A DNA stretch of 49,871 nt from Actinomycetota bacterium (GTDB taxonomy: Bacteria > Actinomycetota > Acidimicrobiia > Spongiisociales > UBA4744), in NCBI GenBank assembly GCA_013152275.1, contig JAADGS010000081.1, forward strand, positions 1 through 49,871. Reading direction: 5' to 3'. The notes beneath the pieces are model-generated. The model made no database searches. It had not been told where the DNA came from and saw only the letters and a list, made by a program, of their open reading frames with translations. This document shows, piece after piece, positions 1-49,871 of the stretch. Numbering within the stretch: the stretch's first letter is position 1; each line of letters opens with the position of its first letter. Made by a program: the position numbers and the translations under genes.

Positions 1-47
1 TGGTCGCCGCCTGGCGCGACCCCGTCCCCATCCTCCGAGTCCCCTAA
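1..47 (+). CDS. 3' end of an upstream gene, probably a FtsX/MacB-like ABC permease (partial)
   Basis: Frame from base 3 reads VAAWRDPVPILRVP*, resembling the AxxxDPxxxLR C-terminus of FtsX-type permeases; only 14 codons are visible. Confidence 0.35.
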   Translation, partial: VAAWRDPVPILRVP

Positions 48-229
48 GCAGGACGATTCCCGTCGTGTGCCCGCTACGTTCCGTCGGATCCGGACACACG
101 GGGTGTACTGCCCGCAAGAGGGGGATCGCTTGTGGCGGTCGTTGTTTCCGGTAGCTGTGTTGCCCGGTCTCGTCGGACCCGTCGGTTTGTGAACCGAGTG
201 TCGAGGTTGGACAAAGAAGAGGGTGCTAG

Positions 230-1891
230 GAGCGTGGGTCAGTATCTGCTGGTGAAGAGGCCGGTTGGTCCTCGCGTTTGTGGTTGGGTTCGACGAGAAT
301 CGTGGGTATGGGAAACAACTGTGGTGATGAGACACTTTTCGAGGTGGCCGACGACGGTGTCCCTGTGGTGGGGAGGGTTCCTGCGGGGAGGTCGAAGGTG
401 TTCCGTCGTTACGATCCGGACCAGTCGTTCCTGATGCCGCCGTCTCTTGATGATTGGCTCCCGCAGGAGCATACGGCCCGGTTCGTTGGGGAGGTGGTTG
501 ACGGGTTGTTGGACCTGTCGGTGGTCTACGACTCGTATGTTTCAGCGTCTGGTGCGCCGCCGTATGACCCCGCAATGATGTTGAAGCTCCTGTTGTATGC
601 GTATTCGACGGGGGTGACGTCGTCTCGGGAGATGGAACGCCGCTGTCACGTCGATGTGGCGTTCCGTTGGCTGTCGGCGAATGCCGCTCCGGATTACCGG
701 TCGATCGCCCGGTTCCGTCGCCGTCACCTGGTGGCGTTGGACGACTTGTTCACCCAGGTGCTTGTCCTGTGCTTAGAAGCAGGACTCGTCACGTTGGGTC
801 GGGTCGCTTTGGACGGCACGAAGCTGCGGGCGTCTGCTTCTCGGCATAAGGCGATGAGCTATGGGCGTCTCGGACCCAGGATCGGCCAGCTTGAGGCCGA
901 GGTGGCGGCGATCCTTGCCGACGCTGAAGCCGTCGACCGTGCAGAAGACGAAGAGTTTGGCGAGGACCGGCGTGGTGATGAGGTCCCCCCAGAGCTTGCC
1001 CGTCGGGAGTCCCGTCTCGCCAAGCTGCGTGCAGCGAAAGAAGCCATCGAGGCCGAGGCCGCAGACAAGGCAGCCGGCAAGGCGGCCGGCAAGGCCGCAA
1101 AGGACGGCGCCGACGAGACCGGGATCAGCGAGGCGGCGGCGACAGCGGCTGCTGGGGCGACCCCCGCTGATCGGGCGCAACGGAGTTTCACGGATCCGCA
1201 AGCCAGGATGATGAAAACTGTTGACGGTTTCCATTACGCCTATAACGCCTAGGCCGTCGTCGACGAATACTCCCAAGTCGTCATAGCGGCGAACGTCACC
1301 GATCAGGCAGGCGACGTCGCGCAGCTCATCCCCATGATCGACGCTGCGACCGCCAGTCTCGCCGATGCCGGTATCGAAGCTGTCCCGAACATGTTTCTCG
1401 CCGATGCGGGCTACTGCTCCCAAGACAACCTGGAACAGATCTCGGATACGAAGGTCAACGCTTTGATAGCCACGGGGCGGATCAGACGTAACGAGCGGGT
1501 ACCCGACACGCCGAGAGGGCCGATCCCGAAAGACGCGACCCGGCGCGAACGGATGGCACGCCGGCTGCGTACCAAGACCGGGCGGGCCGACTACGCCAGA
1601 CGCAAAGCCATCGTCGAACCAGCATTCGGACAGATGAAAGTCCGCCAACACGCCGGACATCTCCGGCTACGAGGAATCGCCGGAGCGCAAGGCGAATGGA
1701 CACTGCATGTCATCTGCCACAACCTGCGCAAACTCGCCAACGCCGCCAACCCGGCACCGGTCGCAGCTACCTGACCCGCCGCCCCGTCAACACCCAGCGT
1801 CGCGTGCGGAGAACATCGCGACAAGCGAGAGTCAAAAGCTGGACCGGACACGAACCAGCAAAGATCCGTCAACTAATACCGACCCATGCTC
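230..1891 (+). mobile_element. IS1182-family insertion sequence, 1662 bp
   Basis: Terminal IRs GAGCGTGGGTCAGTAT (230-245) and ATACCGACCCATGCTC (1876-1891) match 14/16; flanked by CTAG at 226-229 and 1892-1895; encloses a DDE transposase. Confidence 0.92.
308..1774 (+). pseudogene. IS1182-family transposase with one in-frame TAG at 1250-1252
   Basis: Motifs PYDPAMMLKLLLYAY..SSR, PDYRSIARFR, ALDGTK, SFTDPQAR, ADAGY, YARRKAIVEPAFG. ORFs 278-1252 and 1334-1774 share a frame; the junction reads YNA*AVVD where YNAQ is expected. Confidence 0.9.
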
Positions 1892-2162
1892 CTAGGAGAC
1901 CAGGAGGTCGAGATTGCAGGGAGAAGACGGGCCGGACTCGAGGCGCCGTCACCCTCCTGCACACGGCCACAGAGGGGAGAGGCGGCTTCGATGTGCGCCG
2001 ATGCCGTCCACCTCGATGGGAAACCACCGGTCGAGCCGTATCCGCCGCCCTTCGGATCATCCTGGTGGCAGCGCTCCCGCAGGGAAACGCCGTCGATGTC
2101 GGCCGGCTGTCACGACATGCGCCCTCCATGATTCCGACACGTTGTCGAGTAGGATTCCCACG

Positions 2163-3058
<896 letters not shown>

Positions 3059-3062
<4 letters not shown>

Positions 3063-3832
3063 GTGGGCTGATCCGCGCCGAGATCATCAAACTCATCCAT
3101 CGCAAGCTCTACTGGGTCCTGTCGATCGTGCTGTTGGCTCTCGTAGGGCTGTTGGTGTTCGTGATGCTGGTGCTGCCCAAGCTGGTGCCCCAAGACGTGC
3201 AGGGGCTCACGCTGCCGGCGGTGTCCGATGTGATCACGTTGGGGGCGCAGCAGATCCTCGGACAGTCCTGGTTTCCGCTCATTCTCGCCGTCGTGGCACT
3301 CGGCACCGATGTGAGCCGAACCATCTGGGCATCCTCACTGACGCGCGACGCGCGGAGATGGGCGCATCTGATCGCACGGCTTCTGGTGTTCTGGCCGGCG
3401 GTGTTGCTCACCTCACTCGTGTTGGTGCTCGTGTGGACGGTCGCGGCGTCCATCCTGATCGGCGGCCCCGTCGGGCTGGGGGTGGCCGGATGGCTCGCAC
3501 TCGTCTGGAAGGCGGCGCTGATCGAGCTGGCATGGGTGGCGATCGGGTTGTTCGCCATCGCGGTGTTTCGTTCCACCGGTATCGCCATCGGTGTGGCCTT
3601 GGCCTTCTCGTTCATCGAGGGACTCCTGACGTTTTGGTCTGTGTATCGGCCGATCTCGCTGTCAAAAGCCTCGACATCATTGCTCGGAGGGTTCGGCGCA
3701 GCAGGGTCCGCTCCGTATAGGAGTCTGCTGGGGGCGGGGATGTCGCAGTTCCATGCCGTGGTCGTACTGGTCGGATGGGCGGCGGTGATGCTGGTGGGAG
3801 CATGGGCCGGTCTTCGGTATCGGGACCCGTGA
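3059..3832 (+). CDS. ABC-2 type transporter permease
   Basis: About six hydrophobic segments, LIRAEIIKL start, YRD end; ATGA overlap with the ATPase gene. Confidence 0.9.
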
Positions 3833-3905
3833 CCCAACCGACCGGGCCGGTGCCGGCGGGCGACCCGTCCGACTAAGTCGAGATGACGCGCGATGCCGGG
3901 CACAC

Positions 3906-4542
3906 ATGGCAAGAATGTGCAGAATAGGAACTGCCAGGGAGGTCTTGGACATGGGGTCCGGCAGGGGAGTTGCAGCCTGCCATCTGGCCGAAAACTATGG
4001 CTGTCGCGTCATCGGCACATGTCGGAGAACATGATCGAGTATGCGAGCGAGATGGCAAAGAGAAGGGGACTGGTACCTTGACCGGCAACCTTTGCGGCGT
4101 TCTGTGGGCCGGGAACGCCGCTTGCTGCGTTCTCCGCCTCGACGCACCTGCCGGGGGGCCTTCGTTGTGCGGGTCTTGCCATCGATATCGGATCGACCCG
4201 ACAACTCGACTCGAACGAAAGGGCCGGGTCGATCCGTGTCGACCAGGCGTTCCTGCCTCGGCATCGACACCCCGAACGTTACCGGCCAAGGCACCAGATG
4301 CGACGGCGAGTTTCAGAAGAGCAGATGCACACAAGCTGCCATTTGAAGATGGCGTCTTCGATATCGTCGTGGCGGAATGCACGACCGTACTTCCGGACAA
4401 GGAACGAGCATTCTCGGCATTCATTCGGGTGACAAAGCTTGGCGCGTCCGTCGGTGATCTGGAGATGACCTGGCAAAAGCCACCACCACGGGAGTTGGTG
4501 GACAAGGTTTGTTTCGCGCGCGGTGCATCACCTGCCTCATGA
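3906..4542 (+). pseudogene. Class I SAM-dependent methyltransferase, disrupted
   Basis: From ATG 3906: EVLDMGSGRGVAACHLAENYGCRVIG (motif I). Frameshift near 4017-4021 into SENMIEYASEMAKRRGL, insertion at 4072-4295, then DATASFRRADAHKLPFEDGVFDIVVAEC..DKERAF; the C-terminus decays. Confidence 0.8.
4072..4295. mobile_element. 224-bp MITE-like element
   Basis: Ends GGTACCTTGACCGGCAAC (4072-4089) and GTTACCGGCCAAGGCACC (4278-4295) are 15/18 inverted repeats; removing the segment restores CT^AG and the methyltransferase frame (RGLDATASF). Confidence 0.7.
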
Positions 4543-4959
4543 ACCGCCGCCCCGTGCTCGGACAGGCCCGGCCAGGGCATTCACGTTGGGACTGCTTGCG
4601 GCAGGTGGATGTGGGGAAACCGGCGGGACGGTAGCTTTCGGCTCGCCGGCACGCTGTACCGCCAAGGCAGGGAGCTGGACGCCGACGCCGCTTCGAGCCG
4701 TTCCGAACGGTCTGTCCTCCGGCGCCTCGTTGCATCACGAAGGCTCAGCAGCTTGATGGCCGAAGGGAGAAGGGCTGTCTGTGAGGGAACCCTGGGCGCC
4801 GGGTGAGGGTACGGGTGTGGTGGCCGATTCGAAGGTGGCGCTCAGAGTCGAAGTTCCATGGATCTCACGCTGTTGCGAGTGCGTATCGTGACTGTCGGAC
4901 GCGGTATCCACTCCGAGAACAACAACGGACCATCGGGGATGCCTCCGAGACGGGACGAC

Positions 4960-7053
4960 TCAGGATTCGGGAGCACCGTTGGAGATCCAGTCTTCGATCA
5001 TCTGGATCTGTGCATCGGAAAGGCTTCCCGACGGTGGCATCGGGCCGCCGAAGTCCTGGGAGCCCAGGAGCTTTTGGAGCACGATACTGGCATCGGGGTC
5101 ACCCGGCACGATGACGGGAGCATTGTCGCCACTGGTCATCACCGACTGGTAGCTGGAGGCATCCCATCCTCCGAGAGAACCGTGACACATCGAGCAGTCG
5201 GCGTCGAAGAGAGGCTTGATGTCGGCGACGAAGGTCGGTTCCTCCGTGGCAGTTGTGGGCCCGCCGGCGAGGGTGCGAATGAATCCAACCAGGTCTTCGA
5301 TCTGATGGGTCGTCAGAACCTGCCCCCAGGCGATCATTGCCGTGGCGGGGTGGCCGAGCTGGATCGTGGTGATGATCTCGGAGTCGCTGTTCGCGTCCTG
5401 GAACGCCGGGTCGATGAGCGATGGGCCGATCCCGCCGGACCCGTCGGCTGCATGGCATTGCGAACAGAACTCGTCCCAAATCTGCTGCGAGCTTCCTGCC
5501 ACCTGCTGAGGCGCGATCTCGGGAGGCAGCTCGACCGGCGGGTTCTTCTCCCATGACCGCAGGAACGCGACGACTGCGTCGATCTGGTCTTCGCTGAGCG
5601 GGCCGCCCGAGGCAACGCCGAACGGCGACATTCCCAGATCCGGCTGGCCTTTCGTTATGATCGCTTTGATCGTTGCGTTGTCGTGGGTGCCGAGATACTG
5701 GCTGGCGCTGATGGGAACGATGACTCTCGTCGGGTTGGAGGGGAGTGGGCCGCCTTCTCCAAATTCGCCGTGACACATCGAGCAGTTCTGGGAGAAGATC
5801 CGCTGACCCACGACTTCCGGGGCTCCCTTCGCCACCTTGACCGTGTAGGCCACCAGGGCATCGATCTGCTCGTTCGTGAGGACGTCTCCCCAGATGGGCA
5901 TCGTTTCATGCTCGGTACCCTCGGAGATCGCCTTGTACGCCGCATCCACCGTCGCGGCCGCGGGTACCCGTTTCCCGTGACAGGATGAGCAGTGTTGTGC
6001 GAAGAGCTTGTCTCCTCCCGGAGCCGACGCCGGGTCGACAACATACCGGGCCAGGGTCACGATGTCCTCGTCGGGAAGCTGGCCCGACCAGGACGGCATC
6101 GTCCGATGTCGGCCGCCTTTCATGATGATCGAGCGAACTTCGGTCTCGTCGGAGACACTGACTCCTGTGCCGTGACAGGTCGCGCAGTTTGCCGCGAAAA
6201 GGCGTTGGCCGTCAGGAGCGATGAGGAAGTTGACGAGGGCCGTTACGGCCGAAGGGTCGAGTTTGACGCTCCAGTTGGGAACATCGAGACCCTCGTGCGG
6301 CGCGAAGCCGGCCTCGAGGGCATCGCGAAGCCGGAACGGATCCGACTCTGCGAGGTCTGTGGCTTGATGGCACTCGGCACATTCGTCCCGGAAGACAGCC
6401 CAGCCGTTTGGTGTGGTGATGAAACCGACGAGGGCGTCGATCTCGTCGACGGAGAGGTCGGCACCCCACGCTGGCATGCCTTCGTGGCTGCCTTGTGCGA
6501 TGACTGCGTGCAGGTCGGTCCCCGGAGGAACCGCCAGGGAGGGGCCATGGCATGCGGCGCAGTTGGCGGCGTAGAGGGCGGCGACCTTGTCGGGCTGCTC
6601 CTCGCCGGCCAGTGGTGCCTGTTGACGGAGTGCTTGCACGGTCAGTGCGACGACTCCCACCAGCACCAGAGCCGTCACGCCGGTGATGCCGAGGCGGTCG
6701 CGGTAGTGGCGTCGAGGAGATCGGTCGAGAAGGGGCAGCGCGAAGAGCAGGCCGACGGCGATCGCCGGGATGACGATCACGCCGATCACCTCGAGATTGC
6801 CTGGGAAATACTTGAGGAGCTGGAAGACGAACAGGAAGTACCACTCCGGTCGTGGCATGTATGTCGCGTCTGCCGGGTTGGCCCTTGCTTCGAGCGGCGA
6901 GCCGAAGAAGTAGGCAAGGGCAACCAGAGCGATGAACACGATGAACATGACGACGGCGTCTTTGAAGATCGCTTCAGGGAAGAAGGAGATGCCCTTCTTC
7001 TTCTTCTCTTCCTCGTATTCGGCGAGGTATCGGCGTCGTTCTTCTTCGTTCAT
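4960..7053 (-). CDS. Cytochrome b subunit IV (PetD/QcrC-like) fused to seven c-type cytochrome domains
   Basis: FFP..D, ANP and PRPEWYFLF (PEWY) with three TM helices, then CAACH, CAECH, CATCH, CSSCH, CSMCH, CSQCH, CSMCH; ATGA overlap with cytochrome b. Confidence 0.92.
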   Translation of the reverse strand: MNEEERRRYLAEYEEEKKKKGISFFPEAIFKDAVVMFIVFIALVALAYFFGSPLEARANPADATYMPRPEWYFLFVFQLLKYFPGNLEVIGVIVIPAIAVGLLFALPLLDRSPRRHYRDRLGITGVTALVLVGVVALTVQALRQQAPLAGEEQPDKVAALYAANCAACHGPSLAVPPGTDLHAVIAQGSHEGMPAWGADLSVDEIDALVGFITTPNGWAVFRDECAECHQATDLAESDPFRLRDALEAGFAPHEGLDVPNWSVKLDPSAVTALVNFLIAPDGQRLFAANCATCHGTGVSVSDETEVRSIIMKGGRHRTMPSWSGQLPDEDIVTLARYVVDPASAPGGDKLFAQHCSSCHGKRVPAAATVDAAYKAISEGTEHETMPIWGDVLTNEQIDALVAYTVKVAKGAPEVVGQRIFSQNCSMCHGEFGEGGPLPSNPTRVIVPISASQYLGTHDNATIKAIITKGQPDLGMSPFGVASGGPLSEDQIDAVVAFLRSWEKNPPVELPPEIAPQQVAGSSQQIWDEFCSQCHAADGSGGIGPSLIDPAFQDANSDSEIITTIQLGHPATAMIAWGQVLTTHQIEDLVGFIRTLAGGPTTATEEPTFVADIKPLFDADCSMCHGSLGGWDASSYQSVMTSGDNAPVIVPGDPDASIVLQKLLGSQDFGGPMPPSGSLSDAQIQMIEDWISNGAPES

Positions 7054-7709
7054 TTCGATCGTTGTCGCTTCGGGGGCGCACTGATGCTGATGCGAACGAC
7101 GAGGAACAGGTGGATGCCGAGCAGCACGAGCAGCGCGGCCGGCAGCACCCAAACGTGGGTGCCGAAGAAGCGGGTCAGGGTTACCGCGGAGAGCTCGTCA
7201 CCGCCGCGAGCGACGCGAAGGAGCCACTCTCCGATGCCGGGGACGACGGCGATGATGCGAGTACCGACCGTGGTCGCCCAGTAGGCCTTCTGGTCCCAGG
7301 GGAGGAGGTAGCCGGTGAATCCGAAACCAAACACGATGAGCAGGAGCAAGACACCGGTGAACCACGTGATCTCCCGCGGGTATTTGTAGGCACCGTGGAA
7401 GATGACCCTGAGCATGTGCAGGACGGCGAGCAGCACCATCGCGCTGGCACCCCAGTGGTGCAGTCCCCGGATGAGCCAGCCCGCCGACACCCCCGTGGTG
7501 ATGTATTGGACACTGGCGTAGGCGTCCTGGGGACTCGGCACGTAGTAGATGGACAGCAGAATGCCGGTGACGATCTGGTTGATGGCCACGAACAGCGTCG
7601 CCGACCCGAGGGTGTACAGCCAGTTCACCTTCGGAATCTTGCGCAGGAAGAGAGTTTCCCAGATCCGGCGCCAGCCGGTGCGGTCGTCGATCCAGTCTGC
7701 GAGTGTCAT
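7050..7709 (-). CDS. qcrB: Cytochrome b6-like (N-terminal, split-type) subunit of a Rieske/cytochrome b complex
   Basis: W.DDR, QIVTGILL..YYVPS, GWLIRGLHHWGAS, LHMLR, GFTGYLLPWDQKAYWA, TLTRFF..HVWVLP; 219 aa. Confidence 0.95.
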   Translation of the reverse strand: MTLADWIDDRTGWRRIWETLFLRKIPKVNWLYTLGSATLFVAINQIVTGILLSIYYVPSPQDAYASVQYITTGVSAGWLIRGLHHWGASAMVLLAVLHMLRVIFHGAYKYPREITWFTGVLLLLIVFGFGFTGYLLPWDQKAYWATTVGTRIIAVVPGIGEWLLRVARGGDELSAVTLTRFFGTHVWVLPAALLVLLGIHLFLVVRISISAPPKRQRSK

Positions 7710-8182
7710 ACGTCCCAGTGCACCTCGAGTTGTTCACCTTCGACGCGCACATCGAAGGATTCGAGTGGTTTTGGCGGTGGTCCATCGAGCACCTGGCCGG
7801 TTTTGGAGAATACACCGTTGTGGCAAGGGCAGAAGAACGACTGCTCTTTTTCGACCCACCGAACCCGGCAGCCGAGATGGGTGCAGACGTTCGAGAGTGC
7901 GAGGTAGTCGCGGCCATTGTCCGTGAGAACGTAGACACCCGTCTCCTCCGTCTGGGTGACCCAGCCGGTGGTGCGATCGATCTGTGCCTTGAAGAGAGTC
8001 GGGGTGCCCATCTCGACCTGTCGAGTCGAACCGATCGGGACCCAGACGTCCTCGAGGCCGTCCTTGGAGGCCGGAGCGACCACGTAGGCGATCGCGGGAA
8101 CGCCGAAGCCGGCGGCGATAAGCCCGCCGATGGCCGCAACCATCTTCGAAAGAAGTGTGCGGCGACTTAGATCATCAGTCAC
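7706..8182 (-). CDS. qcrA: Rieske 2Fe-2S protein, Tat-exported
   Basis: SRRTLL twin-arginine motif plus TM helix; boxes CTHLGC and CPCHNG; GPPPKPL. Confidence 0.95.
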   Translation of the reverse strand: MTDDLSRRTLLSKMVAAIGGLIAAGFGVPAIAYVVAPASKDGLEDVWVPIGSTRQVEMGTPTLFKAQIDRTTGWVTQTEETGVYVLTDNGRDYLALSNVCTHLGCRVRWVEKEQSFFCPCHNGVFSKTGQVLDGPPPKPLESFDVRVEGEQLEVHWDV

Positions 8183-8457
8183 TGTGGTTTCCCCTCCGCG
8201 GCCCAGAGTGTACGGCTTGGGACATCAGGAGGCCAAATGGCGGTCTATAACGCGGTGAGGGGTCCGATGGGACTCCTCATGGCGGCGTTCCCTGGCTTGC
8301 CAAGGCCGGGTTATACGGCGCCGCTGCCGGCGATGCCGTCGTGGGGTGTCTCGAGGACCCGGGATTTGTTCCGGGTGCAAGTCCGTCCTCCGCCGCACAG
8401 TCGTGGTACTCGTGCGAAGGAACTCCGTACGGCCGGGCTTGGTGCGAACGGGCACGT

Positions 8458-9612
8458 TCAGGGTGTGGTGTCTGCGAATCGAACGAACGATTTGGCATAC
8501 AAGTTTGCCTCGCTCTTGTCCACCTGGGGGAGCCCGTCCAGGCGGAACAATGCAATTCGCCCGTTTTCGCGATCGGCGATCGCGAAGATTCCGTCGGGGC
8601 CGATCGCCAGCTTTTCGGGGAAGTTGAACGTGTCCTCGCCGGGCCCTCCTGCTCCGAACTCGCCGATGAGGTCCCCGTCGGGAGAGAGGACGACGATGTG
8701 GCCCTGGCCGGTGCATTTGTTCTGGAACCGGAACGTGTCGACGACATATACGTTGCCGTCGGGGCCGACGGCAACCGAGCGGGGTAGCTGCCAGAAGCCG
8801 ACGATTTGATTCTTCTCATCGGGTTGGCCCGAAACCCACAGCACCGTGCCTGTCTTGTCGAGGGCCACGACGCGCCGATTCAGCGTGTCTGCCACATAGA
8901 ACCGGTCCAGGTTCCGGTCGATGTCGAAGGCGTCCGGGAAGCTGAAGCCGCCAACCTCGCGAGACTTCTTTCCGGTTCCCCAGTAGTCGACGACCTTCCC
9001 GTCTCGGTCGAAGAAGTACAGACCGTCATTGCTCGAGACCACGATGAAAGCTCCCCACACGCGAACTTCGAACGGTGTGAATCCATCCTGGCCGAAGACG
9101 GAAGGATCCTGATCGGCCGCCGGATAGGACTCGATGTACCGGCCATCGCCGGAGAACACGAACACCTGGTGTGCGTTCCAGTCCGCGACGTACAAGCGGC
9201 TGCCCGTCTCATCGAAGGTAAGCCCGTAGGGGCTCGTCAGGCGTCCCTGGCCCGCTTCTCTGACGAAGGTGCCGTTCTCATCGAATTCCAGGAGCCGGGC
9301 GTGACCGGTATCGGCGACCCATACGCTGCCGTCGGGTCCGACCGTCACACCCATCGGACGCAGCAGTAGGTCCTCCGGCTTCGTTCCGATTCCGTAGATG
9401 GAACGTTCGATGGTCATCGGACATCCCTCCGCCTGCGCCGAGGTGTTCGAAGGGGGTGCCTCCGGTGGCCGCAGAAGGAACAGGATCAGAATGCCGAGAC
9501 CCACCGCCGCGGCGCCGAGCAAGGCGAGAAGCAGCCACAGCAGACGCCGCGAGGCCGTCGAAGTATCCGGTGTGCCCGGATCCTCCGCTGTGGGCTGTGG
9601 CGATTCGTTCAT
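8458..9612 (-). CDS. Membrane-anchored NHL-repeat beta-propeller protein
   Basis: N-terminal TM helix; repeats of P.G....DG.VYVAD..N.R type (PMGVTVGPDGSVWVADTG, FPDAFDID..FYVADTLNRR, FNFPEKLAIGPDG). Confidence 0.9.
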   Translation of the reverse strand: MNESPQPTAEDPGTPDTSTASRRLLWLLLALLGAAAVGLGILILFLLRPPEAPPSNTSAQAEGCPMTIERSIYGIGTKPEDLLLRPMGVTVGPDGSVWVADTGHARLLEFDENGTFVREAGQGRLTSPYGLTFDETGSRLYVADWNAHQVFVFSGDGRYIESYPAADQDPSVFGQDGFTPFEVRVWGAFIVVSSNDGLYFFDRDGKVVDYWGTGKKSREVGGFSFPDAFDIDRNLDRFYVADTLNRRVVALDKTGTVLWVSGQPDEKNQIVGFWQLPRSVAVGPDGNVYVVDTFRFQNKCTGQGHIVVLSPDGDLIGEFGAGGPGEDTFNFPEKLAIGPDGIFAIADRENGRIALFRLDGLPQVDKSEANLYAKSFVRFADTTP

Positions 9613-10268
9613 GATCCCTCCGTTGTCGTAGGAGAGCCCCCGAGGCGTCTTATGGCGTCGAGGGCTTCTTCACTATCAGGGTTGAAGTCTGCGGCGCGCC
9701 GGTACTGTTCGAGGGCGCCGGCGGTATCACCAAGCTGCTCCAGTGCCTGACCGAGGCCGAAGTGGGAACTGAAGTCGAATGGAAAGTCGGAGATGGCGTT
9801 CTCGTATGCCACCTTCGCTCCGGACGCGTCGCCGCGTGCCAGCAGGAAATCCCCGAGGGCCACCAGCGGTGCGAACGCGCGAGAACGCGGGGCCGCATCG
9901 GCGCTCCGGTTGAGGTAGTCGATGGCGGTGTCGGGATCGGTGTCTCTGGCGAGGAGACCGAGCTGGAACAGCGCCATCCAGTCGTTCGGATCCAACTCGA
10001 GCGCATCATGGAAGGCCTTGGCGGCTGCGGTTTCGTCGCCTGCGTCGAGATAGGTGAGGCCAAGTCCGGTGTGGGCCCAGGCCGATGGCTTCTCGTCGAT
10101 GCGTGCCTGCCAAATGGCAGCGTCTCTCGCCGCGGCGGTGGCGGGCGGTTTCTCCGGGCGAAGCTGGAGTACCACCGTGACTGCACCGAGGCCGAGAACG
10201 ACGAGCGTGAGCGCAACGACGGCGATCAGGAGCCCTTGAGGGACGGATCCGGACGAAGGTCTCGCCAT
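9609..10268 (-). CDS. Membrane-anchored TPR protein
   Basis: TM helix followed by about four TPR units (AHTGLG..ALELDP, ALFQLG, LVALG, HFGLG..FNP). Confidence 0.88.
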   Translation of the reverse strand: MARPSSGSVPQGLLIAVVALTLVVLGLGAVTVVLQLRPEKPPATAAARDAAIWQARIDEKPSAWAHTGLGLTYLDAGDETAAAKAFHDALELDPNDWMALFQLGLLARDTDPDTAIDYLNRSADAAPRSRAFAPLVALGDFLLARGDASGAKVAYENAISDFPFDFSSHFGLGQALEQLGDTAGALEQYRRAADFNPDSEEALDAIRRLGGSPTTTEGS

Positions 10269-10915
10269 TACGGCTGCGCTCCATCGTCATGCCGGACGAG
10301 CGTCACGGAGGCTCGTTGCTCCTCCAGCCAGGAACGGTAGGCCTGCTCCTTCCTGTCTTTTTCGAGCTGGTCCCGAATGTCATTCTTCACTTCGAGCAAC
10401 GGCTGGTCTCCGAAGTCGCCTTTGTGCGCCTCGTAGTACGCGGCTATCTCGTCGTCGGACACCGAGACATCCTTCACGATTTCGGCGAACACGAGCGATC
10501 CCACGAGCTGAAGTCTGATGCGCCGCTTCAGCTCCCTCCGATCGAGTCCGAGGTTCTCCATCCAGGCTTTGAACTCCTTGGGTGAATCGAACTTACTCTG
10601 CATGGAGTCGAACTCCGCATCCACGTCTTTTGCGGACACGTCGATGCCGACCCGTTCGGCCTCCTGTTCGATGATGATGTCGTCCACGAGCGATTGAAGG
10701 GCCATCTCACGCCACTGTTGGGGATCCGTGACGGCTCCACCGTGCATCGACGTGAGGGTCGAGAGTCTCCGATCCAACTCGGAGCGGTGAATTGGCACGC
10801 CGTTGGCCTCGGCAACAACAGGACCGGATCGCAGCAGCGTGGTGGCTGCAAACGCGATCCCGACCGCGATGGCGACGGCAACGGCCGAGAGGATCAGGAT
10901 GGTTCGGCGTTTCAC
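10268..10915 (-). CDS. SurA/PrsA N-terminal-domain foldase (no parvulin domain seen)
   Basis: Signal/TM segment, VAEANGVPI, LQSLVDDIIIEQEA..GI.VS, VSDDEIAAYYEAHK, PLLEVK.DIR. Confidence 0.85.
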   Translation of the reverse strand: MKRRTILILSAVAVAIAVGIAFAATTLLRSGPVVAEANGVPIHRSELDRRLSTLTSMHGGAVTDPQQWREMALQSLVDDIIIEQEAERVGIDVSAKDVDAEFDSMQSKFDSPKEFKAWMENLGLDRRELKRRIRLQLVGSLVFAEIVKDVSVSDDEIAAYYEAHKGDFGDQPLLEVKNDIRDQLEKDRKEQAYRSWLEEQRASVTLVRHDDGAQP

Positions 10916-11763
10916 GGTTCTCCTTGTGTTTTTGATTTGCGCGGGAAAGCCGGCAGGTCACGGAGAGGGATCTTCCCGCCGGCATGGCAGGCGTCCGAGC
11001 ACCAGCGGGTCGTGTGACAGCTCGTGCAGGGACCTTGGGTAGGTTGGACAGTCGAAGTGCCGTGCGTCGCCACCCAATCCTCGGGATGCGAGACGTCGTG
11101 GCAGGCCTCGCACGTTGCCCGCTTGTGACAGGCGGCACAGGCGCCCGGGTCGCTGCCGTCGAACGGTGCCGCATCGACGAGGCCTCCGTGATGATCCCCG
11201 ATGGTACCTGGGAGATGGCACGTGTCACAGTCGGGCGTCGCCGGTCTCGGGTAGCCGAACAGGAAGAAGTGCCCCACGGATCCGGGTGTGTGACAGGTGT
11301 CGCAGAGTGATGGATCTTTCACATCGTGACAATCGGCGCAGGTGTCTTCGGGTGGAGGCAGTGGTTCGGGGTGGAGCGTGTCGGTATGGCAGGTCGCACA
11401 GGCGACACCCAATGAGGCGTGCTCGGCATGGTTCAACAAGAGATCGCCGAAGCGGCGCTGCTGCGCGTAGTCGGCGTGGCACTCCAGGCAGGAAGCGAAG
11501 TCCTGGTCGGCCGAGGGTGCCGGACGGAGTTTCCACAAGGGTTGCACCCAGTTGTCGAACAGCGACGAGCTCCACGAGATTGCCCGCTCGGGGATTCCGG
11601 AGCTGGTGTCCGTTCCGCTCCATGTCGCTGCCGCGCGCTCGACGGTTATCCCCAGGTCGTCGCGGAACGTGGGCGACACGGAGATCGCGATGATCAAGGC
11701 ACCCTCGATGAGAATGAGGATGAGGGCTGCAAGCGCAACCAGGAGTGCTCTTCGTGAGGTCAC
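10912..11763 (-). CDS. Membrane-anchored multiheme cytochrome c (8 CxxCH + 1 CxxxCH)
   Basis: TM anchor; CLECH, CATCH, CADCH, CDTCH x2, CAACH, CEACH, CTSCH, CSDACH. Confidence 0.92.
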   Translation of the reverse strand: MTSRRALLVALAALILILIEGALIIAISVSPTFRDDLGITVERAAATWSGTDTSSGIPERAISWSSSLFDNWVQPLWKLRPAPSADQDFASCLECHADYAQQRRFGDLLLNHAEHASLGVACATCHTDTLHPEPLPPPEDTCADCHDVKDPSLCDTCHTPGSVGHFFLFGYPRPATPDCDTCHLPGTIGDHHGGLVDAAPFDGSDPGACAACHKRATCEACHDVSHPEDWVATHGTSTVQPTQGPCTSCHTTRWCSDACHAGGKIPLRDLPAFPRKSKTQGEP

Positions 11764-12563
11764 GGCTTGTCTCCCATCTGGAAGAGACGCTGCTCACGGT
11801 GCACGGCGTGGCGCGCATGGCACGCCTCACATTCCACCCGTTCGTGGCACGTCGTACACGCTGCGGTACCTGTGATCTCGACGCTGCGATAGTGCTCGGC
11901 AAGCCACGTGTCGGCATGGGGGATGTCTGTGCCGTGGCATCCCGCGCAATACGAAGGCTGATGGCAGAGTTCGCACGCGTCGACTCCGACGGTCTGCTGT
12001 ACGGATCCGTGGGTTGTCTGCCAGTCGGCGGGATGCGGTATCTGGACGCGAACGTGGCACGCGGTGCAGAACTTCGGCGTATCGTGGCACGCCGCGCACT
12101 CATCGGGAGCATCGAGCGCCGCGGCCCCATGGGTGAAGGTGAACTGGTCTGGATGTGGTCCGGACTGGAGGTCGACCTCCAGGTGGGCGGTGTTGCCGTG
12201 ACACGTGGTGCAGTCGGCTTCTGCTTTGGGATGGTGCTCCATCTCGGCGAGATCGTGACACGTCGTGCAGGGTTCGGAGGCCAGCACGTCTTGGGCGAGG
12301 TTCAGGCCTGTCGCCTTGGCCGCCAGCTCGCGCGGCAGCGTCGGCAGGTACTCGATGACACCCAGAAGCCCTGGGCGCGTATGACAGGCCAGGCAGGGCA
12401 CCTGATCGTGCACCGCCACGGCGGCGGATGCCGTCGCGGTTTCGTGGCAGGAGCCGCAGAACGACTGTGACGCCGGAGCCCTGGTCAGTCCCGAGAGCAG
12501 CACGATTGCCACGACGCCGCCCAGTACGGGGAGCCACCACTTGATCTTGAACCGGCGCGCCAT
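11760..12563 (-). CDS. Decaheme cytochrome c with a NapC/NirT-like N-terminal module
   Basis: TM helix then FCGSCH..H..V.CLACH; 10 CxxCH motifs; C-terminal HP..W...H repeats. Alternative GTG start at 12569. Confidence 0.9.
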   Translation of the reverse strand: MARRFKIKWWLPVLGGVVAIVLLSGLTRAPASQSFCGSCHETATASAAVAVHDQVPCLACHTRPGLLGVIEYLPTLPRELAAKATGLNLAQDVLASEPCTTCHDLAEMEHHPKAEADCTTCHGNTAHLEVDLQSGPHPDQFTFTHGAAALDAPDECAACHDTPKFCTACHVRVQIPHPADWQTTHGSVQQTVGVDACELCHQPSYCAGCHGTDIPHADTWLAEHYRSVEITGTAACTTCHERVECEACHARHAVHREQRLFQMGDKP

Positions 12564-12569
12564 GGCCAC

Positions 12570-13382
12570 CTACTTGTCGGTCTGGGGGTGGCGAGGCCGG
12601 TCGGCCTCCAGATTCTCTTCCCCGGTCGTGTGGCAGCGTACGCAGGTGGCGGGTTGGTGACAGGAAAAACAGGTGTTGTTGGCGGAAGTCTGGACGACGC
12701 TCGGGTGGGTCGCCTTCCAGGAGACGTCTGCACCGCCTTGGGGATGGTGGCAGGCGTCGCAATCGTCCCGGGATCTCGATGCTTCCAGCTGATGGCACTT
12801 GGCACAGGTTTCTGGTCCCGCCTCGAAGAACGCGAGCGGGTGGGTGCTGGTGGCCCAGTCTGCAGGATGAGGTATCTCGACCCCGTGGCAGGCCGTGCAG
12901 AATTGTGTCGTGTCGTGGCAGAGCGTGCAGCTCTCCGCGTTCGCCTGAAGGCCCACTCCGTGTTCGGTCGCCCATCGGTCCGCATGGCTGCGCGGAGACG
13001 GGATGAACGAGAGGCTATGGCATAAGGTGCAGCGGCCGGGGGCGAAGGCGGCGGGCGTCTGACCATGACACGCGAAGCAGCGATCCATGGAGGGAGTGAC
13101 CCCATGGTCGGCAGGGTCGTGGCACTGGGAGCAGTTGGCATTCGAAACCGCGAAATGCGCCTTGTGGGTGAACGTGGGGAGAGGGGCGACGTCGCCCGCC
13201 GTCAGGGATTTGTCGAGGTTCTCGTGGCACTGAGAGCACTCCTTGAAGGCCGGCAGATCTGCGGCGGCCGGAGGGCTCGTCGAGGTTGGTGAAGCCGTCT
13301 CCACCTGCTGGCGCTGAAGGAGGAACCATCCTCCAACCGCAGCGAGGAGAATCAACACGGCGACGGTGAGCTTGCGCGCCAT
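12570..13382 (-). CDS. Membrane-anchored decaheme cytochrome c
   Basis: TM/signal segment, S/T/P-rich linker, 10 CxxCH motifs, c3/c7-like FTH.AH motif. Confidence 0.92.
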   Translation of the reverse strand: MARKLTVAVLILLAAVGGWFLLQRQQVETASPTSTSPPAAADLPAFKECSQCHENLDKSLTAGDVAPLPTFTHKAHFAVSNANCSQCHDPADHGVTPSMDRCFACHGQTPAAFAPGRCTLCHSLSFIPSPRSHADRWATEHGVGLQANAESCTLCHDTTQFCTACHGVEIPHPADWATSTHPLAFFEAGPETCAKCHQLEASRSRDDCDACHHPQGGADVSWKATHPSVVQTSANNTCFSCHQPATCVRCHTTGEENLEADRPRHPQTDK

Positions 13383-13388
13383 CGTCGA

Positions 13389-13796
13389 CTAGGCCTCCAT
13401 TCCTGTGCTTCCGTCCAGAAGGTCGCCGAAGCTGACATCGAAGGCTTCGATGATCGCACGCTGGGCTCGAGCACATACGGGCTTGAGCGCACAGTCGTCG
13501 CTCCGGTCGCAGCTGCACGGATCTCCGACGCAGTAGTTGACCGTGAAAGGGCCTTGGATGGCCTCGATGACTTCGAGGACGGTGATTGAAGCAGGTGAGC
13601 GAGCCAGTGTCACACCACCGCCGACACCACGCCGAGTGGTGACGATGCCCGCCCGAGCCAAGGTGGAGACGATCTTGCCGAGAAACGCCGTCGGCACACC
13701 TTGTGCCTCCGCGATCTCGCCGGTGCCTGCGTGCCCGCGCCGGGCGATTTCCAAAACGCACCGCAGCGCGTAATCAACCTCGCGGGTCATCACCAT
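13389..13796 (-). CDS. Rrf2-family transcriptional regulator, probably Fe-S binding
   Basis: REVDYALR, EIA..Q.VP.AFL.KI..L..AGIV...RG.GGG, IT.LEVIEAI.G, Cys cluster CVGDPCSCDRSDDC; GGAG RBS upstream. Confidence 0.93.
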   Translation of the reverse strand: MVMTREVDYALRCVLEIARRGHAGTGEIAEAQGVPTAFLGKIVSTLARAGIVTTRRGVGGGVTLARSPASITVLEVIEAIQGPFTVNYCVGDPCSCDRSDDCALKPVCARAQRAIIEAFDVSFGDLLDGSTGMEA

Positions 13797-14065
13797 GATG
13801 AGTCTCCAACCTCTGCATATCAGTCCTGACGGCGTATCGGACATCAGGGAGCCTAGGTCGGCTGCTCCGGACGGAGCAAGACCGAAGGACCCCGATGTGG
13901 GATCAACGGACCTTCCATGTCGTTGAACACTCCGTGTGTTCGGGAGCCGGTGACCGGGAACCGGATGGTGGTCATGAGGTTCCGGCCACGAGTATGCCAG
14001 GACTCGACCGTGACGGTTCGATGCCGGCCTTCGCCGGCCGGCACACTCTTGGATGGCCGTTGCCT

Positions 14066-16429
14066 TCAAAAGTTGCTGCTCCCGTGATAGTGGCACTTCG
14101 TGCACGCGCCGGGGTTCCGCGAGTGCCTCATGGGGAAGCCACCATGACAGACGAAACAGAAGTTCTGCGCGAAGTCGGACCACGAGACCCATAGCGCGTC
14201 GAAGTTGGTGAGCGTTCCGGTCCGTGCACCGTTGGGACTCACCATGTTCTCTTTCAGCATGTAGGCGTTGGAGGAACCGTGGAAGTCATGGCACGCGGTG
14301 CAGGCGAGATTGCCGGAGCCGTTGGGACCGTGCCTCGCACTGTTGTTCCAGTTCGCGGCGGTGAACCTGTCGTGCGGACGTCCGTCGGCGTCGGTGGACG
14401 CGGTGTCATCGACGAGCCGGATGTCGTACGGAACGGTCGCTCCTGCAGAGATCGGAGCGGTCGTCGTGGGATCGATGTGGCACTTTTCGCAGAACGAGGC
14501 GATGTCACCTCGGGTGAGATCGGCCGATCCGGTATCCCAGTTGACGATCCACTTGGTGGTGATGTCGGAGGGATCGACCAGCTTGGACGTCGAGGCGCCA
14601 TCGTTTTGATCCGCGAGGTGAGGGTTATGGCAGGAGACGCACTCGACCTGACGTGTGCCCCCGTCCTGGTCGGCGGCCGCGATTGGATGGTGGTAGATCC
14701 TGATCGGATTCCCATCGGCCGTTGTCGTGTCGTTGACGGCGGCGGCGAATGCGTCATAGGGATTGGTGCCTCCGGACGTGTTCGGCGTGGTGGAGGTGTG
14801 ACAGGTGAAGCAGGTCTGCTCCTCGTCGGCGATGGTGAGAGCGTTGAAGTCGGATCCATGGGGTTGATGGCACTCGAGGCACTGGATCTCTGCCTTCGCC
14901 GGGTCCTTCGCTATCAGCAAACCGTGGGCGCTGGCGTCGAATGGGCTGTAGTCCCATCCCTTCAGACCCGGGTAGGGCGCTCCCGACCCGTGGCACGTGT
15001 AGCAGTAGGTGTTGCCGATGGGAGATGCCGTGGGGGAGTAGAGCCATGTGCTGCCGTTCCACACCCGGAGCAACTCGGTCATCTCGGATCGGAGCCTGTG
15101 TGGCGTGTGGCAGTCGGTGCAGGTGAGTTCGTAGCCGTCCGTGGCTGTGGGTACGGGATGGTATGACGTCTTCGTGGACGCTCCGATGACGCTCTCTCCG
15201 AATGCGGACTTGATGTCGGTCGAAGCACCGGTGCCGTCGTGGCACTGATAGCAGGTTTCTTTCTCGGTGGGCCGGGCGAACAGGTGGATCGGTGCGGAGG
15301 CTCCGTGGACGCTGTGGCAGTTCTGGCAGAGATTGGTCGAATCGGAGTATCCCCCATGAGGGTCGGTCACAGACGCCGCTGCATACAGTGACAAGTGGGC
15401 CATCTGCACGGTCACGGTGCCGGCGGCCACGTCGACACTGGCGGCGCCGGTGGTGACCCACCGATCCGAGGACCACACTTGGACAACGGTCGTGTCTTCG
15501 GGGTATCCGGAGGGCAGCGGGTATTCGGGGGGAATCTCGAAGGCGAGGGCAAGGGTGGCCGGTGCCGACGGGTCGAACCGTGTGCCGGACGGACCGAGTT
15601 CGAAGGAACGGGAGACCAGTGTCCGGTTCGTGTTCGCATCGGGCGGGTGGGGGATCTGGCGGATCGTGAACACGGTGTCCGAGTCCACTGCGCCGGCTGG
15701 AATGTGGAGGGCCACGGTGCCTGTCGTCGGCACCAGATCACCGCCCTCGGGTCCCACCGTCTGTGCCATGGCGACATTGTCCGACGAGACCACGGATGAT
15801 GGATTGCTCCGATTGCCGGCAAGATCGATGGCGATGACTCTGTAGGAGTAGATACCCGGCGCCGGAGGCACGTCCCGCAGCTCGGGGACGGCTGTCGTGG
15901 AGAGATCGGTCCACGGACCGCGTGCGTCTGCCGACCGCTGAACGAGCCAGGTCACCACGTCGGGGTCGTCGGGTTCAGACCATCTCACCCAGTTGTCCCG
16001 TGCGGCCGTGGCGGACACGTCCTGCGGGGATGCCGGCGGCCCGTCGTCGTTCCCCTGACGCTGTGATACCACACGGACGGTGAAGACCTTCTCGTAGTCG
16101 GGAGCGCTGACCGAGAGTTGGTAACGGCCCGCCGGTACCTCGGCCCCCGTTGCGGTGCGTCCTCTCCACGTGAACGCATAGTTGCCCTCGACCGTATGGA
16201 CCCATTGGAAGACGGGGGTTCCGCCCTCGGCTCGCACGGCAAACGTCACCGGCATCGCGGCCTGCGTCCGTACACGGACGGTTGCCCAATCGTGACTCGG
16301 AGCGACCACCGTGGTGTTGCGCGCGGACACCGTCGGGACGGTTCCAGGAGCCGTGACCATGGCTGTGGCAACAAGAGCGATAGCCAGGTAGAACATAGGG
16401 CCCAGAACTCCAGACCATTTTGGTCGCAT
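14066..16429 (-). CDS. Secreted 11-heme cytochrome c with N-terminal Ig/Fn3/ZU5-like domains
   Basis: Hydrophobic signal; W.GR...G..VPAGRY (FlgD-Ig-like); YSYRVIAID.AGN.S (Fn3-like); GPEGG..L.IPAGA..ELGPSG (ZU5-like); then PHGGYS and 11 CxxCH. Start 16429 or 16396. Confidence 0.9.
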   Translation of the reverse strand: MRPKWSGVLGPMFYLAIALVATAMVTAPGTVPTVSARNTTVVAPSHDWATVRVRTQAAMPVTFAVRAEGGTPVFQWVHTVEGNYAFTWRGRTATGAEVPAGRYQLSVSAPDYEKVFTVRVVSQRQGNDDGPPASPQDVSATAARDNWVRWSEPDDPDVVTWLVQRSADARGPWTDLSTTAVPELRDVPPAPGIYSYRVIAIDLAGNRSNPSSVVSSDNVAMAQTVGPEGGDLVPTTGTVALHIPAGAVDSDTVFTIRQIPHPPDANTNRTLVSRSFELGPSGTRFDPSAPATLALAFEIPPEYPLPSGYPEDTTVVQVWSSDRWVTTGAASVDVAAGTVTVQMAHLSLYAAASVTDPHGGYSDSTNLCQNCHSVHGASAPIHLFARPTEKETCYQCHDGTGASTDIKSAFGESVIGASTKTSYHPVPTATDGYELTCTDCHTPHRLRSEMTELLRVWNGSTWLYSPTASPIGNTYCYTCHGSGAPYPGLKGWDYSPFDASAHGLLIAKDPAKAEIQCLECHQPHGSDFNALTIADEEQTCFTCHTSTTPNTSGGTNPYDAFAAAVNDTTTADGNPIRIYHHPIAAADQDGGTRQVECVSCHNPHLADQNDGASTSKLVDPSDITTKWIVNWDTGSADLTRGDIASFCEKCHIDPTTTAPISAGATVPYDIRLVDDTASTDADGRPHDRFTAANWNNSARHGPNGSGNLACTACHDFHGSSNAYMLKENMVSPNGARTGTLTNFDALWVSWSDFAQNFCFVCHGGFPMRHSRNPGACTKCHYHGSSNF

Positions 16430-16667
16430 ATGCACGGAAACCCCTCGGCTTGCTGGCCGCGGGCAGTGTACCTGCACGGTGTTCTCGCTGCCACCCTCCG
16501 TGTTGACGCCCCCCCTGCGAAGAGGCTATATTTGCACCATAAGAGGACACCATTCCATGGGGTTATTTTGGAGTGAAAAAGTCGGATTTACGAAGAGGTA
16601 GGGTCCGAGAAGGGATTTGGGGTATGCTGCCGACAGGCGGTATGCCACCGAGAGACGGGAGGCCATT

Positions 16668-17715
16668 GTGAGAGGGAAGTGGAGAATCTGGCTGCTGGCA
16701 TGTCTGGGAGCCGTATTCATCCTTGCGCTTGGATCAGCCGCTTCGGCACAGCCGGAGCAAGCCGACCCAGTCGGAACCAACGTGGCGCCTCACGGGGGGT
16801 ACTCGTCGTTGACCAACCAATGTCTGCAGTGCCACGATGTGCATGACGCTGCCGGACAGTATGCCTTGATGGAAAAGGCGAGCGTCAGCGCAGTGTGCAA
16901 CACGTGTCACGCGCCCGGCAGCACGACCGCGCCGACCGGTGGTCCGGGCGGCGGTATCACGGGGACCGTGTCCTCGCGAGCGGTGTACACGGAAACGGGT
17001 GGCAGCGAACACACCCCGGGTGTGAATAACATCGATGGCAATACGTTGACCCAGTCTGCATGGTCCTATCCCGGGCCGCCGACTGGTAACTCGGGGGTTG
17101 CCGCAGGCATCGGAACGACGAGCGACACCGACGGTGGTCTCTACTGTGCGTCGTGTCACACGCCGCACGGTACGTTTGGCCAGGTCGTGAACGACTGGAC
17201 GAAGGCGGCCGATGAAGGCACGTCGATCTCGGTCGACAACGGCGGGGCACCGCTGATTTGGACCACCAAGTGGCTCGACTACGACGAGAGATGCGTGGGC
17301 GTTCTGCGCCAACTCGGGTGACGTCATCACGGCAACCGGCGGCAACGAGTCCTGCATGAGCGCAGGCACCAGCGGTTCGTCGTGGGCGACGGTGCTGGAT
17401 GCCGCAGGCGTGACCAAGTCACTGTTTGCGTACAACCTGCTGTCTGCCGGTCCGAACCATCAGTACTCCCCGGGACAGGCGACATTCAGGACCGTGAACG
17501 AAGGTACCGACGTATATGACTGGTGTGCGACTTGCCATACGAGCAAGGTAGATACGGCGCACAACCACTACACGACGTGCTACGCGTGTCACGGGAATCC
17601 GAGCAACGATGTGAATTCGGACGACTTCCCGCATACGAGCACCGCCGACACCTTGTTGAAGGAGTATCCGGACGGGTTGTGTCTGAACTGTCATACATCG
17701 GGCAGCTTGCCATAG
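16668..17715 (+). pseudogene. Secreted hexaheme cytochrome c, split by one frameshift at about 17286-17289 (real lesion or sequence error)
   Basis: GGAGG RBS and GTG 16668, signal peptide ..AASA. CLQCH, CNTCH, CASCH in frame 1; CATCH, CYACH, CLNCH in the +1 frame, which is open from 17290 (DAWAFCANSG..). Confidence 0.85.
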
Positions 17716-17743
17716 CCGACCCGGACTGAACAGACGAGAAGAG

Positions 17744-17775
17744 AACGTGGGGCGGGAGGTTTCCCGCCCCACGTT
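17744..17775 (+). terminator. Stem-loop, probable intrinsic terminator of the hexaheme gene
   Basis: AACGTGGGGCGGGA-ggtt-TCCCGCCCCACGTT, a perfect 14-bp stem 28 nt after the stop. Confidence 0.75.
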
Positions 17776-17861
17776 TCGCGTCGTCATCCCGGTTGGAGCC
17801 CGACAGGGAGTCCATGGGTGTCGGTAGGATGAGCGGGGGTCGGCTCAGTCGAGGAGGATTC

Positions 17862-19565
17862 GTGGATACGGTGGTCATCGATGGGGCGCTCGGGGTTCTG
17901 GCGGAGAACAAGCAGCGGTGGGCCCGGCTGCCGGTGCGAGAGAAGATCGGCTATCTCGACACGCTGCGACTTCGGACCAATGACGCGGCGGCGGACTGGG
18001 TGGCGGCCGCGCTGACCGCCAAAGGGCTGAGCCCCACATCACCGCTCGCCGGCGAGGAGTGGATGTCCGGTCCGTATGCGCTTCTCGGATGGTTGAATGC
18101 GGCTCTCACGACCCTGAGGGCCGTGGAGAGGGGCGGAGACCCTCTCGAAGGCCTCAAGGTGTGGGCGAGGCCCGATGGCCAGGTCGTGGTGCGTGTCTAT
18201 CCGACCGATCTGTGGGAACGTCTGCTACTCAACGCGTACGCGGCCGATGTCTGGATGGATCCGTCGGTAACCCTCGACTCTCTGCCCGACACCGTGGCTG
18301 CGTTCTATCGGGAGTCAGATCCGGAAGGTGCAGTGTCGTTGATCCTCGGAGCCGGGAACATCGCATCGATTCCGCCGCTCGACCTCGTCTACAAGCTCTT
18401 CGCGCAGGGTCACGTCGGGATCGTCAAGACCAACCCTGTGAACGAATACCTCGTTCCCATCTTCGAGCGGATCTTTGCGCCGCTCATCGATGAAGGCTTC
18501 ACACGGTTCGTGCGTGGAGGAGCGCCCGAAGGTGCCTATCTGACCGGCCACGAGCTCGTCGACGACATTCATATCACCGGCAGTGCGCGAACCCACGACG
18601 CCATCGTGTTCGGTTCCGGTGCCGAAGGCGCACGACGCAAGGCAGAGCGTCGGCCATTGCTCACCAAACCGGTCACATCCGAGCTGGGTGGTGTCAGCCC
18701 GACGATCGTGGTTCCCGGTCCGTGGACAGAAGCAGATATCGGCTTTCAGGCGGAACATCTCGCATCTCAAAAGCTGCACAACGATGGGTACAACTGCATC
18801 GCCTCTCAGGTGCTGGTGCTGCCGAGCGGGTGGTCTGGAACCGACAAGCTCATCGGCGCGTTGCGGAGCACTCTGGCCCAGGTCGAAGAGAGGCCCGCGT
18901 ACTACCCCGGATCCGACGAGCGTCAGAACGCCGCGATCTCGCATTATCCGGCCGCCGAGCGGCTCGGGGCGGGAGCCGCCAGGACGCTGATCGTCGGAGT
19001 GGATCCAGGCGATGCGGGAGCGTACTGCTTCAACGAGGAGTTCTTTGCTCCCGTCTACGCGACGACGATGCTCCCGGAATCGGATCCGGACGACTTCCTG
19101 AGAGCCGCAGTCGAGTTCTCCAACGAGACGCTGATTGGAACCCTGGGGGCCAACATTCTCATTCATCCGAAAACGGCCAAAGATCTCGGACCCCGGCTGG
19201 AGTCCGCCATCGCGGACCTTCGCTACGGCACCGTCGCCGTCAACACGTGGACGGGAGTCGGATTCCTGATGGGAAGGGCTCCGTGGGGAGCGTACCCGGG
19301 AGCAACGATCGACGATGTGCAGAGCGGCATCGGATTCGTCCACAACGCGCTCCTGTTCGACAAGCCTCAGAAGACCGTGGTCGGTGGCCCGTTCCAGCCA
19401 TTCCCAAGGGCCATCACGCAGGGCCAATTCCACATTGCACCCCGTCCGCCGTGGTTCGTCACGAGCAAGACCGCACACATCGTCGGAGAACGACTCACAC
19501 GCTACGCCGCCGACGGAAAGCTCTGGCGGTTGCCGGGGATCTTCAGCGCTGCACTGAGAGGCTGA
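17862..19565 (+). CDS. Aldehyde dehydrogenase family protein
   Basis: GAGN, HITGS, ELGGVSP, GYNC (catalytic Cys), EEFFAP; GAGGAGG RBS before GTG. Confidence 0.9.
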   Translation: MDTVVIDGALGVLAENKQRWARLPVREKIGYLDTLRLRTNDAAADWVAAALTAKGLSPTSPLAGEEWMSGPYALLGWLNAALTTLRAVERGGDPLEGLKVWARPDGQVVVRVYPTDLWERLLLNAYAADVWMDPSVTLDSLPDTVAAFYRESDPEGAVSLILGAGNIASIPPLDLVYKLFAQGHVGIVKTNPVNEYLVPIFERIFAPLIDEGFTRFVRGGAPEGAYLTGHELVDDIHITGSARTHDAIVFGSGAEGARRKAERRPLLTKPVTSELGGVSPTIVVPGPWTEADIGFQAEHLASQKLHNDGYNCIASQVLVLPSGWSGTDKLIGALRSTLAQVEERPAYYPGSDERQNAAISHYPAAERLGAGAARTLIVGVDPGDAGAYCFNEEFFAPVYATTMLPESDPDDFLRAAVEFSNETLIGTLGANILIHPKTAKDLGPRLESAIADLRYGTVAVNTWTGVGFLMGRAPWGAYPGATIDDVQSGIGFVHNALLFDKPQKTVVGGPFQPFPRAITQGQFHIAPRPPWFVTSKTAHIVGERLTRYAADGKLWRLPGIFSAALRG

Positions 19566-19668
19566 GCCGTCTGCGGATCCAGGAAGGTCCTGAGTCCCCG
19601 ACTCGTACCGAGAGCGAAGCGTGCTCCACTCGTTCAGCGGCGCGCCGGTTCCCATTAGCCTGTCGGTG

Positions 19669-20733
19669 ATGCGTGTTCTCGTCGTCAGCAACGATTATCC
19701 ACCGGCGCCAGGCGGTATCCAACGGTATGTCGGCGACCTGCTGCGGCACGTTCCGTGGGACGTGCACGTAGCCGCACCGTTTCATCCGGAGGCTTGCTCC
19801 GACCCTCGGGTTTCTCGCTACGACCGGGCTCTGACACCGACACGAAGGGCCGCAACGTGGATCGCCGGGCGGGCTCGCGAGCACCGGTGTGACATGGTGT
19901 TGTACGCGGCGCTTCCACTTGCCCTGCTCGGGCCGAGCGTTGCCGAGCAGACCGGGATGCCATACGCGCTGTTTCTGCATGGAGCCGAGATCACCGTCCC
20001 TGCAGCGGTGCCAGGGCTTCGGAGGCGCTATGCGAGCACGCTGGGGGGTGCCGCTGCACGATTCGCGGTGAGTCGCTACACGAAGCGGAGAGTGGAAGAG
20101 CGATTCCACGTACCCGTCGTCTGGGCGGGTGCGGGAGTGGATATCGACGTCTTCTTGCCCGGACCCGTCGAGCACGAAGGCTTTGTGGTCGGATGCGTGG
20201 GGAGATTCGTGCGGCGAAAGGGCCATGCCGACGTCCTGCGAGCAGTCTCCTCGCTGCGAGCGCAAGGACTACCGGCACGATCGATGATGGTCGGCTGGGG
20301 ACCGAGAGAGAAACGGCTACGGCGCATCGCTCGCCGATCTCGGGTCCCGACCGAATTCATGGTCGGAATCTCGCGAGCGGCGCTCGCCGACGCCTATCGG
20401 AGAATGGACGTCTTTGCAATGCCGGCCCGCTCGCGTTGGGCAGGCCTCGAAGTGGAAGGTCTCGGACTCGTCTACCTGGAGGCGGCGGCAAGTGGACTTC
20501 CCGTCATCGCCGGTCGCAGCGGAGGAGCACCCGAGACCGTGGACGATGGGCGAACCGGCTTCGTCGTGGCGGACGAGCCACAGCTGATGTCGGCTCTGCG
20601 AACGCTCCAGGAGGATCCCGATCTTGCAGCTCGCATGGGTTCCGCCGGCCGTGCCAGGGTGGCCGAGCTGTTCACATGGCCCGCAGTGGTGGCCCGCGTC
20701 GATGCACAGCTACCGAAGGCACCGGATGCATGA
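19669..20733 (+). CDS. GT4 glycosyltransferase (PimB'/MgtA-like)
   Basis: NDYPP..GGIQ, HG.E, GR...RKG, EGLGLVYLEA.A.G.PV. Confidence 0.92.
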   Translation: MRVLVVSNDYPPAPGGIQRYVGDLLRHVPWDVHVAAPFHPEACSDPRVSRYDRALTPTRRAATWIAGRAREHRCDMVLYAALPLALLGPSVAEQTGMPYALFLHGAEITVPAAVPGLRRRYASTLGGAAARFAVSRYTKRRVEERFHVPVVWAGAGVDIDVFLPGPVEHEGFVVGCVGRFVRRKGHADVLRAVSSLRAQGLPARSMMVGWGPREKRLRRIARRSRVPTEFMVGISRAALADAYRRMDVFAMPARSRWAGLEVEGLGLVYLEAAASGLPVIAGRSGGAPETVDDGRTGFVVADEPQLMSALRTLQEDPDLAARMGSAGRARVAELFTWPAVVARVDAQLPKAPDA

Positions 20734-21298
20734 GACCTTCGTGCTCGCGTCGGGGTCGCCGCGGCGACACGAGTTGCTCGCGCTGGCCCGTGTCCCGCAC
20801 ATCGTGGATGTACCTGAGATCGATGAGACTGCGTTGCCTGGTGAGTTGCCCGACATCTATGTCGCTCGTCTCGCCCGAGCCAAGGCCGGTGCCGTGGCTG
20901 CTCGCCATCCCGAGTGCTGGACGATCGGCGCGGACACGGTGGTCGTTGTCGACGGCCATATCGTCGGCAAGCCACGTGACATCGTCGAGGCCGAGGAGAT
21001 GCTCGAGACGTTGGCCGGGAGACGACACGAGGTGATCACGGCCGTGGCGCTCGTTCACGGTTCCGAGATCAAGGAGCGATCGAGTACCACCTCCGTGTGG
21101 ATGAGGCCCTTCGATCGGGAAATCGTCCGCTCCTATCTGGCCACCGGCGAGCCGATGGACAAAGCCGGTGCCTACGCAGTCCAGGGCGTCGGAGCCCTTC
21201 TGGTCGATCGTGTCGACGGAGACTTCTTCACGGTCATGGGGCTTCCCCTCGATGCGGTGATCGAGATGCTGAGATCCGTCGGGTTCGGGGCCGTGTGA
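20726..21298 (+). CDS. maf: Maf nucleoside-triphosphate pyrophosphatase
   Basis: LASGSPRR, GADTVV, GKP, EPMDKAGAYAVQG, VMGLP. Confidence 0.95.
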   Translation: MHETFVLASGSPRRHELLALARVPHIVDVPEIDETALPGELPDIYVARLARAKAGAVAARHPECWTIGADTVVVVDGHIVGKPRDIVEAEEMLETLAGRRHEVITAVALVHGSEIKERSSTTSVWMRPFDREIVRSYLATGEPMDKAGAYAVQGVGALLVDRVDGDFFTVMGLPLDAVIEMLRSVGFGAV

Positions 21299-21558
21299 AC
21301 GCATCGAGGCAGGATCGGGCAGACCGCGTCGGGGAGCGCTCGAAGATGACCTCGGGGGTCTTGGGCGGAGGCGGTCCCGATGGGCACACCTCGATGGGCC
21401 TACCGATCGGCTCGTGGTGTTCTCCGGCCCCTTGGATCCGATGACGAGAGCCGTCACGCCGGCTCCGTGGTCCTGCGGCACCGCTGGTCGAGGCACGAGG
21501 TACCTGGAGTCCCGACCGGTGAGGCTCTGGCGGTTCCGAGGGGGTACTATCGGGTCCA

Positions 21559-23238
21559 GTGAGTTTTGACTACGACGTATTGGTGATCGGTTCCGGGTTC
21601 GGCGGCAGCGTGAGCGCTCTTCGGTTGACGGAGAAGGGCTATCGGGTCGGCGTTCTCGAGGCGGGGAGACGCTGGGATGAGACGACCTTGCCGAAATCGA
21701 GTTGGAACCTGCGTCGCTTTGTCTGGTTCCCACGTCTGGGGATGAAGGGAATCCAGCGTATCACGCTCCTCAGGGACGTCATGGCGCTCTCCGGTGCGGG
21801 TGTCGGCGGGGGCTCACTGGTGTGGGCCAATGTCTCCTATGAGCCACACAAGGAGGCTTTCTCCGACCCGCAATGGGACGGGATCACCGACTGGAAGCAG
21901 GAGCTCGCTCCCTTCTACGACCAGGCACGGCGCATGCTCGGCGTGCAGACCAACCCGGTCGAGACGCCTGCAGACCTGGTCATACAGGAGGTCGCCCGGA
22001 GACTCGGCGTCGAAGATACCTACGAGCCGACCCCGGTGGCGGTGTACTTCGGCGAGAGCGGCATTACCGTGCCCGACCCCATCTTCGGCGGTGTTGGCCC
22101 CGATCGAACCGGGTGCATTCTGTGCGGAGGCTGCATGACAGGGTGCCGTCACAACGCAAAGAATCGTCTCGACAAGACGTATCTCTATCTCGCAGAACGA
22201 AACGGGGCGCAGATCCACCCTGAGCATCAGGTCGTCGACGTCGTGCCGCTCGACGCCGGCGGATACCGGGTCGTGACCGAGCGTCCGGGAGCCTGGCTGC
22301 GACGCCGGCGCCGTGCATACACGGCAGAGCAGGTCGTGTTCTCCGCCGGAGCACTGGGAACTGCCCGGCTGCTGCTCAAGCTTCGTGACGAAGGACACCT
22401 CGAACGGCTGTCATCGCGCCTGGGTCGACAGCTGCGTACCAATTCGGAAGCTCTGGTCGGTGCCTCTGCCCGTACGGTCGACGTGGACTATTCGAAAGGC
22501 GTGGCGATCAGTTCGTCGTTCCAACCGGACGCACACACGCACATCGAGCCTGTCCGCTATGAGAAGGGCAGTAACGCCATGGGGCTGCTGTCGGCGATGA
22601 TGGTCGACGGTGGGGGGCGGGTGCCGCGTTGGCTGCGTTTCCTCGGGTCGGCCGTCTTGCACCCGATCCGACTGCTTCGTTCGTTGTCCGTTCGCCACTG
22701 GTCGGAGCGGACGATCATCCTGCTCGTCATGCAGAGCTTCGACAACAGCCTGCGGCTACGTCGTGGGCGATTCGGCCGTCTCACGACCGATCAGGAGAGC
22801 GGAAAACCGAACCCGACGTTCATTCCGGTGGCGAACGAGGCGGCCCGGATCGCGGCCGACGTGATGGGCGGTGATCCAGGCAGCAGCATCAACGAGGTGC
22901 TCTTGGATATCCCGTTGACGGCACACGCGATCGGTGGAGCCTGCATCGGGGCCACTCCGGAGCGTGGCGTCATCGACCCGTACCAGCGGGTGTTCGGCCA
23001 CGATGGGCTGCACATCGTGGACGGCGCTGCGATCACGGCGAATCTGGGTGTCAACCCTTCGCTGACGATTACGGCGATGAGCGAACGAGCGATGTCGTTC
23101 TGGCCGAACCGCGGAGAGGAGGATCCCCGGCCCGCCGTGGGGGATCCCTACGAGCGGTTGGAGCCGGTCGCTCCGCGTGATCCGAGTGTTCCGCACGACG
23201 CACCGGCCGCCCTCTTCTATTCCCAACCGTTCTCGTGA
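21559..23238 (+). CDS. choD: GMC oxidoreductase, cholesterol oxidase-like
   Basis: IGSGFGGSVSALRLTEKGY, GAGVGGGSLV, CMTGCRHNAKN, RTNSE, NLGVNPSLTITA. Confidence 0.9.
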   Translation: MSFDYDVLVIGSGFGGSVSALRLTEKGYRVGVLEAGRRWDETTLPKSSWNLRRFVWFPRLGMKGIQRITLLRDVMALSGAGVGGGSLVWANVSYEPHKEAFSDPQWDGITDWKQELAPFYDQARRMLGVQTNPVETPADLVIQEVARRLGVEDTYEPTPVAVYFGESGITVPDPIFGGVGPDRTGCILCGGCMTGCRHNAKNRLDKTYLYLAERNGAQIHPEHQVVDVVPLDAGGYRVVTERPGAWLRRRRRAYTAEQVVFSAGALGTARLLLKLRDEGHLERLSSRLGRQLRTNSEALVGASARTVDVDYSKGVAISSSFQPDAHTHIEPVRYEKGSNAMGLLSAMMVDGGGRVPRWLRFLGSAVLHPIRLLRSLSVRHWSERTIILLVMQSFDNSLRLRRGRFGRLTTDQESGKPNPTFIPVANEAARIAADVMGGDPGSSINEVLLDIPLTAHAIGGACIGATPERGVIDPYQRVFGHDGLHIVDGAAITANLGVNPSLTITAMSERAMSFWPNRGEEDPRPAVGDPYERLEPVAPRDPSVPHDAPAALFYSQPFS

Positions 23239-23280
23239 CGCTCAAAGGGAATTAACCGCATCAAGCGTCACGAGAACGGT
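23226..23280. repeat. Palindromic repeat family B, copy 1
   Basis: ACCGTTCTCGTGACGCT..AGCGTCACGAGAACGGT, a 17-bp perfect IR between convergent genes. Confidence 0.85.
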
Positions 23281-24899
23281 CAGTCTTCGAGTACGACATC
23301 CGAGTAGCGGGCCCGCACGCTTCGCTTGTCGAACTTTCCGGTCCCCGTCTTCGGCAGTTCCTCCACGAAATCGATCCTGTCCGGGACCCACCACTTCGCG
23401 ACCTTGGTGTGCAGAAACTCGGTGAGTTCTTTCGCATCGACCTCGGCTCCCGGACGTTTGACGACGACAGCGAGTGGCCGCTCTTGCCAGCGGACATGAC
23501 GCACACCGACGACGGCGGCTTCAGAGACCGCCGGATGCGCCATGAGGGCACGTTCCAGATCGAGTGACGAGATCCATTCCCCGCCCGACTTGATCACATC
23601 CTTGGCGCGATCGGTGATACGAATGTATCCCTCGGGCTCGATCTTGCACACGTCGCCCGTCCGAAGCCATCCGTCCTCGAATGACTCCTCACTCCTCGGA
23701 TCGCGAATGTACTCGGCGGCGATCCACGGTCCTCGGATGAGAAGCTCGCCGAATGCCTTGCCATCGTGGGGGAGTGATGTCCCCTCGTCGTCGACGATCT
23801 TGGCCTGCAATCCGGGAACGAGCATCCCGGCGGTCTCCAGAAAGTCGAGCTGGCGTTCGAAGTCCCAATCTTCCATCCCCGGCTTGAGCTGTGACACCGA
23901 GGCGATCGGATTGGTCTCGGTCATTCCCCAACCTTGCACGATGGTGATTCCCCTGGCCTCGTGAAACCACTTGATCATTGCCCTGGGAACGGCAGAGCCG
24001 CCGACGATGAATGCTCGGATGCTCGAGGTGTCGGCCTCCGGGTGTTCCATCAGGTATTGCTGGATGCCGACCCAGACCGTGGGGACACCGGCGGAGAAGG
24101 TGACCTTCTCGTTTTCGAAGAGCGACACGATGCCTTTGGGCGAGAGATCGGGCCCGGGGTAGGTGATCTTGGAGCCGCACATGACCGCCTGGTACGGGTA
24201 CCCCCATGCCGCCGCATGGAACATCGGGACGACCGGAAGGATGTTGTCATCGGCTCCGACGGGATAGTTGGCGACGTTGGAGATCGTATGCAGGTAGGTG
24301 GACCGCTGCGTGTAGGCGACACCTTTCGGATTCCCCGTCGTGCCCGACGAGTAGCAGTACATCATGGGGGAGCGCTCATCGAGAATCGGCCACATACCCC
24401 ACGGCTCTGCGTCCGCGATCAGGTCTTCATACGCGATCGCGTTCGGAAGGGATGTGTCGCCGACGGAATCGCCCATGATGATGTAGTGCTCGATCTTGTC
24501 GAGGTGCTCGGCGAAACGCTCGACGAGAGGCACGAGGTTCGGGTCGACGAAGATCACCCTGTCGCCACCGTGACCGACGATGAACGCGAGCTGTTCCGGG
24601 AACAGGCGAATGTTGAGCGTATGCGCCACCCGACCGGTATTGGCGGTTGCCCAATAGAGCTCATGGTGACGCTGATTGTTCCAGGCGAACGTTCCCGCGA
24701 CATCCCCGACTCCGAGGCCGAGTGTGGTCGCGAGTGCAGTTGCGAGCTTGCGGATCCTCAGATCCGTTTCCGCGTACGTGTGTCGCCGAATCGAGAGGTC
24801 GGCTTCTACGGAGACGATCTGCTGGTCCGGGAACAGCGCTACGGAATGGTCGTAGAGCGTTGAAAGAAGGAGCGGAAAATCGTCCATCATGTGCGGCAT
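23280..24899 (-). CDS. Long-chain fatty acid--CoA ligase (AlkK/DmdB-like)
   Basis: YSSGTTGNPKG, PMFH..AWG, WGMTET, GW.RTGD, DRAKDVIKSGGEWISS, PKTGTGKFDK; several possible starts (24914-24887). Confidence 0.93.
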   Translation of the reverse strand: MPHMMDDFPLLLSTLYDHSVALFPDQQIVSVEADLSIRRHTYAETDLRIRKLATALATTLGLGVGDVAGTFAWNNQRHHELYWATANTGRVAHTLNIRLFPEQLAFIVGHGGDRVIFVDPNLVPLVERFAEHLDKIEHYIIMGDSVGDTSLPNAIAYEDLIADAEPWGMWPILDERSPMMYCYSSGTTGNPKGVAYTQRSTYLHTISNVANYPVGADDNILPVVPMFHAAAWGYPYQAVMCGSKITYPGPDLSPKGIVSLFENEKVTFSAGVPTVWVGIQQYLMEHPEADTSSIRAFIVGGSAVPRAMIKWFHEARGITIVQGWGMTETNPIASVSQLKPGMEDWDFERQLDFLETAGMLVPGLQAKIVDDEGTSLPHDGKAFGELLIRGPWIAAEYIRDPRSEESFEDGWLRTGDVCKIEPEGYIRITDRAKDVIKSGGEWISSLDLERALMAHPAVSEAAVVGVRHVRWQERPLAVVVKRPGAEVDAKELTEFLHTKVAKWWVPDRIDFVEELPKTGTGKFDKRSVRARYSDVVLED

Positions 24900-24989
24900 G
24901 GAGCCCTCCTGCATCGTCGACCTTTCGACGCTAGTACTCCAGCACGTTCTGGGACTCGCGAACCGGGTTCTTTTTGAGAAACCGACCGA

Positions 24990-25790
24990 TCAGTTTCCGA
25001 CTTGCCCCTTGGCGTCCTTGAGAGCCGACTCGATGTCGGTGCGGAGCTGCGGCGGAAGGCTCGGCTCGGTCAGAACCTTTTCGAGCAGGGGGATTGCCGA
25101 CTCGGGGTCTTCGAGCCCGTAGAGATCGACGATACCCAGGAACAAGGTGGCTTCGAGGTTGTCCGGTTCCTTTTGTAGCGCCTCGTCCAGATACTTCACG
25201 GCGGCCTCGTTCTGGCCCGTGACATAGGCGAGCCACCCGACTCGGCCGAGCGTGTGGCTCGCCTCCTCGTCCGTCGGATTCTGATCCAACACCGTGAGAT
25301 AGTGATCGAGGGCGTTCGAGAAGTCGTTGGCTTCGAAGTACCGGTCGGCCAGCGCGATCCGCATCTGGATGACATCGGGGTTGGCCGCCACGGCGGCCTC
25401 CATCTGCTCGATCTCCGAGTTGCCGGAATTGGTCAGGGGCGCTGCGCCGGAAATCGGTGGCGCCGTTTGCGCCGAGGAGATGACGAGCACCAACACCACG
25501 GTGAATGCTGCGACGAGGATCCCCGATCCGATGAGAATGCGTTTGGTGGATCGACCCTGCACCGGCGCTTCGACAGGGGCCTCTTCCTCAACGCTCGGTT
25601 CTGTCGGAAGTTCGTCCAGCTGCGCCTGCGCCTCCGCGAGGTCCTGCTCGTAGCGGGCGCGCAGGTCCTGGGCGGTCGCCTCGTCGATCTCGCCCGCGTC
25701 GACCTGCTCCGCGAGCTCCTGGATGTCTCGGGCGATGAGATCGCGACGTTCGGTCAGACGCGCTCTGATCTCGCCGGAACGGGAAGTCAT
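24990..25790 (-). CDS. CcmI/CycH-like TPR protein of cytochrome c maturation
   Basis: I.EL...VDAGEID....L..RY N-terminal motif, one TM helix, TPRs; ATGA-coupled to ccmH. Confidence 0.75.
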   Translation of the reverse strand: MTSRSGEIRARLTERRDLIARDIQELAEQVDAGEIDEATAQDLRARYEQDLAEAQAQLDELPTEPSVEEEAPVEAPVQGRSTKRILIGSGILVAAFTVVLVLVISSAQTAPPISGAAPLTNSGNSEIEQMEAAVAANPDVIQMRIALADRYFEANDFSNALDHYLTVLDQNPTDEEASHTLGRVGWLAYVTGQNEAAVKYLDEALQKEPDNLEATLFLGIVDLYGLEDPESAIPLLEKVLTEPSLPPQLRTDIESALKDAKGQVGN

Positions 25791-26188
25791 GACGTTCCTC
25801 CCCGGTGGGAACGCATCTTCGACAGGATGAGGGCTACGCCTGCGATGAGCGCGACGCCCGGCAGCAGCCAGACGAGCAGAGTCTTCCCCGAGAAGGGTGG
25901 ATCAACAAGGATCGCCGTATTGTAACGATCCTCGAAGTACTGGATGATCTGATCGTCGGTCCATCCGGCCGCAACCTTCTCGCGAGTGATCGCCATCATC
26001 GTCTGGGCGGTCTCGGAGGGTGACTCGGCGATCGTAACCCCCTGGCAGACGGGACACTTGATGCGCTGACCGAGACTGTTGACACGATCTTCGGGTGTCG
26101 CGTCGCCGGCGATCAGACCTGCAACGACGATCCCTGCGAGCACCAACGTGATGACGCCTGCGATGATCTGTCTTGTGCGGCCGGACAT
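25787..26188 (-). CDS. ccmH: Cytochrome c biogenesis protein CcmH/CycL
   Basis: IKCPVCQG.TIAES, GWTDDQIIQYFEDRY, L..PP....LLVWLLP. Confidence 0.92.
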   Translation of the reverse strand: MSGRTRQIIAGVITLVLAGIVVAGLIAGDATPEDRVNSLGQRIKCPVCQGVTIAESPSETAQTMMAITREKVAAGWTDDQIIQYFEDRYNTAILVDPPFSGKTLLVWLLPGVALIAGVALILSKMRSHRGGTS

Positions 26189-26237
26189 GGACGCTCCACA
26201 CTCGGAGGAAACAGCAAGGATACCAGAGGCTGGGTGA

Positions 26238-27275
26238 ATGGATTCTGGGAGTGGCGGCCAAGGGTCTACGCTGCGCGATGTGGATCGCCCGTTCGACATC
26301 GTTCTGTTGCTGGCCCTTCCTGCGTCCGGCAAGTCCGAGATTCGCCGCTACCTGGCGTCGCTGCCGCCCGAGGTTGCCCGCTCGGATTTCAACCTCGGGC
26401 CCACGATTCAGATCGATGACTACCCGTACGTGCATCTCATGCGGCGGATCTCGCAAGAGCAGGTTCGGCTCGGCTCGACACCCGCGTTCTTTGCCGACGA
26501 TGCCGAGCCGTTTCTCGACGATCGGGATTGGGGGACCCTCACGGTGCTTCTCGACGAGGATTATCACGCGCTCGGGCGAGAGACGCCGGAGCGCATTCAG
26601 GATCCTGCACGATGGCTCCTCGATCGCCTCGATCGTGCCCGGGCAGCGGCAGGGGCGCCTGTCCCTTTCGCCGGTCTCGCCTCGCGAGCAGCGCTCGAGA
26701 CTGCCATCGCGAAGGACGCGGCGGAACTCGTCGAAGGGCTCCCGTCCGGGCCTCTCGAGGGGGGTGAGACGGTCGTCATGGAGTTTGCCCGGGGCGGACC
26801 TCGCGGGTCGGCCCTGCCCCTTCCGCCGCCCTTCGGATATCGTTATGCCCTATCGATGTTGTCGCCGGAGATACTCTCTCGGGCGGTGATTCTCTACGTG
26901 TGGGTCAGTCCGGAGGAGAGCCGGCGCAAGAACCGGGAACGCGCACGTCCGGGTGCCGACGGTTCGATCCTGCACCACGGAGTCCCGGAGGCGGTGATGG
27001 AGGCGGAGTATGGCGTCGATGACATGGCGTGGCTGCTCGAGTCATCGGACGTTCCTGGCACGGTCACGGTGCATGCGCACGGCCGCGTCTTTCACCTTCC
27101 CGCCACGCGGTTCGACAACCGTGTGGACCGAACCTCATTCTTGCGCGCCGACCCGGCGGAATGGCCCTCAAACGAGATTCGGACCGTGCATGAAGAGTTG
27201 CAGCGAGCGTTTCGCTCGTTGCGGGAATCACGCAAGACGGTGGACGAACTCGGCGACGTGAGTGGGGATTGCTAG
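26238..27275 (+). CDS. Hypothetical P-loop protein (kinase-like fold)
   Basis: IVLLLALPASGKS Walker-A variant, VVMEFARG, ILYVWVSPEESRRKN; function unknown. Confidence 0.7.
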   Translation: MDSGSGGQGSTLRDVDRPFDIVLLLALPASGKSEIRRYLASLPPEVARSDFNLGPTIQIDDYPYVHLMRRISQEQVRLGSTPAFFADDAEPFLDDRDWGTLTVLLDEDYHALGRETPERIQDPARWLLDRLDRARAAAGAPVPFAGLASRAALETAIAKDAAELVEGLPSGPLEGGETVVMEFARGGPRGSALPLPPPFGYRYALSMLSPEILSRAVILYVWVSPEESRRKNRERARPGADGSILHHGVPEAVMEAEYGVDDMAWLLESSDVPGTVTVHAHGRVFHLPATRFDNRVDRTSFLRADPAEWPSNEIRTVHEELQRAFRSLRESRKTVDELGDVSGDC

Positions 27276-27854
27276 CCGGGGATTCGAGGATTCAGGAGGA
27301 TCCGCAGTTATCCGGGTCGGGATGACACCCGTCCACACCGGCCATGCTTCCACCGACGTCGGTGGTCCCGAACGGGCTTTCAGAGATGCTTCGTTGAGCG
27401 GAATCGAAACGACCGCGGTCGCGCCCACTTCTTGGTCGGTCATCGGACGCAGATGAGGGAGCCGTCCGGGAATGAGGTGTTCGACGATAGCGTCGAGTGC
27501 AGCTCGCTTCTCCTGCGGATCGGTGACCTTGGTGGCCTTTCCGAACACGACCACCGACCGGTAGTTGAGCGAGTGATGGAACGCAGAGGGTTCGAGCACC
27601 AGACCGTCGAGCAAGGCCACCGAAATGGACACGTCGACACCGGATTGCAGGGCTTTCATCATTCGGCTCGCCGGCGATCCGTGGAGGTACAGCCGGTCGT
27701 CGACACGCGCGTATGTCGAAGGGATCACCACAGGTCCATCGTCGATAAAGCCCACGTGACAGATCATCGCCTCGTCCAGGAGTGCTGTGATGTCGGCGGG
27801 GTCGAAGGTTCCGCGTTCCGGATGACGCTGAAAGGTTGTGCGGTCGGTAGACAT
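27228..27854 (-). CDS. Pyridoxamine 5'-phosphate oxidase-like (NimA-like) flavin-binding protein
   Basis: RHPERG, CHVGF, P.VIP..Y, LY.HGS..SRM, DGLVL..SAFHHS.NYRSVV.FG. Confidence 0.9.
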   Translation of the reverse strand: MSTDRTTFQRHPERGTFDPADITALLDEAMICHVGFIDDGPVVIPSTYARVDDRLYLHGSPASRMMKALQSGVDVSISVALLDGLVLEPSAFHHSLNYRSVVVFGKATKVTDPQEKRAALDAIVEHLIPGRLPHLRPMTDQEVGATAVVSIPLNEASLKARSGPPTSVEAWPVWTGVIPTRITADPPESSNPRLAIPTHVAEFVHRLA

Positions 27855-27893
27855 GCGCCGGAGCTTAGGAGCCCGCCGAGCAATGCATGGCAC

Positions 27894-27958
27894 GCACCTC
27901 GACGACCGTGCATGGCTCGTCGAGGTGCCTGGTACCTCGCACCTCGTACCCGGTACCG
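27894..27958. repeat. 12-bp inverted repeat plus five degenerate 7-mer tandem units downstream of aceE
   Basis: GCACCTCGACGA (27894-27905) and TCGTCGAGGTGC (27917-27928); GGTGCCT GGTACCT CGCACCT CGTACCC GGTACCG (27924-27958). Confidence 0.55.
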
Positions 27959-27989
27959 CTCGCGAAGCGAGCCTACGACAGCGGACCGC

Positions 27990-30707
27990 TCACTCCTCAC
28001 TCACGTCAGGCCAGGAGATGCGCGGGTCCGGCAAATCCGGATCGATCTCGTATCTGGCGATGGCGTCGGCGACGACTTCTGCGGGAACCGCACCCTCTGC
28101 CTCGAGGGAGGACAGCACCGCTACGACGACGTGCCCGGTGTCGGTCTCGAAGAAGTGGCGCAGCGCCTCACGAGTATCGCTACGTCCGTACCCGTCCGTG
28201 CCCAGCGGGATGAAACGGCGAGGCACCCAGCGGGCAATCTGATCGGGGACCGCCTTCAGAAAGTCGGTCACGGCGACGATCGGACCGGCGGCGCCGTTGA
28301 GGAGACGGGTAACAAGCGGTACCCGAGGTTCAGCGCCCGGGTGCAGGCGGTTCCAGCGCTCGGTGGAGAGGGATTCTTCACGGAGGCGCTTGTAGGACGT
28401 TGCGCTCCACAGTTCCACACCGACGTCGTAGTGCTCGGCGAGTTGGTGCCGGGCTTCCCGGGCTGCCGCGTGGGCCGTTCCCGAGAAAAGCAGGGTTGCC
28501 TGAAGTGACGGCCCTTCTGGCGCCGGCGCCCATCGGTAGAGACCGTCGATGATGCCCTGGTCGACATCTGCAGGCTTCGGTGGTTGGGTGTAATTCTCGT
28601 TGTAGATGGTGATGTAGTAGAAGACGTCCTCTCCGTCGCTGCCGTACATGCGCTCGATGCCCCGTTGGATGATCGTCGCCAGTTCATAGGCGAACGCCGG
28701 GTCGTACGCTTCGCAGGATGGGATGGTGGAGGCGAGCAGGAGGCTGTGCCCATCCTGATGCTGGAGCCCTTCGCCGAGGAGTGTCGTGCGTCCGGCCGTC
28801 GCTCCCATGAGGAACCCCCGGGCGCGGGCATCGGCCGCTGCCCACATGAAGTCGCCGATACGTTGGAAGCCGAACATGGAGTAGAAGGTGTAGAACGGCA
28901 CCATCGGCACCCCGCGGTGTGCATACGCCGTTGCTGCAGCGGTCCAGGAAGCAATCGCTCCCGCCTCGGTGATTCCCTCTTCGAGGATCTGGCCGTCGGT
29001 TGCCTCTTCATAGGAAAGGAGGAGCCCTGCGTCGACGGGGACGTAGCGCTGTCCGTGCGGCGCGTAGATCTTCAACTCTTTGAACAGCGAATCCATCCCG
29101 AATGTGCGGCCTTCGTCGGGGATGATCGGAACGACTCTGGGGCCGAACGTCTCGTGGCGAGCCAGGTTGCGGAGGAGTCGTGTGAACGCCATCGTCGTCG
29201 AGAACTCCTGCGCGCTCGAACCCGCATCGAATTCGGAGAACGGGTCCGGTCCCGGCAGCTCGATCGGCCTGCGGATTCTCACACTTCGTTTCGGGACGGA
29301 ACCGCCGAGCGTCTTTCGGCGCTCCATCAAATACTCGTACTCGGGGGTGCCCACGTCAGGCCTGTAGTACGGCGGCTCCCTGTCTTCGGTCAGCATCTCG
29401 TCGGGGATCTCTTCTTGCAGATGGAGGCGATCCCGAAGCCCGATCAGCTCACGTCCGGTGAGCTTCTTGATCTGGTGAGTTGCATTGCGGGCCTCCACCG
29501 ACGGACCGAGGGTCCAACCCTTGATCGTCTTGGCGATGATCGCCGTCGGGCGGCCCTCGTGTTCGACCGCGGCCCGGTAGGCGGCATAGATCTTGTGGTA
29601 GTCATGCCCGCCACGAGGGAGTTTGCGTAGCTGGTCGTCACTGAGATGCTCGACGAGTTTGCGCAGCCGCAAGTCGGGTCCGAAGAAGTTCTCCCTGATG
29701 TACTCGCCGGACTCGACGGCGTATTTCTGATACTCGCCGTCGAGGGTGCTGTTCATCTTGTTGACGAGCACGCCGTCGACATCCCTCGCGAGCAACCCGT
29801 CCCAACCGGATCCCCAGATCACCTTGATGACGTTCCAGCCGGCGCCGCGAAGCATGGCTTCCAGTTCCTGAATGATCTTTCCGTTGCCCCGCACAGGGCC
29901 GTCGAGGCGCTGAAGATTGGCGTTGATGACCCACGTGAGGTTGTCGAGACCTTCCCGTGCCGCGATGCCCACTCCGGCAAGCGCTTCGGGCTCGTCCATC
30001 TCCCCATCGCCGAGGAACGCCCAGACACGCGACTGCGAGGTGTCGTCGATATGGCGATTGTGGAGGTACCGGTTGAAACGGGCCAGATAGACGGAGTTGA
30101 GCGGACCCAGTCCCATCGAGACGGTCGGGTATTCCCAGAAGTTCGGCATCAACCGGGGGTGCGGGTACGAGGAGATGCCCTGGCCGGCGACCTCGAGCCT
30201 GAAATGGTCGAGTTGGTCCTCGGTCAGGCGGCGTTCGAGAAAGGCACGGGCATAGATGCCCGGAGCTGCATGACCCTGGAAGAAGATCTGGTCGCCGGAG
30301 GACCCATCATCCTTCCCTCGGAAGAAATGGTTGAAGCCGACTTCGTAGAGAGCAGCCGACGAGGCGAATGTGGACAGGTGCCCTCCGATTCCCTCCGCTG
30401 CATGGTTGGCACGCACGACCATGACGGCGGCGTTCCAGCGGATGAACCTGCGGATGCGCTTCTCGAGCACGTCGTCCCCCGGGAACCACGCCTGTTCCTC
30501 GGCCGGGATCGTATTGACATAGGGTGTGTTGATCGTGGCGGGGATCCCCACCTGCTGCTCCCTGGCGCGCAGCAACATGCGAGACAGCAGATACCGCGCC
30601 CTGGTCTTGCCTTCGATGGCGATGAGTTGGTCAAGGGAGTCGAGCCATTCTTGGGTCTCGGTGGGGTCGGTGTCGGGGAGTTGCTGCACGAAGCGGTCGA
30701 TATTCAC
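27990..30707 (-). CDS. aceE: Pyruvate dehydrogenase E1, homodimeric type
   Basis: D.DP.ETQEWLDSL, GGHLST.ASSA, FQGHAAPG.YAR, PTVSMGLGP, GDGEMDEPE, EGLQHQDGHS. Confidence 0.97.
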   Translation of the reverse strand: MNIDRFVQQLPDTDPTETQEWLDSLDQLIAIEGKTRARYLLSRMLLRAREQQVGIPATINTPYVNTIPAEEQAWFPGDDVLEKRIRRFIRWNAAVMVVRANHAAEGIGGHLSTFASSAALYEVGFNHFFRGKDDGSSGDQIFFQGHAAPGIYARAFLERRLTEDQLDHFRLEVAGQGISSYPHPRLMPNFWEYPTVSMGLGPLNSVYLARFNRYLHNRHIDDTSQSRVWAFLGDGEMDEPEALAGVGIAAREGLDNLTWVINANLQRLDGPVRGNGKIIQELEAMLRGAGWNVIKVIWGSGWDGLLARDVDGVLVNKMNSTLDGEYQKYAVESGEYIRENFFGPDLRLRKLVEHLSDDQLRKLPRGGHDYHKIYAAYRAAVEHEGRPTAIIAKTIKGWTLGPSVEARNATHQIKKLTGRELIGLRDRLHLQEEIPDEMLTEDREPPYYRPDVGTPEYEYLMERRKTLGGSVPKRSVRIRRPIELPGPDPFSEFDAGSSAQEFSTTMAFTRLLRNLARHETFGPRVVPIIPDEGRTFGMDSLFKELKIYAPHGQRYVPVDAGLLLSYEEATDGQILEEGITEAGAIASWTAAATAYAHRGVPMVPFYTFYSMFGFQRIGDFMWAAADARARGFLMGATAGRTTLLGEGLQHQDGHSLLLASTIPSCEAYDPAFAYELATIIQRGIERMYGSDGEDVFYYITIYNENYTQPPKPADVDQGIIDGLYRWAPAPEGPSLQATLLFSGTAHAAAREARHQLAEHYDVGVELWSATSYKRLREESLSTERWNRLHPGAEPRVPLVTRLLNGAAGPIVAVTDFLKAVPDQIARWVPRRFIPLGTDGYGRSDTREALRHFFETDTGHVVVAVLSSLEAEGAVPAEVVADAIARYEIDPDLPDPRISWPDVSEE

Positions 30708-30806
30708 GAAGACCTCTCTGGCCGGTCGAGGCAGAGGCTATCGAAACATGAGGCCTAAGCGGGGTCGCGCGGCACGGTGACTCGGCCGGGCGTAGACTCG
30801 ATTGGC

Positions 30807-32147
30807 ATGCAGGACACCTATGTAGACAAGTCGTTTTGGCTCGCCACCTACGGTCCGTATACGCCAAACGATCCGGTGGGCGAATCGATGGATGTCGACG
30901 TGGCCGTAGTCGGTGGCGGCTTCACCGGACTTTCGACCGCCTACAACCTGTGCCTGCTCGAGCCGACACTGCGAGTCGCGGTCCTGGAAGCCGAGGTGAT
31001 CGGCTACGGGGCCAGCGGTCGCAACGGTGGCTTCTCCATGACGCTGTTCGGTCTCGAACCGGCAGTCACGAAGTTCCGGTTCGGGGTCCAGCGGACCGTG
31101 GAGGCACATCGATACATGGAGCGGGCGGTCGACTATGTCGACGACCTGGTTCGTAGCCGGAACCTTCAATCCGACTACTGGTTCCCCGGCTTTCTGCGGG
31201 TGGCGACCACGCCCGCCTACAGCAAACGCATCCAGCACGACATGAAGTTGCTCACCGACATGGGTATCACCGGCATCGAGTGGTGGGACGCCGATCGGGT
31301 GCGGGAGCAGGTTGATTCCCCCTTGTTCCTCGGTGCCTGGTGGGAGCCCCGTTCGGGCCTCTTGAATCCGGCCAAGCACGTGAGGGAGTTGAAGAGGATC
31401 GCCGAGGAGGCCGGTGCTGTGATCTATGAGCACAGTCCGGTTTCACAGATCGATCGCGGTGATCGTTTCAGACTCCAGACGCCGGGAGGGACGGTCACTG
31501 CGGGTCGTATCGTGCTGGCCACCAACGCCTACTCGCATCTGTTGCCGGGGTTGCGTCGTTCCCAGGCGCCCGTCTTCACGCATATGGTCGTCACCGAACC
31601 GCTCTCCGATGAGCAACTGGAGGTCATCGGTTGGTCGAACCGGCAGGGCATCGAGGATGCCCGTAACCTGGTGCACTACTTCAGGCTCACCGCCGACAAC
31701 CGCTTGGCGATGGGAGGGAGTGACGTGTCGCTCACGTATGGGACCGACATGGGTCGCGATCTCAACGAGCGCGTGTTCCGAGACCTCGAAGCCGACGTCG
31801 TCGAGATCTTTCCTTCCCTTGCAGGAGTGCGGTTTACGGATCGGTGGGGTGGGCCGGTGTCGGTACCGGTCGACATGGCGCCGGCCATCGGCTTCTTGGG
31901 GGACCCGAGGGTCGTGTACTCGATCGGATGTGTCGGGCACGGCGTGTCGCTGTCTCAACTCAACGGAAAGACGATTGCAGATCTGGTGCTCGAGCGTGAC
32001 ACCGACCTGACCAACGTCTGGTTCGTGGGACGTCGGCTGATTCCGTGGCCTCCGGAACCGCTCCGATTTGCCCTCTCGGCCGGCATCCGAGGCTATCTGC
32101 GGGGCGAGGACTGGGTCCACGAGCGTCCCCTGCGTGCAGGGCGCTGA
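30807..32147 (+). CDS. FAD-dependent oxidoreductase (PuuB/DadA family)
   Basis: [37 protein letters not shown]. Confidence 0.9.
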
Positions 32148-32170
32148 AGCAGGGTCGGTACACTCGCCCG

Positions 32171-33115
32171 ATGGGCAGACTTCCCGTGTTCGAGGACGTG
32201 CAGGCCGCCGCGGATCGGATCGCGGCCTTCGTACATCGCACCCCGATCATGACCTCCGCGACACTCGACCGTGATCTTGGCGCGTCGGTGTTCTTCAAAT
32301 GTGAGAACCTCCAGAAGATCGGTGCCTTCAAAGCCAGAGGAGCCGTGAACGCGGTCCTTTCCCTGGAAGAGGGCACTGCCGCCCGTGGAGTCGTGACGCA
32401 TTCGTCGGGGAACCACGGGCAGGCGCTCGCCTATGCGGCGTCGATCCGGAAGATCCCCTGTGCCGTCGTCATGCCGGATACGGCTCCACGGATCAAGGTC
32501 GACGCGGTGCGGGGCTACGGGGCCGACGTGGTGTTCTGCGCGCAGTCCGAGCGGGAGGTCACTGCGGAACGGGTGTGCGCCGAACGGGGAGCGACGATCG
32601 TTCACCCGTTCAACGACCCGGTGGTGATCGCCGGTCAGGGCACTGCCGCATTGGAGCTGGTGGCCCAGGTCGAGGGTCTGGATCTCCTCGTGGCGCCGAT
32701 CGGAGGGGGAGGTCTGCTGTCGGGAACGACGCTGGTGGCCGAAGCGCTCCTCCCGTCGGCCGTGGTCGTGGGGGCCGAACCCGAGATGGTCGATGACGCG
32801 TACCGGTCGCTGGTCAGCGGGTTTCTCCAGCCAAGGGTGCCTCGCGCGGCGACGATCGCGGACGGCCTGATCACGGGGATGGGAGAGTTGGCCTTCGAGA
32901 TCCTGCGGGAGCGTAGGGTCGAGATCGTGACGGTTTCCGAAGAGCAGATCGTCGCCGCGGCAAGGTTCTTTGCGGAGAGGATGAAGCTGGTGGTCGAGCC
33001 GTCGGGGGCGACGAGCCTGGCGGGCGTTCGGGCGATGGGAGAGCGCGTCGCCGGCCTGCGGGTCGGGGTGATCATCTCAGGCGGCAACACCGACTTCTCC
33101 TGGCTACCCCGTTGA
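32171..33115 (+). CDS. PLP-dependent serine/threonine dehydratase or racemase
   Basis: FKCENLQKIGAFKARGA, HSSGNH, GQGT, PIGGGGL, EPSGA, SGGN. Confidence 0.93.
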   Translation: MGRLPVFEDVQAAADRIAAFVHRTPIMTSATLDRDLGASVFFKCENLQKIGAFKARGAVNAVLSLEEGTAARGVVTHSSGNHGQALAYAASIRKIPCAVVMPDTAPRIKVDAVRGYGADVVFCAQSEREVTAERVCAERGATIVHPFNDPVVIAGQGTAALELVAQVEGLDLLVAPIGGGGLLSGTTLVAEALLPSAVVVGAEPEMVDDAYRSLVSGFLQPRVPRAATIADGLITGMGELAFEILRERRVEIVTVSEEQIVAAARFFAERMKLVVEPSGATSLAGVRAMGERVAGLRVGVIISGGNTDFSWLPR

Positions 33116-33163
33116 ACCCAGGGCTCAGGGGGGTCGTGGCGACCCCTACGAGCCCTGGGTTCA
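33113..33163. repeat. Palindromic repeat family A, copy 1
   Basis: TGAACCCAGGGCTCAGGGGGGTCG-tgg-CGACCCCTACGAGCCCTGGGTTCA; near-identical to 49761-49817. Confidence 0.85.
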
Positions 33164-33222
33164 GGGGACCGGGCCCGCGCGGCGGTCGGGAGCCCTCGCT
33201 GCGTGGGGACTATGGTGCCGCG

Positions 33223-34413
33223 ATGGACATACATGCGCTTCGCGCCGACACCCCCGGATGTTCCGACGTCGTTCACTTCAACAATGCCGGCACTTCGCTG
33301 CCTCCACGGCCGGTCATCGACGCGCAGATTGCCTGGATCCGTCGGGAGGCCGTCACCGGCGGGTACGAGATGGCGGAAGATCTCCAGGAGCAGGTCGCCG
33401 GTGTCTACCACTCCCTTGCCCGATTGATCGGTGCCGAAGCGAGTGAGATCGCGCTGATGGAGAACGCCACCGCTGCCTGGTGGCAGGCGTTCCACGGCCT
33501 CGACCTGCACGGCAAGACGGTGCTCACCTCCGAGGTCGACTACGGGGCGAACTTCATCACCTATCTGCAGGCTGCCCGGCGCGACGACGTGAACACGGTC
33601 GTCGTTCCCTCGGATGAGTCTGGGCAGATCTCCCTCGAGGAACTCGAGAAGCATCTCGATGGGCGCGTCGGGCTGCTCGCCGTGTCACACATGCCGACGA
33701 ACGGCGGGCTCGTCAACCCGGCAGCAGAGATCGGGGCGCTGGCCCGCAAAGCAGGCGTTCCGTTCCTCCTCGATGCGTGTCAAACGGTCGGCCAGATGCC
33801 GATCGATGTTGACGCCATCGGGTGCACCTTCCTCTCGGCGACCGGTCGCAAGTACCTGCGGGGGCCGCGGGGCACCGGTTTCCTGTACGCGCGATCGTCG
33901 TTCCTGGAGGTCGACGAACCGTTGATGCTCGATCACTTCGGTGCTTCCTGGGTCGAGCCCGACCGGTACGTTCTGCGTCCCGACGCCCGCCGTTATGAGA
34001 CGTGGGAATCGAATCACGCGATCAAAGCCGGGCTGGGAGTCGCAGCCGAGTATGCGATGTCGGTGGGACTCGAGTCGATCGCGGGGCGGGTCTTCGCCCT
34101 TGCGGCAGAACTGCGGGACAAGCTCGCCGGGATCGGGGTGCCCACGTACGACCTCGGTCGGGTGAAAGGGGGGATCGTCACCTTCTCGGTGCCCGGAGTG
34201 GATTCGGCAACCGTCAAGCGAGAGCTCCGTGCGCAATCCATCAACACGTCGCTCGTCGATTCCACATCCACGCTCATCGACGCCAGGCGCCGGCACCTTC
34301 CGGAGATGGTTCGCGCGTCGGTGCACTACTACAACACGAGTGCAGAGATCGACACACTGATCGCCGCGCTCGAGCCGTGGTCTTCCCGTTCTCGTGACGC
34401 TTCACGGGGATAA
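33223..34413 (+). CDS. Class V PLP aminotransferase / C-S lyase-like
   Basis: HFNNAG, DACQ.VG, SATGRKYLRGPRG, RASVHYYN. Confidence 0.9.
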   Translation: MDIHALRADTPGCSDVVHFNNAGTSLPPRPVIDAQIAWIRREAVTGGYEMAEDLQEQVAGVYHSLARLIGAEASEIALMENATAAWWQAFHGLDLHGKTVLTSEVDYGANFITYLQAARRDDVNTVVVPSDESGQISLEELEKHLDGRVGLLAVSHMPTNGGLVNPAAEIGALARKAGVPFLLDACQTVGQMPIDVDAIGCTFLSATGRKYLRGPRGTGFLYARSSFLEVDEPLMLDHFGASWVEPDRYVLRPDARRYETWESNHAIKAGLGVAAEYAMSVGLESIAGRVFALAAELRDKLAGIGVPTYDLGRVKGGIVTFSVPGVDSATVKRELRAQSINTSLVDSTSTLIDARRRHLPEMVRASVHYYNTSAEIDTLIAALEPWSSRSRDASRG

Positions 34414-34438
34414 TCCGGTCCAACCGTCACGAGAACGG
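34386..34438. repeat. Palindromic repeat family B, copy 2
   Basis: CCGTTCTCGTGACG-N25-CGTCACGAGAACGG, same arms and spacer length as 23227-23279; extra half-site GTCACGAGAA near 34465-34474. Confidence 0.85.
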
Positions 34439-34484
34439 ATGGAATGGTGGGGGACCTCTAAACTGTCACGAGAAGGAGGTGCGT

Positions 34485-36380
34485 ATGCATCGAGATCGGC
34501 TCACCCGCCCGCTCGTCCGGGAAGATGGGGTTCTTCGACCGGCATCATGGGACGAGGCGCTCGACAGAGCAGCCGGCGGCATTCAGGCCGTCACCAGTCG
34601 GTACGGTCCGGGAGCGTTCGGGGTGATGAGCTGTTCCAAAGGCACCAACGAGATGAACTACCTCGCACAGAAGTTCGTCCGTATGGCCGTTGGCACCAAT
34701 ACGATCGACTCGTGTAACCGTACCTGACACGCTCCCAGTGTCGTCGGTCTGGCGACAGTGTTCGGAGCAGGTGGCGGAACGAGTTCCTACAGGGAAGCCG
34801 AGGACACCGGCCTCATCGTCCTGTGGGGCTCCAACGCGCGCGACGCACACCCGATCTTCTTTCATCATGTCCTCAAGGGGATCCGCCACGGTGCAAAGCT
34901 GATCGTCATCGATCCCAGGCGCAGCTCGTCCGCGACGTTCGCCGATCTCTGGCTCGGTCTGGACGTTGGATCCGACATCGCCCTTGCCAACGCCGTCGGG
35001 CGCGAGATCATCACCGCCGGCTTGCACGATCGCGAGTTCATCGAACGCGCCACGAGCGGCTTCGATGATTACCGGACCGCCGTGGACGCGTGGACGCTGG
35101 ACCGGGCGGCGAACGTCACCGGCGTTCCTGCAGATGCGATCTCCGAGCTCGCCCACGCCTACGCGCTCGCGCCGACGGCCCAACTGTGCTGGACTCTCGG
35201 CATCACCGAGCATCACTGTGGGACCGACAACGTCTTCTCACTGATCAACCTGGCATTGCTCACCGGACACATCGGCCGGTGGGGATCCGGTCTGGTTCCC
35301 TTGCGGGGCCAGAACAACGTCCAGGGAGGAGCGGACATGGGTGCGCTTCCGAACAAGCTCCCCGGCTTCAAGGACGTGTCGGACGATACGGAGCGGGCCC
35401 GGTTCGAAGCAGCGTACGGTACGAAGCTGCCGGCCGAACCGGGATGGCACATCTCGCAGATGTTCGACGCGATGGAACGTGAGGATCTCAGGTCCCTGTA
35501 CATCATTGGAGAGAACCCGGCACAGTCCGAAGCCGATGCGACGAGGGTGCGCAAGCTTCTCGCCGGCCTCGATCATCTCGTCGTGCAAGACATGTTCCTC
35601 ACCAAGACGGCAGAGCTTGCCGATGTGGTCCTGCCGGCGGCGGCAGGCTGGGCCGAGACGGACGGCACCTTCACCTCGTCGGAACGTCGGGTGCAGCTCG
35701 TGCGAAGAGCTTTGGATCCGCCCGGTGAGGCGAGAGACGACCTTGTGATCATCGCCGACCTTGCCGCACGCATGGGCTGTGACTGGGGCCATCCGGTTGC
35801 AGAGGAAGTGTGGGATGAACTGCGGGGGCTCTCTTCGATCCATGCGGGAATGAGCTATGAGCGTCTGGCATCTCACGGCGGTCTTCAATGGCCGTGCCGC
35901 GACACGGACGATCCCGGTCGGCCGTTCCTTCACGGCCGTCTCTGGGACGATCCGGTGACCGGCCCCAAGGCACCGTTCACGCCCGTCGAGTGGAGTCCCC
36001 CCGTCGACCGGCTCGACGAGGAGTTTCCCATCAGGCTGACCACGGGACGCCGACTCGATAGTTACAACACCGGTGTGCAATCCGGACGGTACTCGTCGCC
36101 GAAGCGATGGGGTGAGAGCATCGATCTCTCACCGGAGGACGCCGCCGCCCTCGGGCTTGCCAATGGCGATCTGGCGCGTGTCACGTCGAGACGTGGATCT
36201 GTCGAGGCGCCCGTACGCACCGATCCCAACCTGAGACCGGGCCTGGCGTTCCTGACGTTCCATTTCCCCGATCAGGTGGACACGAACGTGCTCACGTTGG
36301 ATGCGTGGGATCCCAAGTCGGGAACGTCCGAATACAAGGCGACGGCGGTCAGGATCGAACGGCTTGGAGAGCCCTCATGA
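34485..36380 (+). CDS. fdhF: Selenocysteine-containing formate dehydrogenase catalytic (Mo/W-bisPGD) subunit
   Basis: AAGGAGGT RBS; in-frame TGA at 34725-34727 in IDSCNRT-U-HAPSV (FdhF active-site motif); LRGQNNVQG, GENP, GTFTSSERRVQ, LTTGR. Confidence 0.93.
34728..34768 (+). promoter_or_regulatory. Bacterial SECIS element
   Basis: 11 nt after the UGA: stem TGTCGTC (34739-45)/GGCGACA (34751-57) with GGTCT loop; lower pairing GCTCC/GGAGC is possible. Confidence 0.8.
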
Positions 36381-38137
36381 ACGTGATCGGCGATGCGGAG
36401 CGTAGGGCGATCGACGCCGTATTGGGTCCGGCGACACTCGGTTGGGATGCATCGGCGCGAACGGCAACCGGTGGTCGTGTCGCTCGAGGCGGTGCCGCGC
36501 TGAAAGCTCGACGCCACTTGCTCCTGCCGGCGCTGCAGGCGGCGCAGCGAGCCATGGGATGGATCACGCCCGAGGCTCTCGACTATCTCGACCAACGGCT
36601 CGGAGTGTCGCCGGCCGAGTCGTTCGGGGTCGCAACGTTCTACGACCTCCTGGACACCGCTCCAGGACCCGACACGGCGATCAGGGTGTGCGACGACATC
36701 GCCTGCGCGGGCAGCGCCCAACTCATTGCCGACACGAGAGCCCGTCACGGCGATGCTGCCACCGTCGAACCGGTGTCATGCCTCGGGCACTGTGCCCACG
36801 GTTCTGCCGCGCTGGTCCGTGTGGCCGGCCGGCAGGACGTGACTGTTGCCCCCGCTTCGCTCGAAGGCATCGACGCTGCGATAGCGGGTGAAACGGCACC
36901 TGTCGTGGTCGACCGTATCGGTGGACGGTTGGCTCTTCTCTCGAGAGTCGGCGTCGTCGATCCGTCCAGCCTCGACGACTACCGCAGCCATGGTGGCTAC
37001 GCGGCATTGGAGAAAGCCTTGAGGATGGGTCCGGCCGCGGTGATTGCGGAGATCGATCTCTCACTCCTGCGGGGCAGGGGCGGCGCTTCGTTCCCGACGG
37101 GTCGAAAATGGGCGGCGGCGGCGCGTTCCGAGTCGACACCCAAGTACGTTGTCTGCAACGCCGACGAGTCCGAACCGGGGACGTTCAAGGACCGGGTCAT
37201 TCTGGAGAACGACCCGTTCGCCATCGTGGAAGCCCTCACCATCGCAGGGCTTGCCGTGGGCGCCTCGCAGGGCTTCGTCTACGTGCGCGGCGAGTACCCG
37301 CTGGCCGCGGAGCGTGTCGAGAACGCAGTGTCGGTGGCACGAGAAGCCGGTCTGCTCGGGCCTTCGGTAATGGGATCCGGCTTCGAGTTCGATGTCGATG
37401 TGCGGAGCGGTGCCGGCGCATATGTGTGTGGAGAGGAGACTGCGCTCTTCAATTCGATCGAAGGTTTTCGCGGCGAGCCGCGAGTGAAACCTCCGTTCCC
37501 GACAGACGCGGGACTCTTCGGCAAACCGACGGTGATCAACAACGTCGAGACACTCGCCAACATCTTGTCGATCGTCGCCGGGGGAGGTAAGGCGTACGCC
37601 GCGTCGGGGCGTGATGGATCCACGGGAACGAAACTGTTCCCGGTCTCCGGGAGCGTTGCCATGCCCGGCCTCTACGAAGCGCCGTGCTCCACCCCGCTCG
37701 GCGAGATCATCGAGATGGCCGGCGGAGTGATCGGAACGTTTCGTGCTGCTCTGGTCGGGGGCGCCGCAGGAGTCTTCATGGGCCCCGACCGGTTGGACGA
37801 TATCATGTCGTTCGAGCGCCTCGCGACCCTTGGTGAATCGTACGGGTCCGGTGCGATCGTCGTATTCGATGAAACGTCGAATCTGGATGCCGTCGTACGG
37901 CGGATTGCCGACTTCTTTCGCCGGGAATCATGCGGACAGTGCGTGCCGTGCCGGATCGGGACCGTTGCCCAGCAGGAGGCGCTCGGTCGTTTCCTGGACG
38001 GTGATGACAGTCGGCGCGAGATCCTCGCCGATGTGGACAGGGTCATGACGGACGCCTCCATCTGCGGCCTGGGGCGTACCGCTGCATCGGCGATCCGATC
38101 GGCTCTGCGCCTGGGGCTGATCGGAGGTGCGCCATGA
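36377..38137 (+). CDS. NuoE-NuoF (FdsG-FdsB-like) fused diaphorase subunit
   Basis: VATFY, CDDIAC..CLGHC (2Fe-2S), LRGRGGA.FPTG.KW, NADESEPGTFKDR, GAGAYVCGEETAL, SCGQCVPCR..ICGLG. Confidence 0.93.
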   Translation: MNVIGDAERRAIDAVLGPATLGWDASARTATGGRVARGGAALKARRHLLLPALQAAQRAMGWITPEALDYLDQRLGVSPAESFGVATFYDLLDTAPGPDTAIRVCDDIACAGSAQLIADTRARHGDAATVEPVSCLGHCAHGSAALVRVAGRQDVTVAPASLEGIDAAIAGETAPVVVDRIGGRLALLSRVGVVDPSSLDDYRSHGGYAALEKALRMGPAAVIAEIDLSLLRGRGGASFPTGRKWAAAARSESTPKYVVCNADESEPGTFKDRVILENDPFAIVEALTIAGLAVGASQGFVYVRGEYPLAAERVENAVSVAREAGLLGPSVMGSGFEFDVDVRSGAGAYVCGEETALFNSIEGFRGEPRVKPPFPTDAGLFGKPTVINNVETLANILSIVAGGGKAYAASGRDGSTGTKLFPVSGSVAMPGLYEAPCSTPLGEIIEMAGGVIGTFRAALVGGAAGVFMGPDRLDDIMSFERLATLGESYGSGAIVVFDETSNLDAVVRRIADFFRRESCGQCVPCRIGTVAQQEALGRFLDGDDSRREILADVDRVMTDASICGLGRTAASAIRSALRLGLIGGAP

Positions 38138-38940
38138 GGATCACGATCGACGGCCGGCCGCTCGACGTTGCCGACGGAACGACGATCCTCCAGGCTTGTC
38201 GCGACGAACGCATTACGGTACCGACGCTCTGCTTCCTGGAGACACTCGAGCCTGCCAATGCCTGCCGGCTCTGTGTGGTCGAGGTCGAAGGTTCGACGTC
38301 CCTCGTTCCTTCGTGTTCCCGGGAGGTGGTTGAAGGGATGGTCGTCAACACGGATTCGCACCGGGTGCGGCATGCTCGTCGCATGGTGCTCGAGCTGCTC
38401 GCGGCGACCTCGGACCTTTCCAACGCCGGCCTCGACGGCATGATCGAGTCGTATGGAGCGGAACCGGAGCGCCTGCACCTCACCACATGCGGTCGGGAGC
38501 CTGCAATCGACAACAGCCTCTACGTTCGAGATCTCGACCGGTGCATCCTCTGTCGTCGCTGCGTCGACGTGTGCGGCGACCAAGCCCAGAACACGTTTGC
38601 CATCACCGTCGCTGGGCGCGGGGCAACTGCCCACATTGCCACGGAGTTCGATGTGCCGTTGTCCGACTCCGCCTGCGTGTTCTGTGGGAACTGTGTTGCG
38701 ATCTGTCCGACCGGTGCGCTGATTCCGCTCGCCGAGTTCGAGCTGCGCAGGGAGGGAACCTGGGACGAGGCACTCCAACAGGTCACGCTGACGGTGTGTC
38801 CGTTCTGCGGGGTTGGCTGCAACCTCGAGTTGTATGTTCAGGACAACCGGATCGTCAAGGTGACGTCTCCACTGGATCACGACATCACGAACGGCAACCT
38901 GTGTATCAAGGGACGGTTTGGACACCGGCACGTGGAGTGA
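38134..38940 (+). CDS. Fe-S subunit corresponding to the N-terminal part of an FdsA/NuoG-type alpha chain
   Basis: PTLC..ACRLC..SC (2Fe-2S), CILCRRCVDVC, CVFCGNCVAICP, C-terminal CPFCGVGC..LCIKGRFG. Confidence 0.92.
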   Translation: MRITIDGRPLDVADGTTILQACRDERITVPTLCFLETLEPANACRLCVVEVEGSTSLVPSCSREVVEGMVVNTDSHRVRHARRMVLELLAATSDLSNAGLDGMIESYGAEPERLHLTTCGREPAIDNSLYVRDLDRCILCRRCVDVCGDQAQNTFAITVAGRGATAHIATEFDVPLSDSACVFCGNCVAICPTGALIPLAEFELRREGTWDEALQQVTLTVCPFCGVGCNLELYVQDNRIVKVTSPLDHDITNGNLCIKGRFGHRHVE

Positions 38941-38955
38941 CCCGCCAGCTTCTTC

Positions 38956-39054
38956 CTTCCCCCTCAGGGGGAAGTGCCGAGTCTTCGAGGCGATGGGGGT
39001 GTTCCCGAACTGGCGTAGCCGGAGCCAGACCCCTCAGGGGGAAGTCCCGAGTCC
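38956..39054. repeat. Two copies of a CCCCTCAGGGGGAAGT(G/C)CCGAGTC unit
   Basis: Copies at 38960-38984 and 39030-39054 (70-bp period); the first forms the hairpin CTTCCCCC-tca-GGGGGAAG. Confidence 0.7.
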
Positions 39055-39113
39055 TGGGAGGGGAAGCAAAGAAGGCGAGGGTTAGAACCCGGTGCTCCGG
39101 TAGGCTGCGCGAT

Positions 39114-39887
39114 GTGAGATCGACCCAGCGCGACATCGTTCGTTTCCAGGAAGGGACTCCTCGGCGAGCCGTTGACCACCTCGTCACCGAAGAGCCGCTC
39201 GAGTTGAGGATCGTCGATACGCCTATCGCCGTGGTGATGCGCACACCGGGTGACGATGCGGACCTGGCCCTCGGGTTCTCGCTCACCGAAGGAGTCCTCC
39301 TCGAACCCGACGAGCTCGCCGGCGTGACGGAGGTCGGAGAGAACCGCCTCCGATTGGATCTTGCTCACGGTGTACGGGTCGACCCCGAGCAATTCCGCCG
39401 GAACCTGTACACGACCTCTTCGTGCGGCGTGTGCGGCAAGGCATCCATCGATGCGGTGCGCATCGCCGCTTCCGAGGTGGTGACCGAAACCCCGATCACG
39501 GCGCACGTTCTGGGCGAGTTGCCGCACATGCTGCTGTTCGAGCAGGAGACCTTCTCGGACACCGGGGGGCTGCACGCCGCTGCGCTCTTCGACTTCGAGG
39601 GCAGACTGGTCGAAGCGCGTGAGGACATCGGAAGGCACAACGCCGTCGACAAAGTCGTTGGCGCAGTTGCGCGCAGGTCATGGCCCTTCGGCGCGATGGT
39701 TCTGTTCGTGTCGGGCAGGGTTTCCTTCGAGATCGTGCAAAAGGCCGCAGTCGTGGGGATTCCCTGCGTCGCCGGGATTTCGGCAGCGTCGTCGCTGGCC
39801 GTGGATCTCGCCCGAGAGTTGGGAGTAACCGTCGTCGGATTCGTGCGCGGGGGAGGCTTCAACCTCTACACGGGTTTGGTGGGCTGA
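39114..39887 (+). CDS. fdhD: Formate dehydrogenase sulfurtransferase FdhD
   Basis: EEPLE, MRTPG.D..LA.GF..TEG, SSCGVCG, TGGLHAAA, EDIGRHNAVDK, SGR.SFE; start uncertain. Confidence 0.95.
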   Translation: MRSTQRDIVRFQEGTPRRAVDHLVTEEPLELRIVDTPIAVVMRTPGDDADLALGFSLTEGVLLEPDELAGVTEVGENRLRLDLAHGVRVDPEQFRRNLYTTSSCGVCGKASIDAVRIAASEVVTETPITAHVLGELPHMLLFEQETFSDTGGLHAAALFDFEGRLVEAREDIGRHNAVDKVVGAVARRSWPFGAMVLFVSGRVSFEIVQKAAVVGIPCVAGISAASSLAVDLARELGVTVVGFVRGGGFNLYTGLVG

Positions 39888-39978
39888 CGGCCGACGGCAA
39901 TCGCTGGACACAGCCAAGACACAGGATACGGAAACGATTGGAGACGACTGTGATGTGCGGTTGTCGAGGGAGTGAATC

Positions 39979-41592
39979 ATGGATATGCAGTTAGGCGCTT
40001 ATGAGACCGCCGTTCGACAACGCCTTCGCGCGTGGGACGCATCGGGTTTTGCTCACCGTTTGTGGGCGAAGGATCCCACACTGTGGTTCGAACAGGAAAA
40101 GCCCGAGATCGTCGATCGACTTGGCTGGCTGACGCTGGCAGACGACATGGCTCCGCATGCTCGTGAACTCGCGGCGTTCGGAGCCGAGGCTCAATCCGAG
40201 GGCATCCGTCATGTCGTACTGCTCGGCATGGGCGGATCCAGCCTTGCCCCCGAGGTGTTCCAGCGGACGTTGGGCAGCAAGTCGGGATTTCCGACGTTGG
40301 TCGTTCTCGACTCGACGCACCCCGATGCGGTGCGCGCGGTCGACGCCGCCATCGATCCTGCAGCAACGATGTTCGTGGTCTCTTCGAAGTCGGGTACCAC
40401 GTTGGAGACGCTTTCGGGATTCCGGCATTTCTGGTCACAGACGTCCCGGATTCTCGACCGTCCGGAGCGCCGATTCGTCGCGGTCACCGATCCGGGAAGC
40501 CCTCTCGAAGACCTGGCGAGGAGCCGGGGCTTTCGTGCCGTGTTCTCGGCTCCGGCGGACGTCGGAGGACGCTATTCGGCTCTCACGATGTTCGGCCTCG
40601 TCCCGGCCGCCTTGATCGGCGTGGACCTCGAACGGCTGCTCGGTGCTGCCGCAGCGATGGCCCGGCGGTCCGGATCTGCCGTGACCGCGTCCGCCAATCC
40701 CGGGTTGCGGCTGGGGGCGGCGATGGGGGAGTTGGCCCTCGCCGGGAGGGACAAGCTGACCTTCCTGGTTTCCTCGACGCTCAGGGCGTTCCCCGACTGG
40801 TTGGAGCAACTCGTAGCCGAATCGACCGGCAAGGATGGAAAGGGGATCGTTCCCATCGCCGGTGAGCCACCGGCCGATCCTGGCGAGTACGGGCAGGATC
40901 GACTCTTCATCTCCTATCACCTCGACGGAGAACCTGCGCCCAGAACCGATGGCATCGTTGCTGCGGGACATCCCGTGATCACGATTTCCCTTGCCACCGT
41001 CTATGAGCTGTCGGCCGAGATGTTCCGGGCAGAGATAGCTACGGCAGCGGCAGGTTCCGTGCTCGGCATCCACCCGTTCAATCAACCCGACGTCCAACTT
41101 GCCAAGACTCTCGCCCTCGAGGCGATGGAGGCAGAAGCGGGTGCCGCGGAGCCGATCGAAGCGGTCCGACTCTCAGAACCGGATTTCATCGATTCCGTCG
41201 CTGCGTTCCTCGATGTCGTGGACACCGGCGACTACATTGCCATTCAGGCCTACGTGCCGCGCAACGCCGAGAACGAGGGTGTGCTTCGGCGGCTCCGAAC
41301 GGGGTTGCGCGCAAGAACGGGCGCTGCGACGACGGTCGGGTTCGGCCCCCGTTTCCTTCACTCGACCGGACAACTCCACAAAGGTGGAGCAAACAATGGG
41401 GTGTTCTTCCAAATCGTCGACGAGCCTTCTTCAGACTTGCCCGTGCCCGAGGTCGACTACTCCTTCGGGAAGATCATCCGGGCCCAGGCCGACGGGGACT
41501 ACCGTGCGATGCGGGGCCGTGGTCGCCGGGTGCTGCGCATCGACCTGGGCAGGAGGACACTTGCCGAGATGGAGCAGGCATGGCCGACGTAA
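39979..41592 (+). CDS. pgi: Glucose-6-phosphate isomerase (Tal-Pgi type Pgi domain)
   Basis: RLGWL, LLGMGGSSL, SSKSGTT.E, GGRYS, W.EQL.AESTGK, PFNQPDV, GPRFLHSTGQ.HKGG. Confidence 0.92.
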   Translation: MDMQLGAYETAVRQRLRAWDASGFAHRLWAKDPTLWFEQEKPEIVDRLGWLTLADDMAPHARELAAFGAEAQSEGIRHVVLLGMGGSSLAPEVFQRTLGSKSGFPTLVVLDSTHPDAVRAVDAAIDPAATMFVVSSKSGTTLETLSGFRHFWSQTSRILDRPERRFVAVTDPGSPLEDLARSRGFRAVFSAPADVGGRYSALTMFGLVPAALIGVDLERLLGAAAAMARRSGSAVTASANPGLRLGAAMGELALAGRDKLTFLVSSTLRAFPDWLEQLVAESTGKDGKGIVPIAGEPPADPGEYGQDRLFISYHLDGEPAPRTDGIVAAGHPVITISLATVYELSAEMFRAEIATAAAGSVLGIHPFNQPDVQLAKTLALEAMEAEAGAAEPIEAVRLSEPDFIDSVAAFLDVVDTGDYIAIQAYVPRNAENEGVLRRLRTGLRARTGAATTVGFGPRFLHSTGQLHKGGANNGVFFQIVDEPSSDLPVPEVDYSFGKIIRAQADGDYRAMRGRGRRVLRIDLGRRTLAEMEQAWPT

Positions 41593-42182
41593 CGACGCTC
41601 TTCTTCGACGTCGGGGGAGTGCTGCTGACCAACGGTTGGGATCGGCGTTCCCGTCTCCATTGTGTGGAGAGCTTCGGTCTGGACTGGGAGGAGTTCCGGG
41701 ACCGGCATGAGTTCGTCGCGGATGCGTTCGAAACAGGTCGCATGACCATCGACGAGTACCTCGATCGCACCGTTTTCTATCGCGACAGGAGCTTTTCGCG
41801 AGAAGCGTTCATCGGCGGTATGCAGGCCCAGTCCAAACCGGTGCCGGGTGCACTCGAGTTTGTGTCCAGCCTGTCGGATAGGTATCTGCTCGCGACGCTC
41901 AACAATGAGTCGAAGGAGCTCAACGAGTACCGGATCGAGACCTTCGGACTGCACGAGATCTTCTCGGTGTTCCTCACGTCCGCGTACCTTGGAGTCAAGA
42001 AGCCCGACGAGGCGATCTACCGCCTTGCACTCGACATCACCCATCGGCGGCCTGAAGAGAGCGCGTTCATCGACGATCGGTCGCTCAACATGGAATGTGC
42101 CCGGGACCTGGGTTTGCACACAATCACCTTTGAAAACGTCGGCCAACTCAGAAGCGAATTGGCCGCACTCGGCATCAACTGA
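41580..42182 (+). CDS. HAD-superfamily phosphatase
   Basis: FDVGGVLL, KKPD..IY, FIDD...N. Confidence 0.9.
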   Translation: MADVTTLFFDVGGVLLTNGWDRRSRLHCVESFGLDWEEFRDRHEFVADAFETGRMTIDEYLDRTVFYRDRSFSREAFIGGMQAQSKPVPGALEFVSSLSDRYLLATLNNESKELNEYRIETFGLHEIFSVFLTSAYLGVKKPDEAIYRLALDITHRRPEESAFIDDRSLNMECARDLGLHTITFENVGQLRSELAALGIN

Positions 42183-42194
42183 TAGGAGATCGAA

Positions 42195-43106
42195 GTGGAC
42201 ATTGGAATGATCGGCCTCGGCAAGATGGGGGCCAATATGGCGGAACGTCTCATCCGGCACGGACACCGGGTTGTCGGATTCGACCTGAGTACGGACGCGG
42301 TGGCCGCTCTCGTCGAAGGGGGAGGCGAAGGTGCCGACTCGCTCGAGGCCATCGCGGCCGCGCTTCCCGCTCCGCAGGCGCTGTGGGTGATGGTTCCGGC
42401 CGGGCATCCGGTCGACGCTACGATCGACGCGCTTCTGCCCCACGTGGGTGCCGGCGCGGTGATCGTCGATGGGGGAAACTCGTTCTACAAGGATTCCATG
42501 CGTCGAGCCGAACGCTGTGCCGAATCCGGCGTCGAATTCGTCGACGTCGGCACGTCCGGAGGCGTTTGGGGTCTGGCGGAGGGGTATTCGATGATGGTCG
42601 GCGGGTCCGTCGAGGCCGTCGAGCGGCTACGCCCCGTATTCGAGGCGCTCGCGCCGACCGCCGAACTGGGCTGGGGTCATGTTGGCCCTGCCGGATCAGG
42701 GCACTTCGTCAAGATGATCCACAACGGTATCGAATACGGCCTCATGCAGGCCTACGCGGAAGGGTTTGCCGTTCTCGAAGCCAAGAAGGAATTCGGTCTG
42801 GACCTGCACCAGATCGCAGAGATCTGGCGGTACGGCTCGGTCATTCGCTCCTGGCTCCTGGATCTGACGGCGACGGCTCTGGAAAAGAACCCGACCATGG
42901 ACGGCATCGCTCCGTTCGTACCCGACTCCGGCGAGGGCCGTTGGACCGTGTTCGAAGCAATCGATCTGGACGTCGCAACACCAATCATCGCGGGCTCCCT
43001 GTTCCGCAGATTCCGGTCCAGAGACGAGGAGGGATTTGCCGATCGGATGTTGTCGGCGATGCGCAACGCGTTCGGCGGACATGCCATCAAGCCGGATCCG
43101 TCGTGA
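42195..43106 (+). CDS. gnd: 6-phosphogluconate dehydrogenase (decarboxylating, short type)
   Basis: GLGKMG, MVPAG, DGGNS, GTSGG, GHFVKMIHNGIEYG, DSGEGRWT, RNAFGGH. Confidence 0.95.
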   Translation: MDIGMIGLGKMGANMAERLIRHGHRVVGFDLSTDAVAALVEGGGEGADSLEAIAAALPAPQALWVMVPAGHPVDATIDALLPHVGAGAVIVDGGNSFYKDSMRRAERCAESGVEFVDVGTSGGVWGLAEGYSMMVGGSVEAVERLRPVFEALAPTAELGWGHVGPAGSGHFVKMIHNGIEYGLMQAYAEGFAVLEAKKEFGLDLHQIAEIWRYGSVIRSWLLDLTATALEKNPTMDGIAPFVPDSGEGRWTVFEAIDLDVATPIIAGSLFRRFRSRDEEGFADRMLSAMRNAFGGHAIKPDPS

Positions 43107-44539
43107 AGCACATCGAATCGCATCTCTTCGTCATCATCGGAGCCACCGGGGACCTGACGAGCCGGAAACTGCTGCCGGCCCTCTACGCGATGGTTGCCGA
43201 CCGGGGACTCGGGGACCGCTGTCGGATTCTCGGTGTTGCCACATCTGAACTCACAGACGAGGCGTTTCGGGAAAGCACCAGAGATGCGCTTCGAGCTGCC
43301 GGCCACGACGATGAAGAGTTCGAAGCCTGGTCCGACAGGGCAGTGCACTACCAGTGCATCCGCCCAGGATATGACGCGCTCAGGGAGCGCATCGAAGCGC
43401 TGGAACAAGAGTATGGGATGCCCGGCAACCGGGTCTTCTATCTGGCGCTACCTCCTCGCGTATTCCCCACTGCGATCGAGGGCCTGGGCGATGCAGGTCT
43501 GGCCAAGAGTCCCGGCTGGACCCGTCTCGTGGTGGAAAAACCGTTCGGAAGGGATCTCGAGAGCGCCCGTGATCTCAACGAGCTGGTGCATGAGTACTTC
43601 GACGAATCGCAGGTGTACCGCATCGATCACTATCTCGGGAAAGAGACCGTCCAGAACCTGCTCGTCCTCCGTTTCGCCAACTCGCTGTTCGAGAGTTCCT
43701 GGAATCGGGACCGCGTGAAGTCCGTTCAGATCAGCGTCGCCGAGGAACTCGGTGTGGAACACAGAGCCGGGTACTACGAGCATGCCGGAGCGCTGCGGGA
43801 CATGGTTCAGAATCATCTCGCTCAGGTCATGACCTTGGTGGCCATGGAGCCGCCCGCTTCGCTGGAAGCAGACGCCATCCGTAACGAAAAAGTGAAGGTC
43901 CTCCAGTCGATTCGGCGCATCGACCCGGAGCAGGTCGTGGTGGGGCGTTACGGCCCGGGCGTATCCAACGGTTCTCCTGTCGTGGGCTACCTGGAGGAGG
44001 ATGGCGTCGCCGGCGACTCGACCACGGGCACATTCGTGGCGATGAGGATCGATATCGACAACTGGCGCTGGCAGGGCGTACCGTTCTACCTGCGCACCGG
44101 CAAGCGCCTGCCTCGCCAACTCACCCAGATCGCCATCGAGTTCCACGAACCGCCCGTGTGTCTGTTCGACCGTGAGGGGTTCTGTCAAGTCCACTCGAAT
44201 ACGCTCGTCATCACGCTGCAGCCTCACGAGGGATTCGAGCTGCTCTTCGATGTGAAGGCACCCGAAGAGCGCTTCCGGCTCATGACGCTGCCCCTGGACT
44301 TCTTCTACGAGGAGGCGTTCGGACCTCTGCCCGCAGCGTACACGACCCTGATCGTGGACCTCCTCTTGGGTGATCAGACGCTGTTCGTCCGGGCCGACGA
44401 AGTCGAGGAATCCTGGCGTCTGTTCACTCCTCTTCTTGCTCGAACCGAGGAACCGGCCCCTTATCCGGCAGGCTCGTGGGGTCCCGCAGCATCGGAACGG
44501 CTCCTCGCTCTTGACGGAAATGCCTGGGTGGTGCGCTGA
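43103..44539 (+). CDS. zwf: Glucose-6-phosphate 1-dehydrogenase
   Basis: GATGDL..RKL.P, EKPFG, RIDHYLGKE, RDMVQNH, WQGVPFYLRTGK; GTGA overlap with gnd. Confidence 0.96.
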   Translation: MKHIESHLFVIIGATGDLTSRKLLPALYAMVADRGLGDRCRILGVATSELTDEAFRESTRDALRAAGHDDEEFEAWSDRAVHYQCIRPGYDALRERIEALEQEYGMPGNRVFYLALPPRVFPTAIEGLGDAGLAKSPGWTRLVVEKPFGRDLESARDLNELVHEYFDESQVYRIDHYLGKETVQNLLVLRFANSLFESSWNRDRVKSVQISVAEELGVEHRAGYYEHAGALRDMVQNHLAQVMTLVAMEPPASLEADAIRNEKVKVLQSIRRIDPEQVVVGRYGPGVSNGSPVVGYLEEDGVAGDSTTGTFVAMRIDIDNWRWQGVPFYLRTGKRLPRQLTQIAIEFHEPPVCLFDREGFCQVHSNTLVITLQPHEGFELLFDVKAPEERFRLMTLPLDFFYEEAFGPLPAAYTTLIVDLLLGDQTLFVRADEVEESWRLFTPLLARTEEPAPYPAGSWGPAASERLLALDGNAWVVR

Positions 44540-44594
44540 GAACGGCCGCGTTGAATCTGGCCGAGCACTGCAATCGTCGATATGCAGCAGACGC

Positions 44595-45059
44595 CTACGA
44601 CAGCTCGGCTCTGATCGGTTTCACCAACGCGATGTAGTCCTCGGTCGCCATTCGGATCGTCTCGACGTGGTTTCCCGCGTTGAAGACCATCTCATCGGCC
44701 GTGAACCCCGTGTCCAGGTACACGGGCATGTCGTACAGGTTGCCGAACGGTGGCTCTGCTCCGCGTTCACAATCCGGGCACAGAGGGCTGAATTCGGCTT
44801 CCGTGGCGAGACGCACTTCTGCGCCGACCGCGGCGGCGACCTTGGACAATCGGACGTGCCGATTGGCCGAGAGTACGGCCATGATCGGTGACGATCCCGC
44901 CATCACGATCACCGTCTTGGCGAACTCGTCACCGGGGATGTGCTCGATGGCAGCGATCTCCTGTGCCGTGTACGCGGGACGGTGCCGTTCAACATCGAAT
45001 GCGACGCCGTTGTTGGTGAGGAAGTTTCGGACTCGTGCTGCAACTTTGGTCATGGGCAT
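44595..45059 (-). CDS. YbaK/EbsC-family aminoacyl-tRNA editing protein
   Basis: H..AYTAQE.A, AKTV, LATE.E, GAEPPFGN, FNAGNH; AAGGAGG RBS. Confidence 0.9.
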   Translation of the reverse strand: MPMTKVAARVRNFLTNNGVAFDVERHRPAYTAQEIAAIEHIPGDEFAKTVIVMAGSSPIMAVLSANRHVRLSKVAAAVGAEVRLATEAEFSPLCPDCERGAEPPFGNLYDMPVYLDTGFTADEMVFNAGNHVETIRMATEDYIALVKPIRAELS

Positions 45060-45123
45060 CACCCTGTCCTCCTTCTTGTAGTACTACACGAGCCATCGAC
45101 TGATTTCCAGGGCCGTAGGTCCC

Positions 45124-45162
45124 GAAATTACCTTGACGAACGTTCGCTCGAGCAGATAGGGT
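45124..45162 (+). promoter_or_regulatory. Putative WhiB7-type sigma-A promoter
   Basis: AT-rich GAAATTA (45124-30), -35 TTGACG (45133-38), 18-bp spacer, -10 TAGGGT (45157-62). Confidence 0.65.
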
Positions 45163-45187
45163 TGGGCCACGCCATCTGGGAGGTGTC

Positions 45188-45259
45188 ATGCGGATGCGAA
45201 CCTCGACATACGGGCCGTCCAGGCCTGGTTCGTCGCGTCCGCGGCCACTCGTTCCCTGA
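45188..45259 (+). CDS. Leader uORF (23 aa, MRMRTSTYGPSRPGSSRPRPLVP) upstream of the whiB7-like gene
   Basis: GGGAGG RBS at 45178-83, ATG 45188, TGA 45257; lies between the promoter and whiB. Confidence 0.55.
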   Translation: MRMRTSTYGPSRPGSSRPRPLVP

Positions 45260-45312
45260 CCTCACAGTCCTTCCGAGCCGCCGGACGTTTCCGGAAGGCA
45301 AAGGAAGTACCC

Positions 45313-45615
45313 GTGAACGATATCTACCAGCGTGGGGCGTGTGTGGCGTCCGGCAAGCATGATCTGTTCTTCTCCGAGCGACCCGTCGACCTGGAACGCG
45401 CCCAGGCGGTCTGCGTCCGCTGCCCGGTCCGGCTGACCTGTCTGCAATCCGCCCTCGAAGAAGAGGTCGAGTGGGGCGTCTGGGGAGGGGTGATCTTCTG
45501 GGAAGGCCATCCGTACTACCGGCGCAGGGGCAGGGGTCGTCCACGGCGAGAAGACAAGGACAGGCCGCTCACGGCGGACATCCGCGAGTTGTGGGAACTC
45601 GTTTCGTCCGCATGA
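45313..45615 (+). CDS. whiB7: WhiB-family Fe-S regulator with AT-hook (WhiB7/WblC-like)
   Basis: C..LFF..C..CP....C, EWGVWGG, C-terminal RGRGRP AT-hook. Confidence 0.85.
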   Translation: MNDIYQRGACVASGKHDLFFSERPVDLERAQAVCVRCPVRLTCLQSALEEEVEWGVWGGVIFWEGHPYYRRRGRGRPRREDKDRPLTADIRELWELVSSA

Positions 45616-45841
45616 GCCGTTGAGCATTCGACGGGCCCGGGACCCGTGTCCTGGGAGTCGACTGAGCGGTACTTGGCACGCACTCCCTCGTACCCCGGCG
45701 GTAGGGCCGCCGCGTTCTCGATGGACCACGTGGGAGGGAAGGCCTGCATTCGGCCTCTACGTCCATCTCACGGTCTCTGGTCGACCTGAGGTTGCGATAG
45801 GAGATACGAACTACGTGGTACCCGTATCGCTCGGCAGACTT

Positions 45842-46189
45842 CTAGTCGCTCTTCGGCCCCGCGCCGAAAACGGTGGTGTGCCCTTCCCGGCTCGCTGCGT
45901 AGTACACGGAGTAGCGGCGCGACGACATCGTGCTGTCGCAGCACGACAGGACGTCTGCCATCAACCGGTTCGGGAGGCTCGATACCGCGAACCGTTGCGC
46001 GTGCTCTTCGTCTTCGAAGCGAGTCAGCACGAGCACTCGCGAAGGCTTGTCGGCATCCACGAGCACCTGATGCTCGAGGGGCCCATCCGGGTCCGAGAGC
46101 GCGGCGCGTTCCCACCGCTGCACGGCACTGGTGAATGGTCCCATTGCTCCGGGGAGGATATGAAACTCCGCTACGTGCATGTACTGCAT
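45842..46189 (-). CDS. Small ABM-like (dimeric alpha-beta barrel) protein
   Basis: F.I.PG...F..A, D..P.R.LVL.RFED.EH pattern. Confidence 0.6.
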   Translation of the reverse strand: MQYMHVAEFHILPGAMGPFTSAVQRWERAALSDPDGPLEHQVLVDADKPSRVLVLTRFEDEEHAQRFAVSSLPNRLMADVLSCCDSTMSSRRYSVYYAASREGHTTVFGAGPKSD

Positions 46190-46266
46190 GCAATGAAAGC
46201 TAGTACCGTTCTCGGAACAGCGCCGTTTCGGTCAGGGCACCGACTGCCGGCCGACTCTCGCAGCGA

Positions 46267-47202
46267 CTACGGGGTGAGCATTCGACGGAGCCCGGTCGGA
46301 TTGGCCGGGTGGCGCAGTTTCATCAGCGCTTTCGCTTCGATCTGACGAATGCGCTCTCTGGTCAGATCGAAACATCTGCCGACCTCGTCGAGGGTGTGGG
46401 GAATACCATCTTCCAGGCCGTACCGCATCGACAAGATGATCCGCTCGCGTTCTTGGAGTCTGCCGAGGACCACGGCAAGGTCCTGTCTGCGCATCTCGAG
46501 GGCAACGAGTTCGAACGGTGCCGTGGCGTTGGTGTCTTCGATGAAATCTCCGAGAATGGCCTCGTCCTCTCCGACGGGTTCGAAGATGGAGACGGGCTCG
46601 GGGGCAACCCTCATCGCCTCGATCACCTTACGGACTTCGAGTCCGGAGTGGTTCGCGATCTCATCGGGGGTAGGAGCCTGTCCCAGGCGTTTCGTGAGGT
46701 GGTTCTCCGCATGGCGGACCTGGGAGATGGTGTCCATCATGTGGACGGGCACCCGGATCGTGCGGCCCTTGTCGGCGATGGCCCTGGTGATCGCCTGTCG
46801 TATCCACCAGGTCGCATACGTCGAGAACTTGAATCCTTTGCGATAGTCGAATTTCTCGACAGCATGGATCAACCCGAGGTTGCCTTCCTGGATGAGGTCG
46901 AGAAGCCCCAGGGCCGTGTTCGTGTAGCGCTTCGCTATGGAGACGACCAATCGAAGATTGGAGCTGATGAACCGCTTGCGCGCCTGTTCTCCTTGCTGAA
47001 CGAGTGCGGTGGTCTTCTCGCGGTCGTGGTCGGAGAGGCCGTTTTCGAGGGTTTTCGCGGCCTCTCTGCCCGACTCCATCGTCATGGCGAGATCGACCTC
47101 TTCTTGTGCGGTGAGCAGAGGGTAGGTGCCGATCTCGTCGAGGTATCGACGGATCGTGTCTTCGTGACCATCCCGGTTGGCGAGGCGGTTGCTGCCTGCC
47201 AC
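46267..47202 (-). CDS. Sigma-70 family RNA polymerase sigma factor (RpoD/SigB-like, lacks region 1.1)
   Basis: YL.EIG..PLL...[73 protein letters not shown] before GTG 47202. Confidence 0.95.
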
Positions 47203-47294
47203 GTGTGCCTCCTCGGTGCGACGTGCCGGCACCTGAGTGTTTGTGCTCTGGCGTACTTTATAGATCGTCGGCCGCGAGAGGCCCGAGCTTGAAT

Positions 47295-47371
47295 TGGTGG
47301 GCGCTGACGGGTTTGAACCGCCGACCCCCTCGGTGTAAACGAGGTGCTCTGCCAGACTGAGCTAAGCGCCC
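47295..47371 (-). tRNA. tRNA-Val (TAC)
   Basis: GGGCGCTTAGCTCAGTCTGGCAGAGCA-CCTCG TTTACAC CGAGG-GGGTCGGCGGTTCAAACCCGTCAGCGCCCACCA; cloverleaf with encoded CCA. Confidence 0.96.
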
Positions 47372-47458
47372 GGGTTGACGGAGACTAGTGCAAGATCGAC
47401 GATGGCGAGGCGCCTTCGGGCGCTGCCAGGCTTGTTACCATCTCCACTCATGGGAGCC

Positions 47459-48172
47459 ATGAGCGAATTCCAGAGTCTGGCCGATCTGTTGGAGCTTCAG
47501 CGGGTCGATTCTGAAATCGATCGTCTTCTGGAGCAGCGTGCGTCTTTGCCTGAACTGGAGCGCTACAGGAGCGCACATCTCGAGACGGAAGAGATCCGAA
47601 CGGAGCTGTCCGAGAAGGAAACCGTCTTTCGTGAGCTCAGCCTCGATCTCGACCGAACCTACGGCGAGCTCGAGATGGCGGAGACGAAGGTGGGTCAGCA
47701 GGAACGGCGCCTGTACGCCGGAGGCATGAGCGCAAAAGAGACCGAGAACATGCGACTCGATGTGGAGAGTCTGCGAAACCGGGTACGCGAGACCGAGGAC
47801 AGGGTTCTCGAACTCCTCGAACTCAAAGAGACGCTCGAGAAGGAAGTTGCGGTCATCCGCGATGAGCTCGCTGCAGCAGAGGCAGAGGAGCAGCACCTGA
47901 GCGGGATCATCAAGGAAGCTTGGAAGGGCATAGACGCAGCACTGGCGGTGCGAGAAGAAAGAAAAGTGGCCGCGATCACCTTGATCCCCCCGGACCTGTT
48001 GGAACTCTATGAGCAGCTACGTGGGCGAAAGGAGGGCGTGGCCGTGGGACGCCTCGATGAGACCGGAGTGTGTGGTGGGTGTCATCTCAAGCTCTCGGCG
48101 GCCGAGCGGCGGCAAGCGCTTGCCGAGGACCCGCCGCGCTGCATCCATTGCCGTCGTATCCTCGTGCCGTAG
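47459..48172 (+). CDS. Coiled-coil / C4 zinc-ribbon protein (DUF164/CT398-like)
   Basis: LLELQ.VD start, long coiled coil, LL.LYE..R, CGGCH..L, C.HC.RIL. Confidence 0.9.
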   Translation: MSEFQSLADLLELQRVDSEIDRLLEQRASLPELERYRSAHLETEEIRTELSEKETVFRELSLDLDRTYGELEMAETKVGQQERRLYAGGMSAKETENMRLDVESLRNRVRETEDRVLELLELKETLEKEVAVIRDELAAAEAEEQHLSGIIKEAWKGIDAALAVREERKVAAITLIPPDLLELYEQLRGRKEGVAVGRLDETGVCGGCHLKLSAAERRQALAEDPPRCIHCRRILVP

Positions 48173-48264
48173 GCAGATCGTTTTCCTCGCCGTAGCTACG
48201 TATTTCGCACTTCGTATCGGGGCGCAGCATCGACGCAAGACTGCGGGGCGGGCGGGGCGGCCTC

Positions 48265-49023
48265 TCAGCTCTTCCTGAACAACTGCATGCCTGCGGCGAC
48301 GACGAGGAGTCCCGAGAAGAGCAACTGGAGCGTCGGGCCGGCGAGACTGAACGCCAGGAGCGCACCGAGCAACACGCCGACAATGCTGCCGGCACCGAGG
48401 ACGAGAGCGATCGGGATGTCCACTCGGTGGGCTCGGTAATGGACGATGGCAGCCGATGCTGCAGTCGGAACGATGGCCACCAGCGACGTTCCTTGTGCGA
48501 TGTGCTGCTCGAGGCCGAAGACGAGGGCAAGGATCGGCACGTAGACGAGTCCTCCTCCGAGGCCGAGCATCGACATCAAGGCGCCTGTTGCCATGCCGAG
48601 GAACACGATCGCGATCATGGTTCCGACGGTGTCTTCGACACGTTCGAGGCCGGCGACCGTTCCGAGTCCGCCGAGCGCGAGCCTGATCGCTGCGATGACG
48701 GCGACCAGCACGAACAGTGCCTTGAGCCATTTCGACGGCACCTTGCCCATGACCGTTGCGCCGGCGAACGCTCCGAGAATCGCTCCGGCGGCAAGGAGCC
48801 CACCTGAACGCAGATCCGCCGCTCCTCCATCGAAGAAGAGAATCGCTCCCGTGCCGGCCGTCACGACGACCGCAGCGGACGATGTCGCGTGGGCGCGGTG
48901 TTGCTCGAAGCCAAGGACGAGGACGAGGCCAGGGACAAAGATGAGACCTCCGCCGATGCCGAACAGCCCGCTGGCAACTCCTGCCATGATTCCGATGAGG
49001 GCTGCCGTGAGGGTTTGCGACAT
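48265..49023 (-). CDS. TauE/SafE (TSUP) family membrane transporter
   Basis: Duplicated G..SG..G.GGG...VP.L....G.EQH.A..TS halves. Confidence 0.92.
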   Translation of the reverse strand: MSQTLTAALIGIMAGVASGLFGIGGGLIFVPGLVLVLGFEQHRAHATSSAAVVVTAGTGAILFFDGGAADLRSGGLLAAGAILGAFAGATVMGKVPSKWLKALFVLVAVIAAIRLALGGLGTVAGLERVEDTVGTMIAIVFLGMATGALMSMLGLGGGLVYVPILALVFGLEQHIAQGTSLVAIVPTAASAAIVHYRAHRVDIPIALVLGAGSIVGVLLGALLAFSLAGPTLQLLFSGLLVVAAGMQLFRKS

Positions 49024-49062
49024 GGTTCATTGAGTGTAGAAGCCCGCGCTATCGTCACCCTG

Positions 49063-49758
49063 ATGTCGCGTCTCCTTGCCCTTGTCGTCGTGGCAACACT
49101 CGTGGTTGGCTGTTCGGCGCCGTCCGGGGAGTCGACGACAACGACCACTACCACGGTGCTCGGTGCCGAGACGCCCGACGGTGCGCTACGCGATCTCTTG
49201 TCCGCCATCGGCGACGGCGATCTCGCCAGGGCGAGTGAGCTGACGGACGATGAGCAGGTAGCTCTTCTCATCGCCTTGGACGGAGCCACGTTGTCCGAGG
49301 CGACGGGCATGATCGAGGACGGGATTCCGGAAGCATCCCTGGCCGCTTTCTGGACATCGTTCCAGGACACGTACGGACGGAACGTTCGGGAAGGACTCGG
49401 TGACATGTTGGTGGCTGCGGGGCCGAGGGTGACCATAGATGGCGTGGAGTTCGCCAATGTGGAAGTGGCTCTGCGAAAGGACAGCGGGCTGGCTCGCTGG
49501 ATCGCCTACCGGGACGAGAACGGTCGGTGGAGAATAGATCTCTTTGCCACGTTCGGTCCGACCGTGGCTCTACCCATGCGTCTGTGGCTTACGAGGCAGC
49601 CTGATGATCCAGACATTCGCGTCGTGAGGGGCGCGATCGCGGCTCAAAGGCCAAGCCTTCTTGCCGCGCTCCAGCAGCAACCTCTCGGACCGATCTCCCC
49701 GGGCGTGGCCGAGCAGATCAGGGGGCTACTGGGTGATGTGGGGGCAGCGACCCCTTGA
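49063..49758 (+). CDS. Hypothetical lipoprotein
   Basis: MSRLLALVVVATLVVGC lipobox followed by a Thr-rich linker. Confidence 0.75.
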   Translation: MSRLLALVVVATLVVGCSAPSGESTTTTTTTVLGAETPDGALRDLLSAIGDGDLARASELTDDEQVALLIALDGATLSEATGMIEDGIPEASLAAFWTSFQDTYGRNVREGLGDMLVAAGPRVTIDGVEFANVEVALRKDSGLARWIAYRDENGRWRIDLFATFGPTVALPMRLWLTRQPDDPDIRVVRGAIAAQRPSLLAALQQQPLGPISPGVAEQIRGLLGDVGAATP

Positions 49759-49760
49759 AA

Positions 49761-49817
49761 CTTTGAACCCAGGGCTCAGGGGGGTCGCCACGACCCCCCT
49801 GAGCCCTGGGTTCAAAG
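49761..49817. repeat. Palindromic repeat family A, copy 2 (perfect 27-bp stem)
   Basis: CTTTGAACCCAGGGCTCAGGGGGGTCG-cca-CGACCCCCCTGAGCCCTGGGTTCAAAG. Confidence 0.9.
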
Positions 49818-49871
49818 GAGGCGAGGCGTGAAGGCGCCGTGAGCGATCCGGGCGGGCTACGCGAGATACTC

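What the first reader, a model, noticed from the sequence alone, without database searches (positions are those of the whole stretch)
4960..17775. Candidate actinobacterial extracellular electron transfer / cytochrome-nanowire system wired to its own Rieske-cytochrome b complex
Seen: 12 contiguous genes carry 53 heme motifs (7+9+10+10+11+6). The run from Rrf2 to NHL (13796-8458) has overlapping or nearly abutting stops and starts, and so does Rieske-cyt b-subunit IV. No porin gene is present. Known: the monoderm Thermincola potens is proposed to use a NapC/NirT-type membrane decaheme (ImdcA), a second decaheme (PdcA), an OmcS-like hexaheme (CwcA) and a surface cytochrome (OcwA). Inference: this locus is an analogous conduit, from quinone pool to Rieske/b or NapC-like decaheme, then anchored multihemes, then secreted 11-heme and hexaheme proteins. 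It would sit in a probable actinobacterium, where I know of no characterised pathway of this kind. Electron direction (metal reduction or electron uptake) cannot be read from the sequence.
Basis: partly seen in the sequence, partly recalled or inferred. Interest (0 to 1): 0.92.

Follow-up and report, generated by a model that had tools for sequence, protein, structure and literature searches.

The report
OmcS-like nanowire cluster in an actinobacterium
An uncultured single-membrane bacterium, probably an actinobacterium, carries genes for a six-haem cytochrome predicted to stack end to end like Geobacter's conductive nanowires, next to a proton-pumping cytochrome complex, which suggests it respires on minerals or other cells outside its wall.

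Summary
The 12 genes are real: 52 CxxCH plus one CxxxCH motif. The hexaheme is frameshifted in this assembly but intact in near-identical contigs. The locus is two modules with separate histories.

Module 1 (Rieske, cytochrome b, subunit IV-heptaheme) has its own promoter-like element, is shared with Chloroflexota, and usually lies among ImcH/CbcL-like cytochromes.

Module 2 (hexaheme, 11-heme, Rrf2, three anchored multihemes, SurA, TPR, NHL) recurs in several Actinomycetota classes and resembles the Geobacter omcS locus. The hexaheme profile's best PDB hit is OmcS (weak, E 3e-9). It has enough invariant His for bis-His hemes, and a relative's orthologue models as a head-to-tail dimer (0.63 vs control 0.00), possibly from likeness to OmcS.

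The modules abut only in this genus. They are near each other in one more genome, and a different Rieske/b sits inside module 2 in another class. No heme-copper oxidase was found in this genus (0 of 3 genomes vs 37 of 38 relatives).

Best reading: an outward menaquinol-to-surface electron conduit ending in a cytochrome filament. Function, direction and filaments are inferred, not shown. It is a new variant of a known kind; the key osc-cluster paper could not be read.

The parts
4960..7053 (-). Subunit IV (3 TM, PEWY Qo motif) fused to seven class-I monoheme c domains, 697 aa; 6 of 7 hemes have a candidate Met ligand
   Evidence: Pfam PF00032 and PF13442; TM scan; ATG 7053 and Met positions
7050..7709 (-). 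Split (b6-type) cytochrome b, 4 TM; no heme-ci Cys (WLYTLG)
7706..8182 (-). Tat-type Rieske protein; box 2 CPCHNGVF lacks both potential-raising Ser and Tyr (low-potential, menaquinol type, inferred)
   Evidence: Ser/Tyr effect from PMC12954380 passages
8207..8236 (-). Promoter-like element (TTGGCC-N18-TACACT) conserved upstream of Rieske in 3 of 3 genomes of the genus
   Evidence: alignment; the sigma assignment is recalled, and the sigma-70 scan did not list it
8458..9612 (-). Membrane-anchored NHL beta-propeller; most constant neighbour of the hexaheme family
   Evidence: 15 of 20 phylum loci
9609..10268 (-). Membrane-anchored TPR protein
   Evidence: 14 of 20 phylum loci
10268..10915 (-). 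SurA-N/PrsA-like extracytoplasmic chaperone
   Evidence: 3 of 20 phylum loci
10912..11763 (-). MhcA: N-terminally hydrophobic multiheme, 8 CxxCH + 1 CxxxCH
11760..12569 (-). MhcB: decaheme with an NrfH/NapC-like N-terminal tetraheme; heme-1 Met absent in this genus
   Evidence: family profile hits NrfH at E 7.6e-16; the window copy has no PF03264 hit, 19 of 37 family rows do
12570..13382 (-). MhcC: N-terminally hydrophobic decaheme
13389..13796 (-). Rrf2 regulator with C-terminal Cys residues (Fe-S/redox sensor, inferred)
14066..16477 (-). MhcD: secreted 11-heme protein (likely start 16429) with FlgD-Ig and ZU5 domains; its heme region opens with the same PHG..CxxCHxxH..CxxCH module as the hexaheme
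16668..17715 (+). OmcS-like secreted hexaheme; frameshifted after 17289 in this assembly, intact (350 aa) in near-identical contigs and in G001

Best explanation
An outward extracellular-electron-transfer chain of a monoderm anaerobe, built from two juxtaposed modules. (1) NADH, H2 or formate reduce menaquinone (enzymes shown; flow inferred). (2) The Rieske/cyt b/subunit IV complex oxidises menaquinol at a Qo site, probably by a Q-cycle, and passes electrons along its seven tethered class-I hemes. ImcH- and CbcL-like oxidases elsewhere in the genome are alternative gates (genes shown; activity inferred). (3) Membrane-tethered MhcA/B/C relay electrons outside the membrane (inferred). (4) The secreted hexaheme polymerises head to tail into an OmcS-type heme wire through or beyond the wall (homology weak; dimer modelled; filament not shown), helped by NHL, TPR and SurA as folding or assembly factors (inferred from Geobacter's NHL gene and synteny). 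(5) The 11-heme protein, which shares the first-heme module and carries Ig/ZU5 domains, may cap or anchor the wire (speculative). The Q-cycle gate would serve relatively high-potential acceptors such as Mn(IV), reactive Fe(III) or an anode.
For: Module 2 keeps its order in G001, G024 and G053 and partly in G002 and G006, and recurs outside the class (G303, G339, G353, G555). Hexaheme profiles have OmcS as top PDB hit (E 1.3e-6; 3.1e-9), with hemes 1-4 collinear. Seven spare His are conserved in at least 73 of 77 rows and there is no CxxCK. The homodimer model scores 0.63 vs best control 0.00 (mark reached by 20 of 30 solved pairs and 1 of 23 single chains; runs agree in at least 92% of contacts; pLDDT at least 89), with non-overlapping C-terminal and N-terminal faces that include H59 and the heme-5 Cys. 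Filman 2019 reports a neighbour-supplied His on heme 5 of OmcS. An NHL gene lies beside omcS in Geobacter. Module 1 lies near another multiheme gene in 46 of 52 Chloroflexota loci and near an ImcH- or CbcL-like gene in 42 of 52. A different Rieske/b (with ci Cys, outside the heptaheme clade) sits inside module 2 in G303, and G053 has module 1 about 11 kb from its module-2 cluster. No heme-copper oxidase/NOR in 0 of 3 genus genomes vs 37 of 38 others; NosZ 0 of 3; menD 3 of 3; complex I, uptake hydrogenase and FDH present.
Against: No expression, localisation or physiology data. OmcS similarity is weak: a control profile of MhcB also hits OmcS at 3.3e-5, and the single G001 sequence finds nothing in PDB. 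The dimer pass may reflect likeness to the solved OmcS filament, used 4 of 12 hemes and the G001 orthologue (265 of 348 identical to P0277). The hexaheme is broken in this assembly, and G002's only match is the paralogue. Module 1 has its own promoter-like element; 27 of 33 order genomes with the fusion lack MhcB; only 1 of 20 phylum hexaheme loci has a Rieske/b. Five of seven other module-2 genomes keep heme-copper oxidases, so oxidase loss is not general. The genome has other sinks (octaheme Otr-like, NarG, Ttr-like, bd). Electrons leaving His/Met hemes must climb into bis-His wires (+100 to -300 mV in Thermincola).
Confidence: 0.55

Rival explanations
1. Module 2 is an EET/nanowire cluster, but its adjacency to the Rieske module is only clustering of cytochrome genes. 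The wire is fed by MhcB or by the ImcH/CbcL-like proteins, and the Rieske/b/heptaheme serves another acceptor such as the Otr-like octaheme or the OcwA-like lipoprotein.
For: Separate promoter-like element; separate phylogenetic spread; ImcH/CbcL-like genes lie beside the module-2 paralogue on C71 and beside module 2 in G024; redox mismatch between His/Met and bis-His hemes.
Against: Independent insertion of a different Rieske/b inside the operon in G303; all 6 of 6 MhcB genomes in the order carry the fusion (kin not independent); no oxidase found in the genus.
Confidence: 0.22
2. Inward conduit: electrons are taken from reduced minerals, an electrode or a partner cell and passed to menaquinone, then to nitrate (Nar) or O2 (bd).
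For: Wire to His/Met hemes is downhill; OmcS also serves electron uptake in Geobacter; runs are labelled hydrothermal vent metagenome; NarG and bd are present.
Against: No cytochrome-c-fed oxidase found; a reverse Q-cycle would cost about what bd or Nar return (textbook stoichiometry, recalled); acetyl-CoA synthase 0 of 3 and no RuBisCO motif in G000.
Confidence: 0.13
3. No long-range wire: the multihemes form a wall-bound capacitor or short relay for soluble acceptors (humics, chelated metals, sulfur oxyanions), and the hexaheme stays a small oligomer.
For: Anaerosoma tenue has 18 multihemes yet does not reduce Fe(III); OmcS is dispensable for some EET in Geobacter; the hexaheme may be broken in part of the population.
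Against: Open head-to-tail geometry and a conserved C-terminal LP tail at the interface; NHL/TPR co-conservation.
Confidence: 0.1

Closest known systems
Geobacter sulfurreducens omcS/omcT and the osc (omcS companion) operon, GSU2494-2505 (Shen et al. 2025, not read; seen only through passages of PMC13194489, PMC12307469 and PMC9070056)
   Same: Secreted bis-His hexaheme with CxxCHxxH at heme 1 and collinear hemes 1-4; adjacent NHL-repeat gene; companion multihemes and chaperone-like genes.
   Different: Monoderm host with no Omp85 or porin found; shorter protein with hemes 4-6 closely spaced and a conserved LP tail; NapC-like and other anchored decahemes, Rrf2 and an Ig/ZU5 11-heme protein; Rieske/b complex alongside. 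Orthology to individual Osc proteins untested.
Thermincola ImdcA-PdcA-CwcA-OcwA pathway (PMC7911101, passages)
   Same: Monoderm, porin-free chain of membrane decaheme, relay multihemes and an OmcS-like hexaheme; an OcwA-like 12-heme lipoprotein is encoded on C71 (E 9e-15 to 6i5b; the OcwA label for 6i5b is recalled).
   Different: Different phylum; no Rieske/b in that model; MhcB lacks the heme-1 Met here; sequence orthology to ImdcA, PdcA or CwcA not tested.
Anaerosomatales (OPB41) multiheme clusters, Parvivirga hydrogeniphila (PMC9686372, passages)
   Same: Actinomycetota with 17-18 multiheme genes; one strain is an obligate Fe(III) reducer.
   Different: The paper has no mention of Rieske or OmcS; pathway not characterised; different class.
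Split Rieske/cytochrome b complexes with subunit IV-cytochrome c fusions (b6c-like; Bacillus QcrC type, recalled)
   Same: Four-helix cytochrome b, separate subunit IV with PEWY, fused c-type heme.
   Different: Seven or eight tandem c domains; no ci cysteine; Rieske lacks both Ser and Tyr; neighbours are multihemes, not an oxidase; below the cut-off of the actinobacterial QcrA/B/C models.

Membership tests
OmcS-type nanowire cytochrome | Six CxxCH, secreted, no membrane anchor | tested here: met
   69 of 77 rows have 6 motifs; one N-terminal hydrophobic stretch, no lipobox or LPXTG (no SignalP available)
OmcS-type nanowire cytochrome | All hemes bis-His | tested here: inconclusive
   7 conserved spare His, enough for 6 hemes, and no conserved Met; ligation itself not observed
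OmcS-type nanowire cytochrome | Sequence homology to OmcS | tested here: inconclusive
   Top PDB hit at E 1.3e-6 and 3.1e-9; control profile reaches 3.3e-5; hemes 5-6 spacing differs
OmcS-type nanowire cytochrome | Head-to-tail polymer with a neighbour-supplied His on heme 5 | tested here: inconclusive
   Model passes with head-to-tail faces including H59 and C307; ligation not reported; that OmcS His16 is the ligand is recalled
OmcS-type nanowire cytochrome | Conductive filaments on cells | not testable with these tools
   needs cells and cryo-EM
osc operon | NHL gene beside the hexaheme | tested here: met
   15 of 20 phylum loci, though not directly adjacent in the window; Geobacter GSU2505
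osc operon | Orthologues of OscD-OscH | not testable with these tools
   Paper not held; no Osc sequences in session
NapC/NirT quinol dehydrogenase (MhcB) | TM anchor plus NrfH-like tetraheme | tested here: met
   profile vs NrfH E 7.6e-16
NapC/NirT quinol dehydrogenase (MhcB) | Heme-1 CxxCHxM (criterion recalled; seen in NrfH) | tested here: not met
   Absent in the window and in 6 of 8 orthologues; present in G303 and G339
Rieske/cytochrome b complex | Rieske boxes, 4-TM cytochrome b with His ligands, PEWY subunit IV | tested here: met
Actinobacterial bcc-aa3 supercomplex | QcrCAB above cut-off and partner aa3 oxidase | tested here: not met
   below cut-offs; no COX1 found
Catalytic NrfA/HAO-type multihemes | CxxCK or NrfA/HAO homology | tested here: not met
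   no CxxCK in any locus protein; no PF02335 hit
Porin-cytochrome conduit (Mtr/Pcc) | MtrB-type beta-barrel and outer membrane | tested here: not met
   MtrB 0 of 1, weak control; Omp85 0 of 1 and 0 of 5

The most novel reading that the evidence does not exclude
A branch of OmcS-like hexahemes whose named members are nearly all Actinomycetota, with a conserved C-terminal LP docking tail, forms true nanowires across the wall in several classes. It is capped by an adhesin-bearing 11-heme protein and, in lineages that recruited a Rieske/b complex more than once, is charged through a proton-motive Q-cycle in place of the lost oxidase. That would be a Q-cycle-energised nanowire in a monoderm bacterium.
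Probability: 0.3. Interest if true: 0.9.

Novelty: new variant of a known kind. Interest (0 to 1): 0.74.

Why it matters
How monoderm bacteria move electrons through the wall is open; the Thermincola hexaheme CwcA could not be purified. This family gives short, diverse hexahemes with a predicted docking tail and a small fixed set of companion genes, so polymerisation and assembly can be tested directly. It would extend cytochrome-filament respiration to uncultured Actinomycetota and suggests culture conditions (H2 or formate with Mn/Fe oxides or an anode). Coupling to a Q-cycle would raise the energy yield of EET over ImcH/CbcL-type gates. The Chloroflexota-shared Rieske/b/heptaheme module, usually among ImcH/CbcL-like genes, is itself a candidate EET gate for which my searches found no description.

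Full report
OBSERVATION. The twelve genes exist as described. There are 52 CxxCH and one CxxxCH, far above shuffles. Rrf2 to NHL is tightly coupled; 275 nt separate NHL from Rieske. The hexaheme is split after 17289. G001 has five more bases there, as do contigs of runs X1, X2 and X3; X4 shows no row and its listed piece ends at 17282 (4 runs, one study). One X2 contig ends exactly at 17289, so a real null allele is possible. P0277 is an intact 350-aa product identical to both halves.

HOST. G000 is 3.07 Mb, 64% GC, rated 100% complete. No Omp85 or MtrB was found. Named hexaheme relatives are labelled Acidimicrobiia, Thermoleophilia, Coriobacteriia or Actinomycetota. A few labels disagree, including 'Gammaproteobacteria' for the G001 orthologue and one each of Acidobacteria and Clostridiales. 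I read the host as Actinomycetota, probably Acidimicrobiia; the order was not determined. Holder runs are labelled hydrothermal vent metagenome.

MODULE 1. Rieske, four-helix cytochrome b and subunit IV fused to seven class-I c domains. The fusion is in 33 of 301 order genomes. Of 56 GTDB loci, 52 are titled Chloroflexota, 2 Actinomycetota and 2 are short unrelated hits. None of the 54 real loci holds a module-2 gene. Of the 52 Chloroflexota loci, 46 hold another protein with 5 or more hemes and 42 an ImcH- or CbcL-like gene; for 18 Acidimicrobiia loci outside the genus the figures are 8 and 6 (some contigs short). The Rieske lacks both the Ser and the Tyr that raise potential. PMC12954380 gives -130 and -65 mV for these in yeast but also one exception, so a low-potential menaquinol type is inferred; menD is in 3 of 3 genus genomes. 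A promoter-like element upstream of Rieske is conserved in 3 of 3.

MODULE 2. MhcB is in 6 of 301 and the hexaheme in 5 of 301 order genomes. Gene order is kept in G001, G024 and G053, and as far as the contigs reach in G002 and G006. In the phylum, 46 of 401 genomes match the hexaheme profile at 1e-10, many only partially. I fetched 20 loci of the 45 other genomes, chosen for score and contig length: NHL 15, TPR 14, MhcB-like 10, MhcD-like 9, SurA 3, Rieske/b 1. G000 has a partial paralogous cluster on C71 beside ImcH- and CbcL-like genes.

THE HEXAHEME. Family profiles have OmcS as top PDB hit (E 1.3e-6 and 3.1e-9). A control profile of MhcB reaches 3.3e-5 on OmcS, so this alone is weak. Seven spare His are near-invariant. 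Two copies of the G001 orthologue with four hemes scored 0.63 against a best control of 0.00. The mark was reached by 20 of 30 solved pairs and 1 of 23 single chains, counts that hold only roughly for this job; runs agree in at least 92% of contacts, pLDDT at least 89. The C-terminal face (292-348) meets the N-terminal face (45-67, 91-96, 130-138, 160-171, 264) with no overlap, which allows an open polymer. The interface includes H59 of the CxxCHxxH motif and the heme-5 Cys. OmcS stacks hemes in sequence order and takes one heme-5 ligand from a neighbour (PMC6584659); that this is His16, which aligns to H59, is recalled. Interface residues are more conserved than the rest (0.62 vs 0.47, permutation p 1e-4, but they flank heme motifs), and 56 of 62 are identical in P0277. 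The pass may come from likeness to solved OmcS. The first-heme module is shared with MhcD (hhalign 98.5%; 29 of 33 hexaheme and 13 of 18 MhcD-like ORFs vs 2 of 289 other multihemes, overlapping loci not merged), hence the cap idea.

ARE THE MODULES WIRED? Direct adjacency is confined to this genus. For a link: G303, outside the class, has a different Rieske/b inside the operon (ci Cys, monoheme subunit IV, outside the heptaheme clade at 0.91). G053 has module 1 about 11 kb from its multiheme cluster, with ccm genes between. All 6 MhcB genomes carry the fusion (related lineages). No heme-copper oxidase or NOR was found in 0 of 3 genus genomes against 37 of 38 others (the 37 includes unpublished G034), and NosZ is 0 of 3. 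Against: own promoter-like element, 27 of 33 fusion genomes without MhcB, oxidases kept in 5 of 7 other module-2 genomes, and other sinks in G000.

DIRECTION. Outward is favoured. Quinone-reducing inputs are present, no cytochrome-c-fed oxidase was found, a reverse Q-cycle into bd or Nar nets about nothing (recalled), and acetyl-CoA synthase and a RuBisCO motif were not found. The redox step from His/Met to bis-His hemes implies fairly high-potential acceptors.

LITERATURE. Seen as passages only: PMC13194489 (supplement search empty), PMC9686372, PMC7911101, 10.1101/492645, PMC6584659, PMC9473688, PMC12307469, PMC12954380, PMC9070056, PMC11279179, PMC11936953, PMC10954620 (no 'actino'), PMC12008989 (UBA5794 survey; no 'heme' or 'electron transfer') and bioRxiv 2026.05.27.727921 (no Actinomycetota). 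Searches showed no description of this cluster in Actinomycetota. Shen 2025, which calls osc machinery widespread and ancient, was not held; it and its supplements may list such genomes. The labels MtrA (6r2q), OmcE (7tfs) and OcwA (6i5b) are recalled.

VERDICT. A real, conserved OmcS-locus-like cluster in monoderm Actinomycetota joined to a dedicated Rieske/b module. It works like an omcS/Thermincola conduit; membership of the OmcS and osc families is likely but not established. New variant of a known kind; interest 0.74.

Noticed in passing
window 34392-36380 (+): Formate dehydrogenase alpha frame has an in-frame TGA (near 34728) in a C-N-R-T-stop-H context, probably selenocysteine.
   Followed up: partly
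G000:C71:9237-23300 (L092): Second cluster: OcwA-like 12-heme lipoprotein, ImcH-like, split CbcL-like, 7-motif hexaheme paralogue, MhcC, SurA and NHL paralogues.
   Followed up: partly
L032-L085 (Chloroflexota MAG loci): Rieske/b/heptaheme module embedded with ImcH-like, CbcL-like and 6-10-heme genes across Anaerolineae; a candidate conserved EET gate cluster.
   Followed up: partly
G000:C10:47000-63200 (L094): Second Rieske/cyt b set beside a flavin/Fe-S oxidoreductase, a tetraheme, NarGH and a diheme membrane protein; a similar Rieske/b plus oxidoreductase set follows module 1 in G053.
   Followed up: no
G000:C64:146693-150891 (L095): Otr-family octaheme with a 7-heme/cytochrome b partner and sulfur-transporter genes, near a TtrA-like CISM enzyme.
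   Followed up: no
L121, L128, L135: Other Actinomycetota carry several hexaheme-NHL pairs, and one 1374-aa six-heme protein with Ig and beta-helix domains.
   Followed up: no
window 278-1252 and 4070-4300: DUF772 transposase-like ORF; the region near 4070-4300 behaves as a multi-copy repeat in laid contigs.
   Followed up: no
window 8220-8229 and 13825-13848: Shared CCTGATG word upstream of Rieske and Rrf2, part of an inverted repeat before Rrf2; possible operator, not above chance.
   Followed up: partly
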